Shown here piece after piece: positions 1 to 64,000 of a stretch of DNA of 64,000 nt. The stretch comes from a virus, in IMG/VR virus record IMGVR_UViG_3300046007_003718, positions 1 to 64,000 of that record; one strand, 5' to 3'. How positions within the stretch are numbered: position 1 is the first letter of the stretch; the number at the start of each line of letters is the position of its first letter. The translations under genes and the position numbers were made by a program. The notes under the pieces are model-generated. The model was not told the origin of the DNA and did not search any database. It saw only the letters and a list, made by a program, of their open reading frames with translations.

Positions 1-290
1 AACTGAACAACGTTTGAGAATAGGGTATCAAGATCATTAAAACTTGTAGAAGATAAAGACTCGTACAATTTAGGTGCTAGAGTTGCTTTTTTAATTCCAT
101 TGACTCCAGCATCTCCTAAAATTGCATACAAAAATTTATAAATAAGACTATCTGAATTTAAATTATAAACTTCTTCAGGAAAGAAGTCTTTAATCCTATC
201 CATAAAATCAACAGGAGGGTTGAGTCCTTCTACTATTTCTCTTTTTTCTATTAATTGACCGTTGTTGAGTAATGTAAAAATATCGGCCAT
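1..290 (-). CDS. 5' part of a baseplate/wedge protein (runs off the window)
   Basis: ATG at 290 overlaps the TAA of the baseplate-J gene (TAATG). The frame MADIFTLLNNGQLIEKREIVEGLNPPVDFMDRIKDFFPEEVYNL... stays open to the window edge. Position after baseplate J. Confidence 0.7.
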   Translation of the reverse strand, partial: MADIFTLLNNGQLIEKREIVEGLNPPVDFMDRIKDFFPEEVYNLNSDSLIYKFLYAILGDAGVNGIKKATLAPKLYESLSSTSFNDLDTLFSNVVQ

Positions 291-2707
291 TAAACTATCC
301 AGTTATTTTGAGTTTTCTGAATTGGCGCAACAGGTTCACTTGTGCCATTTGTGTCTGGACCTAGAGAATAGAATACTGGAAGATCAATATCTTCTAATAA
401 GAAGTCCTCTTCGTAAATAGTAATATTTGTTCCATTTGCTGTAACTTCTTCCAATCCATAGTGAACAGCATCATCTGCGCTAGTAGCAAAACGAACATTA
501 TCAACTCCGGGAGTTTGATAGACAATCTGAAGAATATCGTTGAGTTGTATTACTGCTCCAAACAATTGATTATTAAAGAAAGTTTCAATGTTATTTGAAA
601 TGTCTAGATTTACAGAATTTACAACAAAACCATTTGTGTATATAACAACAAGATTAGCAATGAAATGACGGAACTTAGCAGTATGAGCGAGAACATCTTG
701 TCCAATCTGACGATGGCTATCAATAATTCTGTTTGTTAAGAAAGGCAATTTATCAAAAGTATATTCTATAGAAAACACACTTTGATTAATAGCATTAGCC
801 ATTGCGGTAGTTATTTCAATACCATCTCTACAACGGTAACTATCTCTCAAATCTGTAATATCTTTTAGCAACCAGTAATCGCTACCGAGTTCATAATCAA
901 TACCATTTATATTTAAAATCTCCGGGACGGAACGAACTGGAGTCCATATTAGATTTATAAAATAATTTGCAGTTCCGGGATGAGTTGTTGTGTTACTTCT
1001 ATAGAAATTTTCATAATGATATTTATCAGTTACATCATCTTTAATAAGATTGCCGGGGCCAGCAGTAACGTCTTCTGCTGTCTCAGTATTTTGTCCTGAG
1101 ATATAAATATCAACCTTATTCATGCTTGAATAATTATTATTTAAATCAATAACATTACGGCTCCACTTTGAAAGATATTCATGCTCTAAGAAAACGATGG
1201 AATCTTCAGTTAAATCATCGGTTGGCGGTTCTCCAACCGCAACAGAACTGTTATCATAAAAAGCAGTTATATCTACTCTTGCAGTCCCAGATGCGCTTGC
1301 ACTCCCAATTGCGGTGGTGCCAGAAGAGAGTGAATTTATATATGTAAGAGAAGATGAGCCAATTGAATGCACCGTCCCGGAATATGAAGCAACTGTAGTA
1401 GTTCCGATAGTTACAGTTCCTACAGATATTGTTCCTCCAGTTTCAATTCCGATTAGATTTGCAGATCCAGATTCTAAGTAAAGTGTTGTTGTTCCACTAG
1501 CACCGGCAGTTCTTGCAAAAGAGGTTACTGTAAACGTTCCGTGAGTTGCTATCTCTCCAACTTTTTCCCAAATTGGGTTGGCTACTCCGAGGTCTTTTCT
1601 ATAAATATTTTTAGAGGTTACAGTTCCCCCAGCGAGTGAAGTGCCTGAACTATTGTAAAGATGAGTCACCGTTCCGACTTCGTTTGAGAAAGTAACTTCA
1701 TTACTAGAAGAACTTATACCACTCTGGCCTCCGGGAGTGTAAGTGTAAGTATAAGCATATTGATAATTTCCAATTAAGAAATCTTCATCAAGTGAAGTGC
1801 CAGCAACAGGAGTGCCGCTAGGAGCAGGATTTCTCATGTTTTCTGCGTAAATTTGTGCAGTTGGTACTCCAGTTGTGCTGACACTAAAAGTGTAATCAAT
1901 ATCTGGAGTATAAAACCGAGAAACATCATTGCCTTGCGTACTTAAATAATAATTAAAATCATACACATGCTTTGAATTTGGGTTAAAACTAGACGCACTT
2001 CCCGAGGCATCTAATGTCATATATTCTTGGAATTTACTTATAGGTCCGACAATCGTTGCTCTATTTGTATATTGGTTTGCAATTGCTAATGCTAGAAACT
2101 GCTCATCTGTTCCAGCGATATTACGGAAGATATTATTCTTAAATCTAACCTTAAGTTCATCATCAGTTTCTTGGTTTGTTCCACCTGTGGTAGATGTGTA
2201 ATTATTTACCGTCGCAACATCAGAAACTTTTGTAATGATTCTATTGATCTGGTTTGCTGTTACGTTACCGACTTCACCGGGGATAGTTGCTTCGACGGGA
2301 ACTTCTGCGTATGTACCGTTTTCTGGAATGACACCATCGGCCACAGTTATGAATAGAATTTGAGAAGAAACGGCAGAGGCGGTAGTGCTAATCTGAGTAC
2401 CGCTTGGGATAAAAATTGCAGTGGGAGATGGAGTTTTTCTACTAAAGGTGACAAATCCTGAAGCACGACGAGCCGTTTGACGCGCAAAACCGAATAATTG
2501 AATAAAATCATCAAGGTCTTGCCCAAACTTAGTAGTAATATCTAATTGATATCTTTGTACAAATTGATCAAATTGTATATCAGCGAGAGATTGAGCAACA
2601 ACATCAATAATTTTTCTTTCCGGGGTGCCTACCTCTAGAGAGATTTCTGGATCTAAAATATAAAGTTGATCCCTCATTCTTTTACTAAGTTCTTCTTGCG
2701 TAAACAT
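290..2707 (-). CDS. Baseplate J-like wedge protein with inserted beta-rich domains
   Basis: Typical gpJ motifs (R..A..ASG.VTF, VEAT.PGE.GN, GG.NQETDDEL..RF; C-terminal PGVDNV). Confidence 0.9.
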   Translation of the reverse strand: MFTQEELSKRMRDQLYILDPEISLEVGTPERKIIDVVAQSLADIQFDQFVQRYQLDITTKFGQDLDDFIQLFGFARQTARRASGFVTFSRKTPSPTAIFIPSGTQISTTASAVSSQILFITVADGVIPENGTYAEVPVEATIPGEVGNVTANQINRIITKVSDVATVNNYTSTTGGTNQETDDELKVRFKNNIFRNIAGTDEQFLALAIANQYTNRATIVGPISKFQEYMTLDASGSASSFNPNSKHVYDFNYYLSTQGNDVSRFYTPDIDYTFSVSTTGVPTAQIYAENMRNPAPSGTPVAGTSLDEDFLIGNYQYAYTYTYTPGGQSGISSSSNEVTFSNEVGTVTHLYNSSGTSLAGGTVTSKNIYRKDLGVANPIWEKVGEIATHGTFTVTSFARTAGASGTTTLYLESGSANLIGIETGGTISVGTVTIGTTTVASYSGTVHSIGSSSLTYINSLSSGTTAIGSASASGTARVDITAFYDNSSVAVGEPPTDDLTEDSIVFLEHEYLSKWSRNVIDLNNNYSSMNKVDIYISGQNTETAEDVTAGPGNLIKDDVTDKYHYENFYRSNTTTHPGTANYFINLIWTPVRSVPEILNINGIDYELGSDYWLLKDITDLRDSYRCRDGIEITTAMANAINQSVFSIEYTFDKLPFLTNRIIDSHRQIGQDVLAHTAKFRHFIANLVVIYTNGFVVNSVNLDISNNIETFFNNQLFGAVIQLNDILQIVYQTPGVDNVRFATSADDAVHYGLEEVTANGTNITIYEEDFLLEDIDLPVFYSLGPDTNGTSEPVAPIQKTQNNWIV

Positions 2708-2729
2708 ATATTAATTATCTCCCGTAATT

Positions 2730-3206
2730 TTAAGCAGTAGATGATGTTTGAACGGGAATGTCAAATTCAAAAACATCTCCACTAACCATTTCTAAATCAA
2801 CTCTTACATATAATGTGTCGTAATCGCGCTGATAGTAAATATTAAAATTTTCTATTATTTCATTATCTGAGAATGTATACAGACCATTATATTTTTGAAG
2901 TTCTATTCTCAGACGAGACATTTGTTTTACTTGATATTCGTTAATTATTCTAGAAACTTCAGAAACAACCATTTGAGAATAATCATCATCAAAAATATTT
3001 AAACGACCATTTGCATATATGGAAGTGCCTTCTTCTCCAATATCAATAAATGATCCCAATTCTGGGTTCAGGGGATCGGTACCATATGGCTCTCTTATCC
3101 AACATATAAGATCTTGGACCGTTTTTGATGGGCCTTGAACTGTTTCTATGCTATTTCCGGGGCCTTTAACGATATCCCCATTAAAAAGCCTTAAACTCCA
3201 AGTCAT
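2730..3206 (-). CDS. Baseplate wedge subunit (gp25/gpW-like)
   Basis: EPYGTDPLNPELGS motif, size, position before gpJ. Confidence 0.7.
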   Translation of the reverse strand: MTWSLRLFNGDIVKGPGNSIETVQGPSKTVQDLICWIREPYGTDPLNPELGSFIDIGEEGTSIYANGRLNIFDDDYSQMVVSEVSRIINEYQVKQMSRLRIELQKYNGLYTFSDNEIIENFNIYYQRDYDTLYVRVDLEMVSGDVFEFDIPVQTSSTA

Positions 3207-3259
3207 TTAAGTTAAATCCTCTCTAATTAGGTGACGCTATCATCAACATTATTGCCTCG

Positions 3260-4357
3260 TTAGGCACCTTCATATGTTACAATTTCTTCTGGTTCAGGGT
3301 CTTCTAATGGATCTGCTTCCACTCTAAGTGGAATTATTTGCATCCAACGATTTAAAAAGTGTAAAGTAGCATTAGACGGGCTACCCAGATGGGCTGGATC
3401 TTTTCTATACACCTCAGTCAATTCATCATCTTTATTTAACGTTATTCGGTATGTTGTATTAACACTTTGTCTAGTATTTGCAGCAGCAAGGAAACCACTA
3501 AGCGTAGATGTTGGCAAAGATCCATTAATTGATAATCCTAATTGGAAACCAATATTATTATTTCCGCAGTACGCTTCGGCTCCACCGGAAAGAACATATT
3601 CTCCATCGTAAGGAACTCTTAAAACGGGGCTGCCACCATAATCAAAAATACTTGTTCCAGAAGTATTTGTATTTCCATTAAACCATGCTGTACCAATTGT
3701 TGTCACTTCTTCTGAAACAAAATTAATATAGGGAGCGCCCCCAATAAAAAGCCATTTATATTCAGAAATAGTTGCAGCGTGATATTTGAAAGACCATCCG
3801 ATATCTCTTTCGTCTTGCGTTGCAAAAAGATAATAACAATGTTGACCATCTACTACATTGCGAGATGGAATAAAATCATCAAAAGGAGTTATCAACTTTT
3901 GCGATACAACGACAGTTCCGGCATTTAATTGATCTAGAGTTGCAGACCCATATAAGGCACTTCCGGGAAAAGTTGCAGTTCCCAACTCTGCAAAACTATT
4001 TCTTGCCTTATTAAAATCACATATAATTTCTTGTTCTGCATTAATAAACAAACGTGACGGGGCATTGAGCCTTACATCTCCTCCAATAAGTTCTCCAACT
4101 GGTAGAGTTTCATTATCTTCTTCAAAGCGAGAATGAATTACCCAATTATTATCCAACTTTGTAACAAGCCAATGTTCCCCGACTTTGGGGACTTGCACAT
4201 AAGGAGATTGAAAAAATGCAAATGTCAATTGAATTTGTTGATTAGCAGAATCTCTTCCTTCAAGATATCCAACTGATGGATCACATTGGGTTATTCTAAT
4301 TTTTTTATATGAATATGCTTGATTTAACAAACGATATTGAGGAGTGTTTCCCATCAT
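3260..4357 (-). CDS. Baseplate spike-like protein with C-terminal beta domain
   Basis: N-terminal OB-fold-like VPKVGEHWLV motif; position in the baseplate cluster. Confidence 0.55.
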   Translation of the reverse strand: MMGNTPQYRLLNQAYSYKKIRITQCDPSVGYLEGRDSANQQIQLTFAFFQSPYVQVPKVGEHWLVTKLDNNWVIHSRFEEDNETLPVGELIGGDVRLNAPSRLFINAEQEIICDFNKARNSFAELGTATFPGSALYGSATLDQLNAGTVVVSQKLITPFDDFIPSRNVVDGQHCYYLFATQDERDIGWSFKYHAATISEYKWLFIGGAPYINFVSEEVTTIGTAWFNGNTNTSGTSIFDYGGSPVLRVPYDGEYVLSGGAEAYCGNNNIGFQLGLSINGSLPTSTLSGFLAAANTRQSVNTTYRITLNKDDELTEVYRKDPAHLGSPSNATLHFLNRWMQIIPLRVEADPLEDPEPEEIVTYEGA

Positions 4358-5196
4358 TCTGCAAATATCCTTCCAAAAGTTACTGTCTTATTTAAGACCC
4401 TATCTGTTGTATCTCTTAAATCATAAGTATGTTTTTTACCATAAACACCACGACCACCTAAACCTTGAGTTCCAAGAGAAATATCTCCAGTGGCGCTTAC
4501 CTTAACTTGACGGTCTGGGCCAGTATTTCCTTCAATAGTTGTAAAAAGTCCAATCTTTCCGCGATTTTCCCACGGTTTAATTCTCCATTTAGAGAAAAAA
4601 CCAACATGGTCATTTTGATAATCATCTGTTTCTAACCCGAAGACGACAAGATCGCCAGCCTCAACCTGCTTGGGTGAAATTTCTCTTAATTTTCTTTCTC
4701 CAATAAGACCAGACTCTCCCCAAGTTTTTGCTAAAGCAAGGCCATCGGTATCTTTAATATCTCTGAATCCTGCTTGGTAATAACACCAAGCGGTAAAAGA
4801 AGCACACCACGCGGCATTGTAAGCCCCTGTTATTTCTTGGTAAGGTGGAACTCCTAGCCTCGGACTTTGACTAATGTGAGGACCAGCACTATTGCCTTGC
4901 GTTGCTCGGATTTCTCTTTTGAATTCGCAATATGCAAATTCATAAGCCCTTCTTCTTATAAGCATATTTGATTTATATTTATTTGTATCATAAAAAGTTT
5001 TTCTTTTACTTTTTTTAGCAAATTCAAAAGGATTGTTCTTTAATTCAAAAGAAAAAACTTCAAATATATCTATACTCTTTGGAGTGCTACAAACTGCTGG
5101 AAAATCAGTAAATTGTTTTAAAGTTTCTGGGGGTACTCTTCCATAAAAGGGATCAAATAATTGATTATTATTTAAAGGAGTAATTATGCTTGCCAT
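4354..5196 (-). CDS. CHAP-domain peptidoglycan hydrolase
   Basis: AWCASF...GDLVVF...DHVGF...TIEGNT signature. Confidence 0.9.
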   Translation of the reverse strand: MASIITPLNNNQLFDPFYGRVPPETLKQFTDFPAVCSTPKSIDIFEVFSFELKNNPFEFAKKSKRKTFYDTNKYKSNMLIRRRAYEFAYCEFKREIRATQGNSAGPHISQSPRLGVPPYQEITGAYNAAWCASFTAWCYYQAGFRDIKDTDGLALAKTWGESGLIGERKLREISPKQVEAGDLVVFGLETDDYQNDHVGFFSKWRIKPWENRGKIGLFTTIEGNTGPDRQVKVSATGDISLGTQGLGGRGVYGKKHTYDLRDTTDRVLNKTVTFGRIFAE

Positions 5197-5201
5197 ATTT
5201 A

Positions 5202-8200
5202 TTAATTCCCATCCTGAGTCGTGATCGGATCAATTGAATTCTCTCCCTGACCCGGATTATTACCCGGCCTTGTCCCAGTTCTACTTCCGCCAGTTCTGGA
5301 AGGCGGTTTTGTTTTTGTTTTTGGCTTGGCTTTGGGCTTCGTAGTAATCCTAAGTCTTTTAGGTTTATTTTCCGCAACGTCTGGTGGATATACGAGAGTC
5401 ATCGCCCAATCATTTCCTTTATTAGTTGTTCCCGGAGCCATTAGTAATGCTTCTGTATAAAAACCATTTTGATAACTAAATGAATGAGTCACTTCTTTAA
5501 CATAGAAAGTTACTGAATTTTTTGAGTAATCCTTAACTGGAGAATTAAGTTCTAGTTCCACAATCATTCCGGGGAAAAGTTCTGGCATGAAGGTCAATTC
5601 AACTCTTGTAATAAACTGTTCCGCCCATTTTTGTATAAAAGTATGATATGCATAGAAAAATTCAAAAACAGGATGACGGATTGTAGGAATTTTTTCTAAG
5701 TATGGTCTTGCTCCATACCTTTCTAAGAATTTATAAGCAGCACCTTGACCTTCAAGAATTTCTCTAGGTCGTTTTTTGGCAGTCGCAATCTGATCGGCAG
5801 TTAATTTACTAGCATCTTCTAAAGTGTCTAAATCTGTTTTTGTAATATTGTCGTCTTCAAAAGGTCTTAAAAATGAATCAAGAATAAAAGGTCTCTCAAT
5901 TGTTACAACTCCAGAGCCGAGCAATTTTTCATACCATTCAACGTTAATTCTTCCAGCGTCGGCTTCATTAAAACCAAACGGGTTTCCTAACACATAAACG
6001 TGAGTGACAAGTTGACGGTCAGAAAGACTAATAGTACAACTTTTAATTTCAGTCGGGCTAACTCGTAGCCACGGATTTCTTCCAGTTAAGTTAAAATAGT
6101 CAGGATACCACGCCATGAAATCTCCACTAGGGAGAGATGCAAAAGTTCTCATTGATGCTTTACAAATTTCTCCAACAGATTCAAAAAGTTTTACATCATT
6201 TTCAAGAGCGCGGTCTCCCGTAAGTAACACAGACTCAAGGAGGCTTCCGGGGAAGTTGAATGCAACATTAAATGCTACAGTTTTTGCTTGAAGGAAGGCA
6301 TCTGTAGAACCAGTTCCCCCCTCTCCACTAACGTCTGATCCAAAAGAAGATGGTGGATTTTCCGTATCTCCAATAAGATTATGTCTCCATAGATTGTATC
6401 CACCATCATTAATAAAATCTTGCGCGGTTCTTTTAAATTGAGGACCGCGATTAGGGCCTTTATTCGCACTTTGATCTGGACGAGTACATTCTGCACATTT
6501 TCCATCAGCACCAACCACCATAGCAACGTGACCAGCGCCTCCTTCTCCAGTTCTAATAAAAAGATGACCGGGTTTGAATTTTGTTTTATCTTGAATTTGA
6601 ACAGAATCTGCCTCAAGCGTTCCTGTCGTATCTGCATATTTATTTTTAGGAATCAATTTTGCGCTCTTCATACATGCAGCAATAAAACTAGAACAATCTA
6701 AGTTGCCCTTTTTACGAAGAACTTCTTCCACATCAGCATAAGGACTTCTATCATCCATGCTATATCCAATATCCCAATTTGCTTCATTGTGATTAACTAT
6801 TTTTAATGCTGCTTTAATAACTTTAGAGGCTGGGCTATCATCCCCAGTATTAATCGTTCCTTCGCCAATCGCTTCAGTTCCTGCGCTAATATTTTCTTGT
6901 TTACCTTTTTCTTTATATAATTTTTGATAGTCTAACAAGGCTTTAATAAAAATTCCGGCAAGTTTATCTCTATCATATTTTAATTCCCCAGTCGTAGAAG
7001 GAAGTTCTACAATTGCGGCAGCAGAAGAGTTCGTATAATAAAAACCATAATAATTTTGCATTCTATTCCAAGTATTGCCAGATACTGTTGTTAAATCATT
7101 TATAAAATTATCTCCTGCTGTCAAACCTCTTACTTTAGATCCGATAAATGAAATGAGTTGTGCGGAATTTTTATGAAGTCCTTTGTCATCATGAATGGAG
7201 TCTCTACCACCTTCTCCATCTGAGGGTTTGACAAAACCTGCTCCTCCGATTAAATTGCCATTATTATCTTTATAATAACGGTTCGGTCCCGGTTCTCCGG
7301 GTTTTCCCGGAGGGGAAGCGCTTGTACTAGATTGAGTCCCTTGCACAGATCTTTTTGATGGCCCGGCAATCCCAATAGATGAACCCGGAAAGGCGCTAGG
7401 ATCATGATGAATTGAAAGATATACATCTCCTGCCCATCCCCTTGGGCGAGAAGTTTCTGTTGCGAATTGAATGTCTAATCTTTTTTTATCATCTTCGCTT
7501 AAGGCATTGTATGCTCTTTTCATTGCCTTAATAAAAGCAGCATTTTGCTGAGGTTCGGTATAATCTCCCCCGACTTTTGTTGCTCCGGGTTGCATCTGAT
7601 ATCCCGGCTGCATAGTTGTGTTTGGGCCGGGAGGACCGGCTCCACCAACACCAGTATGGCCTGCTTCTAAATAGACAGAAAGAATTTTATTAGATCCACC
7701 TGTTCTTGAAGAGGGATTTGTTTCATTCGGATTATTCGGCTCTGTAGCATCTAAACTGGCAGTACCAATATTTTGACCAAGGATCGAATACGGCTTATTT
7801 ATATCTACCGGAGAGCCATCTGTCTCTAATGATTTCCATATATCTGTCAAAACTTTTTTCTGGTGTCCACTGCTAAGATTCCACTTAACTAGGAACCCCT
7901 CTACAGTTTGATTATTATCTTCACCAATGTAATATTTTTTATTTCTCAAAACGTCTGCTACATAAAAAACTCCAGCGCGAAAAGATGAAAATGTCTGGTA
8001 GGTGCCGCTAGGGCCAGATACTCTTTTATACCCAAAAGCATTTTTTACATCAGCAGAAGAGTTGGGAGCGGTTCCGTATGAAGTTTCACTCGCCGCTAGT
8101 GCGGCTAAAAATCTTGGATCAATGTCATTTTTCTTACCCGCATCTATAAAATCTTCAGCCTTCATCTCAGAGCCAGAGGCTCTTGATTGAATATCTGCTT

Positions 8201-9005
8201 GAATTTTTCCAGCAATAGTTGAAGCATTATTTAAACTAGCGCCTGCTCCACCACTTCCACCACCATCCTCTTCTGCTCCACCAGAAGTACCCCCAGAAGT
8301 CAAAAATGTTTTAAGCCATTCCTGAGCGAGTCCATATCTTTCTTCCCAGTCATTGTTTACTTGAAACAATAGTGCGGCTCTCTTCATCCACGCTTCTGGA
8401 ATCGGTTCAATCCAAACATTGTCTTTATTCCAACCACCCACATCAACGAGAAGGAAATGGAGCATTGCTGCAAATCCAGTATCTTGAGGAAATTCTCCAG
8501 TAGTCGGCTGTGGCCCATTAGCACTTGGAGTCTGATTAGTTAATGCTGCTGGAGAAAAAAACGAAATTCCTCCTTCTCCCAATTGGGGAACAAATCCATA
8601 TTTCTGTAATGTTTCATAGACTTTAGGTAAGCCGGGATCCCAATATGTAAACTCCAACCTCTTAAGAGTGCAACTTGCCTCAATAATGAAAGGTTCTGGC
8701 ATGGCTTGGAATACTGGAACTAAATCTAAGTAGCCAGAAAAAATTAATATCGGTTTTGTTTTTTTAAGGTAAATAACAATACGATCCATTGGCCGCAACA
8801 ACTGAGAAAGAGTTGTATTGTTATCTTTATCTTTTCTACTTTGGACAAGAAAACTTGCAGTAGAAACCGCTTCGGTTCTTCTAGTTATTGTTCCTTCAAT
8901 AATATCATTTGATATATCAATAGGTTCAGAATCCTTACCTCCGGGCAGGATATAAACTTGTACTTCTGGAGAATATACAATTCTATTAAAATTGATATTC
9001 GACAT
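5202..9005 (-). CDS. Baseplate hub / tail lysin with lysozyme-like, amidase_3-like and NlpC/P60 domains
   Basis: IDPRFLAALAASETSYG (lysozyme-like), LEAGH...LSIHHD...AIVE (Zn amidase), DCSSFI...GHVAM (NlpC/P60), hub-like C-terminus FMPELFPGM. Confidence 0.8.
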   Translation of the reverse strand: MSNINFNRIVYSPEVQVYILPGGKDSEPIDISNDIIEGTITRRTEAVSTASFLVQSRKDKDNNTTLSQLLRPMDRIVIYLKKTKPILIFSGYLDLVPVFQAMPEPFIIEASCTLKRLEFTYWDPGLPKVYETLQKYGFVPQLGEGGISFFSPAALTNQTPSANGPQPTTGEFPQDTGFAAMLHFLLVDVGGWNKDNVWIEPIPEAWMKRAALLFQVNNDWEERYGLAQEWLKTFLTSGGTSGGAEEDGGGSGGAGASLNNASTIAGKIQADIQSRASGSEMKAEDFIDAGKKNDIDPRFLAALAASETSYGTAPNSSADVKNAFGYKRVSGPSGTYQTFSSFRAGVFYVADVLRNKKYYIGEDNNQTVEGFLVKWNLSSGHQKKVLTDIWKSLETDGSPVDINKPYSILGQNIGTASLDATEPNNPNETNPSSRTGGSNKILSVYLEAGHTGVGGAGPPGPNTTMQPGYQMQPGATKVGGDYTEPQQNAAFIKAMKRAYNALSEDDKKRLDIQFATETSRPRGWAGDVYLSIHHDPSAFPGSSIGIAGPSKRSVQGTQSSTSASPPGKPGEPGPNRYYKDNNGNLIGGAGFVKPSDGEGGRDSIHDDKGLHKNSAQLISFIGSKVRGLTAGDNFINDLTTVSGNTWNRMQNYYGFYYTNSSAAAIVELPSTTGELKYDRDKLAGIFIKALLDYQKLYKEKGKQENISAGTEAIGEGTINTGDDSPASKVIKAALKIVNHNEANWDIGYSMDDRSPYADVEEVLRKKGNLDCSSFIAACMKSAKLIPKNKYADTTGTLEADSVQIQDKTKFKPGHLFIRTGEGGAGHVAMVVGADGKCAECTRPDQSANKGPNRGPQFKRTAQDFINDGGYNLWRHNLIGDTENPPSSFGSDVSGEGGTGSTDAFLQAKTVAFNVAFNFPGSLLESVLLTGDRALENDVKLFESVGEICKASMRTFASLPSGDFMAWYPDYFNLTGRNPWLRVSPTEIKSCTISLSDRQLVTHVYVLGNPFGFNEADAGRINVEWYEKLLGSGVVTIERPFILDSFLRPFEDDNITKTDLDTLEDASKLTADQIATAKKRPREILEGQGAAYKFLERYGARPYLEKIPTIRHPVFEFFYAYHTFIQKWAEQFITRVELTFMPELFPGMIVELELNSPVKDYSKNSVTFYVKEVTHSFSYQNGFYTEALLMAPGTTNKGNDWAMTLVYPPDVAENKPKRLRITTKPKAKPKTKTKPPSRTGGSRTGTRPGNNPGQGENSIDPITTQDGN

Positions 9006-9919
9006 TAAAACAACCTTCCGATAGAATCTGAAACGTCTTTTTTCAAACCATCAAAACCTTTGTTAACACCTTCTGCTATGGCACCAATAGCAGAAGTAAC
9101 CGTCCCTAAGCCACGGACAGTTGATTGAACATTATTGTATAAACTTCTATTAAATCCATTCACTTCACTTTTAGGATCGCTAGTCAAAATCTTATCTGCC
9201 AAGGCTCCGACAATATAATCATTTTTAAAATCACTAAATTTTTCTACCCAATATGCATCTGTATCAAAATTATATATAATTGTTCGTGCTGTTGTCCCAA
9301 ATTTTTGAACATTATCATTTAAATCTTTAAAGATAGTAAAATCAAATTCAAATTCAGGAGCAACGGGGACTCCTTTATTATTTGCATCAAAACCACCACG
9401 GAAAACCTCAATAACTCCCAGATAGTCTATTTTTGCTCCGGGAATATACAGCCTAAAAAGATTTTCTGGATTCTGGCTTACTTTAATTTGTCCTTCACGA
9501 ATAAAATCCGCAAGATCATCATATTCATTTTCATCACGACAGCGGCCCTTAATGTTTGCTGGTGTCAACTTAAACGAATGAGTATAGGTTCTGGTATAAT
9601 ATTTTGAGACAGCGGTTGGCCCTGCAACAGAATAACCATATGTTGCTTCTGTTATCCAAAGATCAAATCTGCTTACTGAAGTTTTACGTTTTTTAACATT
9701 TAAACCTTCATTATTATAATATCCACGGCTCGCGCTGTCTGTTAAGGTTTTTTTATATTTATCTATATCTTTATAGGCATCTTCAAGAATCTCCAAAGGA
9801 ATATTAACTCTAGCGAGAAAAGCATGAATAGTGTTTCCTTTTTGAATTAGGTCTTCATTTTTTGGAGGGGTTTTTATTCTATGTCTTGTTGGGTTGAATG
9901 TTTCTCTTTGATAAGCCAT
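9005..9919 (-). CDS. Putative tail/baseplate protein
   Basis: Long ORF between tape measure and hub; start moved to MAYQ just after the upstream stop. Confidence 0.6.
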   Translation of the reverse strand: MAYQRETFNPTRHRIKTPPKNEDLIQKGNTIHAFLARVNIPLEILEDAYKDIDKYKKTLTDSASRGYYNNEGLNVKKRKTSVSRFDLWITEATYGYSVAGPTAVSKYYTRTYTHSFKLTPANIKGRCRDENEYDDLADFIREGQIKVSQNPENLFRLYIPGAKIDYLGVIEVFRGGFDANNKGVPVAPEFEFDFTIFKDLNDNVQKFGTTARTIIYNFDTDAYWVEKFSDFKNDYIVGALADKILTSDPKSEVNGFNRSLYNNVQSTVRGLGTVTSAIGAIAEGVNKGFDGLKKDVSDSIGRLF

Positions 9920-9920
9920 T

Positions 9921-11057
9921 TTATTCCGTTTCGTCGGTGTTTGGTGGTGTTCTATCTCCATTACCCTCAGTTGGCGGAACTCTAGAACCGTTTGGACCAG
10001 AATATGGAGTTAGACTTCCGACTTGATAACTAAAGCCCCTAGTTATGAGAGTTTCTAATTCTTTTTCACTAAAATCTCCACCGATAAAGTCTGAGTATTT
10101 AACTGCAATATCTCTGGCTGCTTGTTTTCTAGTTTCTTGACTAGTATAAACTGGTTCAGACCATTCAATAAATTCAGAAAACCCAACCCCGTCTTTAAAC
10201 CCACCTAATGCTTTTTTAGCAATATTAGTCACTTCTTGTTGAAAGGTATTTTGAATATCTTCAATAAAATCACATTTCAATTCCCACTGAGGCATCAGTT
10301 CGTCATTTGCAAATCTAATTTTTGGGAAATCTAATGGTCGAATATTCCAGTACCAGTTAAGATGAGGGTATTCAAAAACCATATTGTTTTTATCAAAATT
10401 ACCGGCTTGCGTTATGTAATAAAAATAACTTTTGAACCATTCCGCAAATTGGACCATTCCGCTTCTCATTGGTCCATCTACCCAATTTTTATACCCCTGA
10501 GTTTCTTTTAAACTATATGATATTTCGCTATTTTCAGGACTGTATCCTTCGGGAAAATCTTCATAACGAGAGTTGCCAAATTCATTATTATCACGATTAC
10601 TTGCCTTATTAAAACCCCACATTCCTTCAGATCCAAAAAAGCCACGAATGGTAAGATTTTCAATAGAAACTCCAAGAATTTGAATTACTTGGCCTCCATA
10701 AGTGTCTATCACATTAGTTCTTAAAGTATATTCCCAACTAACGTCATTTGGAGATAGATATAAATTTATTTTTTCAGGAAACGTATATCCCGAAATTGCA
10801 CCTAGGTTGGGCGCTCTAAAAGAACAAATATTTTTTAAACTTCTAACTCCACCTCTAAAATAAGAAACTTTACCGCCAACAGAATTGGGTTCTCCTGTTT
10901 TTGAATTAACATCATCTTCGGCTTGAAGTAAGTAATCGTTTGTATTCGACGCTTCTGGAAAAGTGGATCTTAAGCGATCATATTTTTCAATAAATCTTTG
11001 TTTCTGTTCGTTGGCATTACTTTTCCCAGTATATAGAGGTCTTGGTGCCGCTGCCAT
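9921..11057 (-). CDS. Putative tail tube initiator / baseplate protein
   Basis: P..V.W.Y.L......TYGGQVIQILG motif; directly follows the tape measure gene. Confidence 0.6.
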   Translation of the reverse strand: MAAAPRPLYTGKSNANEQKQRFIEKYDRLRSTFPEASNTNDYLLQAEDDVNSKTGEPNSVGGKVSYFRGGVRSLKNICSFRAPNLGAISGYTFPEKINLYLSPNDVSWEYTLRTNVIDTYGGQVIQILGVSIENLTIRGFFGSEGMWGFNKASNRDNNEFGNSRYEDFPEGYSPENSEISYSLKETQGYKNWVDGPMRSGMVQFAEWFKSYFYYITQAGNFDKNNMVFEYPHLNWYWNIRPLDFPKIRFANDELMPQWELKCDFIEDIQNTFQQEVTNIAKKALGGFKDGVGFSEFIEWSEPVYTSQETRKQAARDIAVKYSDFIGGDFSEKELETLITRGFSYQVGSLTPYSGPNGSRVPPTEGNGDRTPPNTDETE

Positions 11058-13348
11058 TATGGACCTCCCGGATTAGGATTTGCTCTATTTTCCGTTCCCG
11101 GAGGATTAACAACAACAAACTTACCTTGAGAAGAATTGGCTGCTTTATTAAATACATTAAACCATTTTCTAGCATCATCACTGAGACTAATTTGAACTTC
11201 ATTTTGTTTAAGAGCCTCTTTAGACATTGCCTCTTGAACTCTTTCTTGAAATGCTTCTGGACTAGAAATATCACCGCTTGTAATTTCTTTTTGAATTCTT
11301 TTCTTTTGAGATTCTTCAATAGCCCCACTTTTAACTGCTTTAGTCAAAAGTTCTGTACTTCTCTTCTTCCACTCTTTTTGGAAGTTTGCGCTAGGCTCAT
11401 CAGAAACCCAATCCCCAATTTTAAGACCGTATTCAGTGTTAAGAGTCTGCCATTTCTTTTTGTCTCCACGCCCTGCTTGCATCAGAAGGCTGGCGGCTCT
11501 TTCAGCGTCAGTTCCCTCTGCGGCAGCAATCGCTGCATCTAAATCTTCTTGGCTACCCTTACCTTGTTGTAAGCGCATTCTAGCAGTGTAAATGGCTTCT
11601 ACTTTTTCTTCAAAATCGGGGTCTCTTCCTCCAATATCAATTTTGCCAAAATCTATTCCAGTATGGCTTCTAACAGTAGGCACTCCGGGGATACCCGGAG
11701 GAAGAAAACTACTGTTTTCTCCCCATCCGGTAATTCCAACATCGCTGACCTTTCCACCGGAAAGTTTTTGAAGTTCTCCAAAAGCGGCCATACCTTTTTC
11801 ACCAACCGCCGCTGCTCCTCTTTTGGAATTTACTGACGCCCTGAAGCCTTCAGCAAATCCACCCAATTCACTACTTATTTTACTTCTTGCAATGACCTTT
11901 GGACCCTCTTCATAAATTTGTTGAATCATGTAAGGATCTTGACCAGTCATCTTAGCGACCATAAACATTGCCATATCTTTGTCACCACCACTTTGAGCAG
12001 CAACCCTATCAACAAGCCCTCTCATTGATTCTATTTGAGCAATAGCCGCTTCATCGGCTCCTTGACCATCTCCCATTCCGGGATAAAAACCCATAGCAAG
12101 TTTCATCATATCTTGTGGGTTTCTGAATTGACCACCAACTCCTCCACCCATAATCCCTGCGGCCAATATTCCCGTCATGCCCTGACCACCAAGAAAAGAT
12201 TCAACAGCACCACCTTCTAATCCTGTAAATCCAGAATAGATTGAACCTGCCTGTAGAGCAGATGGGCCTCTTGCTCCCAAAGCATTCATTCGGCTAGCAA
12301 CTTGAGTAGTTTCTCCTGTATATTCAGAAATGCTTTTTCCAGCGGCTTTAGCCATAGGACCAAATTGTTTAATCATTTCTGCGGCATCTTTTGCATCCAT
12401 TCTAAGCCTCTTGACTGAAAGACTTAACACATCAATTGCTTCACTAACATCAATAGAAGTCGTCATGATAATATCTCTTACAGCGTCTTCTACATTAACT
12501 GTTTCTCCAAGATTTCTAAAGCCAGCCTGAGCAACCCCTTGATTTATTTGCAATGATCTTTCGTATGAAAGCATATCAAAAGGATTTAAAGATCTAGTAA
12601 AAGCACGATATTGACTTTGCCATCCTTGAGATTGCGCTGGACTCATTCCGGCCCCAAAAGCGCCTCCCACAAGATTTGGATTAGTTCCACCTGAAAATAG
12701 TAGAGATGGAGCGGCGAACATTCCAGAGAAATAAGAACCAAAAGGAGAGCCTGCCATACCAGCAACACCTTCATACCCCGGACCTTGATAACCTGCCATC
12801 ATTCCTAGTTCTGTTGGGTTTGTTACTCTTCTATCTACAGAACTTTGAATTGCATACGAAGTCGCGTTATAAAGATTTCTTCCACCAGTTGGAGATAAAA
12901 TTCCCGCTACTTGTCCTAAAGCACCCTCACGACCAGTCATTCTTCCAAGATAGTATGGGAGTGCCCTATCTAAAAATGGATGACCTTGTGCAAAAGAGCC
13001 CAGTCTTTGATACATTCTCCCAAGTCCAGAACTGCTTTCTTGAGGTGCTGAAGGCTGTGCGGCTGCTCCTATTTGTCCGGGCTGTGGAGTTTGTGCATTA
13101 AAATTAGAGGCTGGTCCTCCTCCACCACCACCAATACCTCCACTCAAGTTTTGAATTGCTTGAGTTAAATTTTGTATCTTTTCAGTATTTTCAACTAAGG
13201 CTGCTTTATGCTGCTCTAAAATAGATGTAAAGTTTGTTTGACCAATAGAATTTTCATCTTTAGAATCTCTAAATACTTTAGTAAAAGTATCTCTAAGAGT
13301 TGATTCCATATCTTGCCAATTAACTACTCTTACATCTTGTGAAGCCAT
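11057..13348 (-). CDS. Tape measure protein
   Basis: Gly/Ala-rich helical protein directly downstream of the frameshifting chaperone pair. Confidence 0.8.
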   Translation of the reverse strand: MASQDVRVVNWQDMESTLRDTFTKVFRDSKDENSIGQTNFTSILEQHKAALVENTEKIQNLTQAIQNLSGGIGGGGGGPASNFNAQTPQPGQIGAAAQPSAPQESSSGLGRMYQRLGSFAQGHPFLDRALPYYLGRMTGREGALGQVAGILSPTGGRNLYNATSYAIQSSVDRRVTNPTELGMMAGYQGPGYEGVAGMAGSPFGSYFSGMFAAPSLLFSGGTNPNLVGGAFGAGMSPAQSQGWQSQYRAFTRSLNPFDMLSYERSLQINQGVAQAGFRNLGETVNVEDAVRDIIMTTSIDVSEAIDVLSLSVKRLRMDAKDAAEMIKQFGPMAKAAGKSISEYTGETTQVASRMNALGARGPSALQAGSIYSGFTGLEGGAVESFLGGQGMTGILAAGIMGGGVGGQFRNPQDMMKLAMGFYPGMGDGQGADEAAIAQIESMRGLVDRVAAQSGGDKDMAMFMVAKMTGQDPYMIQQIYEEGPKVIARSKISSELGGFAEGFRASVNSKRGAAAVGEKGMAAFGELQKLSGGKVSDVGITGWGENSSFLPPGIPGVPTVRSHTGIDFGKIDIGGRDPDFEEKVEAIYTARMRLQQGKGSQEDLDAAIAAAEGTDAERAASLLMQAGRGDKKKWQTLNTEYGLKIGDWVSDEPSANFQKEWKKRSTELLTKAVKSGAIEESQKKRIQKEITSGDISSPEAFQERVQEAMSKEALKQNEVQISLSDDARKWFNVFNKAANSSQGKFVVVNPPGTENRANPNPGGP

Positions 13349-13349
13349 T

Positions 13350-13694
13350 TTAGTTTTCCAATTCTTGAGTAGACATTATATGCAAGCCATTGAGAAAATC
13401 AGTAATTGACTGAAATTCTTCAGGGGAGGTCGGGACTACTTGTTCGTAGCCATCAAGAGAATCATCTTTATTTAGATCATAAATTTCTTGATATAAAGAG
13501 GGGAACGCTTGAACCATTGACTGCTTGAATTGCTCATTCTTGTTTTCATATTCATCTTCAGTTTCCCAAATAAGAAGAGCGGAGTTCATTTGATATATGA
13601 GTTGGTTTAAGTGTTTTGAATTTCTGATAAGTCCTGCTCTATCAAGGGATCTGAGGAAGAATTTGAATTCCTCAGATCCGTTACTGATAAATTT
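13350..13694 (-). CDS. Tail assembly chaperone, -1 frameshift extension (G-T type)
   Basis: The -1 frame is open from the slippery heptamer at 13694-13688 into the 79-aa ORF 13350-13589. Confidence 0.8.
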   Translation of the reverse strand, partial: KFISNGSEEFKFFLRSLDRAGLIRNSKHLNQLIYQMNSALLIWETEDEYENKNEQFKQSMVQAFPSLYQEIYDLNKDDSLDGYEQVVPTSPEEFQSITDFLNGLHIMSTQELEN

Positions 13695-14095
13695 TGACTT
13701 TCCTCTATCGTCAAGTAGACTTCATTTAATAGATCTAGATATTGTGCGTTAATTATTTCAATTACTGGCCAGTGCCAGTTCTTTCTAATATAATTAAACC
13801 TATCTCTAATTGATTGAAGAACAGCATCATCGTCAAATCTTGGCATAAAAGGTTTTTCATTAATAGATACAATTGAAGCGGCTGCAATGGCTACGGCAAC
13901 CGCTTTCTCTTCTGTAATGGTATCTTTATACTCTTTTACCAATTGACCAACTGCCAACTCTTCATCAATTCTTAGAGTTCTTATTTCAAACTGATGCCCT
14001 GACCATGAAAAAACTTTATTTAAATAACCAATATGAACAATTTGAACAAATCTATCCAAACTATCCTTTGACAAAAAATCCTGACTTGATTCCAA
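13607..14095 (-). CDS. Tail assembly chaperone
   Basis: Between tube and tape measure; FEIRTL motif; in-frame slippery site. Confidence 0.8.
   Translation of the reverse strand: MESSQDFLSKDSLDRFVQIVHIGYLNKVFSWSGHQFEIRTLRIDEELAVGQLVKEYKDTITEEKAVAVAIAAASIVSINEKPFMPRFDDDAVLQSIRDRFNYIRKNWHWPVIEIINAQYLDLLNEVYLTIEESQNLSVTDLRNSNSSSDPLIEQDLSEIQNT
13647..13694 (-). promoter_or_regulatory. Programmed -1 ribosomal frameshift signal
   Basis: A AAT TTA heptamer, 8-nt spacer, perfect 12-bp hairpin GGATCTGAGGAA/TTCCTCAGATCC. Confidence 0.85.
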
Positions 14096-14113
14096 TTTAT
14101 TCTCCTATATTAA

Positions 14114-14719
14114 TTATAGACCCCACGGAGCATCCTTAATTGATCCTGCGCTATCAAACCTATCTGGATCATCTGCCGAAGTCACTGGCGCAGAACCTGA
14201 ATCAACAAGTTTTGTATACCAAACTGTGACTTGTAGGGGGTTAATTGTTGAATCAACGCGAGTAGTTTCATCTTCTCTCACATCAACAATTCTTGCTCCT
14301 AAAAATTCTTTTGTTCTATATCCACTTGTGGGATTTGGATCACGAATAACTCTTACGAGTTTCATCTTACTTCCATCATCTCCAGTCGCGGTTGGATTAG
14401 TCATCATCCAGTTAAATAAATCTGCAAGGTCATTGATTGTAGTTGACCCAAACTTTAGACTCAACTGTTGATAAATTGACTTATCAAAACTTTCCATGAT
14501 TGTAAGTGTAATTTCTCCGTGGGAAATCGCTCTTGGAACAATAATTTCAGTTGGTCTTAAATAATTTAAAGGATGTACTTCAACAGCAGGCGCAATTGGC
14601 TGTGGTGATCTGTGAGAAACTTCTTGACACAAAATGAATGTACTTTGTTCACTAGCATCTCCAATAAATGCCCAAGCCGTAAACGCGGAACCTGTCTGTC
14701 TTACTCTGTTAATAGCCAT
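14114..14719 (-). CDS. Tail tube protein
   Basis: About 200 aa, beta-rich, directly after the sheath gene. Confidence 0.75.
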   Translation of the reverse strand: MAINRVRQTGSAFTAWAFIGDASEQSTFILCQEVSHRSPQPIAPAVEVHPLNYLRPTEIIVPRAISHGEITLTIMESFDKSIYQQLSLKFGSTTINDLADLFNWMMTNPTATGDDGSKMKLVRVIRDPNPTSGYRTKEFLGARIVDVREDETTRVDSTINPLQVTVWYTKLVDSGSAPVTSADDPDRFDSAGSIKDAPWGL

Positions 14720-14735
14720 TTTATATTCTTACTCC

Positions 14736-16571
14736 TTATAAGATTAGATTAATTCCGCCACCAGAAGCGGTGTTAGTAGCGCCAGTAAGACTAATACCGA
14801 AAGTAATCTGGACATAATGCACTGTGTATACGGGCTTATATTGCCAACGTACTTCCACAATAGTTGGATCGCTAGCAGAAACTCTTGCTGCTAATCCGTT
14901 GTATGCAGTAAGTTGTCCAAGATTTACTAAACTTCTCAGAGATTGATCAACAATTGAAGCGACTTTGCCGGGAGCAGCAGAATCTGCAAAAATTTGTCCA
15001 ATTACAGAATTATCTAGAGCAGAAACAACTCTTCTGATCATATTGTTTCTTTGCAATGCGACTGTAAATTCTCTCTTATTAATATCACTTGGAACGGTTG
15101 TGATTTCGTGACGAACACGAATTGAACCTGTGCTAGAAATCTGTTCAACAACTAACAATCCTGATGCAGCATCAGTATTTTTATCTAGAGTGGTTCTCTC
15201 ATCTTTCACTGCGGATAATCCCGCAATTTGTTTTCTTGTAAGAGAAGTAGCAACACTACGACCAGCGTGCATACCTGCAAGCGCTGCTGCGGCATACTGA
15301 CCACCAATATTTGTATTAACACTTAAGAAACTGTTAAAATAAGAAAATGTTGCTGGAGATACTAAACAGATATCACCCGCAGTATCAGAATCTCCACCCA
15401 AAGTCAATGCTTGGGATCTAAGACTTTCTTTTGAAATTGCTGTAGATGAACCATCCATTCCTAAGATAGTTGTCTTAAAAATATTTCTTAGTTTCATTTT
15501 AGCGATATGTGCCTGAACTAGAGAAAATACATTTGTATCTCCAGTAAGCGGAATTAATAACTGCCCATCCTCGTCATCTTCAAGTTTTAACAATGCGTCT
15601 TCGTAATCAGAAGTAGTTGCACTTGGAGGTACGGCTACAGCAACAAGAGAAGATGCTCCATTTAATATAGACAATTTAGCAGCAAACGAAAGTTCTGAAT
15701 TTATATTTCCAGTTTCGTCAAATGCATCTCCATACTTATCTACAACGTCATTAAAATCAGAAAAGATTGTTGGCTTCCAATAATTAACATCTGCATAATT
15801 ATATTGAATGACAATAGTATCGCCATCGTCTATTCCCGGAACGGGACTACCATTTCCTGTAGGATCAATAGCAGTGTCGGTATAGGTAGTTGCAGTACCA
15901 TTATTTATTGTTGGGATTCCAGCAGCGGTGCCGGGTAATTTATAAAATGGTCCCCAACTTGGATTTAAGTTTGTTCCCAAGTTTTCTGAACGATAAACGT
16001 TTCTACCAATTACCGTTACTGAGGCATCAGCAGTTCCAATTGAAGAAACTGTAATAGTATCAACTGGGTCGTCTAGAGTTACAGTTCCAGTAATACTTCC
16101 AATGCCTGTCTCATATGAAGTGGTTCCTGCACCACTTTGAATATCAAGGACATAAGAAACCGCATATCTATATTGTCCGGTCGGAATAACGGTTCCTACG
16201 GCAGTTGCGGGCGTAATTGTTGGCGCATTGGGATAAGAAACAGCACGCACTGTGGTAGTTTCATCGCCAGTTGCAGTTCCTGCGGTTTGAGAAATAATAA
16301 AGTTACCCGGCCCAATTACTTCGTATGATACCGGCTTAGTAACAGTAAAAGAAAGATTGGGAGTGGTAGCAGTCCCGATAACAATGCCTTTCTTGGCTAA
16401 AGTTACCGTTCCTGTGCCATCTAAAACAATACTTTCGCTATAAGTTTGATAACCTCTTGATTCGCCAATTAAAACCGGAACAACTTGAGATGTAACATTG
16501 CCCGGAGTTAATGGTGAGGGCTGAAGTTCTCTTACCGGAAGAACTCCGGGTGGTACATATGCCATTGCCAT
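14736..16571 (-). CDS. Tail sheath protein
   Basis: N-terminal Y.PPGV, SLTRKQIAG, C-terminal YKPVYTVHYVQITF sheath motifs. Confidence 0.9.
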   Translation of the reverse strand: MAMAYVPPGVLPVRELQPSPLTPGNVTSQVVPVLIGESRGYQTYSESIVLDGTGTVTLAKKGIVIGTATTPNLSFTVTKPVSYEVIGPGNFIISQTAGTATGDETTTVRAVSYPNAPTITPATAVGTVIPTGQYRYAVSYVLDIQSGAGTTSYETGIGSITGTVTLDDPVDTITVSSIGTADASVTVIGRNVYRSENLGTNLNPSWGPFYKLPGTAAGIPTINNGTATTYTDTAIDPTGNGSPVPGIDDGDTIVIQYNYADVNYWKPTIFSDFNDVVDKYGDAFDETGNINSELSFAAKLSILNGASSLVAVAVPPSATTSDYEDALLKLEDDEDGQLLIPLTGDTNVFSLVQAHIAKMKLRNIFKTTILGMDGSSTAISKESLRSQALTLGGDSDTAGDICLVSPATFSYFNSFLSVNTNIGGQYAAAALAGMHAGRSVATSLTRKQIAGLSAVKDERTTLDKNTDAASGLLVVEQISSTGSIRVRHEITTVPSDINKREFTVALQRNNMIRRVVSALDNSVIGQIFADSAAPGKVASIVDQSLRSLVNLGQLTAYNGLAARVSASDPTIVEVRWQYKPVYTVHYVQITFGISLTGATNTASGGGINLIL

Positions 16572-16648
16572 TAGAAAACCATCCTTTTCGCTTGCTGCTT
16601 ATAAATGTCTACTTATTAGATTAGCGAGAACTAACACTTTATAGGAAA

Positions 16649-17320
16649 TTATTCTTCTTTACCTATATTTAGAGAAATGTCTTGGAAAGGACCGCCTACA
16701 TATGTAGTATCAATCTGAATACCTTCAACAAATTGTTGATAAATAGAACCAGAGTCAAACGTTCCAATACAACCAAAATTATATCCTACCGTATAGATTC
16801 TTTGGTCAGTAAGACCCCACGAAACTCCACTCATTGTTTGTTCTGCAATTGGATCTAAACTACCTAAAGATAATTGAAGATCTACTCTCGCTTCGCTCTC
16901 AATGAGACTTCTGAAAGGTACGTTCATAACACGACCAAAAGAAAGCATATTGACGGCACTATCTGAAATAAAATCACGGTCCATTGAAGTCAATGCAAAA
17001 ATTTCTAAAGTAATTAGGCCTTCAAAATACCATTTTTGTGCAATATTGTTTTCATCGTAATAATCAATGTGTGCAATACCAGCACTTTTTAAACTTCTCT
17101 CTTGAAAACCAACGATCAAAGATGGATATTGCTCAGGTCTTTGGGGATATTCAATAGTTATGTGACTATTTGTTAATAACTCAGAAGATTTGTAACCGGG
17201 GAAATAGGTTTCTTGATTATTAAATACGGCTTGAAAGGCAGTAACTACAGATCTTTTTACTTCCATTTTATAGTTTATGGGTGCCCTTAAAATGCTGGTA
17301 TTAGACATAATTCCAACCAT
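16649..17320 (-). CDS. Tail terminator / neck protein
   Basis: EYP....YPSL.V and IFALTS.DRD motifs; immediately before the sheath gene. Confidence 0.65.
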   Translation of the reverse strand: MVGIMSNTSILRAPINYKMEVKRSVVTAFQAVFNNQETYFPGYKSSELLTNSHITIEYPQRPEQYPSLIVGFQERSLKSAGIAHIDYYDENNIAQKWYFEGLITLEIFALTSMDRDFISDSAVNMLSFGRVMNVPFRSLIESEARVDLQLSLGSLDPIAEQTMSGVSWGLTDQRIYTVGYNFGCIGTFDSGSIYQQFVEGIQIDTTYVGGPFQDISLNIGKEE

Positions 17321-17972
17321 CCCCGCCAGTATATTCGGCCAAAGTAGTCCCGCTATTTATTTCAATATCATATAAAGGATCTGATCTTGGAATTCTTACT
17401 GCTTCAAAATTTTGTGATACAATTATGTCAGGGTTTTCAACATAATTAGTTTCTGAATTCATATATCCACGATTGAGTTCTGCTCTTAGCGGTACTAAAA
17501 ATACTTTTTGAATTCTAAATCTATCTCCAGTGCCGGTGATTGTTATTGCATTGTTTTGATTTAATTCAATTCTTGTTGTAATAATTAAGTCACCGTCCTG
17601 AATAGTAGGTGCCCAAGGAGCAACTCCAGAAGTTACAAACAGTTTAAAAGAACCAGTTCTATTTGGACTGTCATCATCAATCATCATATTTCCATCACCG
17701 AGAGTCATGTATGTAAAATAGCCATCACTCCATCCAGCGCTGAATCCTAGATTTGGTCCCACCGTTGAACTTTGCTCGTATACATCATCAAAAGTAGAAT
17801 CCCACTCAGTTCTACCTTTTGCAACATCATCGGTATTGTAGATACGCTTGATTACAACGGGATTGCCATATCTAAACATATAATCAAATACAGATTGGCG
17901 AACATTTCTCACTTCGGCTGGAGTTGAGCCGTCATCATATCCATATTTAAACATCATATTTTCAATAGGCAT
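17301..17972 (-). CDS. Head closure / neck protein
   Basis: Position and P.I..GD.I motif; start re-called at MPIEN to avoid overlap with the upstream gene. Confidence 0.55.
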   Translation of the reverse strand: MPIENMMFKYGYDDGSTPAEVRNVRQSVFDYMFRYGNPVVIKRIYNTDDVAKGRTEWDSTFDDVYEQSSTVGPNLGFSAGWSDGYFTYMTLGDGNMMIDDDSPNRTGSFKLFVTSGVAPWAPTIQDGDLIITTRIELNQNNAITITGTGDRFRIQKVFLVPLRAELNRGYMNSETNYVENPDIIVSQNFEAVRIPRSDPLYDIEINSGTTLAEYTGGDGWNYV

Positions 17973-17982
17973 GTAATTAATC

Positions 17983-18582
17983 CTATCTGTAACCCATAAA
18001 GCGTGGGTAACGTACACGCATTGGGATTGGGACCAGACGACCCTGCTTGCTGTCCACAAGACCGCGAGCCTTCCCGAGTTGCAGATAACCGCGCTTAAAT
18101 ACACGAAGAGCATTTTTAAATTGCTCTTCTTCTGCGCCATAGATTTCCCTCCACCTGTTTTGATAAGTAGTTCTATCAAGATAGGTGATATTTCCCGATC
18201 CGGTCGGCATTGGAATTTCAACATAAGAACGGATCAAGTGATGAATAATTTCTAAAGTCATTGCCTGACCCATTAGAGTATGATGGTCTCTCCACGGGAA
18301 GTCGTTGAGATTAAAATGTGGTGATGGTGGGTTAGGAAAGGTGTAATTAACTCTTTCTAGTGCAAATGGAAAAAGCAAAGAAGCCTTTTCTTGGCTAAAA
18401 TTCTTACGAGAAATATCATAAAGATATGGGCCACCGGGGATGGAATCAAATCCATCTTCTACTTTTAACCACGCCAAATCTAGAGCAAATTGTTGCTCCG
18501 GTGTCAACTGTCCACTGGGGATAGTTGGATAACTTGACTGCAAACTTGGTGCTGTTGAGGCGGTTGGTATGGTTAATGCCAT
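17983..18582 (-). CDS. Head-tail adaptor
   Basis: Helical ~200-aa protein heading the neck cluster; RBS present. Confidence 0.55.
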   Translation of the reverse strand: MALTIPTASTAPSLQSSYPTIPSGQLTPEQQFALDLAWLKVEDGFDSIPGGPYLYDISRKNFSQEKASLLFPFALERVNYTFPNPPSPHFNLNDFPWRDHHTLMGQAMTLEIIHHLIRSYVEIPMPTGSGNITYLDRTTYQNRWREIYGAEEEQFKNALRVFKRGYLQLGKARGLVDSKQGRLVPIPMRVRYPRFMGYR

Positions 18583-18623
18583 ATTTTTTCCTTTCCATAA
18601 ATTATATTAAAGAAAAAGAGCAT

Positions 18624-18658
18624 AAAAAAGGCCCAGCCGCATGGACTGGACCCCTTTT
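18624..18658 (-). terminator. Intrinsic terminator
   Basis: Imperfect GC hairpin followed by a T-run on the minus strand. Confidence 0.55.
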
Positions 18659-18679
18659 ATATAATATTTAATTTTTAAA

Positions 18680-19225
18680 CTAAATCTGGTCAGATCTGAT
18701 AATAATGGAAGCGTTAGTTGCAGTTCCGGCGACGGCTGCGACTTCTACTCTCAGATATCCACCCTTTGCCCAAGTGGTGTTAGTTACACCATTGCTTGAG
18801 TCGGCAAACGAACCAGTTCCGATTGTTGGTCTGTCGGCTGTTACGGTACCGAAAATTGAAGTACCAGCAGCGTTTGGACCTTGAGCGGCTGTACAATACT
18901 TAACATCAAATTGTACTGTACCGCCGTTTGTTCCTACCGCAGCATCAACTCCCTTAATAACAAGATCGCGTGGTGCGCGAACAACAACTCCAGAGGCAGT
19001 GCCTGAAGTTGCAATTGTTCCGGGGATTGCTAATTCAAAATAATTATCAGATGCGGTGATGTAACGTCCCTCACCTGAATTTCTTAGATGACGAAGAGTT
19101 TGCATATCGTCAATGTCAACGGTTTCAATCGAACCGTAACTAATCTTTACATCAGATGAAGAACTTGAATTGCTTACGCGGAAAGGCCTTCTAGACAATC
19201 CTCTTAGTCTTACATAGGTAGCCAT
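18680..19225 (-). CDS. Virion decoration-like protein (paralog A)
   Basis: G/T/A/S-rich beta protein sharing ATSGTASG.V.RAPR, DVK, AAGTS.F and PTIGT with its neighbour. Confidence 0.6.
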   Translation of the reverse strand: MATYVRLRGLSRRPFRVSNSSSSSDVKISYGSIETVDIDDMQTLRHLRNSGEGRYITASDNYFELAIPGTIATSGTASGVVVRAPRDLVIKGVDAAVGTNGGTVQFDVKYCTAAQGPNAAGTSIFGTVTADRPTIGTGSFADSSNGVTNTTWAKGGYLRVEVAAVAGTATNASIIIRSDQI

Positions 19226-19234
19226 GATAGCCTC

Positions 19235-19783
19235 CTAGTATCCGAAGAGTTGTACAGTTAGATTTCCACCAGCAACAGATGAACCTACTTGCTCTACTTC
19301 AATTCTTAAGTAATCTCCAGCAGCAAAGTCTTGATTATTTGGGACTCCTGCTGTACCATTAAGAGTAGAGGCAAAAGCACTTGTACCGATAGTTGGCTTA
19401 CGGCCAGCAACGGTGAAAACAGATGTTCCAGCAGCGGTTGGGGCTGAACCAGCGCCTACACGCTTAACATCTAAGATAAGAGTGGCACCAGTTGGTGCAG
19501 TTCCTACCTGTGCAACAACGCCAGTTAATTTACCGGCGCGAGGGGCACGCCATACAAGACCTGAAGCAGTTCCTGAAGTTGCAACGGCTCCTGATACTTG
19601 AAGAACTGGGTAAAGATCTGGAAGAACAACAAATCTTGCTCTTTCATTTTGTAGCGTTCTACGAGTTTGACCATTATCTAGGTCAAGAGTAGCAACTGCG
19701 CTACCTGATACTGTAGTGGTTGAGGCTGAACCGGCACCAAATGGTACACGGGCAATTCCTCTTACATTTACTTCTTGTGCCAT
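19235..19783 (-). CDS. Virion decoration-like protein (paralog B)
   Basis: Tandem paralog of 18680-19225. Confidence 0.6.
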   Translation of the reverse strand: MAQEVNVRGIARVPFGAGSASTTTVSGSAVATLDLDNGQTRRTLQNERARFVVLPDLYPVLQVSGAVATSGTASGLVWRAPRAGKLTGVVAQVGTAPTGATLILDVKRVGAGSAPTAAGTSVFTVAGRKPTIGTSAFASTLNGTAGVPNNQDFAAGDYLRIEVEQVGSSVAGGNLTVQLFGY

Positions 19784-19884
19784 TCTGGGTCACTCCTTTT
19801 CTGAATGTACAAAGGGGACGCAGACCTTATAGGCCCCAATCTATCCTTGCTTATGGGGGAAGGTAAATCGTCTATCTTTTAAAT

Positions 19885-20580
19885 CTAAGAAAGAATACCT
19901 TTTACAGTCTCAATTTGTGCAGGTACTTTGTACTTTTCTGCGGCTTGTTTCATTAAATTAAGACGATAATCAACATCGTGATGGCTTCCATGACCATGAA
20001 AAGCCATAATTACAGGATCGGGAGAATCATTTACTTGCAAAGTGGAATTAAACTTATCATCTGCAATTTGAAACATATTCATCCATTTAAAGTCTCTAAG
20101 CAGGCCATTTACAACATCTTGTTCATACCACGGAGGTCCAGAGAATCTACGATTCCAAACTTCGTGCATAAATTCTGTCATTCTCTCTGTGCAACGAACA
20201 AGCATGACACCCATGTTAAAATGAGCGCCCAATTGTGGATGGCCGGGGACGCCGGGATGAAGAACTAGACCGAAATCCTTTCCCTCATCCAACCCATCTC
20301 TCAGATCTGTATCAAAATCAACGATTACACAATCATGATCAATCCAAAAAATGTAATCATACTTACCTTCATCAAGAAGATCCATCATAAGTTTGATACG
20401 ATCCCATGCAGGATTATATTCAGGATCGTCTGTTTCAATGACGATATCACGATTTGCCCAATAATCCATACCCCACTTTTCAGCATATGCTGAGTGAATA
20501 GGCTCTAGCCAATCTAGAGCCTTCACCATCTCTGCTTTCCAGTTTATACAGGACTGAAGAATCAAAGCATTATTAGCCAT
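19885..20580 (-). CDS. Glycosyltransferase, GT34 (GMA12/MNN10)-like
   Basis: YDYIFWIDHD (DxD), FNMGVMLVR and YEQD motifs. Confidence 0.85.
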   Translation of the reverse strand: MANNALILQSCINWKAEMVKALDWLEPIHSAYAEKWGMDYWANRDIVIETDDPEYNPAWDRIKLMMDLLDEGKYDYIFWIDHDCVIVDFDTDLRDGLDEGKDFGLVLHPGVPGHPQLGAHFNMGVMLVRCTERMTEFMHEVWNRRFSGPPWYEQDVVNGLLRDFKWMNMFQIADDKFNSTLQVNDSPDPVIMAFHGHGSHHDVDYRLNLMKQAAEKYKVPAQIETVKGILS

Positions 20581-21823
20581 TTTTCTTAGACTGCCTTTCT
20601 TGACGACGCCTTTGTGCGCGATTTGAAGTGACACCCTTAGAAATAGGAGTTGTGTTTCTGTTTTGTTCTTTTTTTAATACTTCTAATTTATCTTCAATTA
20701 CCTTTAAGGTAGGAGCCCAATATTTATTTGTAACTAAATCAGCATCATATTGGAGCGCTCCCTCGCGGGCTGTTTCCCGTAACTTCATACGATCTTCATT
20801 CGCCATATCGTATGCTTGTTCTAATCTATCCAGAATAGCCTCTGGATCTGGGATATATTGCGTGGCAGCAAGTTGTGTAATGTAAGGCACAGCCTCGTCC
20901 CTAGTCACTTCCCAACCTGCAAACAAAAGTTCTTCCATCGCGGTCCATCCACCAATAATGACAGGAGTTCCACATGCTTGAGCCTCCATAATTGGAATGC
21001 CAAAACCTTCACCCATCGTCGCTGACATAAGAACATCAGACGCATTATAGATATCTGCAACAAATTCTGGAGGATACCCTGCAATATACTGAAATTGCTC
21101 AGGAACAATAACAGCATCTTCTAGTTTTAGCATCTTTACTAGATCCCAAAGATTATAACCACCCACTTCTGGAGTCATTAGTGTGTGAAGATATAGTTTT
21201 GAATCTGGATGCTTTTTATGAAACTCACTAAACGCCTGCAATTGTTGTGGCCAAGCCTTGCGCGGCGGAATTCCCTTATTCATCGCTACAATAGACGCAA
21301 TAAAACAGTCCTGTGGAAGACCGATCTGCTTACGAGCAACTTCTCTCATCTTGGGCTTAAATAGTTCAGTATCTACTCCGTGTGGAACATACTCAACTTC
21401 TAAGTCTCGCTCTTTAGCAGCCTCAACACCCGATTTGGAATAAGCAATAGCAACCATCGCACGCTTAAGACGCTCATAAACACCATCAGGCATAGGTTCG
21501 TGATCTACGGGGAACCACGGGACAAAAGGGACGCCTTCCATGTGTGGACCATCAAGATTCATAACCCAAGTATCATAAAGGGTCAATAGAATATCAGCCT
21601 TCCACGCCTTGGCGTAAAAACCCATAATATCCTGACCATGTGCATCAAATGCACCAGAAAAAACGGGGACTCCCTGCCAATCAAGTCGGCCACCTTGGAG
21701 TCCCCAAAAAGCAGTTATAGACATTTCATGCCCAAGTTCCTTAATGCGAGGGACAAATAGGGCCGTTTGATTAGAATAGCCTGACGGACCCCAAGGGGCA
21801 TTACTAAACCAATTGATTCTCAT
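20573..21823 (-). CDS. Glycosyltransferase, GT-B fold (GT4-like)
   Basis: PHGVD and RK motifs; EGFGIPIMEAQACGTPVI (EX7E). Confidence 0.92.
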   Translation of the reverse strand: MRINWFSNAPWGPSGYSNQTALFVPRIKELGHEMSITAFWGLQGGRLDWQGVPVFSGAFDAHGQDIMGFYAKAWKADILLTLYDTWVMNLDGPHMEGVPFVPWFPVDHEPMPDGVYERLKRAMVAIAYSKSGVEAAKERDLEVEYVPHGVDTELFKPKMREVARKQIGLPQDCFIASIVAMNKGIPPRKAWPQQLQAFSEFHKKHPDSKLYLHTLMTPEVGGYNLWDLVKMLKLEDAVIVPEQFQYIAGYPPEFVADIYNASDVLMSATMGEGFGIPIMEAQACGTPVIIGGWTAMEELLFAGWEVTRDEAVPYITQLAATQYIPDPEAILDRLEQAYDMANEDRMKLRETAREGALQYDADLVTNKYWAPTLKVIEDKLEVLKKEQNRNTTPISKGVTSNRAQRRRQERQSKKNG

Positions 21824-21849
21824 TTTTCTCCTGACTTAACTTATATAAA

Positions 21850-22137
21850 TTAAATAATTAATTCGCCAACTACATATGGTGAACTGCCGGTTGCTGTCTT
21901 AACGAATAGTGGGCCAGTATAACCCTCAACTTCAACCATGACTGTACCAGCAGCAACATAAAGGGCACTTCCAGCCGCGACTTGTGCTGATGAAAACCCG
22001 TAGTAAAGACCAGCAGTACCTGTTTGAATGTATAGGCGCTGCCGATCCTTCTCAGCATCTACCGCTTGGGTAGCCGCTGTACCTGCTGTTCCTAATGTAA
22101 TTGTACCAGACCTAGTTCTATTAATTTTTGAACTCAT
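21850..22137 (-). CDS. Small virion-associated protein
   Basis: GTA-rich beta protein in the head cluster. Confidence 0.5.
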   Translation of the reverse strand: MSSKINRTRSGTITLGTAGTAATQAVDAEKDRQRLYIQTGTAGLYYGFSSAQVAAGSALYVAAGTVMVEVEGYTGPLFVKTATGSSPYVVGELII

Positions 22138-22138
22138 A

Positions 22139-22591
22139 TTAAATTCCTAGTTCGGCGCTGACTTCTGAATCGTCAGAGTTTCCTTCAATGCGAAGTTCTG
22201 AAAGAGTCTTGCCATCTCCATCATCTGGGCGGCTTCCCATAACTCTTTCTGAACCAGCAAAGCCTGCTGTGTCAACAGGAATGCGAAGAGCATCTTGCTC
22301 AATTTCCATTTCAACGGGGAGTTTCTTTTCCTCACCCTTGCTGTCAACATGAAAAATTTCTTGTTGCTTCGCTTGCTTAATAGGCTCATGCCACTTAGCA
22401 TTGATTCTTTCTTGATACTGTACTTTTGTAATTTCTTCAACCAATAGCCCAACTGAAGGAGCAAATTTCGCACTTTGAAATTGCTCGTCTGAAACCTCAG
22501 CAACATCTCTGTCCCCACGGGGGCCTAGATTAATGTCTGCAATTCTTACTGAATTCGGTGTGAGATTTCTAATGTATCTTACCTTAGCCAT
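22139..22591 (-). CDS. Hypothetical protein (head cluster)
   Basis: ORF with AAGGAG RBS downstream of the capsid gene. Confidence 0.6.
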   Translation of the reverse strand: MAKVRYIRNLTPNSVRIADINLGPRGDRDVAEVSDEQFQSAKFAPSVGLLVEEITKVQYQERINAKWHEPIKQAKQQEIFHVDSKGEEKKLPVEMEIEQDALRIPVDTAGFAGSERVMGSRPDDGDGKTLSELRIEGNSDDSEVSAELGI

Positions 22592-22628
22592 AATTTTTCT
22601 TTCTCCTTAGCCTTACTTTAAAATAAAA

Positions 22629-22659
22629 TAGGGGGGATGATAATTTACCATCCCCCCTA
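22629..22659 (-). terminator. Intrinsic terminator after the major capsid gene
   Basis: TAGGGGGGATG/CATCCCCCTA hairpin followed by a T-rich tract on the minus strand. Confidence 0.7.
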
Positions 22660-22701
22660 CTGTATCAAACATTTAAAATATAATCAAGCAAATTACTACT
22701 A

Positions 22702-23673
22702 TTAAGCCTTGACAATCTTGGCAAGACCTCTGGGGTTGAGGATAAGCATTCCGATCAACTCATCCATTACCCAACCACGGTAGAATTGCTCAACTTGGTT
22801 GTTCTCTTCAACGTCAAGTGAGTACATGACGGGCATGACACCCAAGAAGTTGGGGTCTGGGACTAGGTATACGTTACCGGGTGAAATCATGATTGACTTC
22901 TGAATGGTGAACTCACCAAACTCAGTAATCATGCCACCACCGAATACGGTGTCCTTGAACTGCCAACCAGTTACGTTAATGTCCCATGAGTAGAGGTCAC
23001 GAACGTCAGCGGGATTCATAAGAATGCGCTTGGTTTCGATTTGACGCTGCTCTAGGTTAGCAACTAGGTCGTAGAAGTCAACAACTTCAAGAGGATTACC
23101 TGCACCAATTGACTTGGTGGTTGAACCAGTTCCACCTGCACCAGCATAGCGGTTTGGTTCCTTAGCAGCCCAGTCAGTTACGGCGGTGTCAAGTAGAGTC
23201 AGGAGGCGTGAGTCCTCTTGACGCTGAATGGCTTGACGACACTCATCTTGGGCGTACTCAATAGCGTTTACACGAAGGTAGTATAGGTCTTCCTTGCGTA
23301 CACGGGGGAACGCAGCGACACGGAAGAGTCTTGGGTAGACCTGCTTACCCTCAAATGGGGTGATCTTGATTTCTGAGTCAGTCTGGTTAAGAACATAAGC
23401 CTGTCCAAAGTCATCAAGAACGTCGTAAGGCAAGAGTGGACCCTTTTCCAAGGTGTCTTCTACAAGCACGTTACGAACGATACCTTCATAACGAAGACGA
23501 ATCTGAATTGGACCAATCATTGCGACACCCAGACGCTTCATAGCGTTTGACTTGTCTGAAAGAATGGTCTGTAGTTTTGCCTTCTTTTGTTCGTTTGTTA
23601 GTTTTGGCATACCAGCAAGTTTTTGAACGTAGTCATTGCTGTTAATTGCCTGTCTTGCTTCATCCATTATCAT
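22702..23673 (-). CDS. Major capsid protein
   Basis: Bxz1-like capsid pattern (GPIQ..LRYEG..RNVL.ED.L..G; GWVMDELIGM.ILNPRG); biased codon usage; terminator follows. Confidence 0.9.
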   Translation of the reverse strand: MIMDEARQAINSNDYVQKLAGMPKLTNEQKKAKLQTILSDKSNAMKRLGVAMIGPIQIRLRYEGIVRNVLVEDTLEKGPLLPYDVLDDFGQAYVLNQTDSEIKITPFEGKQVYPRLFRVAAFPRVRKEDLYYLRVNAIEYAQDECRQAIQRQEDSRLLTLLDTAVTDWAAKEPNRYAGAGGTGSTTKSIGAGNPLEVVDFYDLVANLEQRQIETKRILMNPADVRDLYSWDINVTGWQFKDTVFGGGMITEFGEFTIQKSIMISPGNVYLVPDPNFLGVMPVMYSLDVEENNQVEQFYRGWVMDELIGMLILNPRGLAKIVKA

Positions 23674-23679
23674 ACTCTC

Positions 23680-24228
23680 CTAGGCACTCAGTAGTTCGAT
23701 TACGATCTTGCTAGCACTTACATAGTCAATAAGTCTTGCAACTGCCACGTTGCTGTCTACTTGTGCATTATTAAGAAGACCGTTAGCGTCGGCGTATAGT
23801 TTACGGTCAGCGTCTGTGTCTTCGTCAGAAGCGGTAATATTTGAGTTAAAAGCGGGTGCTAGAACTTCAAAGACGGCTGCTGGTCCACGCCATACACCGA
23901 CTTCAGTAAAGTCACCAACTTCATCAAAATCTCCACCGATAAAATTACCAAACAACCCGAATGGGGAAAGGACAGTTCCACCAGTTGCTACACACACAAC
24001 CTCACCAGCGGGGGCGAGAGCGGCGACCATACCGGGGAAAATAGGTCCATTTCCAGCAGTACCGGGTGCGGTTCCTGAACCCTTTGAAAAGGATCCAGTG
24101 CTAGTACCAGCAGTACCATAAGTGTTTGCAGACAGAACGGCGGCGTAGGGATACGCTTGAGTCTGAGCATACAAAGCACGGAGGGTACGTTGCTGATTTG
24201 CTGCTGAAATATTTTGAATTCGAAGCAT
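23680..24228 (-). CDS. Capsid decoration / cement protein
   Basis: Between scaffold and capsid genes; IFPGMV and PFGL motifs. Confidence 0.7.
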   Translation of the reverse strand: MLRIQNISAANQQRTLRALYAQTQAYPYAAVLSANTYGTAGTSTGSFSKGSGTAPGTAGNGPIFPGMVAALAPAGEVVCVATGGTVLSPFGLFGNFIGGDFDEVGDFTEVGVWRGPAAVFEVLAPAFNSNITASDEDTDADRKLYADANGLLNNAQVDSNVAVARLIDYVSASKIVIELLSA

Positions 24229-24299
24229 TTAAATCTTCCTCCTAAAAACCTTTTGAATTAATAATTCTCACAAATTGAGAATTGGATGCTACTTAAAAA

Positions 24300-26771
24300 T
24301 TAGTTAAAGATCGCGTCGTCTGGAACGCTACCACTTGTTGAAGCAACTGATGACTCCTTAACACCCTTGAAGGATGGGAAACCAGCCAACTTCTTAGCAG
24401 GAGCCTCTTTCTTTCCAAGTCCAGCCTCTTTAATCTTTACTAAGGTTTCGTACTTGGCCTCAACGATTGAGGGTTCTTCATTTTCTAACTCAGCGACTCT
24501 TGCATACTTCATTTCCGCCTCGTTAAGACCTAATTCAACTTCTAGGTCTGCGAGTTTAATTGCAGAAAGTACCGTAGATTCACGGCCCTTACCCGGCAAT
24601 TGTGCGTGATGTTCTGAAATACCCTTAGTACCACCCTCATCTGCATACTGAGGCTTTTCAACCTCTTTCTTGACTGGAGCATACTGCTCTGGCATGGTGT
24701 CTGGGTTGTGATTCTTAATATCTTTTGTATTACCCTCGTCGGCATACTGTGGTTGCTCAACTTCCTTCTTTACACTCTGATATTGTTCAGCCATTTCAGA
24801 AGGCTGGTGTTCAGAGATACCTGAAGATTCGTTGTTTTTGTCACCCTTAAATTGTGGGGTGCTTTCGCCACCATTTGGCTGATTAAGTCCGGGTAATTCA
24901 CCAAGAGCAACTTTGGTAGTGCTTTCAACTGGCTTAGTCTGGTCAGAAATGACTTTTTCGCCTCTTGGGCGATCTGACGCAGGCTTTCCATCTTCTACCA
25001 GCGGAGTTGCACTTGAAGAGGCGCTTGCTTCCTTTTCAGGAACTGTCCACCCGAGTTCGGCTAGATATTCATCGCCGGGGACTTCTTCAACGTCTGCCGC
25101 AAGTGTTATATTTGCTTTTTTAGTATTCATCGTACTATTAACACTCCGTATTTCATTCTTTGATAGTGTTTTTTTCAATCTATCAATAAGGCTCTTGGTA
25201 TCAGACCTGAACTCTTCTTTGTTCTGTTCTTTCTTACGATCAAACGCCTTAGCCTTTGACAAATCTGGATCTGCTAATGGTGCTGGAGGTTCTTGATAAC
25301 CACATTTTTCACACCTACCAGACTCATCATCTAAACCACATTCCCCGGCAAGTCCAATTGGACAAGGTTTGTCACTTTTAAGTGTGTCAATCCTGCTAGG
25401 TGCAGTTATAGATTCCCCATACTTTTCTGTATTCATGTTTGAAACTCTTTCATATGGAGATGTATCAATATTATCCTCTAAACTTTGTGTTTCGGTATTC
25501 GCTGCTTTTAAGTTATAGTTCCCATTAACTGCCGATTCGATGCCATCTTCATATGCTTTCATATATTGATGCATATTTGAATCGTGAGGTTCTACTCCTA
25601 AATATTCTGCCATTTTAACAGAATCAAACTCAGGCACTTCTACGGGGCTATAGTGGTATGACTCTCCAGCATGAAATGCTTTCTTTGTTAAGTCATTTTC
25701 TGCATATCCAACTTTGGCAGTCTTAGCGTGGATACCGACTTCATTTAACCAACTTTTATCCTCATTAGTCATATCTACGGCTGGAATTAAAGAAGTGGCT
25801 TCAACTTCTGTTTGGCCACCATCATCCCATTGCACTTTATATGTCTTGAAAGAATCTCCATATTCATCGGAGTTCATTTCTTCAACATAATTCACAACAC
25901 CCTCTTTACCAGATTCAGAATCTTTTACTTTGTCTCCTGCGGAAAAATTACTATCCATAGAAGCGTTTTTTATAATCGGTTCTGTAAACAATGCGGTAAC
26001 GTCTGCGGGATCAAAAACAGCAGAAATCTCAAAAAAGTTAACATTATAACAGTCTTCATAAGCCAACTTATCAATACTTCCAGTTTTAAACGTTGTACCT
26101 TTTCTCTTGATGTGGCTACAATAATCTTCTACCGTAGCCGCTTTGTGGTTACAGATAGAACAAAGAGTGTGTTCAACGTTACAACCCATAGAAACTGCAT
26201 TAACTTTACCATCAAATAATGCCTTTGCTAGTTTAGGAAAAGATTTTCCATCAACTTCTAGCAAAAGTTCAATCCAAGTTTCTGGACGATGATTATCTGG
26301 CGCACTTGACCAATAAGAATCAGATGCAAGTCTTTGAGGATTCTCAATGTGAAGCATTGCATCAACCACAACGCCCCTCGCCCTCTGTGGGTCTGAATTG
26401 TTGTGATCAATAAAAACAGGTCTTCCTACGAAAGTTCTAAATCCATAATCACCCTTAGATTTAATTTCAGAACTTTCACCAGTAAACGTTAACTTACTGA
26501 TACCACCATTTTCAGAAGTCTTTGCTAATTTAGAAGCGACCTCTCTAAAATCTTTTTCATCCATACCTGCGAGTTCATTCACAGGCCAGCCATCAAAATT
26601 CTTGTTGACGCGGGAAGAAATAGCACGAACTTTGACATAAATATACCCATCACCAGTACGATAAGTATCTTTTGGAATATGATCGAAAGAAGATAACTTT
26701 GCATTGCCTTCGATCTTCTCATCTGCACTTTTAACTTCAATAACTTCACAACTGGTATATTTAGTTAACAT
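24300..26771 (-). CDS. Prohead protease fused to Zn-finger and scaffold regions
   Basis: FIDHN, RG.V.D and VSMGC protease motifs; CSIC...YCSH; acidic repetitive C-terminus. Confidence 0.8.
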   Translation of the reverse strand: MLTKYTSCEVIEVKSADEKIEGNAKLSSFDHIPKDTYRTGDGYIYVKVRAISSRVNKNFDGWPVNELAGMDEKDFREVASKLAKTSENGGISKLTFTGESSEIKSKGDYGFRTFVGRPVFIDHNNSDPQRARGVVVDAMLHIENPQRLASDSYWSSAPDNHRPETWIELLLEVDGKSFPKLAKALFDGKVNAVSMGCNVEHTLCSICNHKAATVEDYCSHIKRKGTTFKTGSIDKLAYEDCYNVNFFEISAVFDPADVTALFTEPIIKNASMDSNFSAGDKVKDSESGKEGVVNYVEEMNSDEYGDSFKTYKVQWDDGGQTEVEATSLIPAVDMTNEDKSWLNEVGIHAKTAKVGYAENDLTKKAFHAGESYHYSPVEVPEFDSVKMAEYLGVEPHDSNMHQYMKAYEDGIESAVNGNYNLKAANTETQSLEDNIDTSPYERVSNMNTEKYGESITAPSRIDTLKSDKPCPIGLAGECGLDDESGRCEKCGYQEPPAPLADPDLSKAKAFDRKKEQNKEEFRSDTKSLIDRLKKTLSKNEIRSVNSTMNTKKANITLAADVEEVPGDEYLAELGWTVPEKEASASSSATPLVEDGKPASDRPRGEKVISDQTKPVESTTKVALGELPGLNQPNGGESTPQFKGDKNNESSGISEHQPSEMAEQYQSVKKEVEQPQYADEGNTKDIKNHNPDTMPEQYAPVKKEVEKPQYADEGGTKGISEHHAQLPGKGRESTVLSAIKLADLEVELGLNEAEMKYARVAELENEEPSIVEAKYETLVKIKEAGLGKKEAPAKKLAGFPSFKGVKESSVASTSGSVPDDAIFN

Positions 26772-26779
26772 TAATTACC

Positions 26780-27037
26780 TCAAATCGCCGTTCCTGATTG
26801 AACTTCAATCTTTTCGTTTTGATACCGATAGAGTGCTGTCCCGTTTGAATGTTCAAACAACTGAGATAAAGTATCTTGAGTTTGATAAGAAAGTTGTTTA
26901 ATCAAAGCAATTGCTGCTCTTTCTTGCTTTTCGGGCAAATGCATTCCTTCTATAACAGAACACATTTTGCCGCGCAAACTATTCATTTCTCTAATTGCGA
27001 ATTCAGACGCAGGAACCCAATCGTTTCTTTGAATCAT
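26780..27037 (-). CDS. Hypothetical protein
   Basis: Tightly packed ORF in the operon. Confidence 0.55.
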   Translation of the reverse strand: MIQRNDWVPASEFAIREMNSLRGKMCSVIEGMHLPEKQERAAIALIKQLSYQTQDTLSQLFEHSNGTALYRYQNEKIEVQSGTAI

Positions 27038-27038
27038 G

Positions 27039-27629
27039 TTACTTCTTTAATTTTGCAATAAAACTAGTTTTAGTTTCTGATACACTGGCAATTCGATATC
27101 CAGCAAAGGAACTGTCAGAAGAAAGAAGTTCTTCAACTTCAGCAGTTGCTGAAGCAAGAGTCATTCCATACTCTTTCTCTCTTTCTAGATCCATTCCTTC
27201 GCCCTCTTCTTCACCCTCTTCATCTTCTGGGCCAAAATCTGGACGAACTTCGTCTTCAGTTTCTTCAGATTCTTTAATTTGAGAAACAAGTTCTTCTACC
27301 TTATCTAAGGCATCTTGAAGTTGTCCCATTAAATCACCTTGCTTACCTTCTTCAGCCTCATACTGAGTATCAGGCTCGTCATCTGCTCCGGGAGAGGGAA
27401 TCTCAACATCTTCAGGAGAGGGAATCTCATCCATCGCCATCTCTTCAGCGGGGACTTTATCTTGAACATTCTGATTTTGGTATGCTTCTCTTTGAATAAA
27501 AGCAATCCAACCATTGTTTGATTCTTTCAATCCGCGCACTTCATATTCTGGATAAGCATCACGGAAAGTATTTAACGCTTCACGATATGAGGCTTCTCCC
27601 TCAATGTGAGCAATTGCGGTTTTGTACAT
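27039..27629 (-). CDS. Acidic head-associated protein
   Basis: AAGGAG RBS; very acidic; upstream of the protease gene. Confidence 0.6.
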   Translation of the reverse strand: MYKTAIAHIEGEASYREALNTFRDAYPEYEVRGLKESNNGWIAFIQREAYQNQNVQDKVPAEEMAMDEIPSPEDVEIPSPGADDEPDTQYEAEEGKQGDLMGQLQDALDKVEELVSQIKESEETEDEVRPDFGPEDEEGEEEGEGMDLEREKEYGMTLASATAEVEELLSSDSSFAGYRIASVSETKTSFIAKLKK

Positions 27630-27685
27630 AAAAACTCCTTGTTCTATCTGTAACTATTTATTATTAAGCAGGAAACTTCAAAACC

Positions 27686-27823
27686 TTAGTTTTTGCTAGT
27701 TTTTTTGTTTTCTAATTCTCTTATTTGTTCTTCTAACTTCTGAACATAATTCTCTAAATTAAGAATTGACAATTGTAATTGTCCTACTAACATTGATATT
27801 TTTTCTAATGTCAAATGTTCCAT
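27686..27823 (-). CDS. 45-aa coiled-coil protein (not in the ORF track)
   Basis: MEHLTLEKISMLVGQLQLSILNLENYVQKLEEQIRELENKKTSKN, heptad pattern, follows the fibre gene. Confidence 0.5.
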   Translation of the reverse strand: MEHLTLEKISMLVGQLQLSILNLENYVQKLEEQIRELENKKTSKN

Positions 27824-27843
27824 ATACTATTTAACCTAACTTT

Positions 27844-28584
27844 TTATGTTTTGATGATATATTGTAAAGTCATGTAAGGTGGGTTTGCAGCACCAGTTTG
27901 ATCAGTTCCAGAAGAGCCTGTAAGATTTGCCGAGGCTGTTCCGGTGTTTGCAGAAGATGGTGGACCCGTACTTCCCGTATATTCAATGGCTGATCCAGAA
28001 AAACCGGGGGTATTACTATTGGGCAATCTAATGGGGTGAAAGTGACTAAAAGAAGAAACTTCTGCAAAACTTCTATTTACTGTAAAATTTGCTGGCACAT
28101 TGGAAAAGGTTACATTTTGTAATACAGTTCTATATGCTTCACTATTTGTATAAATACCATCTATGCTTGTATTTATATCAGGTAAAGATAAATATAAATT
28201 ATGAGAATGATTCATTCCGTGAGAGTGATTTTGCATAGAATGAGTGTGACTGCTCATATTGTGGGTGTGAGAAGGGCCAGAGTGAGTGTGATCAAAACTT
28301 CCCCCAGTAACTCCAACAGCAGTACCGCTGGCAGTTGTCCCAAAGCCAAGGACCATTCTTCTTCTTAAATCAGGAACATTAAATGTAGAGCCTGCCCCAC
28401 CATATGTTACTCCAATGACTGAAAAAAGATTTGGGTAACTTGCCGTTCCGTGCGTTTCGCCGTTACAAAAAAGCCAACCAGTAGGGGGAGTTGAAGAAGT
28501 CCCACCATATGGCATGATAACTCCCGATGGAAGGTAAAAAGACTCTTTTGGTTCATCTGATAAAATATCACCGAAATCTGCCAT
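27844..28584 (-). CDS. Fibre protein with tail-collar domain
   Basis: P.G.IMPYGG...PTGWLFCNG...Y.NLF.VIG.TYG...FNVPDLR, HxH repeats, PPY..L.YIIK. Confidence 0.9.
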   Translation of the reverse strand: MADFGDILSDEPKESFYLPSGVIMPYGGTSSTPPTGWLFCNGETHGTASYPNLFSVIGVTYGGAGSTFNVPDLRRRMVLGFGTTASGTAVGVTGGSFDHTHSGPSHTHNMSSHTHSMQNHSHGMNHSHNLYLSLPDINTSIDGIYTNSEAYRTVLQNVTFSNVPANFTVNRSFAEVSSFSHFHPIRLPNSNTPGFSGSAIEYTGSTGPPSSANTGTASANLTGSSGTDQTGAANPPYMTLQYIIKT

Positions 28585-28585
28585 A

Positions 28586-29380
28586 CTACGCTCCTAGAAT
28601 TCCATTATCTTTAAGATCATTAATTAGATTGCCAACAATATCTGCGAGTTGATAAACTGATACCGATTCTGCATCGTATGTTTTAACTCCCGGAGTTACA
28701 TTAGACACATTCCAGCCGGTTGAAGAAGGAGAGCCAAGGGAAACAGATCCTGTAATTATCACATTAGCATCAATCGTCAACTCTGCGCTGCCAGATCTAT
28801 AAATTGAGGCATCTGATACTGAAGTGCCTGAACTCCAGTTCATATCACCTTCTGATGTGATAGAAAGAGTGGGGGCTGTTCCCGCTGAACTTATAACATT
28901 TAAAGCAGTTCCTCCAGCATTTCTATTAATTCCAAACAGAGCATTTGTATCAATTTTATTTGTTGGAGATGATTGTGCTGTAAAAGTTACAGTTCCATTT
29001 AAAAATTGCACACTTCCACTAGTGACTCTGAGTGTGCTATCGGTTGATAAGATTGAAGTTCCGGCTCTGTAAAGATTTGTATCTGTGGTAACACCACCAC
29101 TTCCCCAATTTACAGTTCCACCGGCTTTTATATTTAGACGATCTTCAGTATCAGCAGTTCCATACCGAATGGTCAATACAGAATCTGAAAGATTAACTGT
29201 TCCTAGAAATCTTACTTGTTCAGCCTCATCACCTGAGATTTCCCAAGTCTTTTTTAAAAGTTTAGAGTCAATTATACTCCAATTAGTGTATAACTGAGTG
29301 TGATTATAAAGATCTGATCCATCTTCCCATGAATATAAACCTAATTGTGATGTTTCTTCAGCAACTCCAGCGGTGCCCAT
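28586..29380 (-). CDS. Fibre / minor structural protein
   Basis: Two WGSG...D..(L/I)YR repeats; C-terminal LINDL...GIL. Confidence 0.6.
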   Translation of the reverse strand: MGTAGVAEETSQLGLYSWEDGSDLYNHTQLYTNWSIIDSKLLKKTWEISGDEAEQVRFLGTVNLSDSVLTIRYGTADTEDRLNIKAGGTVNWGSGGVTTDTNLYRAGTSILSTDSTLRVTSGSVQFLNGTVTFTAQSSPTNKIDTNALFGINRNAGGTALNVISSAGTAPTLSITSEGDMNWSSGTSVSDASIYRSGSAELTIDANVIITGSVSLGSPSSTGWNVSNVTPGVKTYDAESVSVYQLADIVGNLINDLKDNGILGA

Positions 29381-29420
29381 TCAAATCTCCTAAGAGTGTT
29401 GTCCTTTTATTAAAATACCG

Positions 29421-29825
29421 CTAAACCCACTTTTCATGATCATCTTTTATAACATAACCATTTTGTTCATATTTATCATGAATTTTTCGGCAAATCTTCT
29501 CAGCAGAATTGCTTGCTAAAACAAAAGGTGTGCCAAAAAAATATGGGTTTTCTTTAAATTCTTTACAACTGACTTGTGCTAGCCATTCTTCAGAAACAGA
29601 ACTGAAATTATCAACTATTTCTTCTTGGAAGAAGTTTTTGATATCTTCGTCTTGAAAAAATTGTAAGATGTAATGATCATCATTGTGATCAGATATTGCA
29701 ATGACTCCAACGGCAACTAGATGGTCCTCCTGACTGGGATATCGTGCATAAATGGTGGAGTAAGTATATCTTTTGTTTACATCAACTGGTGGAAAGTAAC
29801 AAAAGAATTCCTCACTCGCAGACAT
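29421..29825 (-). CDS. Hypothetical protein
   Basis: Packed ORF. Confidence 0.5.
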   Translation of the reverse strand: MSASEEFFCYFPPVDVNKRYTYSTIYARYPSQEDHLVAVGVIAISDHNDDHYILQFFQDEDIKNFFQEEIVDNFSSVSEEWLAQVSCKEFKENPYFFGTPFVLASNSAEKICRKIHDKYEQNGYVIKDDHEKWV

Positions 29826-29826
29826 T

Positions 29827-30606
29827 CTATAACCATTCTTCTTCTACGAATTCTTTCATAAGACGCTCTTCCCAGTTTTGACCCAATTCTTCTGAAAGCG
29901 CTTTTTGCATTGAGGATCTGGCGAGTCTTGTCCTTTCGGCTGGATCTGCCTCTGGTGCGCGGCCCAATTCAAACATATTGTTATTATGACGGTGCATCTC
30001 TAAACCATCATGCACATAAATCCCACGACCATCACGGCGAGCCTGCCATGAGTAGTAAAGATCTGTTCCATGAATGTGCAGCCTTGGATCTAACCAGTCT
30101 ACCTCGTCAAACCAGTCTGCTCTAAACAAGGCGCATGAGTGTTCCATAAACCACGTTCTGCGGGGGCCACCCGTTCCGCGATTTCTTAGTTGTTGCCAAA
30201 AGCCAATAGACTCTTCATCATGGGCTGCTTGAATTATAACTGCATTCTCATCTTCTTGCAAGTAGTTGTATAAATCAAGCAAAGGATCAACTCCGTTATC
30301 TAAGAGTTGACCTGTTGTGGTCATGATGAAGTAAGCAAAATACTTTTCGTCATTAAGGGCTTCTAGCGACTTAGCATATGAAAGACCCATTCGATATCCA
30401 TGAGTTGCCCTAAGATTGTAATCTAAATAAACCATATGAACATTTTCATCATCAAAATCATCTGGGGCAAAAGACCAGTTTACGTCTGATCCATTTTCAA
30501 CAACGATAATATCCATCGGTACTTTAGATGTTTTTAAAACCTTAATATTGTGTTCTATTATCTCTACCATGTTGTAATTCAACATAATAACTGCAACTTT
30601 TTGCAA
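29827..30606 (-). CDS. Glycosyltransferase, GT2-like
   Basis: VIMLNYN...IIVVENGS N-terminus; lacks the usual DxD (reads MTTT). Confidence 0.8.
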   Translation of the reverse strand: MQKVAVIMLNYNMVEIIEHNIKVLKTSKVPMDIIVVENGSDVNWSFAPDDFDDENVHMVYLDYNLRATHGYRMGLSYAKSLEALNDEKYFAYFIMTTTGQLLDNGVDPLLDLYNYLQEDENAVIIQAAHDEESIGFWQQLRNRGTGGPRRTWFMEHSCALFRADWFDEVDWLDPRLHIHGTDLYYSWQARRDGRGIYVHDGLEMHRHNNNMFELGRAPEADPAERTRLARSSMQKALSEELGQNWEERLMKEFVEEEWL

Positions 30607-30629
30607 TTTAAACTCCTGACTTTATTTTA

Positions 30630-33600
30630 TTATAACAATTTCAATATATCAATTCCATAGCGGTCATTCATATAATCAACCCATTCATCATTAATTGAAA
30701 GAGCATCAGAGGGAACTCCTCCCTTGACGGCTAGAGAATTATTTAACCCATGACTTGCAAAAACATTATTGGGAGTATCAAGGTGTGAATGATCTTCCAT
30801 CCATTGCCCCAGAGTATAGTCTGGATTATTTTTATGTTCTTCTTCAAACGGCATTGACTTTAGATTAAACATATCTACACCTCGGTCAGAAAAACCAAAT
30901 GCGTGGTAAATATCCTCATCTGGTTTTATCGTAGAAGGATCTACTTTTGACATATCAATCTTGATTGCGGGAGGTCTCTTCCTAGAATAAAAATTCTTTC
31001 TACCTAGATATACATGATCTGGTCTGGAAGTGAGCCAATCATCATATTCTGATATTCCCGTCTGCTCTTTAGGCAGAATTCCATTTTGCAAAATAGATCT
31101 AACTGTATTGATTTGATCGTTTAATTCTTCTTTACTTCTTGCTGCCGCAACATCATGATACATATTTGGCTCATATTGAAAAAGTTCTCTAGATTGCTCT
31201 TCGCTTAAAGAAGATCTTTTTTTAAACTTTCTTGTCTTGTGTGTTTTGAGTGGCCCATACTTTCTAACAGACCTTTGATGATCGTTTAGAGAAGTTTGAA
31301 ACTTAGGATGCATTTTTCTTTTCTTCTTTTCTGCTTTCTTCCACTTTCCGACTTTAGATAATTTTAAATCACTAATCTTAAATTGTTCTGGGCTGTTGGA
31401 TCTATTTGAATTATTCCATGACGGATAATCTTCTGACGTATTCCACTTTAATAATTTTACATCTTCAACTGGTATGTTTGCCTCTTCTGCTGCTGTTCTC
31501 CACTTATCATCATAATAATCATCATCTTGGGTTAAAATACCGCCACCGTCAGGGGCTATTTCAACCTGTTCTGTTCTCATCTTTTCATATTCGTGCGGAT
31601 CAGACATATGAAGAATTGTCTTAGTTTCTGGATTATAAAGACCGCGCCAATAATCTCTTCTCATCAAAGCAATTCCTTGCTCTTTATCTGGAAGGGCTTG
31701 AATGTGAGCATGATGTGGGTCATCGGATACAAACATCTTTCCATCCCCCGTTATTACAGCAGCATGATACCCATCTACCCAATGACTCTTCTTTCTCCAT
31801 TTAGATTGTTTTGGAGAAATATAGCCAAACATCTCTTTAGGATTCTTTTGATACCAAAGGGGGTCCATTCTCCATCCATCTTCATCGTATTCATCAACTT
31901 TATACAGTCCTTTGAAATCATTTACTGGGACACCACTTTTACTTGCGGCTTCTCTCCAAACATCTTCATGATTTTCAATATCAGAAAGATGGTTAGGGCT
32001 TGTTGCATACTCACCAAAAGTCATCTTTTCAACAGGAGAAGTCATATGAAAAAGTTCTCCAGTATCTGGATTATAAAGTCCACGATAAGACTTGCTTAAA
32101 TCACTTCCTATCCACCCATTATCTATTAAAGTTTGTTGATGAATATCTTCCCAGTCGCCTGCAATATGCATTTTTCCATCAGGATCAATTACGGCTGCAT
32201 GAAATCCCTCTATCCAATGGCTTTTCTTTTTCCATTTAGATTCTTTATACCCAACAGGCTGAATAATAAGATCATATGGATGTTTGCCATGATCAAAGTG
32301 GAATGACCAGCGCTTCTTTTCTTCGTAAAGTTTTAGATCTTCTATTGCGTGGCCATCTTGCTCTTTAGCCTCGGGGTCAATCTTTTTATTGTCATGAGGG
32401 TTTTTCTTATTTATATATCCATTTTTAAGTTGCTTAAGCCACTTAAGAGTTTGCTTCTTTACTTCCTCCCAACTTCCGGTTGTGAGGATATCGTGGCCCA
32501 ACTCTCCATCAAGGACGGCTTCCCACGCATCTTCTTTAGATGTTTTCCATTTAGACATTCTCATCTGGGCCACCTCTGCTGGGGAATGACGATTATATCT
32601 ATTTACATCGTATCCAACATATGGATTTCTTTCAGGCTCTCCCGAAAACATTTTTACCTCTGATACTGGAATGTCAGCATCTTCAGCAGCCTTAAGCCAT
32701 TCTTTTTCGGTTTTATATGGAGATATAAAATGTTCTGGGCTATTAAACCATTCAAAACCCAGTGGCCATTGCTTTTCAGTATCATCTGTGCTGTAATCCC
32801 AACTATTTTGAAGTTTGTTCCACTCTTCGGGAGTTGTCATATGTAACAACTCGCCAGTATCCTTGTTGTAAAGACCACGATGATATTTACGCAGTCCTAG
32901 ATCGCTAAATAAACTTCCGTGAAAATGATTCCAATCTTTAGCGACTCTCATTTCGCCATTTGGAGTAATAATTGCTGCATAATAATCCTCTAACCAATGG
33001 CCTTTTTTCTTCCATTTAGAAACTTTTGGCATAAACTCTTCTGAATCTAAGAGATTAAAATCTTCTTTTTTGTTTTCACCGTGCCAAAGTTTCTTAAGAG
33101 GCTCATCTCCATATTCATCTGCATCTTTTTCGTACATTAATTTAAAATCTCTAATAGGAATATTTGACTGATTGGCAGCATCTCTCCAATAAGTTTCATG
33201 CTCTAAAGGATTTATGGCCTCATCTTTACTTAGATATTCATAACCGGGGGACATATTCTCATGCTCTTCTGAAGAGGTCATGTGGATAAGTTCTCCAGTT
33301 TTATGATTATAAAGTCCACGATATTGAGGATAACCGCCAATATCCCAATGCGTTGCGTGCCAAGTATCGTCTTCGTCAATTACATTTCCATTACCATCAA
33401 CAATAACCATTCCCGGAGGAGCAACTTCCATTTTCCCATGTTGATTGATTATTGCAGCGCTAAATCCTTCAATCCAATGCGCTTCTTTTTTGTTTCCAGT
33501 ACGTTTTGGTGCAGGAGAAGCAAAAGTAATTTGATATTCATGCTTATAATTCTCTTCTGGTTTATTCCAAAGAAATTTAAAATCTTCTGGAGATTCTTCC

Positions 33601-36600
33601 GGTATGTCTCTTTTGTGCATTACATGAACAGATCCAATAGGAATATGTTTTTTATCAACTACATTTAGTTTATCGCCACCCTTTAATAAACCACTAAGAT
33701 TGGGATTCTTGCCATTTTCATCAACGGGTCCATAATCGCCCATCTCTCCAGCCGGTTCAATAATGTCAACAGGCTTTTTTGCAGCATCCATCCAAACTTT
33801 TTGATGCTCTTCGGGGGTAGCATCTAAAGCCTCTCTATTTGGCAAGATATCGTCGTATCTATTTTTTACATATTCTGTTGGTGAACTTAAATGAATTACT
33901 TCTTTTAATTCTGGATTATATAACCCGCGATAATCAGGGAAAGTACCATTTGCTGCGTGAATATTCCAATGATTCATACCTTCGTGATTTGCAAGAATCA
34001 TTCTATATCCACCATTTTCTTCATCAGGAATTAAAGTTGTTGAGTACCATCCGGGGAAATAAGTTCCTCGTTTTTTAATGCTTCCAGTCTTTGTATCGTA
34101 TCCGCCTTGTGCTATTTCCCAAGGAGTTAGAGGACGTTTTCTTTCGCGCATTCTCATCTCTCTAGATACTTCTTCAGGCATTTCCAAATCTGCAACATTT
34201 AGATCTTCCAAGTGCCCTGTCTGATTGTTTAATACGCGAATAGAATCTAATTCGATGTTATTTTGTTCAGCAAGTTGTCTCCAGAATGCTTCCATTCTGT
34301 CGCGCTCATCTTGATCTAGATGTTTGAAGTTATATTCTGCTTCATTCCAAAAATCGGGGTGAGACATATGAATAAAATCTTTTGTGACTGGATTATAGAG
34401 GCCTCTTGCTGTATGATAATTATAATAGTCCGTGCGACTATCCTTATCTGCGACAGCCTTTCTCATGGCTTTTGTGCCAAGATCATTTATATAATCTGCT
34501 GTCACGCCTCCGTGGGTCAGTTTATCATTGAAACCCACATCCATGTGCCAAACGTCGGTGTCTGGGTCTCTTAACGCAACTGTTGCATGATATCCATCTA
34601 CCCAGTATGAGAGTTTGGACATATTATCTAATGCAATTAGAATCGCAGCCTTTTGAGAAAAACCTGCTTTGATTAGAGATTGTTCCATTTCTTGTTGCAT
34701 ATCTAGTTTACTTTTCTTTTCAGGAAGGTCTTTGGGGCTTTGCCCCTCAACATATTCACAAGCCTGAGCGCGAGTCATTCCTTTAGGTGGCTTAATTGAT
34801 CCATTGCAGATTGCTTGCATATATCTGAACTGAGCCTTACTGCGGGCTGGGGCTTCTTTAATCATCCATTTGGACTTAATAGAAGGAAGAGGTAAACGTC
34901 GTTTAGAACCATATTCTTGATAATACTTATCAATTGCATCTTTAATATCCATATCTTTTGCAGCACGACCGACCCAATTTTCTTTATAGACAGGATCTGA
35001 TTCTTCGATTATTGGATATCTTCTCATAAAGTCTGCAAAAAGATTTGCATCTATTTCCATCGGATGCTTAACATATTCCTCTTCAAACTTTTTAGCAACC
35101 TCTTCGTCTGTTAGGCTTGGATCTATTTTAGTTGGATCAAAATAAGCATCTCTCAACTCTTTTGTAAAGCGTTCTTCTTGGTGTTGATAAGCATGTTGCA
35201 ATTCATGCCAAAGTGCTTCGTTTGCAGATTCTGGAGAGATAAGAGGATTAATATAAATAAATCCACTTCTGTTCTTTCCTTGGGGAGATTCGTGAGTCCC
35301 CAATGCCGCTCTGTTCCAGTGGGTAAGGTCTGGTTTTTCTCTTCCTTTGAGTTGTGCCTGTTCTAAGGATAGAGGAAAAACATTATATTTACTTTCTAAT
35401 GGCCACTCTGGGTGATTGTATAGTCTTTCCAGATTCTCTTTATTCAATTGCCATCTGTGACCCCGAGGGTCTTTATTGTATTTGTATCTTTCTTCAATCT
35501 CTTCAGCAGAAGGCGCTGGGGCTTTTTCATATCCCTCACCGAATTCTTCTGCTTTTTCTGCTGGAGGAACGGATATTTTCCACTTAGACAGACTTACAAA
35601 ATCTTGTTTTTGTGCTTTTTCTTTCAATTTTGGATTTACTATATCTGCACCGATTGGCGTTGGAAGATTATCTTTCATCCATCTAAGAACGGCGAGAGAT
35701 AATCTTGGATATCTTTGATTAAAATTATCTACTGTTTCTTGTGCATATGGATAATAAGTCTTTGCATGACCTTGTTCATTTAATTTTTGTAAATATATTC
35801 TACTTCCGGGGTAATAACTCTGTCCATCCATATAAGTAGCAGGCACATTATAATGAATACTTTCTACATAAGTTGGATTTTTATATTCCGAATATGCACC
35901 TTCAAGATCGTTAGGATCGCTAAAATCTTCGCCATATTCCAATGGATCAGTTTCCACATAATGATTAAATAATTCTGGGTGATTTAAATTATATTCCATT
36001 CCATAAACAATTTGAAGTTTTTCTGGATCCCAAAAAGATATGTTGTGATTGATTTGAGAACGTTGAGACAAGTAAAACCTATCTTTAGACAACATTCCGC
36101 TAGGGACTTCAGTTAATGAACGAGTAAGAGCATCAGAATCTATTTCTGCAATAGGAATAACTCCATATCTTGCAAAATTAGGAACTAATTCATGAACTAT
36201 TGCATAACCCGAAGGTATCTCATACTCGTCAATATTTCTTACATCTATTGGAGTTGCTTTTTCTGACGAAACGACTACCCAAGACTGTTTTTCCATTTCG
36301 TCAAGTAGTTTAGAATAAAAGCCCCATCCTCCGATTGGATCTTTATATGTATCAGGTTGAGGATTATTCTTGCGACGAACTATTCTCCATTTCTTACCAT
36401 TAATAATTTTTATCTCATCTTCATGCTCATCTGAAGTATCTTCATTTTGAATAGATTCAAAAGTTGTTTCTGCTGCGGGAGGACCGTCTGTGTGTTGGCG
36501 GTACATTCTATTAGCATCTTGTGCCATTTTCCACTTAGATTCTTTTTGTGGTCCATAAAGCGCACGTTGCATTAATTGTGCCCGAGTTGGGACTGGAGTA

Positions 36601-37127
36601 TCTTCATTTGCAGCAGAAAGCCCTTCATGTAAACCGGGAATAAAGCCAACTCTTTGATCAGTAAAACCACCACGATCAATTGCATACCCGGTTTGACCTA
36701 AGCATTCTGTTGCCAGTGCTTTTTGTGCATGAGGACTTGATAGAGCAAAATGTGTGGAACATGCATCATTTTCACCATGCCAGCCAAAGTCACCTTCAGT
36801 TGCTGCATGACCAAAAACATCATGAACGATTCTGAAGTTTATATTATCTTGTGGGGTCCAGATGGGGTGATCTGCATTTGCAGTAGAAACAATAAAATTT
36901 CTATTGTTTCTTATATCACGGATCATATCCTCAGAAGTATCATAAGGTTCTGGATCCTCTGTTTCTGTTACATTTAAGTGTTGTTTAATGTAATCAGCGT
37001 GTTCCTTAGATTCTTCTGCCAGTTGTTTCCAAGCATATTCTGCTTTTGGATCGTACTTAGGCAAAGCCGCATATCCAGCAGCCACATCTCCAATGTTGTG
37101 GCGAGAATGATCCATATTCCATTGCAT
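30630..37127 (-). CDS. Giant multidomain (polyvalent) protein, probably packaged: HExxH peptidase, six RGLYN repeats, C-terminal ADP-ribosyltransferase-like domain
   Basis: WHELQHAYQH...EIDA; six RGLYN...H(M/L) units; YH...SILQNGILP...S...VYL...GGVP. Confidence 0.7.
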   Translation of the reverse strand: MQWNMDHSRHNIGDVAAGYAALPKYDPKAEYAWKQLAEESKEHADYIKQHLNVTETEDPEPYDTSEDMIRDIRNNRNFIVSTANADHPIWTPQDNINFRIVHDVFGHAATEGDFGWHGENDACSTHFALSSPHAQKALATECLGQTGYAIDRGGFTDQRVGFIPGLHEGLSAANEDTPVPTRAQLMQRALYGPQKESKWKMAQDANRMYRQHTDGPPAAETTFESIQNEDTSDEHEDEIKIINGKKWRIVRRKNNPQPDTYKDPIGGWGFYSKLLDEMEKQSWVVVSSEKATPIDVRNIDEYEIPSGYAIVHELVPNFARYGVIPIAEIDSDALTRSLTEVPSGMLSKDRFYLSQRSQINHNISFWDPEKLQIVYGMEYNLNHPELFNHYVETDPLEYGEDFSDPNDLEGAYSEYKNPTYVESIHYNVPATYMDGQSYYPGSRIYLQKLNEQGHAKTYYPYAQETVDNFNQRYPRLSLAVLRWMKDNLPTPIGADIVNPKLKEKAQKQDFVSLSKWKISVPPAEKAEEFGEGYEKAPAPSAEEIEERYKYNKDPRGHRWQLNKENLERLYNHPEWPLESKYNVFPLSLEQAQLKGREKPDLTHWNRAALGTHESPQGKNRSGFIYINPLISPESANEALWHELQHAYQHQEERFTKELRDAYFDPTKIDPSLTDEEVAKKFEEEYVKHPMEIDANLFADFMRRYPIIEESDPVYKENWVGRAAKDMDIKDAIDKYYQEYGSKRRLPLPSIKSKWMIKEAPARSKAQFRYMQAICNGSIKPPKGMTRAQACEYVEGQSPKDLPEKKSKLDMQQEMEQSLIKAGFSQKAAILIALDNMSKLSYWVDGYHATVALRDPDTDVWHMDVGFNDKLTHGGVTADYINDLGTKAMRKAVADKDSRTDYYNYHTARGLYNPVTKDFIHMSHPDFWNEAEYNFKHLDQDERDRMEAFWRQLAEQNNIELDSIRVLNNQTGHLEDLNVADLEMPEEVSREMRMRERKRPLTPWEIAQGGYDTKTGSIKKRGTYFPGWYSTTLIPDEENGGYRMILANHEGMNHWNIHAANGTFPDYRGLYNPELKEVIHLSSPTEYVKNRYDDILPNREALDATPEEHQKVWMDAAKKPVDIIEPAGEMGDYGPVDENGKNPNLSGLLKGGDKLNVVDKKHIPIGSVHVMHKRDIPEESPEDFKFLWNKPEENYKHEYQITFASPAPKRTGNKKEAHWIEGFSAAIINQHGKMEVAPPGMVIVDGNGNVIDEDDTWHATHWDIGGYPQYRGLYNHKTGELIHMTSSEEHENMSPGYEYLSKDEAINPLEHETYWRDAANQSNIPIRDFKLMYEKDADEYGDEPLKKLWHGENKKEDFNLLDSEEFMPKVSKWKKKGHWLEDYYAAIITPNGEMRVAKDWNHFHGSLFSDLGLRKYHRGLYNKDTGELLHMTTPEEWNKLQNSWDYSTDDTEKQWPLGFEWFNSPEHFISPYKTEKEWLKAAEDADIPVSEVKMFSGEPERNPYVGYDVNRYNRHSPAEVAQMRMSKWKTSKEDAWEAVLDGELGHDILTTGSWEEVKKQTLKWLKQLKNGYINKKNPHDNKKIDPEAKEQDGHAIEDLKLYEEKKRWSFHFDHGKHPYDLIIQPVGYKESKWKKKSHWIEGFHAAVIDPDGKMHIAGDWEDIHQQTLIDNGWIGSDLSKSYRGLYNPDTGELFHMTSPVEKMTFGEYATSPNHLSDIENHEDVWREAASKSGVPVNDFKGLYKVDEYDEDGWRMDPLWYQKNPKEMFGYISPKQSKWRKKSHWVDGYHAAVITGDGKMFVSDDPHHAHIQALPDKEQGIALMRRDYWRGLYNPETKTILHMSDPHEYEKMRTEQVEIAPDGGGILTQDDDYYDDKWRTAAEEANIPVEDVKLLKWNTSEDYPSWNNSNRSNSPEQFKISDLKLSKVGKWKKAEKKKRKMHPKFQTSLNDHQRSVRKYGPLKTHKTRKFKKRSSLSEEQSRELFQYEPNMYHDVAAARSKEELNDQINTVRSILQNGILPKEQTGISEYDDWLTSRPDHVYLGRKNFYSRKRPPAIKIDMSKVDPSTIKPDEDIYHAFGFSDRGVDMFNLKSMPFEEEHKNNPDYTLGQWMEDHSHLDTPNNVFASHGLNNSLAVKGGVPSDALSINDEWVDYMNDRYGIDILKLL

Positions 37128-37128
37128 A

Positions 37129-37179
37129 AAACAAAACCCCCAGACTATACATATATTATAGTCTGAGGGCTGGGTTTTA
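37129..37179 (-). terminator. Hairpin/terminator separating the virion module from upstream genes
   Basis: CAGACTATA/TATAGTCTG and AAAACCC/GGGTTTT inverted repeat with T-tail. Confidence 0.6.
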
Positions 37180-37614
37180 TTAGGCCAAAACTAGCATATC
37201 TACAGGCCAAACATATTCTAGGTCATTTGGAATATCAGACCAGAACTGACTGTAGTGGTCAAAATCTTTGCGGAGAAGATTAGACTTATGTGAAGTATGA
37301 AAATCTTCGTCACCAAGCCACGGAGGAAGGGTGACTTGATTGTTGCCAATACGATCACGGAACCATTCTAGTTGAGTGTCATTGTAACCGCGCTCAATCC
37401 ACTCTAGACAAATAACAGAGCCATAGTAGGCAAGAGCGGTCTCGTAACCACGCCACATATTGACAGCAGGGTGGTTGCGCCAACCCTTAGCCTCGTCACC
37501 GCGATCAATGGTAAGGAGAACTTGCTTGGCCTCAACGCGCTGCTTGCCTAGTCTGCGCCAGTCAAGAACAGAAGCGGTCTCATAAAAATCTGAATATGGA
37601 AGGAAAGTTTGCAT
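37180..37614 (-). CDS. Pyrimidine-dimer DNA glycosylase-like protein (MSMEG_6728 family)
   Basis: MQTFLPY...LD.RRLGKQRVEA...W.NHPA..MW.GY...PPWLG...SH.SNLLRKD. Confidence 0.9.
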   Translation of the reverse strand: MQTFLPYSDFYETASVLDWRRLGKQRVEAKQVLLTIDRGDEAKGWRNHPAVNMWRGYETALAYYGSVICLEWIERGYNDTQLEWFRDRIGNNQVTLPPWLGDEDFHTSHKSNLLRKDFDHYSQFWSDIPNDLEYVWPVDMLVLA

Positions 37615-37623
37615 ATTTGTATC

Positions 37624-39105
37624 TTACAAGAATCTTATATCTTTTTCAAGGGCATAAGTTGCGCTAACAATTTGCTTCTTAAGAGCAGCATTGATTTCCC
37701 GCAATTGCTTCACTTCGATAACAAGTTTGGCAACATCGCTAGCAGCATTTTCAAAAAATTCTAAATCTGAATGAGTCATTGGCTTGCCATTCTCTCGTTC
37801 AATATAAATAAATGCATCGTCGCTAGAGATATCGGCTCTCCAATTGGTGGGAGTTGCGTTTCTCACTCGTTCAGATACTTCGTTTAGATTATTTTCAATC
37901 ACTTTTCTTTCCCTGCTCGTAGGTTTGCCCTTTTTACTCTATCATTGATTCTTGTTTTTTCTATTTCTCTTAAAACAAGATCTGATTTGAAAGTCTTTAA
38001 TTCTTGAATAAAATCAACAGCAATGTCTAATTGCCTCTGCAAAGACTCTTTCTCTTCTGTGGCTTCGACCAATTTATCTGTGGAATTAGCCCACATATCT
38101 TCCCAATCTACCATAATATATCTCCGAATAGAAAGGGGGCGGGAAATCCCGCCCCCTTTTATTTAACTTACGACTGGAGCGCTTGACAGAACCTCATGCC
38201 AAGCGGTCTTCACGTTCTCATCTCTTGTTGCTGCGTCCTGAACAAGAGCAACAGGGTTTGAATTCGGGAAATTATCATCTAGACCAAACCGAGAAACAAT
38301 CTCAGTAGCACCTGTCTGAAGGTGGTCTGTGTGTGCAGTGCTTACAAGTCCAAAATGCATTTTATGCCTTTCTTTAGTTAATTTAAGAATGTATTGGGGT
38401 CCAACTCTGGCCCATCATAGTTGCGAACGAAATCTGCTTCATCTTCTTCAAGAAAAGTAACATTGAGTGGAATTTCAATAACTTGAAGTTTTTCACCCTT
38501 CGTCTTTTCAAAGATGAAAGACATTTGATCATAAATGTCTAGAGCATCCTCCACATCAAGAGAAGCATACACAATAGTATTCTCTCTTGCAACTACATAG
38601 ACGGATAATCCGTCGTCGTCAATCTCTTCGTCGCCGTAAATAAAGAAACTGTTCTCCTTCATTCGTGTTACTCGTTTCTGGTTGGTATGAAAACTCGTAT
38701 TTTTCCATTACTTTTGCATATTCCTTCTCAAAAGAGTTTTTATTTGACTCTTTCCATCCGTTGGCATATAAATCATGAAAATCATTCTTTTCGTTATTCA
38801 TTTACTTTTAGCCCTTTTGTCACTATTTTAAGGTTTTCTGTGCCTTTTTCGGTTAAAAACCAGTCAAAAACGGCCTTTTTAAGCCCTTTTTCGTCTAAAT
38901 CTGCGTTTGAGAGGCTAAAAGTAGTGCATCCCAAATCGGACAGATCTTCTGAATAAAACTCTACTTCCGCAGTCTTTTCGCCTCTAATTTGGGTTATTTT
39001 GATATATAACGGTTTATTGTCGCTACCATCAATAGACATTACGACACAATTTTGGACTACAGACTGTATTTTTCTAATATTTAACTTAAACATGGACTTT
39101 GCCAT
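37624..39105 (-). CDS. Run of small hypothetical genes (37624-37902, 37899-38114, 38378-38662, 38619-38801, 38794-39105)
   Basis: Abutting or overlapping minus-strand ORFs. Confidence 0.55.
38132..38160. terminator. Bidirectional intrinsic terminator
   Basis: AAAGGGGGCGGGA-AA-TCCCGCCCCCTTT. Confidence 0.8.
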
Positions 39106-39145
39106 ACACCTAACTTATCAGAATCCCACTCCCAAATCAAGAATC

Positions 39146-39349
39146 TTAGTTTTTAGAATCTTTCATTTTTGGGTGGGGAGAAATCCAACCAAATATAACA
39201 GCGGAGAGAGTTGCGATTGCCCCCGCAACAGTATCAGGCACCACAATACCAAACATAGTTAGAATCCAAACAATAATTACTCCGACTGCTCCACCTATGG
39301 CTGCTGTTCCTACGGTAGTATCTGGACCCATAATAGTCTCCCTTTTCAA
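39146..39349 (-). CDS. Small two-TM holin-like protein
   Basis: Two hydrophobic helices around VPDTVA; basic C-terminus. Confidence 0.5.
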   Translation of the reverse strand: MKRETIMGPDTTVGTAAIGGAVGVIIVWILTMFGIVVPDTVAGAIATLSAVIFGWISPHPKMKDSKN

Positions 39350-39368
39350 CTATTATGTTTCGCGGAGA

Positions 39369-39623
39369 TTATGAATCCTTTATAACTTCATAGACCTTTG
39401 TTGTGATCCATCGAATATAGGGCCACGCCAAAAACACGACAAAACTGAGGCCCCACACGGCTACCCACGCGGCAATAAGGATAGTGGAAATAATTCCACC
39501 AATGAAGATTGATACGGGAATTATCGCCAAAAGAATAAAAGCGCCAACAATAAAAAAGCCAACAAATATTTGGGCCATAGTATATTCTAGATCATCTTTA
39601 TTACACTTCTTTAGTTTACTCAT
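39369..39623 (-). CDS. Small membrane protein
   Basis: Two long hydrophobic segments. Confidence 0.5.
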   Translation of the reverse strand: MSKLKKCNKDDLEYTMAQIFVGFFIVGAFILLAIIPVSIFIGGIISTILIAAWVAVWGLSFVVFLAWPYIRWITTKVYEVIKDS

Positions 39624-39722
39624 TATTCCTATCTTATATATCTCTATATCTTAAAGACCTAAGTATAACTCTATATAGGTCTTACTCATTATGCAAATCA
39701 TATACATAACTAAAACGAAAAC

Positions 39723-39748
39723 AAAAAGGGGGCCACTCACGGCCCCCT
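39723..39748 (-). terminator. Intrinsic terminator
   Basis: AGGGGGCC/GGCCCCCT hairpin followed by Ts on the minus strand. Confidence 0.7.
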
Positions 39749-39754
39749 TAGAGT

Positions 39755-40435
39755 CTACGACCTATACTTCAAAACATCATCATAGTAATCGGGATCATAA
39801 AACCTTCCCGATGTATTGGGATCTGTACTCGCATCTTCGTTGTTTGTAAAGAACCTGCGGATAAGATCAATTACCTCTCTATATGCATATGCATCATTCA
39901 AGTTGCTCTTCTCTACAAGGCTCACATAGAAATCAAGAAGATCCTCCCGATTCATATGGATGACAACAGTTTCATCCTTCTCACTTCGGACGACGATATC
40001 GCCCTTAAGAACATCAATTGACATTAGACCTCTTAATCCTTTCACTCTTGGATATTCCAACCCTTATTATAACAACTATTATATGCCTGCCAATACCCAA
40101 TCGCAACATCGCGTGGGCCTACATTCTCAATGCGATTAAGTGCATCAAGAAACAGATACGAGCGCATAACGAGCGACAAATCAATTCCTCGCGGCGCAGC
40201 GTTCAAAAAATTACTTTTTGTCACAATATTGTTACAATCTCATCTAGCCTGTACGACGGAGATTATAGATCTGGATATCCTGAATGAATGCTGCATTATT
40301 CAAATCAAGGGATCCTTCGGCAATCTTCGTGACAAGATCATTCTTGGCAGCCTCAATGGCCTCTGGGTCTCCCTGACCTTCGGCTTCAACATTGACAGTT
40401 AAGACAATATCTGCCTGTGCCTGATAAGTAGCCAT
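39755..40435 (-). CDS. Three small hypothetical genes (39755-40060, 40042-40224, 40244-40435)
   Basis: Packed ORFs, the first transcribed with an AAGGA RBS. Confidence 0.5.
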
Positions 40436-41729
40436 CTAATTCCTTTCTATTTGTAATCTATAAAGATTCCTATAAGGACGATAAAGAACACTATCCCAAG
40501 GAAACATAAAAGCATAAACATAACTGCATCATGCAGGGCCTGCATATCAGTCCTTATCTTGCTTGCGCTTAACGTTCCAGATCATGATTAGTATCATGGC
40601 CAAGGGAACGAGTAGCCAAACGATATATTGACCAAGGAAATACATACACCTACTCTACCAAATATGCTCGCAGATTTCAAAGGGCTGGGACTCCTATCCG
40701 CAGACATACTTTGCGTTTTAGGGATATGGGGGGGTGCTTAATGGACAAAACATATAGGGGGTATATCTTTTGTCCACATATACATAGCAGAACAGTACCG
40801 TTTTCGGTACGGTCTTGCTACCGCTTTAAGGGAAAACTCTTGCGGCGGTACAAACACCCAGCCTAAGCATCTGTCGCTTGCGCCTTCATGCATAAACTCA
40901 AACTACGGAAAATTGCTTACAGATTTAAGAGGAGGGGGACTCCTAACTCAGATATGGGTACCCTTGATTTAAAAGGGATATGGGGGGAGGGGGGGGGTGG
41001 CCCCCTACACTATAGTCGGCCCCCTGTCAAGTCACACCTGTATGTCACAGTTAAGTGTAACTTACCTATTGGGATTCTCCCATGCCATAAGCACAAAGGG
41101 ATAAACGAGATACATAGCCAGAGTCACTACAGCAGAAGCATATCCCAGCATGACCATAGGCACACCAATGAGGGGCAGGGGCACCATGATGATGAGGCCA
41201 AGGACAAGTACCACAAACCCCCTTGCCACAATGGCATTGGCCCATCTCCTCCACGGGTGGAGCGTAGCCTTCCCTTCCCTGTATCCACGGCTAAACGCCT
41301 GTGTGAATGACTCCCTATGAGCCTGTACGGGCACGCTGTTTACATGAGCATGGGGAATACGCCCACTATTCACCACTTCTCCCCCACTATCCCCACCTGT
41401 GTTGGATGCATCGTTCTCCCCATAGCCAAGGGATATACGGCTGCCTTCCATCGTTGTGTAGTCCGGCTTTGTATGTGACACCTGTGTTGCACCTCCCCCT
41501 CTGTATCTTGTCTATATGTGACATATGCTTATTGGTATGTATATGGGCCGCCGAATGGGCTTCCCTGTAGAGGTGAGTTACACCCCAAAAGTATTTTTTT
41601 TAACCGCCGACGCGAGGGCATAGCCTCCCCCTTCCTGCCGTCCCCCGCATACTATCATATGTGTCAAGTGTATGCCCTCCTCGTTTGTACCGGGTGGGCT
41701 TCTATGGGCCACGGGCATTGGATGAATCC

Positions 41730-42010
41730 ATGAGAAGCGATCTACGGGCCGCGAATGGGGCTACCCATGCTAGGACATAGGCTAGGGGGTCGGAGGCCCG
41801 TGTAGGCCTTCCTGTGGCTTCCTGTGCATGGTCCCGTGGATGCCAGCCCCCGTGTCTGGTGGGCCAGCCTGTTCTGTATGGGTCATGGCCGTTGGATGAA
41901 TCGCTGAGAGGCTCTGTATGGGCCGCGCCTCGGGGTACCCATGCTAGACCCTTGCCCACCACCTCGGAGGCCGTCCTAGGCCCTCCTGTGGCCTCGGAGG
42001 CATGGTCCCC
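41730..42010. repeat. CCCATGCTAG-core element, tandem copies 1 and 2
   Basis: Cores at 41764 and 41938 with conserved arm spacing. Confidence 0.85.
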
Positions 42011-42019
42011 GGAACGACA

Positions 42020-42045
42020 AAGGGCCACCCCGGAAGGTGGCCCTT
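42020..42045 (-). terminator. Terminator hairpin after the helicase C-half
   Basis: AAGGGCCACC/GGTGGCCCTT. Confidence 0.7.
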
Positions 42046-42072
42046 GTCTCCTGCCCGTTTATCCCGTGACCC

Positions 42073-43110
42073 CTAGAAGGCCGTCACCTCCTCCACCTCA
42101 TCCTCGGACAGCAGGCCCGCCTCCACGATGAAGGGCGAGACCCCGGTGATGTTGCGCCCGTAGACGGAGGTGCTGCTGACGAACAGAACGTCCTCGGCGC
42201 GGGTCATGGCGACGTATGCCATGCGGCGCTCCTCCTCAACGTCCTGCGGGGTCTTGGCGAGCGCGTGGGGCAGCAGGCCCTCGCTCATCCCGGCGATGAA
42301 CACGACCGGCCATTCCAGCCCCTTGGAGCGGTGGATGCTGAGGATGGTCACGGCGTCGTCCTCGTTCTCGCCCCGGAGGTCGGAGGCCTTGGCGGTCACG
42401 CTCTCCTGCTCCACGAACCATGCGACGAACGCCGCGAGGTCGTCCCCGAACTCGGCCCCGGAGAGGGCTACGTCCTCCACGATTGCGATGGAGCCGTCGC
42501 CGTTGGTCTCGGGGGTCTCGGTGTCCTCCTCGGCCTGATCGCGCAGCCATGCGGCCACCCCGGAGTCCTCAGCGATGCCGCGCACAATGTCAATCACGGG
42601 CACCTTGCCGACCATCTCACGGTACTTGCGAATGAGGGCGATGAAGGCGTCCATGTTGTCCTTCTGGCGACGGTTTATACGGGCGTCCTTAAGGCCAAAG
42701 AACGGGTCGTTCGGGCAGGCAGCGTAGGCCTGACGGGCGACACCGGCACCAAGGAACCGCGAGGGCGTGGACAGGGCCGTGGTCAGGGCCTCCTCGTCGG
42801 CGTTGCCGACGACCACGCGCAGGTAAGAGGTGATCGCCTGAGTCTGGTACCGCTTCCAAAACGACGGGGAACCGATGATGCGAAAGGTGAAGCCAGCGCG
42901 GGTAAACGCGCTTTCCAGCGGGCGGGTCTGACGGTTGGTACGGACCAGCACGGCGATGCTCGCGCCGGGGACACCGGCATCGCGCAGGGCCTTGATCTGG
43001 GTGGCGATGTTGTCGGCCTCCTCGCCCTCGTCGTTGTAGTGCGCGTAGTTGATGGGGTCCAGCCCGGTGGCCGGGATGATGAACTCAGGGATATCGGTGG
43101 TGGTGTCCAT
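42073..43110 (-). CDS. UvrD/PcrA-like helicase, C-terminal half
   Basis: IAVLVRTN, SIHRSKGLEW (motif V), EEERR.AYVAMTRA (motif VI); own AAGGAG RBS. Confidence 0.92.
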   Translation of the reverse strand: MDTTTDIPEFIIPATGLDPINYAHYNDEGEEADNIATQIKALRDAGVPGASIAVLVRTNRQTRPLESAFTRAGFTFRIIGSPSFWKRYQTQAITSYLRVVVGNADEEALTTALSTPSRFLGAGVARQAYAACPNDPFFGLKDARINRRQKDNMDAFIALIRKYREMVGKVPVIDIVRGIAEDSGVAAWLRDQAEEDTETPETNGDGSIAIVEDVALSGAEFGDDLAAFVAWFVEQESVTAKASDLRGENEDDAVTILSIHRSKGLEWPVVFIAGMSEGLLPHALAKTPQDVEEERRMAYVAMTRAEDVLFVSSTSVYGRNITGVSPFIVEAGLLSEDEVEEVTAF

Positions 43111-43135
43111 GTGGTCTCCTTAGTCGTGTAGAGGC

Positions 43136-43188
43136 ATCGTACAGGAAGGGCCGGGAGGATGCAAGCCCTCCCGGCCCCTCGTTTATCC
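43136..43188 (-). promoter_or_regulatory. Promoter TTGCAT-17-TACGAT inside a GC inverted repeat, plus a TAAACG box
   Basis: -35 at 43164-43159 lies in the loop of GGGCCGGGAGG/CCTCCCGGCCC. Confidence 0.7.
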
Positions 43189-43191
43189 GGG

Positions 43192-44271
43192 CTACCCGGC
43201 CAGCACCTCCACCGGGACGCCCTCAGCCTCGTCGTGGTCACGGTGCGGGGCGACCTCCTTGCCCAGCCGCTCCTTGTTGTGGGCGATGAGGCGGGCCGCA
43301 GCCTCCACGATGGGGCGACGGGAGCGGTAGTTGGTACCAAGGTTCACGACCGTCACCTCGCCCTTAGTCTGGGCGATGAACTCGGCAGGGACCGCGCCCC
43401 GGAACGAGTAGATGCTCTGGTCGTCGTCCCCGACCATCGTGAGGTTGGAGGTCTGCGATGCCAGCACCCGCATGAGGCCGAACTGCACCGGGTTGCAGTC
43501 CTGCGCCTCGTCCACGAACACCCACTTGACGCGGCCGATCACGGCCTCGCGCACCTTGTCGTCCTTGGCGGCAGCGAGACCCCGGATGCCCATGCATGAG
43601 AAGGTGACGCTAATCACGCCGCCCTGCCGACGCTTCCAGCCCCGGTCGCGGCCCTTACCCTGAACCGCCCAACCCTCGTCCAGCAGGCGCTCCATGATCT
43701 TGTAAACGGTGCCCACCACCGGGTCGGCATCGGGCAGGGAGAGGTACTGCTCGGCGGTGAGGTTCTGGTCCATGATCTTGGACACGGCCTTGGCGATCTT
43801 GCCAGCCTTGCGGGGCATGTCCACGCCGTACTCGGAGCCGCCCCACTCGCTGTCGTTGGCGAGGTTGTGGCCGAACGGGCAGTAGCGCGAGGGAGCCTCT
43901 ACGATGCCGCGCACCATGCCTGTCACCTGACTCGGGGACAGCAGGGAGCCGCCGTACTTGCCAGCGTTTATCCGCTTACCCTTCTGCTGGCGGTAGAACT
44001 TGTACCCCAGCGAGTGCAGGGTGCCAACGTGGGCCAGCCGCTCCACGACCTCATCACCGACAAGGGTGGCAAGGCGGGACTTCATCTCCTCGGCGGCAGC
44101 CGTGGTGAAGGTAGCCAGCACGATGCTCTCGGGGGCCTCGCCCTCGGAGATGAGGCGGGCGACACGGTGAACCAGCACGCGGGTCTTACCGGAACCAGCA
44201 CCAGCGTTAATGACCAGCGGCCCCTCGCCGTGGTCAATCGCCGTCTGCTGCTCGGGACTCATGGTAGCCAT
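43192..44271 (-). CDS. UvrD/PcrA-like helicase, N-terminal half
   Basis: Q motif, AGAGSGKT, TFT..AA.EM, DEAQD, VGDDDQSIYSFRGA, NYRS; start re-called at MATMS (GGAGG RBS). Confidence 0.92.
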   Translation of the reverse strand: MATMSPEQQTAIDHGEGPLVINAGAGSGKTRVLVHRVARLISEGEAPESIVLATFTTAAAEEMKSRLATLVGDEVVERLAHVGTLHSLGYKFYRQQKGKRINAGKYGGSLLSPSQVTGMVRGIVEAPSRYCPFGHNLANDSEWGGSEYGVDMPRKAGKIAKAVSKIMDQNLTAEQYLSLPDADPVVGTVYKIMERLLDEGWAVQGKGRDRGWKRRQGGVISVTFSCMGIRGLAAAKDDKVREAVIGRVKWVFVDEAQDCNPVQFGLMRVLASQTSNLTMVGDDDQSIYSFRGAVPAEFIAQTKGEVTVVNLGTNYRSRRPIVEAAARLIAHNKERLGKEVAPHRDHDEAEGVPVEVLAG

Positions 44272-44315
44272 GCTCTTTCCTCCTCGTTCGGCGGGGCCGT
44301 TCCCCGTGTTCACGC

Positions 44316-44359
44316 ATCGTACCACAGGTGGTTCTGAGATTGCAAGTCCTCGTTTAGAC
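44316..44359 (-). promoter_or_regulatory. Promoter with TAAACG box
   Basis: GTCTAAACG-N5-TTGCAA-18-TACGAT. Confidence 0.75.
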
Positions 44360-44389
44360 GGGGTGCCGCATTGGCGTTTGGGCGCGAGT

Positions 44390-44930
44390 AGCACACCTTG
44401 TCTGAATCCACAAGTACCCCTTGTGCGTACTTGCTACAAAGTCGGTCCCGAGATTGTAAAGTCCCTGCTCCGAGCAGGCACTTTCACCAGAGCCGTTCTA
44501 CGGGCCTTGGAGGGATTCCCGAGGGTCGTTACACCTGAGACCTGTAAAGTCCCTGCTCGTAGCGACTTTCGGGGGTTGGCACGGAGGCCCGAGAATCGCC
44601 TGAGAGCGATTGTGGTGAGACTTTGTGCGAGATTGACACAAGCAAGTTGAGGTCGCTTGTGCGGATTCAGCACAATCTCAGTTGCTTGCACTCGCAAGGA
44701 CTCAGTTGCACTTGCAAGTACCTTGTAGCACTTTGTCACAAGAATCCCGTTAAAGCCGTTGGGTTTCTTGGGTATAAAAGCCTGAGATGTTGTTGGGATT
44801 CTTGTGCTGATTTCGCACAATGTTGTTGCAGTAGCAAGTACCTTGTTCAGTTTCGCACAAGGTCACGCTTGTAGGTATCCGCACAATGTAGTTGCAAGTG
44901 CAAGCACAGCGTTTACACGCGGTCCTCGGG
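44390..44930. repeat. Non-coding TTG/CAA-rich tract with direct and inverted repeats (candidate origin)
   Basis: CACAAGAATCCC inverted pair (44737/44795); GCAAGTACCTTGT x2; TTTCGCACAA x2; TGTAAAGTCCCTGCTC x2. Confidence 0.7.
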
Positions 44931-44984
44931 GCCTTACACGATTGGGGAGAGAATGTCAAGGGCTACGGGCCTCAGATTTGACGC

Positions 44985-45080
44985 CCTGAGAGGCGATATA
45001 CGGGCCTCGGAGGGCCTACCCCATGCTAGGACATTCGGGAAGCATGGAAGGCCCGTGTGTGGCCTCCTGTGGCCTCCTAG
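44985..45080. repeat. CCCATGCTAG-core element, copy 3
   Basis: Core at 45020. Confidence 0.85.
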
Positions 45081-45118
45081 GGGGTATCGGGGTATCCGGG
45101 CCTGTCCATCAACGAAAG

Positions 45119-45138
45119 AGGGGGCCTTGCGGCCCCCT
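45119..45138 (-). terminator. Terminator GGGGGCC-GCAA-GGCCCCC
   Basis: Identical hairpin at 46093-46110. Confidence 0.75.
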
Positions 45139-45170
45139 CCCTGTCCTGCTCCTCGTTTGTACGCGGTGCC

Positions 45171-45536
45171 CTAGACCGCTGCCTGCTCGGCCCGCTGCTC
45201 ACGGGCGAGGTCGTACAGAGCATTGGCGGCTGCGGTCTTGGTTGTGTAGAGGCCGACCTTCTCGCCACCACGGTCGTAGGCGTGCCACTTGCCGTTCGCC
45301 CGATAGACCTCGCCCAGATACATCTCGCTGCGCCAGCGGTAGTAGCCAACCGCGTGCGGATTCCGCATCTTAACGACCTCGCGGCCCTCGGTCACGATGC
45401 CGTCCTCCCATGCGTAGATGCCCTGCGATGCGTAGATGGTGCTGACCAGAGGCTCATGGGCGCTAACCTCACGATGCCCCCATCGGATGTTCTCGTTGGG
45501 GACATACTCCTCGTTCTGGATGGTCTGGATTCTCAT
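45171..45536 (-). CDS. Hypothetical protein
   Basis: AGGAG RBS; GC3-rich codons. Confidence 0.65.
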   Translation of the reverse strand: MRIQTIQNEEYVPNENIRWGHREVSAHEPLVSTIYASQGIYAWEDGIVTEGREVVKMRNPHAVGYYRWRSEMYLGEVYRANGKWHAYDRGGEKVGLYTTKTAAANALYDLAREQRAEQAAV

Positions 45537-45594
45537 GGGATTCTCCTGTTCGTTGGCTGCTGAGGCAGTCTAGCACGTTTGTACCGCGTGCGCC

Positions 45595-45885
45595 CTAGCC
45601 CTCCTGCGCCTCCATGTAGTCAAAGATTGCGTGAACGCCCTCCTTGGTGAACCAGATCACGGGGTCGCCGGGGTCGTAGTGGTCGTCCTCGTCCACGAAC
45701 ATCAGGCCCTTGGCGACCAGAGACCCGATCACCCCATCGGCCTCATGCTTGTTTCCGATGATGCGCTGGGCACCAGAGAGGTCAAGGTTGGAGTAGTTGT
45801 CGCTCAGTTGCCCCTCCCGGTCGTCGTAGTTGAGGGCGGCGGTCAAAAGGATTGCCTCGCGCTCGGTGATGTTGCTCATGGTCAT
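45595..45885 (-). CDS. Winged-helix-like hypothetical protein
   Basis: GVIGSLVAKGL...W.T.EG pattern. Confidence 0.55.
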   Translation of the reverse strand: MTMSNITEREAILLTAALNYDDREGQLSDNYSNLDLSGAQRIIGNKHEADGVIGSLVAKGLMFVDEDDHYDPGDPVIWFTKEGVHAIFDYMEAQEG

Positions 45886-45954
45886 GCTCCCTGTTCGTTG
45901 GCTGCCAGAGCAGCGTATCACAGATTCCAGACGTAGGCCCGATTCGCTGTGAAG

Positions 45955-46060
45955 CCCTGAGAGGCGTTCTACGGGCCTCGGATGCCTTCCCCCATGCTAG
46001 ACCCTTCCCAGACCATGCGAGGCCCTTCTAGGCCCCTTAGAATCGCTCCTAGGCCCTACC
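45955..46060. repeat. CCCATGCTAG-core element, copy 4
   Basis: Core at 45991. Confidence 0.85.
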
Positions 46061-46091
46061 GGGGGTCACGACCCCATCCCCGGATGCAGAA

Positions 46092-46111
46092 AGGGGGCCT
46101 TGCGGCCCCCT
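46092..46111 (-). terminator. Terminator GGGGGCC-GCAA-GGCCCCC
   Basis: Hairpin followed by TTTCT on the minus strand. Confidence 0.75.
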
Positions 46112-46140
46112 CCCCGTTTACACGCCCTGTACCTCCCGGC

Positions 46141-47308
46141 CTAGTAGTCGTCCAGCACCTCGTCCAGAAGGTCGCGCAGGCGCTCCACCTCATCCCCGGT
46201 CATGGCGACCGACACCTGCGGGCCGTCCAGCGTGGGGAAGGCGTGGAGGGTGATGTTGGCATCCCCGTCGCCCTTGTCAGTCACGAACACCACGGGGCCG
46301 TGGTAGGTCTCAATGCTGCTCATCGTTTACACGCTCCTGTTCTCGTTGTTGAGGTGATGCTTGCCGCCACACTTGGGGCAAGCCCGGACGAACGTGAGTC
46401 GCCCGGTGCTGTTCTCCCTGAGCCAGAGGGTGCCCTCCTTCTCGGGCTTGCCGACGTACATGCTCATCCCCCGCCCGGTGACGGTGTTGCCACCGGGGCA
46501 GGGAGCAGAGATGAATGAGGTGGCCCCCATCGTTTACACCCCCTTCTCGTCGTTGGGAAGGAACATGGCCTCGCGCTTGGCAGCCTTGGCGAACGACGAC
46601 CCGCTGATGGAGTACCTGCGGGGCCGGGACGGGGCGGCGATCAGAGCCGCGTGGAACTCGGTCGCCAGCGACTCGGCCTCGTAGGCGCTCGCCAGAGCAA
46701 CGTCGGCCTCCAACCCCTCGGGCAGAGCGTCGGCCTGCCGGTGGTACTCCTCGGCACGGGCTTCCAGCGCGTCCACGATGAACGCGGCCTCACCGATGCA
46801 GAGGTTACGGATGGAGACTCGGTACGGATTACCCATGATGCTGTCCTTTCGGTTGGTGTTGGGGCATTGTAGCACGCCCCTCAGACGGATGCCCTCCCCG
46901 TTTATCCGGGGAGGGGAGGCAGGGCAGGGCGGTGGCCCGCCCTGCCCCTGTCGTTTAGACCCCCTGCTCGGTGGTCTCCTCGTCCTGCGGCCCCTCCTCG
47001 TACTCGCGGGCGGCAGCGAGCAGCACCTCGGCAATCTCGCGGGCCTGCTGGGCGGTGAACTTGGCGTGAACGTATCCCTTCTCCTGCCCCTCGGAGGTTG
47101 CCAGCGTCCCCAGCACCATGACCGTCACCTCACCGAACTTTCCGCCAGCGATCTGGTAGTCCTGCCGGTGAGTCGTGAGGGAGTCGTTTCGCTCATGGGT
47201 GAATGAGGTGCCGTCGTTGGTGACGTAGGTGTACGGGCCGACGCCCTCGCCCTGCACCGTGTAGGTGGTGTAGTCGTCGTTCTCGTAGTTGCTGATGTTG
47301 ATGCTCAC
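46141..47308 (-). CDS. Four small hypothetical genes (46141-46323, 46327-46530, 46534-46836, 46955-47308)
   Basis: TAAACGATG stop-start junctions and RBS-supported starts. Confidence 0.6.
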
Positions 47309-47441
47309 GATGAAACTCCTCGGTTCAGTTGCTTGCTGAGGGGAAGTGTACCACACCCCTCGGACGGATGCCCTGCCCGTTTATTCGGGGAGGGGCGAGG
47401 GAGGGGGAGGGGAGGTGGCCCCTCCCCCTCCGGGGTGGTGA

Positions 47442-48203
47442 CTAGGCCCCGTGGGGAGCCGTCACCTTGGGCTTGCGGGTCTTGCGGGCGACCACCTGCA
47501 TACGCTCGCCGCAGCAGGGGCAGATCGGCGTGCCAGCCGCTTCCAGCCACTTGGCCGTCATGTTGAGGTTGTAAACGTCCTTGCCCTCACCGCTGGGGTC
47601 GCAGCCACGGGTGCCGTCCTCCTGCGGGGTGCAGCAGGCGACCTTCACCAGACGGGTGGCCTGCGGCTTGTGGACGACGTTCATGCCCTTGTGCGGGTAC
47701 TCGCCCAGCGACTCGCGCAGGCGGGCAGTCAGGGCCACGAAACGGTCCCCGGCGTAGGTGGCGGTGGGCTTGCCAGCGAGGCCGATGGTGCGAATCATCT
47801 CCACGAACGGACCCTTGTGGCCGTTCTTGTTGCCGTCAATGGCGTGGACAATCTCATGGGCGAGAACGTCCAGCACACCCGGCTCGCGCTCGTCGTTGCC
47901 CAGCGTGTCCTTGCGGCCCGTCTTGGGGCCGATAGCGTGGGCAAGGGCGGGCGACACGGTGATGTGCCGCACGTTGCCCTCGGGCGAGGAAGTCTCATGG
48001 TAGGCCATGCCGACCACGGAACCCTTGCCGCTCTTACCCAGCCACGCCCGCTTGTGCGAAAAGGACAGGTGCGGGGCGACGGTGTAGCCCTCGGGCATCG
48101 GGAAGCCAGCCTCGGCCAGAATGGTGAGCAGGCCGTCAGTTGCGGCGGCGATGTAGGACTCAGGCGTGTCGTGGACCTGAGCGTGAATCGGTGAGTAACC
48201 CAT
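47442..48203 (-). CDS. SprT-like zinc metalloprotease with C-terminal Zn ribbon
   Basis: LAHEIVHA.....GH.GPF; CC...C...CPCC. Confidence 0.8.
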   Translation of the reverse strand: MGYSPIHAQVHDTPESYIAAATDGLLTILAEAGFPMPEGYTVAPHLSFSHKRAWLGKSGKGSVVGMAYHETSSPEGNVRHITVSPALAHAIGPKTGRKDTLGNDEREPGVLDVLAHEIVHAIDGNKNGHKGPFVEMIRTIGLAGKPTATYAGDRFVALTARLRESLGEYPHKGMNVVHKPQATRLVKVACCTPQEDGTRGCDPSGEGKDVYNLNMTAKWLEAAGTPICPCCGERMQVVARKTRKPKVTAPHGA

Positions 48204-48373
48204 GATGCTGTCTCCTTGGTTGGTTGCTGTACGGGGATTAAACCAGATGGTGTGAGCCGTGTCAAGTGCCCGGTGTGGGCGGCTCGTTTATCCCTGCCCC
48301 GGCAGTATGACAGATGCTCCGGGGGAATACAAGCCCTCCCCGAATCCTCGCTCGGGGAGGGCGTTTAGATGCC

Positions 48374-49030
48374 CTAGAGGTCGGCCTCGTACTCATCGGC
48401 CAGCCGGTCCAGCGTGTAGGCCTGATACTCGGCCTCCCGGTGGGTCTCCATCCACTCACGCTCGCGCTTGGGGTCGTAAGCGAACCCATCCTCATCCCCG
48501 AATCCTGCGGCGATATGCAAGGCATCAGCGGCCTTCTCACGCAGAGCCTCGGCTCCTGCCCTCAGAACCTCCACCCTCTCCTGCTGAATCATCCGGCTTG
48601 TTGCAACACCCATCGTTGTCTCCCTGTTCGTTGTTGGGGGACCGTAGCACAGATTGGGGAGAGGGCACAAGGCCCCGTTTATCCTTCCACCCACGACCAC
48701 ACCTCGGGGTCGGTAGGATGCTGCTCGGGGAGGGTGGCAAGGCGCGGCCATGCAGTCATGCCTTCCTGCTCCATGATGGTGAAGGCCGCGTTTACACGGG
48801 CGGTGATGTTGGTGAACTGCCCCTCACGGAGCCACTCCATGTACCGCTGCTCATCGCTCAACATGACCAAGCCCCCTAGTAAGAATCCACGCATCCAGAG
48901 CATCCTGAACAAACGATGTGATGCGCTCCTGCACCGTATCAAAGTCCACGGTGCCCTCCTGCTTGTCCCACTCAGCGGCGTCCAGCGAAACCTGAACGGA
49001 GATTGGCAGAGAGATGTTGCCGCTTACCAT
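48374..49030 (-). CDS. Three small hypothetical genes (48374-48613, 48679-48864, 48851-49030)
   Basis: RBS-supported starts. Confidence 0.5.
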
Positions 49031-49191
49031 GACACTTCCTCCTTGTGCTTACGCTTGCGCGTGTAACGGATGTTTACACGCTCGGGCGCATCCTTGCGCG
49101 AGCGCCTGACCTCAATGCGAACCCGCTGGCGCATACGACGCGCACGCTTAGGCTCAACGAACTTCTCCTCGTCCCGCTCTTGCTCGTACAT
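49024..49191 (-). CDS. 55-aa basic protein (not in the ORF track)
   Basis: AGGAG RBS and upstream promoter; MYEQERDEEK...YTRKRKHKEEVSW. Confidence 0.65.
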   Translation of the reverse strand: MYEQERDEEKFVEPKRARRMRQRVRIEVRRSRKDAPERVNIRYTRKRKHKEEVSW

Positions 49192-49254
49192 GGTATCTCC
49201 TAATAGTTATCTATCTAACTAATGAATATCTATCTAACTGCTTGCTGCTCAGAC

Positions 49255-49296
49255 AGCATACCATCTCAGATGAGAGATGCAAGGCCTCGTTTATTC
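49255..49296 (-). promoter_or_regulatory. Promoter with TAAACG box
   Basis: GAATAAACG-N5-TTGCAT-16-TATGCT. Confidence 0.75.
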
Positions 49297-50892
49297 GCCC
49301 TCAATCTCCATACCAATCGTGAATCCTAGGCTAGCACCAGACTTGGTGTTGTAAACGCCGTCAGGCACCCATCCGCTAACATCGTAGAACGACTCCAACA
49401 CAGTCCCCTTCACGGATTCTAGCGAACGGTGAAGGGTAAACCACACTTCACTCTCATGCACCTTGCGCTCAACTAGAAGCCACGGACGCTCCTGCTGCCC
49501 AGCAACCTCCAACCGAACATTGTCTGGGTCAATGTGGAAATCCTGATCGTAGTCCTCTAGGATTTCCACAATCACCTTATTGGTGATCTGAACATCGTCA
49601 GGGATGCAACTAACACTCATCGTTTAATCCTCCTGTATGATTTCGGCAATATAACCTGCATAGCAGTTAAACTTCTCCTCATCGTTGGCTGATGAAGGAA
49701 CCTCAACATAACCATCGTGAACCCAAACATCATGCCCATCTATGCAACCGGGCTGACCGTCAAAGAGCATACGGCAGACCTGATGTGAAGTGCTGCCGTC
49801 GTCGTAGAACTGCCACCAATCATCAGAGCCAAAGCGGAGGCGATGAAGGGTCACAGTCTCCTGCTCGTACTTCTGGGGAGGCATGATTAAACGCCCCACT
49901 CAGAAAGGTTGCCATTGGCACGCTCAGGGACTCGGACACGGTACTCGGGGTAATAGACCTCACCGTTGGTGGTGTCCACGATAGCAACCACTACCCACAC
50001 ACCCTGTGCGTCAGCGTCCACCACAGAGTCGTAGATAGAGGTGTCGGCGTACTCGGCAGCCTCGTCCCACTCATCCTTGCCGTCGTAGAGAACATCGAAG
50101 TCCCCGCCCTTGACGACAGCGATGAAGCGGTACAGGTTGCCGTCAGAATCCCAGAATCCCGACTGCGGGGAGCCATGACGGGGAGTTCCCCACGCACTCT
50201 GAATCCTGTCCATCATCTCCTCAGCCTGCTCGCGCTGCTCAATCTCTGCATCGGTAATGCTCATCAGAATCTCCTTTAGTTTGTTGCTGCTTAGACAGCA
50301 TAGCACCTCAGACCTAAGATGCAAGTGCCCGTTTATTCGTCGTAGTAGTCGAAACTGTCTGAGACCGGACCTTCCTGCTGTAGCAGGGAGAACACTTCCC
50401 ACGCCTCGTCCTCGTCCTCTATGTAGAAAGAAACGTCCCGTAGTCCAAAGCCAGCACCAGAATCGAACTGATAACCCTTAGACTCTCGGATGCCCTCAAA
50501 GAAGTCCTGCAACTCGTTTAGACGCTCAATGGGATATGAAGCAGAAACAACAAACATTATCCCTCCCTCCACTCAGGCCCCTCGTCCAGAATGTCCATAA
50601 CCTGAACATCTCCGGGCTGGCAATCAATAAGGTCATGCCAAGCCCAACGGTCGGGGCAATCATCTGAGGCATCGGTTGTGATGCGAAGGGTGATGGTGTA
50701 AACGCGCATCTCTCTCACGTTCAGAACGTAAGCAGGAAACCTCTCACCACAGTCGTAGCACTTGTAGCCACAGACCAGAACCTCACGGTCATGCTCATCA
50801 ATCTCAACATCATGCCCAGACTGCGAGGTGACGTTCTCAGACTGACAGTTTACACAACACTCGGGATTATCAACAAAGTTTACGGCACTCAT
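49291..50892 (-). CDS. Five small acidic hypothetical genes (49291-49620, 49624-49899, 49887-50264, 50333-50572, 50557-50892)
   Basis: Packed ORFs. Confidence 0.55.
50297..50338 (-). promoter_or_regulatory. Promoter with TAAACG box
   Basis: GAATAAACG-N5-TTGCAT-16-TATGCT. Confidence 0.75.
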
Positions 50893-50895
50893 CGT

Positions 50896-51075
50896 TTAAC
50901 CATCCTGTCGGGGAGTGATGTACCCAGCCTCAATCAGAGCCGCAGCCATGCGACCGTAAGAGCCTTGCAGGCTCCATGCCATACCTGTATCCACAAGGTA
51001 CTGAAAGAGGTCAATGATACCCTCCTCATCCAACTCACCCTGCTCATACTCCATAATCGAACTAACGTAATCCAT
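50896..51075 (-). CDS. 59-aa phage protein with W.LQG.YGR motif (not in the ORF track)
   Basis: AAGGAG RBS; [29 protein letters not shown]. Confidence 0.7.
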
Positions 51076-51193
51076 TTCTATCTCCTTACCTAGTCAGAGA
51101 AAACGTAAGACCGGCCACTACCCACACGGCCAGAACGCCAACTGCGATTACAATAAAAGTTTCCATCTTGCCCTCCTCGTTGCTTGCCTTGTA

Positions 51194-51236
51194 AGCATAG
51201 GGAATATATCTCACTAATGCAACTATTCGTTTATTC
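51194..51236 (-). promoter_or_regulatory. Promoter with TAAACG box
   Basis: GAATAAACG-N5-TTGCAT-17-TATGCT. Confidence 0.75.
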
Positions 51237-51239
51237 AGC

Positions 51240-52803
51240 CTACCACTCAAAGCGAGCGGAAAGAACCTTGTGGTCTGGGAACAAACACCTAACCTGCTCC
51301 ATCGCTCGGTCCACCATCTCTGTGATGATTTCACTATCCTCAAGGTTTCCCCAAACATAGTCTAGCGTGTCCTCGTTCTGCTCGGTCAGGCTTGCCTCAT
51401 AGGTAAAGTTATCGGCAATACCATTCTCACTAACCATCTCAACGGTAACAAACATTTAGATGCGCTCCTCGCTCATTGTGTCCTGTCGGATGTTCTCCAT
51501 CTCCTGTTCGTTGAGCCATGCGTAAGCCTCGGCACGACTCTCCTCGTCAGCCGCAGCCTGTCGCAGAATCTCGTTCCACTCCTCGGGGTCGGTGACATAG
51601 GACTCAGCATCAATCTCGTCCCGACGACGCCGATACTCCTCCTCAATCTGAGCCTCAATGATGCCCTGTCGGTACTCAACCCAGAGAGTCAGAGCCTCAT
51701 CAAGAATGACGAACTGCTCAATGGTGAGGTCTCCGTTTACAGTCAGGTCGTCCAGACGGTGATAGAGAGCCGTAGCCTTGTCCTGCATAATCATAACATC
51801 GTCCTGCATCATTGGTCTATCTCCTTTCGTGCTTGCTCGTCAAGCATACAGGTTAATAGGAAAAAGTGCAACCCCTCGTTTATTCAGCGTAGAAGGGGTC
51901 GGGGCACCAATGCGAAGCAATCTCCATCTCTCGCTTCCACGAACGCTCCTCCTCCACACACTCGGAGAATCGCTCAATAATGATAGAACCGATGCCCTCC
52001 AACTCCTTGCGGTCTGTATCAATCTGGTTCATCGTGCAGTACGAAGCATCCTCAGCATAATCCCAATCACCATCAGGCTCCTTGGTCAGCACAGAGAAGC
52101 GAAGCAGAGGCTCGTCGGTAGGGTCGGTAGGGTCGAAGTCCCCATACCATCCCTCGCCAATGTAGTCCCACTCAACCTTCACAGTCTGGTCGTCGTTCGT
52201 AACCTCTAGTGGAATAAACGACTCAATCTCAGTTGTCCAATCCTTACTCATCTTTCCTCCTAGCGTCCGTAGTAGTCTGGGTGATTCATACGATACTTAG
52301 CCTCCTGCTTCATGGCTGCGATACACTCATTATCGCAGCGAGCAGGCAAACCAAGCGTTACCACGTTATACAGCATAACACTTCCAATCACAGAAAGCGA
52401 AGCGTAAAGAATAACCTTCCACATCATCGGTTTCTCCATTCAGTATAAACGCCCACAACTTCATTGTAGATATCGAACGGCTCATCTAGAGTGTGGCCTG
52501 CATCGTCCCGATAGCCACAGTCGTCGTTAGAACCAACATCGCATGAAAGATAGCACGCAAGACCTTGGAAATAGTAGTCAGGCTCTAGCATGTTTATTCT
52601 CCATCCTCGGGGTAGCCAGCCTGTGAGCGCAGGCTATCAATGAGTGACTGAATAAACTCAACATTCTGCTCGTCAGCATCCTCGTAAGATGAGGAGTCAC
52701 GAATCTCCTCAACATTCTGCCAGAGAGACCAAAGAATGTAGTCCAAGTCCTCAATCGGCAGAGTCACGTTTACATCTCGGTTCCAAAAGTCGTTGGTAGT
52801 CAT
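51240..52803 (-). CDS. Small acidic hypothetical genes (51240-51455, 51456-51812, 51880-52251, 52594-52803)
   Basis: RBS-supported ORFs. Confidence 0.55.
51843..51885 (-). promoter_or_regulatory. Promoter with TAAACG box
   Basis: GAATAAACG-N5-TTGCAC-17-TATGCT. Confidence 0.75.
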
Positions 52804-53007
52804 TACATAACCTCCGGTGTAGGAATGTGCAGTCGAAGTCCACCAGCCTCGTAATCGTTCAGAGCATAGTGGATAGCATCAGGCAGGGTAGCAATCATAG
52901 TCTCTACCTCCCCACCGTCGCCGGGACCACCATGATACCAGATATCCCAGCACCTATCATCCATCGCGGGATAAATGTCGTACACGAAGCCCTCGCCGTA
53001 GATACGA

Positions 53008-53331
53008 TCAATAGTCCTCATCGTCGTCCTCGTCCATCTCAAAGTCGAACTCCACGATGAGGCGAGCGACACGACCATCGTTGTCGTACTCAACGAACAC
53101 CGGATAAACGCCGTCACCCCAGCCGGTGCTGGTGCAGACCGCATCAGAAAAACGACCCTGAGTAGAGAACTGCCCCGCCCGCTCGTCGCTCAGGCTAGCC
53201 GCACAAGCGCGACCATATGGGGAATCCTCACCGTACTCGCCGTCAAGGACGTAGCAGGGGTCCACAACGAACACCTGACCAGAATCAACGGGAACCTGTC
53301 CCACCTTCACGCGCATACCAGACCTACTCAT
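53008..53331 (-). CDS. DUF4241-like protein
   Basis: VDSGQ...DPCY...STGWGDG.YPV. Confidence 0.7.
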   Translation of the reverse strand: MSRSGMRVKVGQVPVDSGQVFVVDPCYVLDGEYGEDSPYGRACAASLSDERAGQFSTQGRFSDAVCTSTGWGDGVYPVFVEYDNDGRVARLIVEFDFEMDEDDDEDY

Positions 53332-53359
53332 TACTGCCTCCTTTGTTGCTTGCTCGTCA

Positions 53360-53403
53360 AGTGTAGCAGATCAAGTCTGCCGATTGCAACTACTCGTTTA
53401 GAT
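53360..53403 (-). promoter_or_regulatory. Promoter with TAAACG box
   Basis: ATCTAAACG-N5-TTGCAA-18-TACACT. Confidence 0.75.
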
Positions 53404-55174
53404 GCGGGTACGCTTGCTGCGCTGATTGACCCTCATCAGAATCTCGTAAACCTCAGCCTCATTCACCGCCTCATGCAGAGAATCAAACTCAGCATCCGTG
53501 AACTCGCTCTCATCAATCACGATAAGATCATCCTCGTCGCATCCACCCCAACTGCCGTCAGCGGCGCTCATCCAGATCACACGACCCATGACTAGGCCTC
53601 CCGAATGATCGTAGAGATATACTCAGCGAGCATACCACGCTCATCAGAGTCGTCAGGAAGGGGAATAACGATGCTGCCCACATTGGTCTTAGTGCCGTGG
53701 GCAGTCGTGGACTCAATCAGGATGTTTATACGACCACCCGGCTTGGCAAAGATGCCGACCTCGTAAGTGCGAGCGTAATCCTTTCCTGCATCACGCTCCA
53801 CCTTGTAGATATAGGCCACACCGTTTACATCGTTATTGGTACCAATCATATTATGCCTTCCTTTCGTAAGAATCGTACTTTTCGTTTAGAATCGGTCGAA
53901 ACTTCTGCTCAACAAGCGCCTGAGCAGTTTCATACACTTCCTGAGCAAATGCGTTTGTCCACGCCCCGGTCATATCAAAAGAGTCAGGGAGATAAGTGTC
54001 GAACAACTCATCCACCAACTCGCAGGGAGAGGGCCAATAAACGCTGTCCACGTTCTTATCCCAATACTCCCATGCGATGTTAGCGAATACCTTGCCCACA
54101 TACTCTGCATTGTTATTGGAATAAATGACCACACCATAGATGCTCCCATCGAAGGGGTCCACATACGGAGTAAAGGTGATGCCTGCATCGTACTCCACGG
54201 TCTCCTGAAAAGTCTCGCGGAAGTCTTGCAGCACAGCCTTGCTAACAGAACCATAGGACTCACACATTAGGCATCCCACCCACTCACGCGGGCCTGCTGC
54301 TTGGCCTTACGGCGCTGGGTCTTGCGACTCTGGATGCCATGCGTCTGAGAGTGCATGATAGCGAACCGCTGGCCGGTCGTGCTGGTGTCCTGCCGGAACT
54401 TCTTTCGCTGCTTGTTGGTCACGATCATCTCCTTTGCTTGATGCTCTAGCATCATACAGTATGGAATCCAAAAGTGCAACTGCTCGTTTATTTGCCTTCC
54501 TCTAGGGCAATCAGAGCATTGACAATCTTGCGGGCCTTCTCCTCTGCTTGCTTCATGTAAACGCTACGGTCGCCCTTCACATCCTTACGGACAACGATGA
54601 TACAGACCTCTCCACCCTCCTCATCCATGACCTCAATATGGTCTGCATGAGGAAGGGCAAAGTCGGGTTCCTCGTTCCAATACCAAGCATACATCATCTA
54701 AATCACCTATCCGTAGATGAGCCGACCGAACACAGCAATCTGAACCAGAACATCGGCGCAGTCTGCGTCAAGATAGCCGGGGTCGTTCTCACGAAGGGCA
54801 CGCTGAATGTAGCCGGTGATGCTGGTGTTAGCAGGAGGCTCCTCCTGAACAAAGGTCTGGAAAGCCTTAGTCAGATTCTCAGCATTGACCGTATAAATAG
54901 GGGATTCGGTCTCAGCCACATCCTCATTCTCGCGGAGAGTAACCTCGTACCACAGTTCATCAAGAATGTCTCCACTCTCAGGCTTAGTTACCTTAATGTT
55001 TAGAGCGTCAGCCCAATAGAAGGAAGCGCCATAGGAACCATCAAAAGCCCCGACAAGCACAGCGTCCACCATATGCGCGGTAATAGGAAGGGTCGTCGTG
55101 ACCACACCAACCACCGTGGACTTGTCGTACTTCTCCTCTAGAGCCTTAAGACTCTCCGATACATAGTCACTCAT
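53398..55174 (-). CDS. Small hypothetical genes (53398-53589, 53592-53849, 53851-54279, 54267-54428, 54488-54697, 54707-55174)
   Basis: Packed ORFs with RBS. Confidence 0.55.
54451..54493 (-). promoter_or_regulatory. Promoter with TAAACG box
   Basis: AAATAAACG-N5-TTGCAC-17-TATGAT. Confidence 0.75.
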
Positions 55175-55203
55175 ATTGCTCCTTTCGTTTTCCATCTGAA
55201 TAG

Positions 55204-55246
55204 ATGGTATCAGATCAACCAACCAACTGCAACTACTCGTTTATAC
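55204..55246 (-). promoter_or_regulatory. Promoter with TAAACG box
   Basis: GTATAAACG-N5-TTGCAG-17-TACCAT. Confidence 0.7.
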
Positions 55247-55477
55247 TCCACGCCAACCAGAACAGGTGCCGCATGTGCAACAGCAACTTGTGGGGGATGC
55301 AAGCCAAAGGTAAGCGATAGCCCTCTCAGCATAACGTCCTTTACTATCGGCACAATAAATACGCTGCCAAATAGAGATTGTATCATCGCAGAAGTAACGC
55401 CTATGGGGGTTATCCCATGCCCTCTTATAGATAGGCTTATTAAACCACTCATTATTAGAGCATCCACATCCACACAT
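55241..55477 (-). CDS. Cys-rich small protein
   Basis: AAGGAGG RBS; CGCGC N-terminus and CCCTCGTC C-terminus. Confidence 0.65.
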   Translation of the reverse strand: MCGCGCSNNEWFNKPIYKRAWDNPHRRYFCDDTISIWQRIYCADSKGRYAERAIAYLWLASPTSCCCTCGTCSGWRGV

Positions 55478-55502
55478 AAAAGCCTCCTTTAATGATTTAT
55501 AC

Positions 55503-55596
55503 TACCCCTAGCGGGAGTCGAACCCGCGATAAACTTCCGCGTAAGCCAAGCGTCCTTGTGCGTTACCGGCGTCGTTGCCGCTAGACCATTAGGGGC
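55503..55596 (-). ncRNA. tRNA-like RNA with the anticodon arm replaced by a long hairpin
   Basis: Acceptor GCCCCTA/TAGGGGT+A; D arm GTC-TAGCGGCAAC-GAC; T arm GCGGG-TTCGACT-CCCGC; no 7-nt anticodon loop. Confidence 0.8.
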
Positions 55597-55602
55597 ATGA
55601 GT

Positions 55603-55630
55603 ATTATAGACGGTTCCACAATCAAGTCAA
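55603..55630 (-). promoter_or_regulatory. Near-consensus sigma70 promoter of the tRNA-like RNA
   Basis: TTGACT-16-TATAAT, 6 nt before the first G of the acceptor stem. Confidence 0.75.
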
Positions 55631-55846
55631 AGGTAGGCTTGACGTAACAATGCCCGCTCCCTGCTCACCCGTCACCGACAACCGATTCCTTTAGTTTACT
55701 TATTATTAGTATAAATGGCTCTCGCGCCTAACGTCCCATATTGGTTGTTAGGATTTCCCGACCTACCAATCGGTTTCTTACGGAGATTCCTCCACCCCAC
55801 TAGGTCAAGAGTGGTAGCCCTCGCCTAGTAGGTCGTGAGAACCGCT
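55631..55846 (-). ncRNA. Candidate structured ncRNA released by the hammerhead
   Basis: Pairings GGTTCTC/GAGAGCC, CGACCTAC/GTAGGTCG, CCTAAC/GTTAGG, AACCGATT/AATCGGTT; no long ORF. Confidence 0.55.
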
Positions 55847-55891
55847 GACGCCTCTCGGCGTTTCGTCCTATCAGGACTCGTCAGAGCGGCT
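55840..55891 (-). ncRNA. Type I hammerhead ribozyme
   Basis: CCGCT-CTGACGA-GTCC(TGATA)GGAC-GAAA-CGCC(GAGA)GGCG-TC^AGCGG: full catalytic core, three stems, GUC cleavage triplet. Confidence 0.93.
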
Positions 55892-56041
55892 AGTTGCCAT
55901 TACCTTCTTATGAACCTGCATAACCCAACCATCCTCAAAGTCGTGAGCATCACACGCCTCGCCAAGACTTTCGTAGGGGCCATAAGCCATGTACCCCGTA
56001 GAGAGATTACCGACAAGAAATACAAAAGTGTAGTCACCCAT
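55871..56041 (-). CDS. 56-aa protein whose stop codon lies in hammerhead loop II
   Basis: AAGGAG RBS; promoter TTGCAT-17-TATGCT at 56100-56072. Confidence 0.6.
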   Translation of the reverse strand: MGDYTFVFLVGNLSTGYMAYGPYESLGEACDAHDFEDGWVMQVHKKVMATSRSDES

Positions 56042-56103
56042 GAATCTATCTCCTTTCTCGCTTGCCCAACAAGCATACAGCACTCAATCTAGAAATGCAA
56101 GCC

Positions 56104-58617
56104 TTAGTCGGACTCTGAATAAACGTAACTGACCTCTCCCGAAAGATGATCTGAATGGCGATCATCAAAGAAACGATTGTCGTAAGTACCCCAGACTTCC
56201 TCTCCGGGGACATTAGACGCTGCTGCTTTAGACGCATCAAGGATAGAGTTAGCCAAACTCATAGCCTCGTCTGGATAGAGAGATAGGATAAACCCGAAAG
56301 TGCTATCTCCCGAATCAATCACAACTTGGTCCTCCACAACTGAAACATAGAACTTACTCATACTCACTCCAAAGTCTGCTTGCCACACACCTGTAGATTA
56401 GCAGCCCCCTATCCCCGTGTCAAGGGATAGGGGGCAACCGATCTAAATGGCCGCGCCGAAGAACTCGGGCTGCTCCTCTGGGGTGTCCACGGCCTGCTGC
56501 TCAAAGGCGGGAGTCGGAGTAGAGAACTGCATGAGCGAGTAGTCGCCGCTCAGGACAAGAGCGACCTTAGTGAGAATGCTCCTCAGAGCCTTATTCTCCT
56601 CCTCCACAGCCTCTAGACGCTGAATAAACTGAATGGAAACGGCCTCGTCGTCCATGCGCTCGTTGAGCATACCCTCAACGACATACTCCACACGGGAGTC
56701 GAAGTCGTCAATGTCGTCGGAATCGAAGGTGCGATAGCGAAGGGCCTCCTCAACTCCGTCAGAGAAGTCAAGGTTGTTGTCAATGTAGTCCTGCACGCGA
56801 CCATCAATGTCAGACTCATCCACGACAGTCTCAGCGATATCGCGGATAAACGACTCGCTGTTATAGACAGCCTCGGTGGCCTTCTCGTCCACCAGAGTCT
56901 CAATGTCTGCGGGCCAATCCTCAAAACTCATTACAGTCTCCTCTCGTTGATTGCTTCCCTAGAAGCATACAGTATGGATTCTAAAAGTCAAGGGCTAGTG
57001 CCAACCCTCGTCCTGCTCATCTAAACACTCAGTCAGAGCCGCGATAGCACTCTCCAAAGCGGGAGGGGTATAATCCAGACCAGCAATCGTGCCATTGATT
57101 AGCGCACGAATCTCGTCCTCGTACAGATAAACAGGCATCTGCCCCTCATCAAGCACGTTTTCCCAATCGCTAGAGATAACGCTAAGAGATGCAACTCCGC
57201 TCAGAGGCACGACGCACTCGTAAACAGGAGCAGCATCGCGGATAAACGACCGTCTTGCCATGAAAGGCTTACCCACAGAAAGATGCTTCTGAAAATCAAT
57301 AAGACGACGCTGCTTTGCAGGCTCGGGATTCTCCCTAGCCCACTCAGTAGTGTTCTCCCAATCAGTATAAAGGGTGCGCCCATCAACAGTACGAATCTGG
57401 ATGTAAGAACTCACTACTCCACCTCAATATCGTTAGAAAACTTCATAACGTCCCAGCCATAATAACCCTCAATCAGAGAAGCGGCCTCCTCAATCGCAAC
57501 CTCCCGGTCAAAATCAGGAGGAGCAATCACCGAAGTTGTGAGGGTGAAATAATCTCCAATAAAAGTCACATTCATCATCTATCCATCTCCTTTCATCGCT
57601 ACGGGAGTAGCGTAGCATAGAATCACTTAACAGGCAAGGTCCGAAGGTGACGGACCCTATCTCTTGCCCAACGCCTACGAGGCTCGGTAAACGGGTAGTT
57701 GTTCTCAATGCAACCATCCAGCATCTCCAAAACCCTGCTCTCGTCAGACCCCGTTTGTACCGCGAAGTCGTGAATCATCCCGCGAGCGATCTTAAGGTCG
57801 TGAAGGTTCTTTTCCCTGAGAAGTTTACGGTCGTCAGTAGCCTTGTTCTTACGAGCCTGCCGAATAAGACGCTTGGCCTCATCCTTTACCTCACCAACAA
57901 GGTGCTTGTTTGCACCAAGGAAGGTCTCAATGCAGTTGGAACCGGCGATGAGGTCGCCCCCATTGTCCACATCAGAAAGGTGGAACTCATACCGGATTCC
58001 ACCGTGACCACACACCTCGCAGGTAGTGTAGTTACCGGGACCGCGATCAACAGCCCCGACAAGACGAAGCCGGTGAGCATCCCTCTGCTCCTCGGGAACA
58101 CGAATGTCCTCAAAGAACTTCTGGATACCACCGGCCTGTCGCTTGCTGAACTCCATTAGAATCCCCTCTCGCTTGCTTACGAAGGAAGCATAGCATACCC
58201 ATTAGGGGGAATCAAGCCCTAGTAGTGACCATCATCATAATCACAGGGGAAATCAGGCTCGCGGGGTTCATCATCGTACCATCCACTTGCAGCCTCATAC
58301 TCAGACTCAGCGATATCACAACAAGCCTCAAAACTCAACTCAGCAACGATGTATCGTTTAGATGCCTCTGGCTCATCCTTAACGATACTGTCGTACAAAC
58401 TCTGAATCTCCTCCTGAGTACCAATCTCGTCTGGAACCTTGTCGTAGTTGATGATATCTCCCGTTTCGGGGTCTGTATCATACAGCCCGTACAAACCGCG
58501 CTCATAGACGAGTTCTGCCTGCTTCTGAAAAGAATACTCAGGCGGGTCGTAATAAGAATCTGGCATATGAAACGACACTACAAGTCCTCCTTTGTAACAG
58601 GAATACAGTTTTCGCAA
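56104..58617 (-). CDS. Hypothetical genes (56104-56361, 56443-56931, 56995-57414, 57623-58156 with CxxC-H/C motif, 58219-58617)
   Basis: RBS-supported ORFs, several behind TTG(A/C)NT..TATGCT promoters. Confidence 0.55.
56394..56435 (-). promoter_or_regulatory. Promoter TTGACA-17-TAATCT with the -35 in the loop of a GC hairpin
   Basis: GCCCCCTATCCC-TTGACACG-GGGATAGGGGGC. Confidence 0.7.
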
Positions 58618-58807
58618 TATGGAAGCCCCTCAGTCCAAGTAACTGCCTTGGTTGCTGGGTTAATCAGCACCACTTTGTCGGTCTCAACCGTATGACCACA
58701 CATACATACAGTAGTCTTTGTGTCCATCTTTCCTCCTCTCCCCCTATTGCTCTGTCGCTCAGACAGCATAGCATAGGTCGTTGGCTAAAAGCAAATGCTC
58801 GTATAAA

Positions 58808-58927
58808 TCATCGGGCGTGCCAAAAGTTTGGCTTAGGAACGCTAGCCTTGCGAGGCTTGCTGACCTTCATCTTAGCAACACGAACCTTACGCGGCTTGCT
58901 AACACCTGTACGACGAACCTTACGCAT
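58808..58927 (-). CDS. 39-aa Arg/Lys-rich protein (not in the ORF track)
   Basis: AAGGAG RBS; MRKVRRTGVSKPRKVRVAKMKVSKPRKASVPKPNFWHAR. Confidence 0.65.
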   Translation of the reverse strand: MRKVRRTGVSKPRKVRVAKMKVSKPRKASVPKPNFWHAR

Positions 58928-59443
58928 GTAATCTCCTTTGTTTGATCTATCTAACTTACGAAGTAACTCTATCAACTTACATATCTTAAGTCAAGTCATC
59001 CTCGTCATCTTCATCTATAACTATAAATGTCCTTATGAACATCAATAACATTCCTGAGATTATAGCCCATACCCCGGCGTTCCAATCTCCTGTAAGCAAA
59101 TAAAAGGTGCCGAAAAAGAAGCAGACGAGAGCAACGAATAAACCCGCTGCTCTAACCAAGTCAGTCATTAACAATCTCTTTCCACGCTGCCCATGCCGCC
59201 TTACTTGCTCTATCTAGTCGAGACCATCGCTCTTTGTAGAATCTAACTCTAGTCTGAATAGCATTGTAGGATTCCATCTGCATCTCTACTTTGAGAATGT
59301 CTTTACTTCCGGGGAAGTCTGGTACGTTGGGTTTGCGAATGGTGCTTGCTATATCCCTCGCTATGAGGTAATCGCGGTGCGCCTCATTTGCACGACGAGA
59401 TATAGCCTTCCAAGCCCTATAGAACAAATCTGCGTTCTTTGGG

Positions 59444-60286
59444 CTAGGCTCGGACATAACGAGTACCCCTACGCTCTCCCTCAATGTTTACACGCTCATC
59501 GTTCTGTAGAACATAACGCACGCTAGTCCACTCAGTAGTCGAAAGACCGAAGTGCGAGATGAGTTCTGCCTTAGACGTTGGCCCATTGTCTGAGATAAAC
59601 TGAACAATAACATTCATCACATCAGTATCAACCGTAGGCGTCTTGTCCTCAACGATAACCTCATAAGTGCGACCGGGGACAGTATAGTTTGTCCCTCGCT
59701 TGGTGCCGTTCTTAACTACCTTGCCTGTCTCAACCGCAGCGTTGATTACCTCGGAATAGATCGAAGCCGGGATAAGGTCGCCAATATGCTTCTTAGTAAC
59801 AGGCTGGTCTGACTCCTCTACAAAGAGGATAAACTCGTCGCGTACAGCAGCAATCCTCTGAGCCTTCTCGTCGCTCTGCTTGCGCCCCGGCTTGTACCGA
59901 AGGACGCGACCATACTCATCAACGGGGGCACCGCGAGCAATAGCAGCCTGATCGGCTCGCTCCTGACACTTGGCAATCCACTTTCCCAAGTAATCCTCAC
60001 GATGGTTAATAGCCTCGTCCTCGGGCAGAGAGCGAAGCAACTCCATACGGTTATCATGCACCTCGTTTAGATCCTCAAAAGGAAGCGTAATGCGATCATT
60101 GTCTGATGTAAGAATAGTTGCTTCCTTATCCTGTGCCGCAAGCACAAGTGCATATCGAAAGCCACCCTCGCTATTCCAAAAACTAATCGTGTCACCGCGA
60201 ACGGGCGCAACCTTGGTCTGCATATCAACCTCCTTTGACTTAACATTTCTCTTAGTAAGTTTGTTACTCACTCGTTTCTTACCCAT
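59444..60286 (-). CDS. Protein with two winged-helix-like repeats
   Basis: Duplicated G..RGT.Y wing motif (GTKRGTNY, GERRGTRY). Confidence 0.6.
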   Translation of the reverse strand: MGKKRVSNKLTKRNVKSKEVDMQTKVAPVRGDTISFWNSEGGFRYALVLAAQDKEATILTSDNDRITLPFEDLNEVHDNRMELLRSLPEDEAINHREDYLGKWIAKCQERADQAAIARGAPVDEYGRVLRYKPGRKQSDEKAQRIAAVRDEFILFVEESDQPVTKKHIGDLIPASIYSEVINAAVETGKVVKNGTKRGTNYTVPGRTYEVIVEDKTPTVDTDVMNVIVQFISDNGPTSKAELISHFGLSTTEWTSVRYVLQNDERVNIEGERRGTRYVRA

Positions 60287-60297
60287 AAGTTACCTAC

Positions 60298-60522
60298 CTA
60301 ACTCTCTACTGTCAAGGCCTCATCAAAGATCGCATTTAGACTATCTGCGATCACATCCCTCTCTTTAGTCAGACAAGGGGAACATTGTGCCTCGGGGTTA
60401 TACCGTGAGAGGCGAGCATCGCACCGGGTACAATGCCGCACCTCCGCAGGCTTGTCGTCCACGAAGTCAAATGGGACCATATCGCCCATAGATTTCGCAG
60501 GAATAATCTCATCAAATCGCAT
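60298..60522 (-). CDS. Zn-finger protein
   Basis: CTRC..RLSRYN....CSPC. Confidence 0.65.
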   Translation of the reverse strand: MRFDEIIPAKSMGDMVPFDFVDDKPAEVRHCTRCDARLSRYNPEAQCSPCLTKERDVIADSLNAIFDEALTVES

Positions 60523-60532
60523 AACTTACCTC

Positions 60533-60790
60533 CTAGAACGAGTCCGGGTATTCTGCTGAAAGGATAGTCAGCATAAAGTTAAGAGAGTGAAACGTAGAGT
60601 CGGCAGGAGTCCATGCCTTCTCAAAGTTGTCATACACACGCCACTCCTGCTTGCGGCCACGCTTACCAATGCCGCGAATCATAAAGCGCCCATCCTTGGA
60701 CTCATATACACCGGACTCAACACGGTGAAGGGACTTAGTGCGGGGACGGCCCCGGCCACGCTTCTCCTCAGTAACAGTTGCACTAGACAT
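60533..60790 (-). CDS. AT-hook-containing protein
   Basis: KRGRGRPR; AAGGAG RBS. Confidence 0.6.
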   Translation of the reverse strand: MSSATVTEEKRGRGRPRTKSLHRVESGVYESKDGRFMIRGIGKRGRKQEWRVYDNFEKAWTPADSTFHSLNFMLTILSAEYPDSF

Positions 60791-60939
60791 ATGAATCTCC
60801 TTTAGGTCGTATTGACGATATAACAGTAACTTAGCATAGGTACTATAGGAGATGCAAGTGTAACTATAATCGCATTTATACGGAGATATTCGCGGGGCGT
60901 TTAAACGCTGAGTCCACGGGGGCGTACAAACGCTGACCT

Positions 60940-62133
60940 CTACTTCTCGTCAAGAGGAGGAGCGTCTGGAATGGAGCGGATAAACTCCTCAACGATAGCC
61001 TCCTCTTGCTCCCCGATTTTCTTATCAACGCGCTTCTTAAACTCGTCAATCTGCGCCTTGTATTGATCGGGGAATAGAGCCTGCATTTGTTCGATAGAAA
61101 CAAGGACGGTTGCCATCGCGCTTGCAAATTCAGAAAGAGAAGAAACAATCGCCCTTCCATTTGGAGTGTCTACGATCTCTGCCAACTCGTCGGGTGGAAT
61201 TTTAGCCATTTTAATATCCACTTCAGAACCGATGGCGCTAAGAAGGTTGTGAATGCCCTCCATAATCACGATTGCCATCTCGCTGATGTTCATCTCTTTT
61301 GCCGTTTCCCAATTGGCATTTATAATCATCTTTAACTTGTCGGGCACTTTATCATCTTTAGGCATAATAATTATCTAACTAACTTTCTAATAGAATTTAA
61401 TAGGATTTAACTATCTAACTAACTTAAATTAGTCCCATCTTACGAAATGGGGATGTGCATCCTACAGGGCACCAACCATCCATCTCTACATATTCACCGT
61501 GGGGGCAAATTAGGTGAAAGTCGAAAGGGTCATTGCCTTCCATCTCCCAATCATCTGGTAGCAAATCTTCTAGAGTCTCCCAAAGACCATCATACTTGCT
61601 CATCATCACCCTCTCGTAAATAAATTAATAAACTATCTATCTGACTATTTACTGCTGAAAGATTCTCCATCATAGTTTTCTTAATCTTATCAGATTTTGA
61701 TTCATGAAACAACTGCATTAGTTCATCTCTTTCCAAGAATAGATTAACTAACTTATTTGAAAGATACAACTTTTGTTCAGCGATTTCTTTTTGTTCAAGT
61801 GCTTCTGCCATCTTTTTCCAAAGATGCTCTGCTTGATAAAAACGCCACGGGTCTTTTTCTTTATCTTCACTCACTACTTAAATTTTCGTTCTTTTCGTTA
61901 GAAAGAGCCTTTTCCTTAGCAGACCGCGATGCTAAACGGAATAAATCACCATCTGCATTTTTTGAAGCCCATATTGAGAGTCCACGCTTTTTTGTCTTTG
62001 CAATAACATGCAATTTATCTCCAGAGATGTGGCATTTGCCCGGAGTGTGCGTTTCGGGGTCTTGCCAAACTTTCTTTTCTTTCCAGCCTTTAATTTCTTC
62101 AGGCGGGTTGCGACCTTCTCCCAATGGCTCCAT
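60940..62133 (-). CDS. Hypothetical genes (60940-61365, 61424-61609, 61590-61874, 61867-62133)
   Basis: Packed ORFs. Confidence 0.5.
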
Positions 62134-62137
62134 TTGT

Positions 62138-63022
62138 TTATCCTTCCTGTGATCTGAATACGTTTGGCGCGATTCTTTGAAGTTGTATACGGACAAGTTT
62201 TGCAACTTCTTGGAACATAGCATCTGCTTCTGGGGTGTCGCGCTTTTGTAGATATTCATACCAAGACCTAAGATTGCCTGTGATAACCATCTTTGTTTCC
62301 GTACATTCTGGAAGGATTGCTCTCGCCGCCTCTCGGCTTTGCTTCTTAAGTGCAAAAGAGTCCTCCCCAATACTATTGTAAAGATCGCTAAGGTTATCAA
62401 CATACTTCTTTCCAACCTTTTCGCCATAATTCAAAAACTCCTTCTCAATATTCTTCTCTCTCCACAGAGCGGGAGGAATAACTAACTCAACCTTGTCGGG
62501 TACAAAAAATCTTTGAGAAAGTTGTGAATAATTAAAATGACGATGCCTGACCTGTTCATGACTCCAATAACGCGGGACTCTATCAACATAGATGGAAACA
62601 TGAGTATGTTCTAAAATTGAATAGTGACCCACTTCCATAATATGTTCAAGATAGTCTGACGCATTCTTTCGCCCTGCCTTGTCACCAAATGATTGATAAC
62701 AAATTCTTCCAGCAAAGATTGGAACCTGTTCTTCTAAAGCAGAGTCATCCTCAATCTTATGACCAAACAATTCCGACAACTCTCTAAAGGGAGAGGGATA
62801 TTTAAATGAATCCCACATCGGACGAGATGACTGAATCGCCACCACGCGAGGTTTGCCAAGGAAAACACGGCTGTATTTACCCTCAAACACAAGACGAGAT
62901 ACATCACCCCACACACCTGTAAAGGTGTCTTTTTCAACGTATTCCTTTAGGGGTGTCGTTACATCTGACTTAAATAAACTTAAAAGTGATTTCATAACTA
63001 GAATGGCCTTCTCATTCCACAC
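62138..63022 (-). CDS. thyX: FAD-dependent thymidylate synthase
   Basis: AGRICYQS, GH.SILEH, RHRHFNYSQLSQR, REAAR..LP, TGNLRSW. Confidence 0.95.
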   Translation of the reverse strand: MWNEKAILVMKSLLSLFKSDVTTPLKEYVEKDTFTGVWGDVSRLVFEGKYSRVFLGKPRVVAIQSSRPMWDSFKYPSPFRELSELFGHKIEDDSALEEQVPIFAGRICYQSFGDKAGRKNASDYLEHIMEVGHYSILEHTHVSIYVDRVPRYWSHEQVRHRHFNYSQLSQRFFVPDKVELVIPPALWREKNIEKEFLNYGEKVGKKYVDNLSDLYNSIGEDSFALKKQSREAARAILPECTETKMVITGNLRSWYEYLQKRDTPEADAMFQEVAKLVRIQLQRIAPNVFRSQEG

Positions 63023-63831
63023 TTGTCACATCTTGTTAAATAATGACGATGAGGGCCAGAACAATCTGGTTCATCGCAGCCCCATTCCTCTTTTGGTAGT
63101 GGAGACTTGCCAAAATTTCTTGGAGTAACATTTGAAGAGAACTTACCCTCTAGAATCTTTCGTGAATGCATATCGGTGCCAAGATACTTCAAAGGTCCAG
63201 TAGTGGTTCCTTCGGGGATACCATCTCTAACCGGATCCATTACTTTAACTTTAATTGGCTTATCTTTATTATCACTCATCTAACTAACTCCCTATGGTGT
63301 AATTAAGGAACCACCACCAACGGCTCCCGCTGCTGCTGCTCCTTGCATCATACCAGCCAGTTGTCCAAGAACAAAGGCTAGATTAGCAATGCTATTAAAT
63401 CTTCCGGCAAAATTGATTGCTTCATCAACATTTAGAAACAATTCACTCTTATTACCATTAATATCTGTGACAAGCAACTTAACTCCAAGACCATACAGAG
63501 GATGTTCACTAATCCCGACTGAAATACCCTTATTGTTAGAAGCCGAAGGCTCTTCTTGTGCTTGCTTCTCTTCTTCTGACATAATTACCTTTCTTATTTA
63601 AAATTTCCACGGCTTAGAATCAAACAATGTTAATTGATTGTTAAAATCCTCAACCTCGGGAGTTTCTACGCTGGCAGACTTTTCTGCTAGATCTAATCTT
63701 TCTCCATCAGATCTAACTGAGATACCCATATCATCTATTACAATAGATATTCTATCAGTCGCATTAACTTTTGTTTCAAACGGCATCTCGTTATCTTTAT
63801 CAATGCGAATTCTAATCATCTGACTCATCAT
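62998..63831 (-). CDS. Three small hypothetical genes (62998-63279, 63292-63582, 63598-63831)
   Basis: Packed ORFs. Confidence 0.5.
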
Positions 63832-64000
63832 CCACCTCTTTCCAAAATCTAAATACTGGACTAATAAGCCCAGCGCGAATTGCCGCAGCAACCGCTGACG
63901 GAGGGATTCCTATATTCATATATTCTTCCACTTCCCGGATTGTAATTGATTCTGTTCTCTGCTCTACTTCAAAATTCCGGGTTAACTGCACATACATTAC

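Follow-up and report, generated by a model that had tools for sequence, protein, structure and literature searches.

In the genome of a large aquatic myovirus, three RNA elements follow one another on the minus strand: a type I hammerhead ribozyme, a strongly folded RNA, and a tRNA-shaped RNA that has no anticodon. On balance, and with moderate confidence, we read this cassette as a self-processing non-coding RNA unit, in which the hammerhead would set the 5′ end of the folded RNA and RNase P, acting at the tRNA mimic, would set its 3′ end.

The sequence of events that we envisage is as follows. Transcription begun upstream would run through a small ORF and into the hammerhead, which would cut after GUC (between 55847 and 55846), leaving a 2′,3′-cyclic phosphate on the upstream mRNA and a 5′-OH on the downstream RNA. 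The freed 5′ end would then exchange ribozyme stem I for a helix of its own, P1, closing a compact domain of four or five helices that includes a 6-bp loop–loop contact. Host RNase P would cut between 55597 and 55596, fixing the 3′ end of an RNA of about 250 nt and releasing the mimic, which could then mature through trimming of its 3′ end and through the work of the phage's own CCA-adding enzyme. We suspect that the mimic, being unable to decode, is in the first place a processing and stabilizing handle, and that the cassette chiefly yields the ~250-nt RNA, which would most likely be stable and serve in early infection by binding protein or in regulation. The elements under discussion, with positions in the window except where noted, are these:

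55871..56041 (codons 56041-55874), minus strand: 56-aa ORF, with its last codons and stop inside the hammerhead
55840..55891, minus strand: type I hammerhead (Rfam RF00163, 29 bits), predicted cut between 55847 and 55846
55717..55846, minus strand: 5′ domain of the middle RNA, with closing helix P1, hairpins P2-P5, and a multi-way junction
55812..55817, minus strand: P2 loop, CUACCA, complementary to the P4 loop
55763..55768, minus strand: P4 loop, UGGUAG, complementary to the P2 loop (6-bp kissing contact)
55660..55696, minus strand: conserved block of 37 nt, identical in three variants (from alignments)
55636..55654, minus strand: hairpin H6, within an otherwise variable spacer (from direct reading)
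55603..55630, minus strand: sigma-70-like promoter, TTGACT-16-TATAAT, 11/12 matches
55503..55596, minus strand: tRNA-shaped RNA with acceptor stem, D arm, and T arm, the anticodon arm replaced
55477-55241, minus strand: Cys-rich ORF, found only in the window's version of the cassette
108363-110273 of the full record (L233:4364-6274), minus strand: CCA-adding enzyme of 636 aa, with an HD domain and a C-terminal extension of ~170 residues

The window, the stretch of 64,000 nucleotides analyzed here, takes up the first 64 kb of a virus record in IMG/VR that is 110 kb long and about 70% complete, and the DNA runs that hold this stretch are lake-water metagenomes. Its phage genes include a baseplate gene, ThyX, and a UvrD-type helicase. 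The cassette is in an early-gene region, inside a segment at 41-60 kb made up of small minus-strand ORFs, where G+C content is 50-66% as against about 38% elsewhere. None of the ten ORFs neighboring the cassette gave an informative Pfam or PHROG match, and no close DNA relative of the window was found among GenBank phages. No prophage copy was found either, since the sole match in a scan of prokaryotic genomes was a random coding sequence. A reading of the locus as an attP site was rejected; a tyrosine integrase was found in none of four phage records. The most G+C-rich part of 41000-60000 holds the UvrD-type helicase, split into two adjacent minus-strand ORFs, of which 43192-44394 encodes the N-terminal domains and 42073-43110 the C-terminal one; the split could be a frameshift, a natural division of the protein, or foreign DNA.

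Relatives of the cassette were recovered with a hammerhead pattern, with a D-loop/T-loop pattern, and in one metagenome scan. They add three further versions to that of the window, and the four variants represent three or four lineages: (i) a single phage present as L014, L088, L201, and L202, with 99.97% identity between copies; (ii) one cassette version shared by L142, L205, and L206; and (iii) L204, a 2-kb contig close to the window. The three RNA parts grouped together by the original prediction occur together in every variant found, albeit in a sample of only four, and the order of hammerhead, folded RNA, conserved block, and tRNA mimic is constant throughout, with 250-309 nt of non-coding RNA from hammerhead to mimic. 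The genes flanking the cassette differ between variants, upstream as well as downstream, and L014 has other genes on both sides. Because only four variants are known, the counts of covarying pairs given below are small and most helices never vary. Pattern scans with the conserved block, the promoter element, and a junction motif of the middle RNA returned the same relatives or random matches only.

The ribozyme and the folded RNA

A complete hammerhead was expected on the minus strand, and one is there. A match to the Rfam type I model covers 55841-55890 (E 1e-4, with 1.6 kb searched), and all positions of the catalytic core (CUGANGA, GAAA, and a cleavage triplet ending in a base other than G) are present and invariant in the four variants. 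Stem I is open (6-7 bp), stems II and III are closed, and among the variants stems I and III each have one pair that is changed on both sides. Scores for the window and its relatives (28.5-30.2 bits) lie below the Rfam gathering score of 34, and there is no gathering-level match. A structural descriptor combining the core and the three helices finds a single hammerhead site in the whole 110-kb record. Self-cleavage after GUC is what we would predict for this element from its sequence.

A pattern built on the core of the window's hammerhead finds at least 119 stretches in IMG/VR. Stem I flanks the core directly, with at least 5 bp and usually 6, in 81 of the 89 unique phage sequences that match the pattern, and 48 different stem I sequences occur among the matches; a shifted control gives almost none. 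Since stem I is kept across many different sequences and the control is nearly empty, we regard these elements as a common and real class of phage ribozyme. About a tenth of 122 hammerhead contexts have a tRNA within 600 nt.

Hammerheads were also seen within arrays of tRNA genes. At L026:8398-8525 (plus strand), a type I hammerhead sits inside an array of 17 tRNAs; cleavage is predicted precisely at base 1 of tRNA-Tyr, and the 5′ acceptor strand of this tRNA forms stem I of the ribozyme. This arrangement suggests, as far as sequence can tell, that a ribozyme may make tRNA 5′ ends there without need for RNase P. In L015 (~585-621) and L038 (2183-2219), a hammerhead of the same class as that of the window lies between tRNA-Asp and tRNA-Ile in a 7-tRNA array.

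Behind the hammerhead, the original prediction placed some 210 nt of self-complementary non-coding sequence. The stretch is closer to 250 nt, and its first 130 nt or so are very stable: the 135 nt following the cut fold with -57.9 kcal/mol (z = -5.3), and none of 200 shuffled sequences was as stable. RNAalifold assigns 42 pairs to the 5′ domain, of which three, all in P5, are changed on both sides when the window, L204, and L205 are compared. Several pairs of P1 and P2 are changed on one side in the same comparison and still paired, and one P2 pair is broken in L205. The loops of P2 and P4 that could form the kissing contact read UUGCCA and UGGCAA in L014, that is, with two both-sided changes within the 6 bp; shuffling of the loops, in which 4-nt loops keep their composition, gives p of about 0.13-0.24 for this contact. 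The 5′ domain of L014 cannot be aligned by sequence, yet it too adopts a closed multi-branch fold (z = -3.75), and direct reading finds two features common to both sequence types, GAAA at the junction that follows P4 and AUGGG in the last loop. In both, P1 overlaps the 3′ strand of hammerhead stem I; since the two helices share these bases, P1 should be able to form once the ribozyme has cut and the 5′ fragment has left. These comparisons lead us to judge that the folded domain is under structural selection. The covariation looked for at this locus was thus found in hammerhead stems I and III, in P5, in the loop–loop contact, and in the long arm of the mimic described below, in small counts throughout.

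The Rfam scan that matched the hammerhead left the middle RNA (55597-55846) without a family, as had been anticipated: Rfam 15 has no match to it, with E values of up to 10 admitted for the window and up to 1 for the relatives. A covariance model of the 5′ domain found no match in 99 hammerhead-bearing phage loci; it missed the diverged copy in L014 as well, and we consider it too narrow for that reason. The absence of an Rfam 15 match, the conservation at the level of structure, and the detection of this RNA in metatranscriptomes make it a good candidate for a new family.

Past the 5′ domain comes an AU-rich linker, in which L205 and L014 have extra hairpins, and then the 37-nt block. The block has a 17-nt core, made up of two 7-nt direct repeats, that is invariant in all four variants; no other copy with up to three mismatches, and no complement, was found in the genome. 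The stem of H6 is common to the window and L205, with different loops, and in L014 a different 5-bp hairpin occupies the same place.

A tRNA shape without an anticodon

The prediction of a tRNA-like RNA lacking an anticodon has held up well. The mimic's acceptor stem is 7 bp long and its D stem 3 bp, with GG in the D loop; the variable region has 9 nt, the T stem 5 bp, and the T loop is canonical. CCA is not encoded. In place of an anticodon arm there is an irregular arm of about 13 bp (55569-55537) capped by a 4-nt loop. The tip of this arm, a 4-bp stem with a GACG loop (55558-55547), is invariant, as is its CCG/CGG base; in the middle, direct reading finds indels and paired substitutions among three lineages, with the helix kept. 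At pair 1:72, L014 has G-C and the other three variants G-U. No single discriminator base is kept (A, U, G, and U), which argues against a specific aminoacylation identity. ARAGORN reports a 96-nt "tRNA-Cys(aca)" at 55502-55597 and, with introns allowed, Val(gac) or Val(cac) with "introns" that differ between relatives; since the calls change with the settings and with the variant, we conclude that the mimic has no consistent anticodon.

Similar results came from covariance models. RF00005 scores the mimic at 20.3-22.7 bits in the relatives, where the gathering score is 29, and gives no match to it in the window's own record at E 0.01. ARAGORN calls no tmRNA, and RF00023 aligns only the T arm. 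The same arm is all that aligns to the YrlA/bacterial Y RNA model (RF02553), at 11.8 bits against a gathering score of 69.

The mimic is 92-100% conserved where the adjoining DNA is unalignable. In the relatives, 11 ordinary tRNAs are clustered 56-70 kb from it, beside a gene for a CCA-adding enzyme, and at such a distance the mimic is not a stray member of the tRNA array. Each of the four phage records has the gene for this enzyme, with PolyA_pol, RNA-binding, HD, and tRNA nucleotidyltransferase domains. In the window's record it lies at the very end, so the tRNA cluster of this phage is probably beyond the contig.

One part of the original prediction did not fare as well, namely that the middle RNA acts together with the mimic. 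A pairing search and direct reading found no conserved base pairing between the two that is common to the lineages, and linkage is left as the sole basis for the idea.

One transcript or two

Transcripts, which were expected at the locus, do map there. Contigs from two seawater RNA runs cover 55615-55777 and 55615-55758, a salt-marsh RNA contig covers 55676-55835, and a wastewater contig, from a run of uncertain kind that may be DNA, covers 55669-55833. These four contigs (156-167 nt, 95-99% identity, depth 3-5) lie wholly inside the predicted middle RNA, and none crosses 55846, enters the mimic, or continues into unlike sequence. Their outer limits are 11-18 nt inside the predicted cuts; being contigs and not reads, they give no proof of true ends, strand, or abundance. 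Over the ORF, the ribozyme, and the mimic the RNA runs have no cover, which is to be taken as absence of cover only. The contig limits fit ribozyme-made 5′ ends of the middle RNA, and the pattern is that expected of a discrete RNA of about 250 nt, not of carry-over phage DNA.

The second promoter foreseen in the original prediction, ahead of the mimic, is near consensus in three variants; the lineage of L205 and L142 has no −35 box, and its leader is shorter by 3 nt. The 18-nt 3′ part of the promoter (55620-55603), ending in TATAAT, is invariant in all variants, and the element is absent elsewhere in the genome and from IMG/VR apart from the relatives. Its predicted start coincides with the first base of the mimic in the window, L204, and L014; in L205 a start from it would fall inside the acceptor stem. 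The distance from the 37-nt block to the −10 box differs by 11 bp between lineages, about one helical turn, and the block and the invariant promoter spacer could be regulatory sites at the level of DNA.

Much of this would also be accounted for if the locus consisted of two independent units, an arrangement we consider possible but not probable. The hammerhead would then only sever the upstream mRNA, the mimic would be a separate gene with its own sigma-70 promoter, the block and the invariant spacer would be binding sites for a phage or host regulator, and the folded RNA would be a stable by-product or a leader. A start placed on the mimic's first base would make RNase P unnecessary in three of the variants; the direct repeats of the block, its lack of variation of a synonymous type, and the shift in spacing by about a turn of the helix in L205 are all in keeping with DNA sites. 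It is harder to reconcile two units with the presence of the block and the −35 box, together with H6, as RNA in the two seawater contigs, with structural selection on the folded domain, or with the behavior of the ribozyme, which goes with the structured RNA and not with the gene upstream: L014 has an unrelated upstream ORF and the same ribozyme and RNA. With the −35 box gone and the leader shortened, L205 requires the processing of a longer transcript to obtain a correct mimic 5′ end. This loss, and contigs that run through the −35 box, make co-transcription followed by RNase P cutting at least as likely as a separate transcript for the mimic, and the confinement of the contigs within the predicted RNA favors one precursor cut by both ribozyme and RNase P. 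We favor the view that the promoter is an additional or lineage-specific input beside that precursor.

One might go further and propose that the ~250-nt RNA founds a new functional class of phage RNA, with a compact kissing-loop fold, a strictly conserved single-stranded tail, and both ends released by RNA-based processing, and that this RNA and the mimic jointly hijack or block a tRNA- or ribosome-associated factor of the host early in infection. We offer this as speculation and think it rather improbable.

The function suggested in the original prediction, in which the processed RNA and the mimic form a joint decoy or scaffold against a host defense that targets RNA or tRNA, for example by sequestering an enzyme that recognizes the tRNA elbow and acceptor stem, seems to us unlikely. 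The cassette does lie in a variable early region of small genes, its parts are strictly linked, and the mimic has retained acceptor stem, elbow, and T loop while losing the anticodon. An RNA with no anticodon loop cannot, however, mimic the target of anticodon nucleases. The lack of conserved pairing between the middle RNA and the mimic also speaks against a joint function, and no defense or RNA-repair gene is linked to the cassette, with no RtcB, RNA ligase, or Ro/TROVE gene found in the window's record (~70% complete).

Very improbable, in our view, is a riboswitch-like leader, in which the folded domain would control a short ORF starting in the block, or read-through into the mimic. The domain does resemble an aptamer in its closing helix, its multi-way junction, and its kissing loops, and the AU-rich linker is followed by a Shine-Dalgarno-like motif and a TTG within the block. 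But direct reading gives this ORF a length of 14-27 codons with only the first four to seven conserved, no Rfam riboswitch matches, and no terminator or sequestering helix is common to the variants. Equally improbable, and already disfavored, is a chance adjacency, in which a hammerhead of a type common in phages, some intergenic sequence, and a tRNA pseudogene in decay lie side by side by accident. Intergenic DNA of phages is indeed rich in type I hammerheads, and roughly one in ten has tRNA genes nearby, but chance does not predict a constant order of parts, a mimic so conserved amid unalignable DNA and so far from the true tRNA cluster, or an odd arm that keeps its pairing.

Known systems and neighboring genes

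Intergenic type I hammerheads (RF00163) have been described in phages (Perreault et al. 2011, PMC3088659). The window's ribozyme resembles them in its full catalytic core, its closed stems II and III, its open stem I, and its place between small phage genes. It differs in three respects: (i) it scores below the Rfam gathering threshold; (ii) the 3′ strand of its stem I doubles as the start of a conserved folded RNA; and (iii) in the cassette, two unrelated ORFs take their last codons from the 5′ half of the ribozyme. For most phage hammerheads, we know of no established purpose. Here, position, helix overlap, and co-inheritance tie the hammerhead to a structured RNA and thereby give it a concrete, testable job, the formation of the 5′ end of a non-coding RNA.

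For the other end of the RNA, the closest logic we can point to is that of MALAT1 and mascRNA, and of the tRNA-like/miRNA transcripts of murine gammaherpesvirus 68, in which a non-decoding tRNA-shaped element recruits tRNA-processing enzymes and so sets the end of the adjacent non-coding RNA. The likeness lies in the use of a non-decoding tRNA shape as an end-setting handle, with RNase P cutting in the cassette being what we infer; those systems are eukaryotic or belong to an animal virus, and the 5′ end of the cassette RNA would be made by a ribozyme. If RNase P does make the other end at the mimic, the cassette would represent, in a virus of bacteria, the equivalent of the MALAT1/mascRNA logic and also of synthetic guide-RNA designs flanked by ribozymes and tRNAs. 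In phage T4, the tRNA cluster yields "species 1 and 2", stable RNAs with no assigned role that depend on tRNA-maturation enzymes for their processing; compared by description and not by sequence, they differ from the cassette in lying inside a tRNA cluster and in having no ribozyme.

The mimic itself enlarges the small set of known non-decoding tRNA look-alikes in phages. Like the tRNA-like domain of tmRNA, it has an acceptor stem and a near-identical T arm, lacks an anticodon, and puts a long helix where the anticodon arm would be. Unlike tmRNA, it matches the tmRNA model in the T arm only (14.9-18.6 bits against a gathering score of 47), has C-G and not G-U at 3:70, has no tag frame and no pseudoknots, and carries a 4-nt loop at the end of its helix. 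YrlA RNAs join their tRNA-like module to a Ro-binding stem that holds the ends of the molecule and go with a linked Ro (TROVE) gene, of which the window's record has none. Theta (HDV-like) ribozymes abut the 3′ end of true suppressor tRNAs in phages (Kienbeck et al. 2024, PMC10879173). They too are small self-cleaving ribozymes linked to a phage tRNA-type gene and implicated in RNA end formation, whereas the cassette's hammerhead lies 250 nt upstream of a mimic that does not decode, with a structured RNA between.

The small ORFs beside the cassette appear to be neighbors of the unit. A promoter and a 56-aa ORF were expected to lead into the hammerhead; the ORF is real enough as a reading frame, and the promoter is weak and was not called by a consensus scan. 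The ORF's TGA stop (55873-55871) falls in loop II of the hammerhead. This ORF is a frequent, not a constant, companion of the cassette: in L204 and L205 a homologue lies upstream of the ribozyme and ends before it, and in L014 the unrelated upstream ORF, of 68 aa, likewise ends within the ribozyme. RSDES are the last five residues of both unrelated ORFs (window 55871-55888; L014:4237-4254, both minus strand), since this ending is encoded in each by the 5′ half of the hammerhead, with the stop codon in loop II. A profile search places the 56-aa ORF in a family of proteins of about 50 residues with 177 cluster representatives at E ≤0.001 and 25 at ≤1e-10, which has no Pfam or PHROG match; some of its members are fused into longer proteins. 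A word-indexed protein search returned the query itself as sole match, and searches of IMG/VR with the 56-aa ORF and a 78-aa ORF gave no related loci. The Cys-rich gene counted in the original prediction as a member of the cassette exists, but it is absent from the three other variants and is therefore not part of the unit. The 94-aa ORF that lies upstream of the 56-aa ORF in the window is missing in L204. Just upstream of the 94-aa ORF, at 56400-56435 on the minus strand, is a perfect 12-bp inverted repeat with a TTGACA hexamer in its loop; the same element stands ahead of the 56-aa ORF homologue in L204. One possibility is a module, promoter or stem-loop, that travels with small early genes.

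What the first reader, a model, noticed from the sequence alone, without database searches (positions are those of the whole stretch)
55503..55630. tRNA-like RNA with intact elbow and acceptor but no anticodon
Seen: a 94-nt element with canonical acceptor, D loop (with GG) and TTCGA T loop. The anticodon arm is an extended bulged hairpin (CCG-GTAA..GC..CAAG-GACG-CTTG-GC-TTAC..CGG) and the variable region is 9 nt. No CCA is encoded. The promoter would start it at or near +1 of the acceptor stem, and the next gene's RBS follows about 12 nt later. The conserved elbow and dedicated promoter argue against simple decay. Inference: a decoy for elbow-recognising enzymes or anticodon nucleases, or a 5' stabilising leader for the Cys-rich gene.
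Basis: partly seen in the sequence, partly recalled or inferred. Interest (0 to 1): 0.75.

Follow-up and report, generated by a model that had tools for sequence, protein, structure and literature searches.

The report
Anticodon-less tRNA-Glu mimic in phage RNA cassette
A lake-water phage keeps a gene for a tRNA-shaped RNA, descended from a glutamate tRNA, whose anticodon arm has been replaced by a long capped hairpin; it cannot read codons, and it is the last part of a conserved non-coding RNA unit that begins with a self-cutting hammerhead ribozyme.

Summary
On the minus strand, 55596-55503 holds a 94-nt tRNA-shaped RNA. Its acceptor stem, D arm, T arm and tertiary-pair nucleotides are canonical. 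A 33-nt bulged hairpin replaces the anticodon arm, the variable region is 9 nt, and no CCA is encoded.

It is not decay. Three further lineages of related phages carry it. The body is 94-96% identical between lineages whose flanking proteins are only 50-68% identical. The arm keeps its pairing and an invariant tip while its middle varies. No single excision restores an anticodon loop. The body is of bacterial tRNA-Glu type.

It always ends one cassette: type I hammerhead, then a structured RNA of one of two unrelated types, then a hairpin built from two conserved boxes, then the mimic. The "dedicated promoter" lies inside that hairpin, and one lineage lacks a workable version. The downstream gene differs in every lineage.

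Best reading, about 0.5: the mimic is a handle for RNase P, RNase Z and the CCA-adding enzyme, as mascRNA is for MALAT1. Cutting there frees the upstream RNA and yields a stable RNA that displays a conserved hairpin. A decoy role stays open. The function is untested.

First readers of this scan noted the same cassette in this genome. Follow-up agents reported similar long-armed mimics beside hammerheads in jumbo phages; I did not test those notes.

The parts
55503..55596 (-). tRNA-Glu-derived tRNA mimic, 94 nt (G1 = 55596, Y72 = 55504, N73 = 55503)
   Evidence: Sequence. ARAGORN. RF00005 scores 13.3 bits against a cut-off of 29. Conserved in L212, L003 and L002. The body matches bacterial tRNA-Glu.
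55537..55569 (-). Extended 'anticodon' arm: 13 bp with three bulges and a GACG loop
   Evidence: Folds. Relatives have 37-38 nt arms of similar length, with changed middles.
55547..55560 (-). Invariant arm tip CACAAG-GACG-CUUG
   Evidence: Identical in all four sequences. It is the only copy on the gene-bearing minus strand of the 110-kb record; a 2-mismatch look-alike lies on the plus strand at 61099.
55528..55536 (-). 9-nt variable region AAGUUUAUC
   Evidence: Invariant except A/G at the second base.
55603..55630 (-). Sigma-70-like promoter TTGACT-N16-TATAAT, overlapping box 2
   Evidence: 11 of 12 matches. The -35 is kept in W, L212 and L002. It is lost in L003, where TATAAT is 3 nt from G1.
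55603..55619 (-). Box 2, GTGGAACCGTCTATAAT, invariant
   Evidence: Unique in the genome.
55669..55685 (-). Box 1, TCGGTTGTCGGTGACGG, invariant
   Evidence: With box 2 it forms the base of a hairpin in RNAalifold, which lists 8 pairs changed on both sides. Single-sequence folds are not exceptional.
55715..55846 (-). Type A structured RNA domain, the 3' product of hammerhead cleavage
   Evidence: RNAalifold gives 42 pairs. The closing helix is GGUUCUC/GAGAGCC. Three pairs show compensatory changes. z = -3.0 for 55848-55598. L002 carries an unrelated type B RNA here. Metatranscriptome contigs cover it.
55841..55890 (-). Type I hammerhead ribozyme, predicted cut between 55847 and 55846
   Evidence: Rfam RF00163 at 29 bits, cut-off 34, E = 4.5e-5 for the 601-nt search. 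The full core is present. L003 has compensatory changes in stems I and III. One copy per record.
55241..55477 (-). Downstream 78-aa Cys-rich ORF; RBS at 55483-55489
   Evidence: No Pfam or PHROG match. Not conserved after the mimic in relatives.
55871..56083 (-). Upstream 70-aa ORF whose last codons and stop lie inside the hammerhead
   Evidence: Homologues lie upstream of the cassette in L212 and G002.

Best explanation
The element is a real, selected gene for a non-decoding tRNA mimic that descends from a tRNA-Glu. The anticodon stem-loop has been replaced by a hairpin about twice the normal length with an invariant tip. It is the 3' module of a conserved non-coding cassette of about 390-450 nt: hammerhead, structured RNA (type A or B), box 1/box 2 hairpin, mimic.

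Proposed mechanism (inferred, not shown): read-through transcripts from the co-directional upstream genes are cut by the hammerhead, which leaves a 5'-OH at 55846. RNase P recognises the intact acceptor/T-arm/elbow and cuts before G1. This gives the upstream structured RNA a defined 3' end and uncouples it from the downstream mRNA. RNase Z, or RNase E in the AU-rich trailer, trims after N73, and the CCA-adding enzyme of host or phage adds CCA. The result is a stable RNA of about 97 nt whose long arm shows the conserved hairpin to an unknown partner. Where the promoter exists it may add a second route of supply. The logic is that of MALAT1/mascRNA, or of engineered ribozyme- and tRNA-flanked RNAs.
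For: Shown:
- The tRNA body and its tertiary-pair nucleotides are intact.
- The body is 94-96% identical across lineages whose 11 canonical tRNAs are 72-96% identical, mean 85%. Flanking proteins are 50-68% identical.
- Against G001, the cassette blocks are almost the only alignable DNA in 5.5 kb.
- The arm interior varies (67-87% identity) but every variant folds into a hairpin of similar length with the same tip.
- The order hammerhead, RNA, boxes, mimic is the same in all four sequences. The middle RNA is swapped in L002, and the neighbouring genes differ.
- The hammerhead and the type A RNA show compensatory changes.
- L003 cannot make the mimic from the promoter.
- N73 varies (A, U, G, U), even between W and the otherwise identical L212. 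This argues against a fixed aminoacylation identity.
- All four phage records encode a class II CCA-adding enzyme. In the three relatives where the tRNA cluster is seen, all 11 tRNA genes lack CCA.
- Short contigs from RNA libraries cover 55889-55615 and two of them stop at 55615, 19 nt before G1. This is only a weak hint of an RNA end there.

From the literature: a tRNA-like ncRNA with a 7-bp acceptor stem is cut by RNase P and receives CCA in Mycobacterium smegmatis (PMC4201824). RNase P at mascRNA matures MALAT1 (abstracts of PMC8457004 and PMC4824109, listed).
Against: No cleavage, CCA addition or stable 95-nt species has been observed. The RNA libraries were only available as contigs, may contain DNA, and hold no contig over the mimic itself. 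A mere processing handle would not need an invariant arm tip or an invariant variable loop, so an added trans-acting role is needed to explain them. Only three independent lineages are known, and the body stems never vary, so covariation cannot support them. A near-consensus promoter that would start at G1 in three of four sequences fits an independent transcript equally well. The box hairpin is not more stable than shuffled sequence.
Confidence: 0.5

Rival explanations
1. Decoy or sponge. The mature, CCA-tailed mimic soaks up a host factor that recognises the tRNA(-Glu) body or the acceptor end rather than the anticodon. Examples are defence toxins that modify tRNA 3' ends, or a tRNA-Glu-binding enzyme. 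Processing of the upstream RNA would then be incidental.
For: Sequence-level invariance of the whole body and the arm tip. The tRNA-Glu-type acceptor and D arm are retained. The phages invest in 11 tRNAs and their own CCA-adding/repair enzyme with an HD domain. The mimic lies 56-66 kb from the tRNA cluster, among small early-type genes.
Against: No target is known. Anticodon nucleases need the loop that is missing. The tRNA-Glu 'augmented D helix' is altered: U13-C22 replaces U13-G22, there is an extra connector base, and the variable region is 9 nt instead of 4. N73 is not conserved. One gene copy is a weak sponge unless it is highly expressed.
Confidence: 0.2
2. 5' leader. The mimic is the first 94 nt of a primary transcript that starts at G1 from its own promoter. 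It stays attached and protects or regulates the downstream mRNA.
For: TTGACT-N16-TATAAT at 11 of 12 matches, with G1 at the expected start distance in W, L212 and L002. There is no terminator between the mimic and the next RBS, which lies 13-25 nt away.
Against: L003 lacks the -35 and has only 3 nt between the -10 and G1. The downstream gene differs in every lineage, and L212 shows no RBS or start codon in the bases after the mimic. A tRNA-shaped 5' end would be a substrate for RNase Z or RNase E in its AU-rich trailer. A plain hairpin would serve as a stabiliser, so the conserved elbow would be unexplained.
Confidence: 0.12
3. Relic. A captured tRNA-Glu gene, or an attP-type tRNA fragment, was disabled by an insertion and is drifting without function.
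For: The body is clearly of tRNA-Glu type. The 3' strand of the arm keeps YUUAYG, which may be a remnant of the CUUUCA anticodon loop (my reading).
Against: The body is 94-96% identical between lineages whose surrounding DNA no longer aligns. The arm tip is invariant and arm pairing is kept. The position inside the cassette is fixed. Both acceptor strands are present, unlike an attP core. The inserted hairpin is not a repeat of this genome.
Confidence: 0.05
4. A decoding tRNA after removal of a small intron, or one that reads through an unusual arm.
For: ARAGORN can force tRNA-Val(gac) with a 9-nt intron in W. The YUUAYGC string looks like an anticodon loop.
Against: An exhaustive search of single excisions finds no 5-bp stem with a 7-nt loop (U33, R37) in W. 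With one mismatch allowed, the solutions for L002 and L003 are mutually inconsistent. ARAGORN's model does not transfer to the relatives. No bulge-helix-bulge and no group I intron is present: Rfam found nothing there, and 16-21 extra bases are too few for a group I intron. The phages already have tRNA-Val(UAC), tRNA-Ile(UAU) and tRNA-Glu.
Confidence: 0.03

Closest known systems
mascRNA / MALAT1 (and menRNA / NEAT1) of vertebrates
   Same: A tRNA-shaped, non-decoding RNA sits directly 3' of a structured ncRNA on one transcript. In the known case RNase P cutting at its 5' end makes the mature 3' end of the upstream RNA, and the small RNA is then freed (abstracts of PMC8457004 and PMC4824109, listed).
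   Different: This one is in a bacterial virus rather than a vertebrate nucleus. The upstream RNA is about 250 nt and its 5' end is made by a hammerhead. The mimic keeps a full D arm and elbow and has a doubled arm. No processing has been shown here.
YrlA, the tRNA-like bacterial and phage Y RNAs bound by Ro60/Rsr (Chen et al. 2014, PMC4201824; Rfam RF02553)
   Same: It is a non-decoding ncRNA with conserved T and D arms and tRNA tertiary pairs. The mycobacterial YrlA is cut by RNase P and receives CCA.
   Different: In YrlA the RNA ends lie in the Ro-binding stem, which takes the place of the anticodon stem, and the acceptor is a closed stem-loop. Here the topology is that of a tRNA. I see no GNCGAAN0-1G motif in the sequence (motif). 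No TROVE gene was found in four records. The YrlA model scores 14.5 bits against a cut-off of 69.
Bacterial tRNA-Glu (Rfam RF00005)
   Same: Same acceptor stem GCCCCUA/UAGGGGU plus A73. Same D arm GUCUAGCGGC. The T arm differs by one base from a Thermomicrobiales tRNA-Glu(UUC).
   Different: No anticodon loop. One extra base before U8. C22 instead of G22. The variable region is 9 nt instead of 4. The score is below the Rfam cut-off.
Hammerhead ribozymes that punctuate phage transcripts (Perreault et al. 2011, PMC3088659)
   Same: A canonical hammerhead lies between co-directional phage genes, and cutting of a long transcript is the presumed role.
   Different: That work describes hammerheads flanking protein genes. 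Here a single hammerhead is paired with a tRNA mimic around a non-coding RNA.
Phage T4 stable RNAs, species 1 and 2 (rnaC, rnaD); from memory, not checked here
   Same: Small stable phage RNAs of unknown function that are matured by the tRNA-processing machinery.
   Different: The T4 RNAs lie inside the tRNA cluster. This mimic lies 56-66 kb from the cluster and inside a ribozyme cassette. No sequence comparison was made.

Membership tests
Canonical tRNA (RF00005) | 7-bp acceptor stem, D arm with A14, G18G19 and A21, and T arm with U54 U55 C56 and A58 | tested here: met
   Read directly. Identical in all relatives.
Canonical tRNA (RF00005) | 5-bp anticodon stem with a 7-nt loop (U33, R37) | tested here: not met
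   A 33-38-nt hairpin with a 4-nt loop stands in its place. No excision restores the stem-loop.
Canonical tRNA (RF00005) | Score at or above the Rfam gathering cut-off of 29 bits | tested here: not met
   13.3 bits in W, 20.3 in G002, 22.7 in G001 and G003. The 33 canonical tRNAs of the same records score 51-74 bits.
Canonical tRNA (RF00005) | Aminoacylation, with a conserved discriminator base as an identity element | tested here: inconclusive
   N73 is A, U, G and U in the four sequences, which speaks against a fixed identity. Charging itself cannot be tested with these tools.
tRNA-Glu lineage (ancestry only) | tRNA-Glu-type acceptor stem and GUCUAGNGG D arm | tested here: met
   Of the six genomic tRNAs that share the 23-mer and that ARAGORN recognises, four are tRNA-Glu. 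The 5' half, which was not part of the search pattern, matches at 20-22 of 28 positions.
tRNA-Glu lineage (ancestry only) | U13-G22 pair, 4-nt variable loop and UUC/CUC anticodon. That these mark GluRS identity is from memory. | tested here: not met
   C22, a 9-nt variable region and no anticodon.
YrlA / bacterial Y RNA | Ro60 (TROVE) gene in the same genome or next to the RNA | tested here: not met
   No PF05731 match in G000-G003. The records are 48-82% complete.
YrlA / bacterial Y RNA | GNCGAAN0-1G motif, RNA ends in the Ro-binding stem, and a match to the RF02553 model | tested here: not met
   I see no such motif in the sequence (motif definition). The ends are at the acceptor stem. The model scores 14.5 bits against 69 in L002 and gives no hit in W.
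tmRNA | tRNA-like domain made from the two RNA ends, plus a tag reading frame | tested here: not met
   ARAGORN finds no tmRNA. The Rfam tmRNA hit covers only the 18-nt T arm.
mascRNA-type processing module (works like, not homologous) | tRNA-shaped RNA immediately 3' of a structured ncRNA on the same strand | tested here: met
   The same order is found in four sequences. The upstream RNA shows covariation.
mascRNA-type processing module (works like, not homologous) | RNase P cut at the 5' end of the mimic, and CCA addition to it | not testable with these tools
   Only contigs of RNA libraries were available. Two stop 19 nt before G1. A CCA-adding enzyme gene is present in all four records.
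Hammerhead ribozyme type I (the neighbouring element) | Core CUGANGA, GAAA and a cleavage-site C17 after stem III (GUC in three sequences, AUC in L003), with three stems | tested here: met
   All core bases are present. L003 has compensatory changes in stems I and III. The score is 29 bits, below the cut-off of 34.

The most novel reading that the evidence does not exclude
The cassette is a natural, modular 'RNA expression unit' of phages. A hammerhead at the 5' side and a tRNA mimic (an RNase P/Z handle) at the 3' side excise a swappable cargo ncRNA of type A or B. This would be the natural counterpart of engineered ribozyme- and tRNA-flanked RNAs. The freed tRNA-Glu mimic, CCA-tailed by the phage's own enzyme, would act in trans through its invariant hairpin or its tRNA-Glu body as a decoy or adaptor in the phage-host conflict over tRNA. 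If the long-armed mimics beside hammerheads that this scan reported in jumbo phages are the same kind of device, it would be a widespread, undescribed class of phage RNA module.
Probability: 0.2. Interest if true: 0.8.

Novelty: new variant of a known kind. Interest (0 to 1): 0.6.

Why it matters
Non-decoding tRNA mimics are known from a few settings: mascRNA, YrlA, viral tRNA-like structures and tmRNA. I found no description of a phage mimic that keeps the whole tRNA core, replaces only the anticodon arm and is wired into a ribozyme cassette. I looked in Rfam 15 and in the paper library.

If the processing model holds, it shows that phages combine a self-cleaving ribozyme with host tRNA-maturation enzymes to cut out defined ncRNAs. 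It would also provide two new structured RNAs (type A and type B) whose ends are predictable and testable. If the mimic acts in trans, it is a handle for finding a new tRNA-directed interaction between phage and host. Every prediction here (ends at 55846, 55597/55596 and 55503 plus CCA) can be checked with one end-mapping experiment.

Tried and rejected
Intron hypothesis: exhaustive single-excision searches found no canonical anticodon stem-loop in W. The near-solutions in L002 and L003 are mutually inconsistent. ARAGORN's Cys(aca) and Val(gac)+intron models are forced and do not transfer to the relatives.

Known RNA families: Rfam at gathering level found nothing in the window. At permissive level it found only the hammerhead, an 18-nt T-arm hit to tmRNA, and noise.

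Y RNA: no TROVE gene.

More homologues:
- Seven pattern scans and one protein-based scan of IMG/VR gave only L002/L004 and L003 plus chance hits.
It added only L154, L189 and L212.
- One GTDB genome scan found nothing. The second found the tRNA-Glu look-alikes.
- GenBank phages have no DNA match.

Small ORF after box 1 (TTG start): the peptides are not conserved beyond five residues and the ends differ (read), so it was rejected as coding.

Tip hairpin as a copy of a phage operator: there is no second copy on the gene strand.

Pairing of the tip loop with the hammerhead's GCGUC: not kept in L003.

The tip fits the CANGGANG hairpin bound by CsrA/Rsm proteins. This is from memory. It is a single site, and the likely actinobacterial host group is not known to me to have CsrA. 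I did not pursue it.

RNA libraries: no contig covered the mimic. With contigs only, this says nothing about expression of the mimic.

Neighbouring proteins: no informative Pfam or PHROG matches.

Full report
**What is there.** The window is the first 64 kb of a 110,395-bp IMG/VR virus record, 42.8% G+C, estimated 70% complete, with all large genes on the minus strand. On that strand, 55596-55503 reads as a tRNA body.
- The acceptor stem is GCCCCUA/UAGGGGU.
- The D arm carries A14, G15, G18G19 and A21.
- The T arm is GCGGG-UUCGACU-CCCGC.
- If one extra A is placed between A7 and U8, every standard tertiary partner is in place: U8-A14, G9 with C12-G23, G10-C25, G15-C48, G26-A44 and U54-A58.

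Where the 17-nt anticodon stem-loop should be there are 33 nt. They fold into a 13-bp hairpin with three single-base bulges and a GACG loop (-12.5 kcal/mol, z = -2.8). The variable region has 9 nt. No CCA is encoded. The next gene's AAGGAGG follows 13 nt after N73.

ARAGORN reports the element only through forced models: Cys(aca) with a mispaired stem, or Val(gac) with a 9-nt intron. The Rfam tRNA model gives 13.3 bits against a cut-off of 29.

**It is conserved, not decaying.** Pattern scans found the same element in three other lineages:
- L212, a metagenome contig close to the window;
- L003, in the 129.6-kb viral record G002;
- L002 = L004 = L154 = L189, in records G001 and G003.

Outside the arm, the body is 94-96% identical between lineages. 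The few differences lie in the D loop, at position 45, at position 72 and at N73. The 11 canonical tRNAs of G001 and G002 are 72-96% identical, mean 85%. Proteins flanking the element in W and G002 are only 50-68% identical. Between W and G001, the hammerhead and the stretch from box 1 to the mimic are almost the only DNA that still aligns in 5.5 kb.

The interior of the arm is 67-87% identical. In each lineage it folds into a hairpin of 13-15 bp with the same tip, CACAAG-GACG-CUUG. That tip occurs once on the gene strand of the record.

**It cannot decode.** An exhaustive search for any single excision that leaves a 5-bp stem and a 7-nt loop with U33 and R37 found nothing in W. With one mismatch allowed it found only mutually inconsistent solutions in L002 and L003. 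No group I intron or other known RNA family was found there. N73 is A, U, G and U in the four sequences. It differs even between W and L212, which are otherwise identical across the element. That speaks against a fixed aminoacylation identity.

**Ancestry.** A search of 185,579 species' genomes for the T-arm plus acceptor 23-mer returned nine loci. ARAGORN called six of them tRNAs, and four of those are tRNA-Glu. A Thermomicrobiales tRNA-Glu(UUC) has the same acceptor stem with G1-U72 and A73, the same GUCUAGCGGC D arm, and a T arm that differs by one base. The 3' half matches by construction of the search; the D arm does not. The mimic differs from tRNA-Glu in having one extra connector base, C22 for G22, a 9-nt instead of a 4-nt variable region, and the replaced arm. 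The conserved YUUAYG on the 3' strand of the arm may be what is left of the CUUUCA anticodon loop. That last point is my inference.

**Context: a three-part RNA cassette.** About 245 nt upstream on the same strand lies a type I hammerhead at 55890-55841 (Rfam 29 bits, cut-off 34). It has every core nucleotide and a predicted cut between 55847 and 55846. The upstream ORF ends inside it. The alignment of the four sequences shows the same order everywhere.
- Hammerhead. L003 has compensatory changes in stems I and III.
- A structured RNA. Type A is found in W, L212 and L003. It has 42 predicted pairs, three of them with compensatory changes, and a closing helix that re-uses part of the 3' strand of hammerhead stem I. 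L002 has an unrelated type B RNA at the same place.
- An AU-rich linker.
- Invariant box 1, a variable stretch, then invariant box 2.
- Three to six nt, then the mimic.

RNAalifold pairs box 1 with box 2 at the base of a hairpin and lists eight pairs changed on both sides. L003 has lost bases from both strands of this hairpin. The single-sequence folds are no more stable than shuffles, so I treat the hairpin as probable, not established.

There is one cassette per record. In G001 the cassette lies between different genes than in W and G002. It therefore behaves as a self-contained module.

**The promoter.** TTGACT-N16-TATAAT at 55630-55603 is a near-consensus sigma-70 site and would start transcription at or next to G1. 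The -10 is part of invariant box 2, and the -35 lies on the 3' strand of the box hairpin. In L003 the -35 is gone and TATAAT is only 3 nt from G1. A start there would truncate the acceptor stem. At least in that lineage the mimic must be cut out of a longer RNA. The promoter may be a real second source elsewhere, but it is not what defines the element.

**The rest of the genome.**
- The record ends with a 636-aa class II CCA-adding enzyme: PolyA_pol head, RNA-binding, HD and tRNA_NucTran2_2 domains. Its best NCBIfam model is the actinobacterial CCA transferase, below that model's cut-off.
- G001, G002 and G003 have homologues of this enzyme at 64-90% identity.
- Next to that gene they have 11 canonical tRNA genes, none of which encodes CCA.
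- In the window's record that cluster is probably beyond the contig end. 'The only tRNA of the genome' is therefore an artefact of an incomplete record.
- The mimic lies 56-66 kb from the cluster, among small genes of unknown function.
- The DnaE polymerase is nearest, at 31% identity, to those of Gordonia, Rhodococcus and Mycobacterium phages. An actinobacterial host is a reasonable guess and nothing more.
- No Ro60 gene was found.

**Expression.** The exact stretch is in many lake-water DNA runs. Four metatranscriptome runs, from seawater and salt marsh, each hold one short contig of 156-168 nt at 95-99% identity. Together they cover 55889-55615, that is the hammerhead, the type A RNA, box 1 and part of box 2. 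Two of them end at 55615, 19 nt before G1, and none covers the mimic. These are contigs and DNA may be present in such libraries. This is a weak hint that the upstream RNA exists as RNA and ends near the mimic.

**How it most likely works.** The intact acceptor stem, T arm and elbow are what RNase P, RNase Z and CCA-adding enzymes recognise. A tRNA-like ncRNA with a 7-bp acceptor stem is cut by RNase P and receives CCA in Mycobacterium smegmatis (PMC4201824). I therefore read the mimic as the 3' processing handle of the cassette. The hammerhead makes the 5' end of the structured RNA, and RNase P cutting before G1 makes its 3' end and separates it from the downstream mRNA. The mimic is then trimmed, given CCA, and released as a stable RNA. 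This is the logic of MALAT1 and mascRNA (abstracts listed).

The invariant tip and variable loop are more than a handle needs, so a role in trans for the freed mimic is likely. It could be a decoy or an adaptor that displays the hairpin, but nothing identifies the partner. All processing steps are inferred. What is shown is the anatomy, the conservation, the fixed architecture and the loss of decoding capacity.

**Comparison and novelty.**
- It is not a tRNA by its anticodon arm or by model score.
- It is not YrlA by topology, motif, partner gene or model score.
- It is not tmRNA.
- It resembles mascRNA in logic only.
- Hammerheads that punctuate phage transcripts are known (PMC3088659), but not paired with a tRNA mimic around an ncRNA.
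- First-stage notes of this scan describe the same cassette in this genome, and my tests agree with them. Follow-up reports describe long-armed tRNA mimics next to hammerheads in jumbo phages of enterobacteria. I did not test those. If they are related, the device is widespread.

I class it as a new variant of a known kind (non-decoding tRNA mimics), with moderate to high interest. It rests on only three independent lineages, and there is no experimental evidence of processing or function.

Noticed in passing
window 55715-55846 (-); L003 3065-3196 (-); L212 872-1003 (-): Type A structured RNA of about 130 nt directly after the hammerhead cut site. It matches no Rfam family. It has three compensatory pairs and a closing helix that overlaps the 3' strand of hammerhead stem I, which suggests a refolding after cleavage. 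Metatranscriptome contigs from seawater and salt marsh cover it at 95-99% identity.
   Followed up: partly
L002 about 3990-4205 (-): Type B RNA of about 165 nt occupies the same slot of the cassette in the G001/G003 lineage. It has no clear sequence similarity to type A apart from short strings such as UAACAACC, and it matches no Rfam family.
   Followed up: no
window 55603-55685 (-): Two invariant boxes (TCGGTTGTCGGTGACGG and GTGGAACCGTCTATAAT) frame a variable hairpin. The 3' strand of the hairpin carries the -35 hexamer, and the single-stranded tail after it is the -10. The same bases therefore look like a promoter in DNA and like a conserved structure in RNA. Which constraint dominates is unexplained.
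   Followed up: partly
G000 108363-110273 (-), outside the window (L250 8363-10273): A 636-aa phage CCA-adding enzyme with an HD domain and a C-terminal extension of about 170 aa that is not matched in the G001/G003 homologue (the match stops at residue 472). It lies next to the CCA-less tRNA cluster in the relatives.
   Followed up: partly
window 42073-43110 (-) and 43192-44394 (-): A UvrD-type helicase is split into two adjacent ORFs, the N-terminal half of 400 aa and the C-terminal half of 345 aa, 81 nt apart. This could be a split gene, a frameshift or a small intervening element.
   Followed up: no
L271 about 4570-4660 (+), Solirubrobacterales MAG: A chromosomal stretch with the same acceptor strands and T arm (UUCGACU) as the mimic, but no D arm. 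ARAGORN does not call it. It may be a tRNA fragment at an integration site or another tRNA-like RNA.
   Followed up: no
window 55537-55545 (-): The 3' strand of the arm keeps YUUAYGC in all lineages (CUUACGC, CUUAUGC, UUUAUGC). This has the pattern of an anticodon loop (Y32 U33 NNN R37). In W it is paired with GUAA on the 5' strand, much as the anticodon pairs with the intron in intron-containing pre-tRNAs.
   Followed up: partly
window 62138-63022 (-); L248 15485-19590 (-): The phage encodes ThyX, RecA and a DnaE-type polymerase III alpha subunit, and outside the window DnaB and DnaG. The nearest cultured relatives of the DnaE are actinobacteriophages, at 31% identity.
   Followed up: partly

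Follow-up and report, generated by a model that had tools for sequence, protein, structure and literature searches.

A phage type I hammerhead ribozyme predicted to form the 5′ end of a conserved structured RNA

Results

The locus and its relatives

We analyzed the first 64 kb (hereafter, the window) of the 110-kb IMG/VR virus record IMGVR_UViG_3300046007_003718, which is ~70% complete. Nearly all of the genes in the window lie on the minus strand, and they include genes for a tail sheath, a baseplate, a helicase and thymidylate synthase. The tail sheath is nearest, at ~36% identity, to those of myoviruses of Mycobacterium, Rhodococcus and Gordonia, and DNA near-identical to the window is present in many lake-water metagenomes. 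A DNA search of GenBank phages with positions 55400–56500 returned no match. PHROGs provided no function for the small open reading frames (ORFs) neighboring the ribozyme described here and no PHROG family for the 56-aa ORF, and a protein search with this ORF returned only itself.

Relatives of the locus were recovered through the structured RNA that follows the ribozyme. A 23-nt piece of this RNA retrieved G001, a virus record of 129,640 bases, and a degenerate RNA pattern retrieved three metagenome contigs, L126, L127 and L128. Two further contigs (L129 and L131) were repeats of G001, and another, L130, was rejected as a chance match of the degenerate pattern. A second RNA pattern found only G001 among viral contigs, an RNA pattern found nothing in prokaryote genomes, and comparing the RNA with 119 hammerhead-bearing loci by blastn and nhmmer yielded nothing. 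Viral contigs were likewise empty when searched at the protein level with the 56-aa and 171-aa neighbors; the same search with the 94-aa neighbor, alone or as an 11-sequence profile, returned G001 only, and this protein has 10 homologues in ENA, Logan and JGI. Along the minus strand, from 5′ to 3′, the locus comprises the following features:

55871–56041, minus strand: 56-aa ORF with a GGAG ribosome-binding site, whose last six codons and stop lie inside the ribozyme (sequence; homologues in G001, 49 aa, and in L127 and L128)
55840–55891, minus strand: complete type I hammerhead ribozyme, 52 nt (match to Rfam RF00163, minimum-free-energy (MFE) fold, compensatory changes in four relatives)
55609–55846, minus strand: conserved structured RNA, 238 nt, starting at the predicted cleavage site (fold z-score, conservation)
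55603–55630, minus strand: sigma-70-like promoter TTGACT-16-TATAAT, before the tRNA-like element (promoter scan; −35 box not kept in G001 and L128)
55503–55597, minus strand: tRNA-like element that has an acceptor stem and T arm and no anticodon loop (fold; ARAGORN; compensatory changes of the arm in L128)

Terminator prediction across 55200–56500 found none, including between the ribozyme, the RNA and the tRNA-like element.

A complete type I hammerhead motif

The initial annotation of this stretch had proposed a type I hammerhead with the full conserved core (CUGAnGA, GAAA and GUC), three perfect stems and a cut between 55847 and 55846. The core is indeed complete on the minus strand of 55891–55840, and the proposed cut agrees with the site predicted from the motif. 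All three stems are present as well, although not strictly perfect, since stem I contains one G·U wobble. The elements of the ribozyme, in 5′ to 3′ order, are:

55885–55891, minus strand: stem I 5′ strand AGCCGCU, doubling as codons S-R-(S) of the ORF tail (pairs with 55846–55840; two pairs covary)
55878–55884, minus strand: core CUGACGA, C3 to A9 (invariant across homologues save the free N7, which is C or U)
55865–55877, minus strand: stem II and its loop, hairpin GUCCU-GAU-AGGAC, with the UGA stop of the ORF in the loop (stem invariant, loop variable in relatives)
55861–55864, minus strand: core GAAA (hammerhead core position)
55848–55861, minus strand: stem III, pair A15.1–U16.1 plus CGCC/GGCG, with a GAGA loop (C15.2–G16.2 is U–A in G001; loop variable)
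55847, minus strand: C17, the cleavage-site nucleotide (motif position; the cut is predicted 3′ of it)
55840–55846, minus strand: stem I 3′ strand AGCGGUU, which would be the first seven nucleotides of the downstream RNA after cleavage (sequence and alignment)

Each core position specified by Perreault et al. 2011 is occupied as expected (C3, U4, G5, A6, N7, G8 and A9; G12, A13 and A14; the pair A15.1–U16.1; H17). The pairs adjoining the core are the standard ones (U2.1–A1.1, G10.1–C11.1 and A15.1–U16.1), and the helices I, II and III have 7, 5 and 5 pairs. The order of the elements along the minus strand gives the type I topology, in which stem I is open and stems II and III are closed by loops. 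The window has GUC as its cleavage-site triplet and G001 has AUC, both of which fit NUH, and the MFE fold of a 61-nt piece is the hammerhead fold. Visual inspection of the sequences flanking stem I gave no obvious complement to loop II (UGAUA) that might make a tertiary contact between the two.

Searching with Infernal against RF00163 assigned the ribozyme 29 bits, corresponding to E-values of 7.5e-5 (1 kb searched against all 4227 Rfam families) and 2e-6 (110-kb genome), and 55891–55840 is the sole RF00163 match in the 110-kb genome. This score does not reach the gathering cut-off of RF00163 (Hammerhead_1), which is 34 bits. However, the same model gave 24.9–30.8 bits to five further complete type I hammerheads of phages, including three relatives of the present one, so that 29 bits is normal for complete phage hammerheads of this build, which score 25–31 bits. 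Twelve loci, each with a complete type I hammerhead, similarly gave no RF00163 match at the gathering cut-off. The Rfam gathering cut-off thus misses this class of phage hammerheads generally. A loose pattern of the core alone matched the window five times, with 4.4 matches expected; the core string therefore carries no weight by itself, and it is the helices and their conservation that do.

Covariation supports the hammerhead fold

The ribozyme is kept in all four relatives (G001, L126, L127 and L128). We aligned the ribozymes, which comprise four distinct sequences from close relatives. Across these four distinct sequences, N7 is the only core position that varies, 17 of 17 pairs are 100% paired, and three pairs have changed on both sides, two of them in stem I and one in stem III. 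In stem I, one pair changes from C–G to U–A and the second occurs as G·U, A–U or G–C; the change in stem III is from C–G to U–A. In controls in which the 3′ partners were slid, 29–57% of positions were paired and no pair showed a double change, and three double-change pairs were matched by 9 of 500 shuffles. The ribozymes of the window and of G001 differ at 11 positions, each of which is in a loop, at N7 or in a pair whose pairing is preserved. Identity to G001 is 79% for the ribozyme, 62% for the conserved part of the ORF and 89% for the first domain of the downstream RNA.

These observations bear on the possibility that the motif arose by chance, or is a degenerate or inactive hammerhead look-alike, and does not cleave in vivo. 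Such a reading would fit the score below the Rfam cut-off, the short stem I with no evident tertiary contact, and the equilibrium folding of the full precursor, which disfavors the active fold (see below). It is countered by the E-value of 2e-6 per genome, by sub-threshold scores being typical of the whole phage class, and by the invariant core and the compensatory changes in stems I and III, which occur while the flanking genes are ~62% identical. We consider it highly improbable. From its sequence and conservation, we assign 55891–55840 as a genuine type I hammerhead, for which cleavage itself is predicted.

The ribozyme is linked to the downstream RNA and not to the small ORF

The ORF ends with the codons AGC CGC TCT GAC GAG TCC TGA, encoding SRSDES and a stop at 55873–55871. 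The initial annotation had placed these codons in stem I and the core and the TGA in loop II, which is true for the window strain, and had further suggested that ribosomes terminating there gate cleavage. In the relatives the ORF stops at a TAG that precedes stem I by 5 nt in G001 and by 4 nt in L127 and L128. The overlap between ORF and ribozyme is therefore present only in the window when compared with G001, L126, L127 and L128. The tail of the ORF that enters the ribozyme in the window is 35% identical to that of G001, for which reason we treat the two tails as non-homologous. Finally, L126, which is otherwise nearly identical to the window, has cleanly lost the ORF along with the ribosome-binding site; its ribozyme and RNA are intact, and the upstream promoter-like region abuts the ribozyme. 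Since the ribozyme is kept where the ORF is deleted, it belongs with the downstream RNA and not with the ORF.

Could translation nevertheless control the ribozyme? In such a switch, ribosomes terminating at the UGA of loop II would control ribozyme folding and couple translation of the 56-aa ORF to the release and folding of the RNA. A ribosome that reaches the end of the ORF in the window strain must physically unfold the ribozyme, which contains the final six codons and the stop, and gating is physically possible in this strain. In G001, L127 and L128 the stop is only 4–5 nt upstream, a distance within the downstream reach of a ribosome. As a function, however, gating is not supported: the overlap is restricted to the window, the ORF tail is non-homologous and L126 has no ORF at all; moreover, it is common in the class for a stop to lie within a hammerhead or shortly upstream of it. 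Because the overlap is not conserved, ribosome gating does not appear to be a selected feature, and we judge the switch to be very unlikely. On these sequence comparisons, the ORF overlap is incidental and peculiar to the window strain.

Upstream of the 56-aa ORF, we noted a promoter-like sequence, TTGCAT-17-TATGCT (56072–56100, minus strand), which is too weak for a consensus scan. L126 retains this sequence, immediately next to the ribozyme.

A conserved structured RNA begins at the predicted cleavage site

The 238-nt RNA had no match in Rfam 15 at E-values up to 10. Its first 130 nt (domain 1) fold as a multi-hairpin domain with a z-score of −5.1 relative to shuffles, and one hairpin of the RNA carries three compensatory pairs in the relatives. 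G001 has 73 nt inserted in a variable linker of the RNA. The first base of the RNA coincides with the predicted cut position in all five homologues. [quoted passage not shown]

55837–55843, minus strand: closing helix 5′ strand GGUUCUC, of which 55843–55840 are common to stem I (100% paired in five homologues)
55717–55723, minus strand: closing helix 3′ strand GAGAGCC, which competes with the ribozyme for the common bases (100% paired in five homologues)

This local helix (GGUUCUC/GAGRGCC) is paired in 45 of 45 cells, with no double change. [quoted passage not shown] Under either model, bases 4–7 of the RNA are also part of the 3′ half of stem I. A CCUACC/GGUAGG pseudoknot was rejected as it is not kept in the relatives.

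Two assembled contigs overlap this region at ~97% identity, one from a seawater RNA library covering 55615–55777 and one from wastewater covering 55669–55833; these contigs show neither transcription nor transcript ends. All four runs mapped to the window consist of assembled contigs, and the parts without cover carry no meaning. The end of one DNA contig at 55847 was taken as a coincidence.

The tRNA-like element at 55503–55597 has a 13-bp arm with an invariant 4-nt GACG loop in place of the anticodon arm, and it does not have the seven-base anticodon loop on a 5-bp stem that defines a tRNA. ARAGORN called a tRNA in the window and in L127 only and reported nothing in L122 or L128. We regard its tRNA-Cys(ACA) call as an artefact. 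A reading as a tmRNA was also rejected: its sole basis was an 18-nt match of the T arm, and ARAGORN finds no tmRNA. RNase P recognizes the stack of acceptor stem and T arm, and the element is likely a 3′ processing signal for the RNA. L126 carries a different tRNA-like element, of 76 nt, in the same place (1774–1849, plus strand).

Stem I and the closing helix of the RNA compete

Another proposal of the initial annotation was that the ribozyme and the downstream RNA adopt competing folds. This is borne out: the 3′ strand of stem I has four bases in common with the closing helix GGUUCUC/GAGAGCC, and the sharing is found in all five homologues. As both helices use 55843–55840, they are mutually exclusive. 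The predicted MFE structure of the 298-nt precursor before cleavage contains hairpins II and III but has the closing helix of the RNA in place of stem I. The 5′ half of the ribozyme (CCGCUCUGACGA, 55878–55889) is predicted to pair instead with an invariant segment of domain 2, UUGUCGGUGACGG (55660–55672). The latter never varies among the homologues, so covariation is uninformative on this pairing.

We then computed partition functions for growing transcripts; these are nearest-neighbor predictions, which do not include tertiary contacts. At the point at which the ribozyme is completed, the mean pair probability of stem I was ~0.8 in four of the five homologues. In L126 it was 0.13 at this point and reached ~0.7 some 25–35 nt later. 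In all five homologues the probability fluctuated and then fell to near 0 after 120–140 further nucleotides. Given that the precursor at equilibrium is predicted to be without stem I, cleavage would need either a short kinetic window during transcription or kinetic trapping. The suggestion that cleavage switches on the folding of the downstream RNA is plausible in a weaker sense, namely that cleavage comes first and folding follows.

A model for 5′-end formation

We propose that the ribozyme is a constitutive, co-transcriptional hammerhead that makes the 5′ end of the conserved 238-nt RNA, a reading to which we assign a probability of roughly 60%. The ribozyme would be made within an early minus-strand transcript, fold as soon as its 52 nt have been transcribed and cut after C55847. 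The upstream piece, comprising the small-ORF mRNA and almost the whole ribozyme and ending in a 2′,3′-cyclic phosphate, would then leave, and the downstream piece would begin with a 5′-OH at A55846, the first base of the RNA. The seven stem I bases left over would enter the closing helix of the RNA. We propose that capture of this remnant should drive product release, prevent religation and render the cut irreversible. At the other end, RNase P acting at the tRNA-like element would probably provide the 3′ cut, and the two cuts would excise the RNA from a longer transcript.

A more far-reaching version of this model is that the ribozyme, together with the 238-nt RNA and the tRNA mimic, constitutes a natural self-excising cassette for a new class of phage noncoding RNA (ncRNA). 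Maturation would then be a one-shot process of cleaving and then folding: transcripts cut before a further 120–140 nt have been synthesized would free the 7-nt remnant for the closing helix and mature, and late transcripts would be locked in an uncleaved state by pairing of the ribozyme 5′ half with UUGUCGGUGACGG. We put this version forward tentatively and deem it rather doubtful as a whole. If it holds, the yield of mature RNA would be set by the speed of transcription and, in some strains, also by ribosome traffic.

The proposed arrangement resembles synthetic ribozyme-flanked cassettes, in which stem I of a 5′ hammerhead pairs with the first bases of the wanted RNA. In both, the ribozyme lies almost wholly upstream of the cut and only the 6–7 nt of stem I stay on the product. 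In contrast to the synthetic cassettes, the one described here is natural, its 3′ end is seemingly set by a tRNA-like element and not by a second ribozyme, and the retained bases would be reused in a helix of the product.

Among natural systems, HHphage of the haloviruses HF1 and HF2 is likewise a phage hammerhead that heads a functional transcript. A mapped 5′ end of an early transcript lies within three nucleotides of its cleavage site (PMC3088659), and the HHphage ribozyme therefore defines the 5′ end of that RNA. HHphage is a structural variant located 13 nt before the start codon of a helicase, whereas the ribozyme of the window has a canonical core and its product would be an ncRNA. Theta ribozymes, which are minimal HDV-like ribozymes of tailed phages, have a cleavage site that adjoins a tRNA gene and were proposed to mature tRNA 3′ ends, a task otherwise left to a protein enzyme (Kienbeck et al. 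2024, PMC10879173). They share with our case the small self-cleaving ribozyme, the tailed-phage setting and the cleavage site adjoining a structured RNA gene; they differ in belonging to another ribozyme family and in acting on tRNA 3′ ends, while the hammerhead of the window would generate a 5′ end, that of an RNA other than a tRNA.

The ribozyme within the phage hammerhead class

Hammerheads of phages and prophages were shown to flank genes and were proposed to cut long transcripts, and cleavage was demonstrated for several of them (Perreault et al. 2011, PMC3088659). The ribozyme of the window is similar to these RF00163 hammerheads in its core, three helices, NUH site, open stem I, phage origin and sense orientation at a gene boundary (PMC3088659). 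It differs from them in being followed by a conserved structured ncRNA and a tRNA mimic and not by a start codon, and in the reuse of the stem I 3′ strand in a closing helix.

We surveyed the class by searching viral contigs for this core with a GUCC-N5-GGAC stem II, which yielded more than 119 loci. Complete type I hammerheads account for 99 distinct sites among the matches listed, 79 of them with a 6-bp stem I. Most of these 99, among the matches listed, are situated at a gene end with an ATG 10–30 nt downstream, and most class members among the matches listed precede protein genes. An upstream frame of at least 50 codons was found for 40 of the surveyed hammerheads; among the matches listed, 17 of these frames end inside the ribozyme and 18 within the 30 nt before it. 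The frames were run from stop to stop and represent putative genes. With 17 of 40 frames ending inside the ribozyme, a gene end that touches the ribozyme is common in the class. The ribozyme described here thus joins a known class with a short stem I that is abundant between the genes of tailed phages, and it is itself ordinary for this class.

These results raise the alternative that the ribozyme processes mRNA, either by setting the 3′ end, stability or translation of the small-ORF message or by cutting a polycistronic early transcript, with its position next to the structured RNA being incidental. The typical placement of the surveyed hammerheads at a gene end, 10–30 nt before an ATG, and the 17 of 40 long upstream frames that stop inside the ribozyme, both among the matches listed, accord with this alternative, as does the proposal by Perreault et al. 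that long phage transcripts are cut into single-gene mRNAs (PMC3088659). It does not account for L126, which keeps the ribozyme without any ORF between the promoter region and the ribozyme, nor for the cut falling at the first base of the RNA in five homologues and the reuse of stem I bases in the closing helix. We thus hold mRNA processing to be unlikely. What most hammerheads of bacteria and phages do biologically has yet to be defined (PMC6765202). In the reading that we prefer, formation of the RNA 5′ end, the ribozyme's staying with the RNA despite the loss of the ORF and its cut at the first base of the RNA point to a concrete role, 5′-end formation of an ncRNA. The case also flags an unnamed, strongly conserved phage RNA and its tRNA mimic.

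Several surveyed loci placed the hammerhead beside other RNAs. A tRNA gene follows a complete type I hammerhead after ~30 nt in two other phage contigs (L027, 7528–7681, minus strand; L084, 12160–12304, plus strand), a placement that favors the preferred reading, and in L002 a hammerhead lies within a tRNA cluster, directly after the CCA end of a tRNA. In another phage contig, L080, a type I hammerhead and a pistol ribozyme (11167–11231, plus strand; 54.9 bits, above the cut-off) are ~700 nt apart. In L017, L047, L076 and L116 the hammerhead is directly followed by a conserved GC-rich self-complementary stretch (…GGAGUAUCCCCAGCCGGGGAAUAACUGG…), which may be another cassette of a hammerhead plus an RNA.

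Follow-up and report, generated by a model that had tools for sequence, protein, structure and literature searches.

A conserved structured RNA between a hammerhead ribozyme motif and a tRNA-like RNA in uncultured phages

What is the role of about 390 nt without a credible gene in a densely coding region of a phage genome? The question was raised by a 64,000-nt stretch of viral DNA (hereafter, the window; positions 1 to 64,000 of the IMG/VR record IMGVR_UViG_3300046007_003718), in which these nucleotides separate a 56-codon ORF from a 78-codon Cys-rich ORF. A preliminary description, made from the sequence of the window, had read positions 55631 to 55846 as a multi-stem, possibly pseudoknotted RNA of no recognised family, encoded on the minus strand. 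The record corresponds to a 110-kb uncultured virus and is about 70% complete; all of the window genes are on the minus strand. The tail sheath shares about 31-37% identity with the sheaths of Mycobacterium, Rhodococcus, and Gordonia myoviruses, PHROG matches were obtained for baseplate, sheath, and helicase genes, and the source samples originated from lake water. The phage is probably a myovirus of an aquatic actinobacterial host. Domain searches with the genes adjoining the region gave nothing informative, and a weak CRISPR-DR60 match at 63773-63809 was considered to be noise, since it was present as a single copy without repeats. The features described below are listed in Table 1.

Table 1. 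Position and main characteristics of the features found at the locus (window coordinates, except for the last line).
Feature	Position	Strand	Characteristics
Upstream ORF	56041-55871	minus	56 codons; TGA stop
Type I hammerhead	55890-55841	minus	Rfam RF00163, model positions 1-45
Predicted cut, GUC/A	55847/55846	minus	from alignment to the hammerhead model
Structured RNA X	55846-55717	minus	about 130 nt; closing helix P1 and hairpins H1-H4
P1 closing helix	55843-55717	minus	GGUUCUC 55843-55837 and CG 55835-55834; CG 55726-55725 and GAGAGCC 55723-55717
H1 hairpin	55827-55801	minus	UAGGCGAGGG/CUCUUG-A-CCUA; loop CUACCA 55817-55812
H2 hairpin	55793-55782	minus	GGAG-GAAU-CUCC, in the MFE fold
H3 hairpin	55773-55758	minus	CCGA[UUGGUAGG]UCGG
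H4 hairpin	55752-55727	minus	CCUAAC/GUUAGG; inner CCA/UGG
AU-rich linker	55716-55695	minus	several UAA triplets; length varies by 1-4 nt indels between relatives
Conserved motif	55694-55669	minus	CUAAAGGAAUCGGUUGUCGGUGACGG; in all five cassettes, X' carriers included
Promoter-like site	55630-55603	minus	TTGACT-16-TATAAT; 11/12 consensus matches
tRNA-like RNA	55596-55504	minus	7-bp acceptor stem, 3-bp D stem with GG loop, T arm with UUCGACU
Downstream Cys-rich ORF	55477-55241	minus	78 codons
Replacement RNA X'	in loci L007/L008		about 125 nt plus a 3' extension; z -3.6

The folding of the region was compared with that of dinucleotide shuffles, as the preliminary description had proposed. The domain spanning 55846-55714 (133 nt) had an MFE of -57.9 kcal/mol, versus a mean of -38.3 kcal/mol for the shuffles (z -5.17), and none of the 200 shuffles equalled it. 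When all 216 nt of the flagged stretch were folded, z was only -2.6, with one shuffle out of 200 as good. The plus strand of the 133-nt domain also folded (-46.0 kcal/mol, z -3.5), 12 kcal/mol more weakly than the minus strand. The MFE structure of the domain, referred to as X, was near-identical to the ensemble centroid, the two being one extra H2 pair apart. No coding-looking ORF of at least 20 amino acids covers the domain. A search against Rfam 15, at the gathering threshold and with E values up to 10, returned no family over 55717-55846. Likewise, no match was obtained with the L006 copy of X or with the replacement RNA X' described below, RAGATH, twister-sister, pistol, hatchet, tmRNA, and Y RNA families included. 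The comparison with RAGATH motifs, which had also been suggested, was thus negative for X.

The 5' end of the flagged stretch coincides with a feature that had been absent from the preliminary description. A permissive Rfam scan matched the sequence immediately upstream to a type I hammerhead ribozyme with 29 bits (E 5e-5), below the gathering score of 34. Its core is complete (CUGACGA, GAAA, and GUC) and its three stems are perfect: stem II GUCC/GGAC, stem III CGCC/GGCG, and stem I GCCGCU/AGCGGU. Over the five cassettes described below, scores ranged from 21 to 30 bits, none reaching 34, with E values of 5e-5 to 0.016 that apply to the short stretches searched. The core bases of the type and comparative support for its helices were both found, at scores under the gathering threshold: relative to the window, locus L006 carries one C-G to U-A double change in stem I and another in stem III, and stem II is invariant across the cassettes, with variable loops. 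The 110-kb record and three related records contain a single hammerhead match each. In the window, the hammerhead overlaps the final codons of the upstream ORF together with its TGA stop, which is located in loop II.

Hammerhead cleavage leaves a downstream RNA with a 5'-OH. In the window, the predicted cut falls exactly at the first base of the flagged stretch, and the downstream RNA would begin at 55846 with a 5'-OH. Moreover, the 3' strand of stem I (AGCGGU) and the 5' strand of P1 (GGUUCUC) have GGU in common. Because these bases belong to both helices, hammerhead stem I and the full P1 are mutually exclusive.

To find homologous loci, relatives of the proteins encoded near X were aligned and sequence patterns were scanned. 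The protein encoded by P0004, two ORFs downstream, has relatives at 68-83% identity, and aligning these relatives led to the recovery of two metagenome loci carrying the cassette, L004 and L005. Overall, the neighbour-protein alignment search yielded three metagenome loci, two of which carry the cassette, and none in viral contigs; single-protein searches with the neighbour genes likewise found no relatives in viral contigs. Three further loci, L006 and the mutually identical L007 and L008, came from pattern scans of viral contigs, in which they were the sole matches to the exact patterns. No match was obtained when the region was compared by blastn with 50,697 phage records. Scans of genome contigs for the D arm of the tRNA-like RNA or for the core of X returned nothing, giving no hint of a prophage or host copy, and a short-word comparison with other scanned genomes revealed no look-alike. 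Five distinct cassette sequences, from uncultured phages in different metagenomes, were therefore available: the window, L004, L005, L006, and L007/L008. All five exhibit the same layout, namely a hammerhead, a structured RNA, an AU-rich linker, CUAAAGGAAUCGGUUGUCGGUGACGG, a variable spacer, GUGGAACCGUCUAUAAU, and a tRNA-like RNA. Diverged copies are present in the DNA runs X10-X18 as well. In four metatranscriptome runs, we also found one contig each, of 156-168 nt, inside 55615-55889 and all of an L004-like variant. One of the four crosses the predicted hammerhead cut site; as assembled relatives found via the conserved part, from libraries that may contain DNA, these contigs say nothing on expression level, RNA ends, or cleavage.

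The comparison of X involved three distinct sequences only. Between the window and L004/L005, X is 97.7% identical, versus 83% for the flanking downstream gene and 57% for the upstream ORF. Identity with L006 is 88.7%, and all 15 differences are located outside positions 18-95 of X, which form 78 consecutive invariant bases, L006 included. As invariance extends to every position of this core, the pattern is not codon-like. The L006 copy adopts the same MFE architecture (z -4.8), and a covariance model built on X, R1, detected one copy per genome. When the homologues were compared with the MFE model, 99.2% of the cells were paired, versus 36-52% when partners were slid by one to three columns.

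All of the pairings listed in the preliminary description do occur in the minus-strand sequence, and the homologues distinguished between them. The compensatory changes it had called for were most evident in H4, whose CCUAAC/GUUAGG stem had been proposed: L006 exhibits three double changes, giving CUCAUC/GAUGAG. The proposed closing stem GGUUCUC/GAGAGCC, within P1, was also upheld, with three one-sided changes (U-G to C-G, U-A to U-G, and C-G to U-G) in which pairing is kept via G-U, and none broken. In H1, two one-sided changes (G-U to G-C and G-C to G-U) leave the bases paired, and the loop is invariant. The GGAG/CUCC pairing is present as H2 of the MFE fold; H2, H3, and the H1 and H3 loops are without variation among the X homologues and hence give no covariation signal. 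The CGACCUAC/GUAGGUCG stem, although present in the window, was weakened by an uncompensated U-to-G change in L006, which breaks a pair in this stem and in a rival extended hairpin alike; on the homologues compared, neither of these two foldings of the H1/P2 region appears confirmed. On the opposite strand, the G-U steps in P1 and H1 would correspond to A-C mismatches, which points to an RNA of the minus strand and away from a DNA element. The higher identity of X than of its flanking genes indicates purifying selection on the RNA.

The preliminary description had further noted that the loop of the UAGGCGAGGG/CUCUUG-A-CCUA hairpin could pair with GGTGG. The hairpin is present and its loop is indeed complementary to another part of X, but UGGUAG is a better candidate partner than GGUGG: the H1 loop, CUACCA, is the perfect 6-nt complement of UGGUAG (55768-55763) in the H3 loop. 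An inter-loop Watson-Crick run of 6 nt was reached by 1.7% of 1000 dinucleotide shuffles, and H1-H3 is a candidate kissing contact, judging from loop complementarity.

In L007/L008, the stretch between the hammerhead and the linker could not be aligned with X; both flanks are near-identical, and the alignment is good from the linker onwards. Homology between X and this replacement, X', was considered and dropped, as model R1 fails to detect X'. The closing helix of X' likewise starts inside the 3' strand of hammerhead stem I, and the swapped unit begins exactly at the predicted ribozyme cut. Two of its loops, GUUGCCAC and that of CUCC[GUGGCAAC]GGGG, are complementary over 8 nt, which none of 1000 shuffles reached. 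In X as in X', the first hairpin has a loop that complements the loop of a later hairpin with a 4-bp stem and an 8-nt loop, and GGAAA directly follows this later hairpin. X and X' would thus have a common architecture with a kissing contact; this likeness was read from two folds, in which the loops are constant within each type and their complementarity was found after looking for it. Since relatives hold a different RNA of similar build between the same flanks, X behaves as an exchangeable payload.

Downstream of X, the flagged stretch seems to be of another nature. Its 5' part, 55846-55717, corresponds to the functional unit, but its 3' part consists of the linker, the conserved motif, and a variable spacer in which a promoter-like site is located. 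About 75 extra nucleotides are inserted in the linker of L006. The promoter-like site, a consensus match, would place a transcription start at, or close to, the first base of the tRNA-like RNA. Its -10 element and the preceding GUGGAACCGUC (55619-55603) are kept in all five cassettes, versus only three of the five for the -35 element. The terminal GUCAA/UUGAC hairpin of the preliminary description is present in the window, but it is missing from L005 and L006, and its 3' arm is the -35 element of this site.

The tRNA-like RNA has the acceptor stem, D arm, and T arm of a tRNA. In place of an anticodon arm with a seven-base loop on a 5-bp stem, it exhibits a long, bulged hairpin (about 14 bp) with a GACG cap, and CCA is not encoded. 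ARAGORN reported it as an odd 96-nt 'tRNA-Cys(aca)', whose 'aca' anticodon lies inside a helix, and the Rfam tRNA model remained below threshold (22.6 bits in L005). As for X, 99.2% of the cells are paired. Three double changes fall in the distal arm, which covaries as a helix; the acceptor, D, and T arms are paired in the five sequences, with a G1-U72 to G1-C72 change. This RNA is the sole tRNA-type gene of the 110-kb record. In related records, about 11 ordinary tRNAs are found beside the gene of a CCA-adding enzyme, 55-70 kb from the cassette. A connection between the CCA-adding enzyme gene at the far end of the record and the cassette was considered and found to be unneeded, as the ordinary tRNAs of relatives adjoin that gene.

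Several other identities were considered for the region and rejected. A one- or two-piece tmRNA did not fit, as ARAGORN found none, the 3:70 pair is C-G instead of the G-U of tmRNAs, and a tag frame was absent, with linker indels of 1-4 nt that would break any frame; the Rfam tmRNA match in the region covers only the 18-nt T arm. A Y RNA (YrlA) was set aside given that no TROVE gene was found in the 110-kb record, itself about 70% complete, and that the tRNA-like RNA has a normal tRNA topology, open at the acceptor stem. Readings that involve RtcB ligation or a circular RNA were also discarded, with neither an RtcB gene nor a second ribozyme in the 110-kb record.

Taken together, these data lead us to lean, on balance, towards X being a genuine structured RNA that is released by the hammerhead and functions as an RNA by itself. 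X would form the folded part of a small, stable non-coding RNA that is produced early in infection, and the message of the small upstream gene would carry it as its tail. The hammerhead, which is transcribed first, would cut at the predicted site and part the message from the RNA, leaving a 5'-OH located 3 nt before P1. P1 would then reuse three bases of stem I and, once its 3' strand is completed, lock the freed end; this capture would block re-ligation and shield the 5' end. On the 3' side, X would most likely be delimited by an RNase P cut at the tRNA-like RNA, about 250 nt downstream, followed by trimming of the AU-rich linker; alternatively, trimming in the linker might by itself produce the 3' end. 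Given the promoter-like site between the two RNAs, RNase P need not set the 3' end of X. This strong promoter-like site also means that X and the tRNA-like RNA may be separate transcripts. The fold would be a four-way junction, probably braced by the kissing contact between H1 and H3. Acting in trans, X might bind a protein or RNA of the host or the phage in a sequence-specific manner, or serve as a decoy for it. We propose this last step only tentatively and regard it as rather doubtful, although the invariance of the 78-nt core suggests that X has a sequence-specific partner. The exchange of X and X' suggests a payload carried in a conserved processing chassis.

Other explanations account for part of the same observations. 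X might be no more than the 5' cap structure of the downstream transcript, with no function in trans: any stable multi-helix fold would suffice to sequester the 5'-OH, make the cut irreversible, and keep RNase J or RNase E from degrading the linker and tRNA-like RNA in a 5'-end-dependent manner. Such a cap would be consistent with the start of P1, 3 nt after the predicted cut, and with its overlap with stem I, seen for X and X' alike. It would also agree with the presence in the slot of an unrelated sequence, X', amid a conserved hammerhead, linker, and tRNA-like RNA. However, a generic cap needs neither 78 invariant bases amid neighbours that have diverged to 57-83% identity, nor a four-hairpin junction with complementary loops, and in three of the five cassettes, a promoter of its own seems to precede the tRNA-like RNA; we consider this explanation unlikely. 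We similarly judge it improbable that X belongs to an RNA class that is seen elsewhere but absent from Rfam, for example as a distant form of the small stable RNAs of phage T4. T4 rnaC, a 139-nt stable RNA with a T arm, is suggestive in this respect, but R1 found no match in the T4 rnaC/rnaD locus, no look-alike appeared in the other genomes compared, and, in related phages, 55-70 kb separate the cassette from the true tRNA arrays.

A cis-acting role was also weighed, in which X would be a riboswitch-like or protein-responsive sensor. The preliminary description had noted a long-range 8-bp pairing of AACCGAUU (55775-55768) with AAUCGGUU (55687-55680), which could control what lies downstream by covering the nucleotides that separate a Shine-Dalgarno-like AAAGGA from a UUG/GUG start. 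The pairing is present in the window, where 1.8% of shuffles reach it (P 0.018), and its target is inside the motif conserved in all cassettes. Junctions that bind ligands include three-way junctions with kissing loops, and the fold of X recalls these in a general way. However, the pairing is reduced to 6 bp in L006, the lost pairs being uncompensated, and no significant complement was found for X' (P 0.58 and 0.44). The mini-ORF that would start from the UUG in the motif, after AAAGGA, was rejected, as neither its length (14 to >50 codons) nor its sequence is conserved, and no intrinsic terminator-like site that could be regulated was found between X and the tRNA-like RNA. A sensor seems, on these grounds, very unlikely. 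Finally, the conserved sequence might act as DNA, for example as an origin of replication, a site for packaging, or a group of operators, as the region is GC-rich, dense in inverted repeats, and adjoins an AT-rich tract, and its plus strand too folds better than shuffles. Yet the five one-sided substitutions in P1 and H1 leave bases paired only if G-U pairs form, in RNA of the minus strand; that strand also carries, directly next to the domain, a full hammerhead whose stems covary, and the domain is swapped as a unit from the very position of the predicted ribozyme cut. This leaves the DNA element with an almost negligible probability.

Hammerheads that flank genes in phages and prophages have been proposed to divide long transcripts into separate messages (Perreault et al. 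2011, PMC3088659). The hammerhead of the window resembles these in its full core, three stems, and position at a gene boundary within a long same-strand transcript. It differs in that its product, rather than a message, would be a non-coding RNA that is structured and conserved and in whose closing helix part of stem I is used again. A looser hammerhead pattern identified six further viral contigs with a near-identical ribozyme just upstream of an ordinary ORF, in agreement with the message-cutting picture, and the hammerheads of Streptomyces phage Wentworth and Agrobacterium phage OLIVR1 are located in short intergenic gaps. Phage T4 also encodes stable RNAs of about 120-140 nt beside tRNA-type genes, rnaC (species 1, 139 nt) and rnaD (species 2, 119 nt), which the T4 record annotates only as small stable RNAs. 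RnaC has a T arm and an acceptor-like stem, as does the tRNA-like RNA of the cassette. In contrast to the cassette, rnaC and rnaD lie inside a tRNA array, with no hammerhead there, and their locus (L016) is the one in which R1 had no match. RAGATH motifs (for example, Rfam RF03152) are structured RNAs that occur in the vicinity of hammerhead and twister ribozymes. They share with X the association of an uncharacterised structured RNA with a self-cleaving ribozyme in phage-like DNA, but they match neither X nor X', and the weak RAGATH hits obtained (19-22 bits, versus a gathering score of 56) were on the hammerhead itself. The cassette may also be compared with recombinant designs that combine a tRNA scaffold and a hammerhead (for example, PMC3401473). 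In both, a ribozyme sets an exact end and a tRNA-shaped module is joined to an exchangeable payload; the designs are engineered and carry their payload inside the tRNA, whereas the cassette is natural and in tandem, and the service of its tRNA-like RNA to X is putative. In the literature searched, we found no description of a cassette combining a hammerhead, a structured RNA, and a tRNA mimic.

The usual view of phage hammerheads is that they process long transcripts into messages. A hammerhead that is tied to a defined non-coding RNA, with its stem I interlocked with P1, would give the ribozyme a concrete job, that of generating a stable RNA with an exact 5' end. The presence of the tRNA mimic with a different payload in a sister lineage suggests a modular phage expression of structured RNAs. 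We advance, as a speculative possibility that we hold to be doubtful, that this phage group carries a natural ribozyme/payload/tRNA-mimic cassette in which X and X' are fast-swapping decoys or inhibitors of host factors, for example defence or RNA-decay proteins. If true, the cassette would be an RNA counterpart of the protein anti-defence gene cassettes. Payloads acting as decoys against host factors would open a class of RNA-based phage countermeasures, and would also provide a natural design for making RNAs with defined ends in Actinobacteria.

The RNA immediately ahead of the small ORF is shaped like a tRNA, without an anticodon loop; a long bulged hairpin with a GACG cap stands in its place, and CCA is not encoded. 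Its D and T arms appear similar to those of actinobacterial tRNA-Glu. The ORF that follows is characterized by Cys-rich segments (MCGCGCS... and ...SPTSCCCTCGTCSGW), and a search for a Pfam match to it returned none. It is missing from L004 and L005, the two metagenome loci carrying the cassette, and in the viral contig L007 the slot after the tRNA-like RNA is occupied by a different small Cys-containing ORF.

Location of the described features (L007 and L008, viral contigs with identical cassettes; G000 contig C1, the virus record; L015, a stretch of it)
Feature	Location	Strand	Remark
Type I hammerhead ribozyme, complete	window 55841-55890	-	
tRNA-shaped RNA	window 55504-55596	-	
Cys-rich ORF, 78 codons	window 55241-55477	-	directly 3' of tRNA-like RNA
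Repeated intergenic module	L004 400-460 and 735-790; L005 3885-3945		ahead of small ORFs
X'-bearing cassette stretch	L007 3917-4211	-	identical to L008 1989-2283 (+)
CCA-adding enzyme, 636 aa	G000 contig C1 108363-110273 (L015:64-1974), outside window	-	
Pair of neighbouring ORFs (400 and 345 aa)	window 42073-44394	-	phrog_1967 matches
CRISPR-DR60, weak Rfam match	window 63773-63809	+	27.7 bits, E 0.6

At the other end of the cassette, the hammerhead overlaps the 3' end of the upstream ORF, covering its final codons (RSDES) and stop codon. This same frame, NRSDES*, also passes through the ribozyme in L007, where the upstream gene is unrelated to that of the window; in L004 and L005, the upstream ORF ends immediately ahead of the ribozyme. 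In the module repeated in these two loci, CTAtAGGTGTGTGGCA comes after a long hairpin of high GC content (CAGCCCCGACC...GGUCGGGGCUG); the arrangement resembles a terminator-plus-promoter unit. The L005 spacer preceding the tRNA-like RNA contains a similar sequence, TAGGTGTGTCAAGCC.

Elsewhere in the window, the two neighbouring ORFs match phrog_1967, a single family of DNA helicases, over consecutive stretches of its profile (positions 151-460 and 457-693). The pair has the look of a helicase gene that has been split or interrupted. The CRISPR-DR60 match was rejected as noise, because the sequence occurs only once in the 110-kb record.

The CCA-adding enzyme comprises PolyA_pol head, RNA-binding, HD and tRNA_NucTran2_2 domains and is extended at its C terminus by ~170 aa. 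In related records, its gene adjoins an array of ~11 tRNA genes, which in the incomplete record studied here probably falls past the end.

In L007/L008, where the structured RNA X' replaces X, the loop of the second X' hairpin (GUGGCAAC) has the same sequence as the D-loop (UAGUGGCAACGAC) of the tRNA-like RNA in its own cassette. The loop of the first X' hairpin could therefore pair with either, the second-hairpin loop and the D-loop being possible alternative partners.
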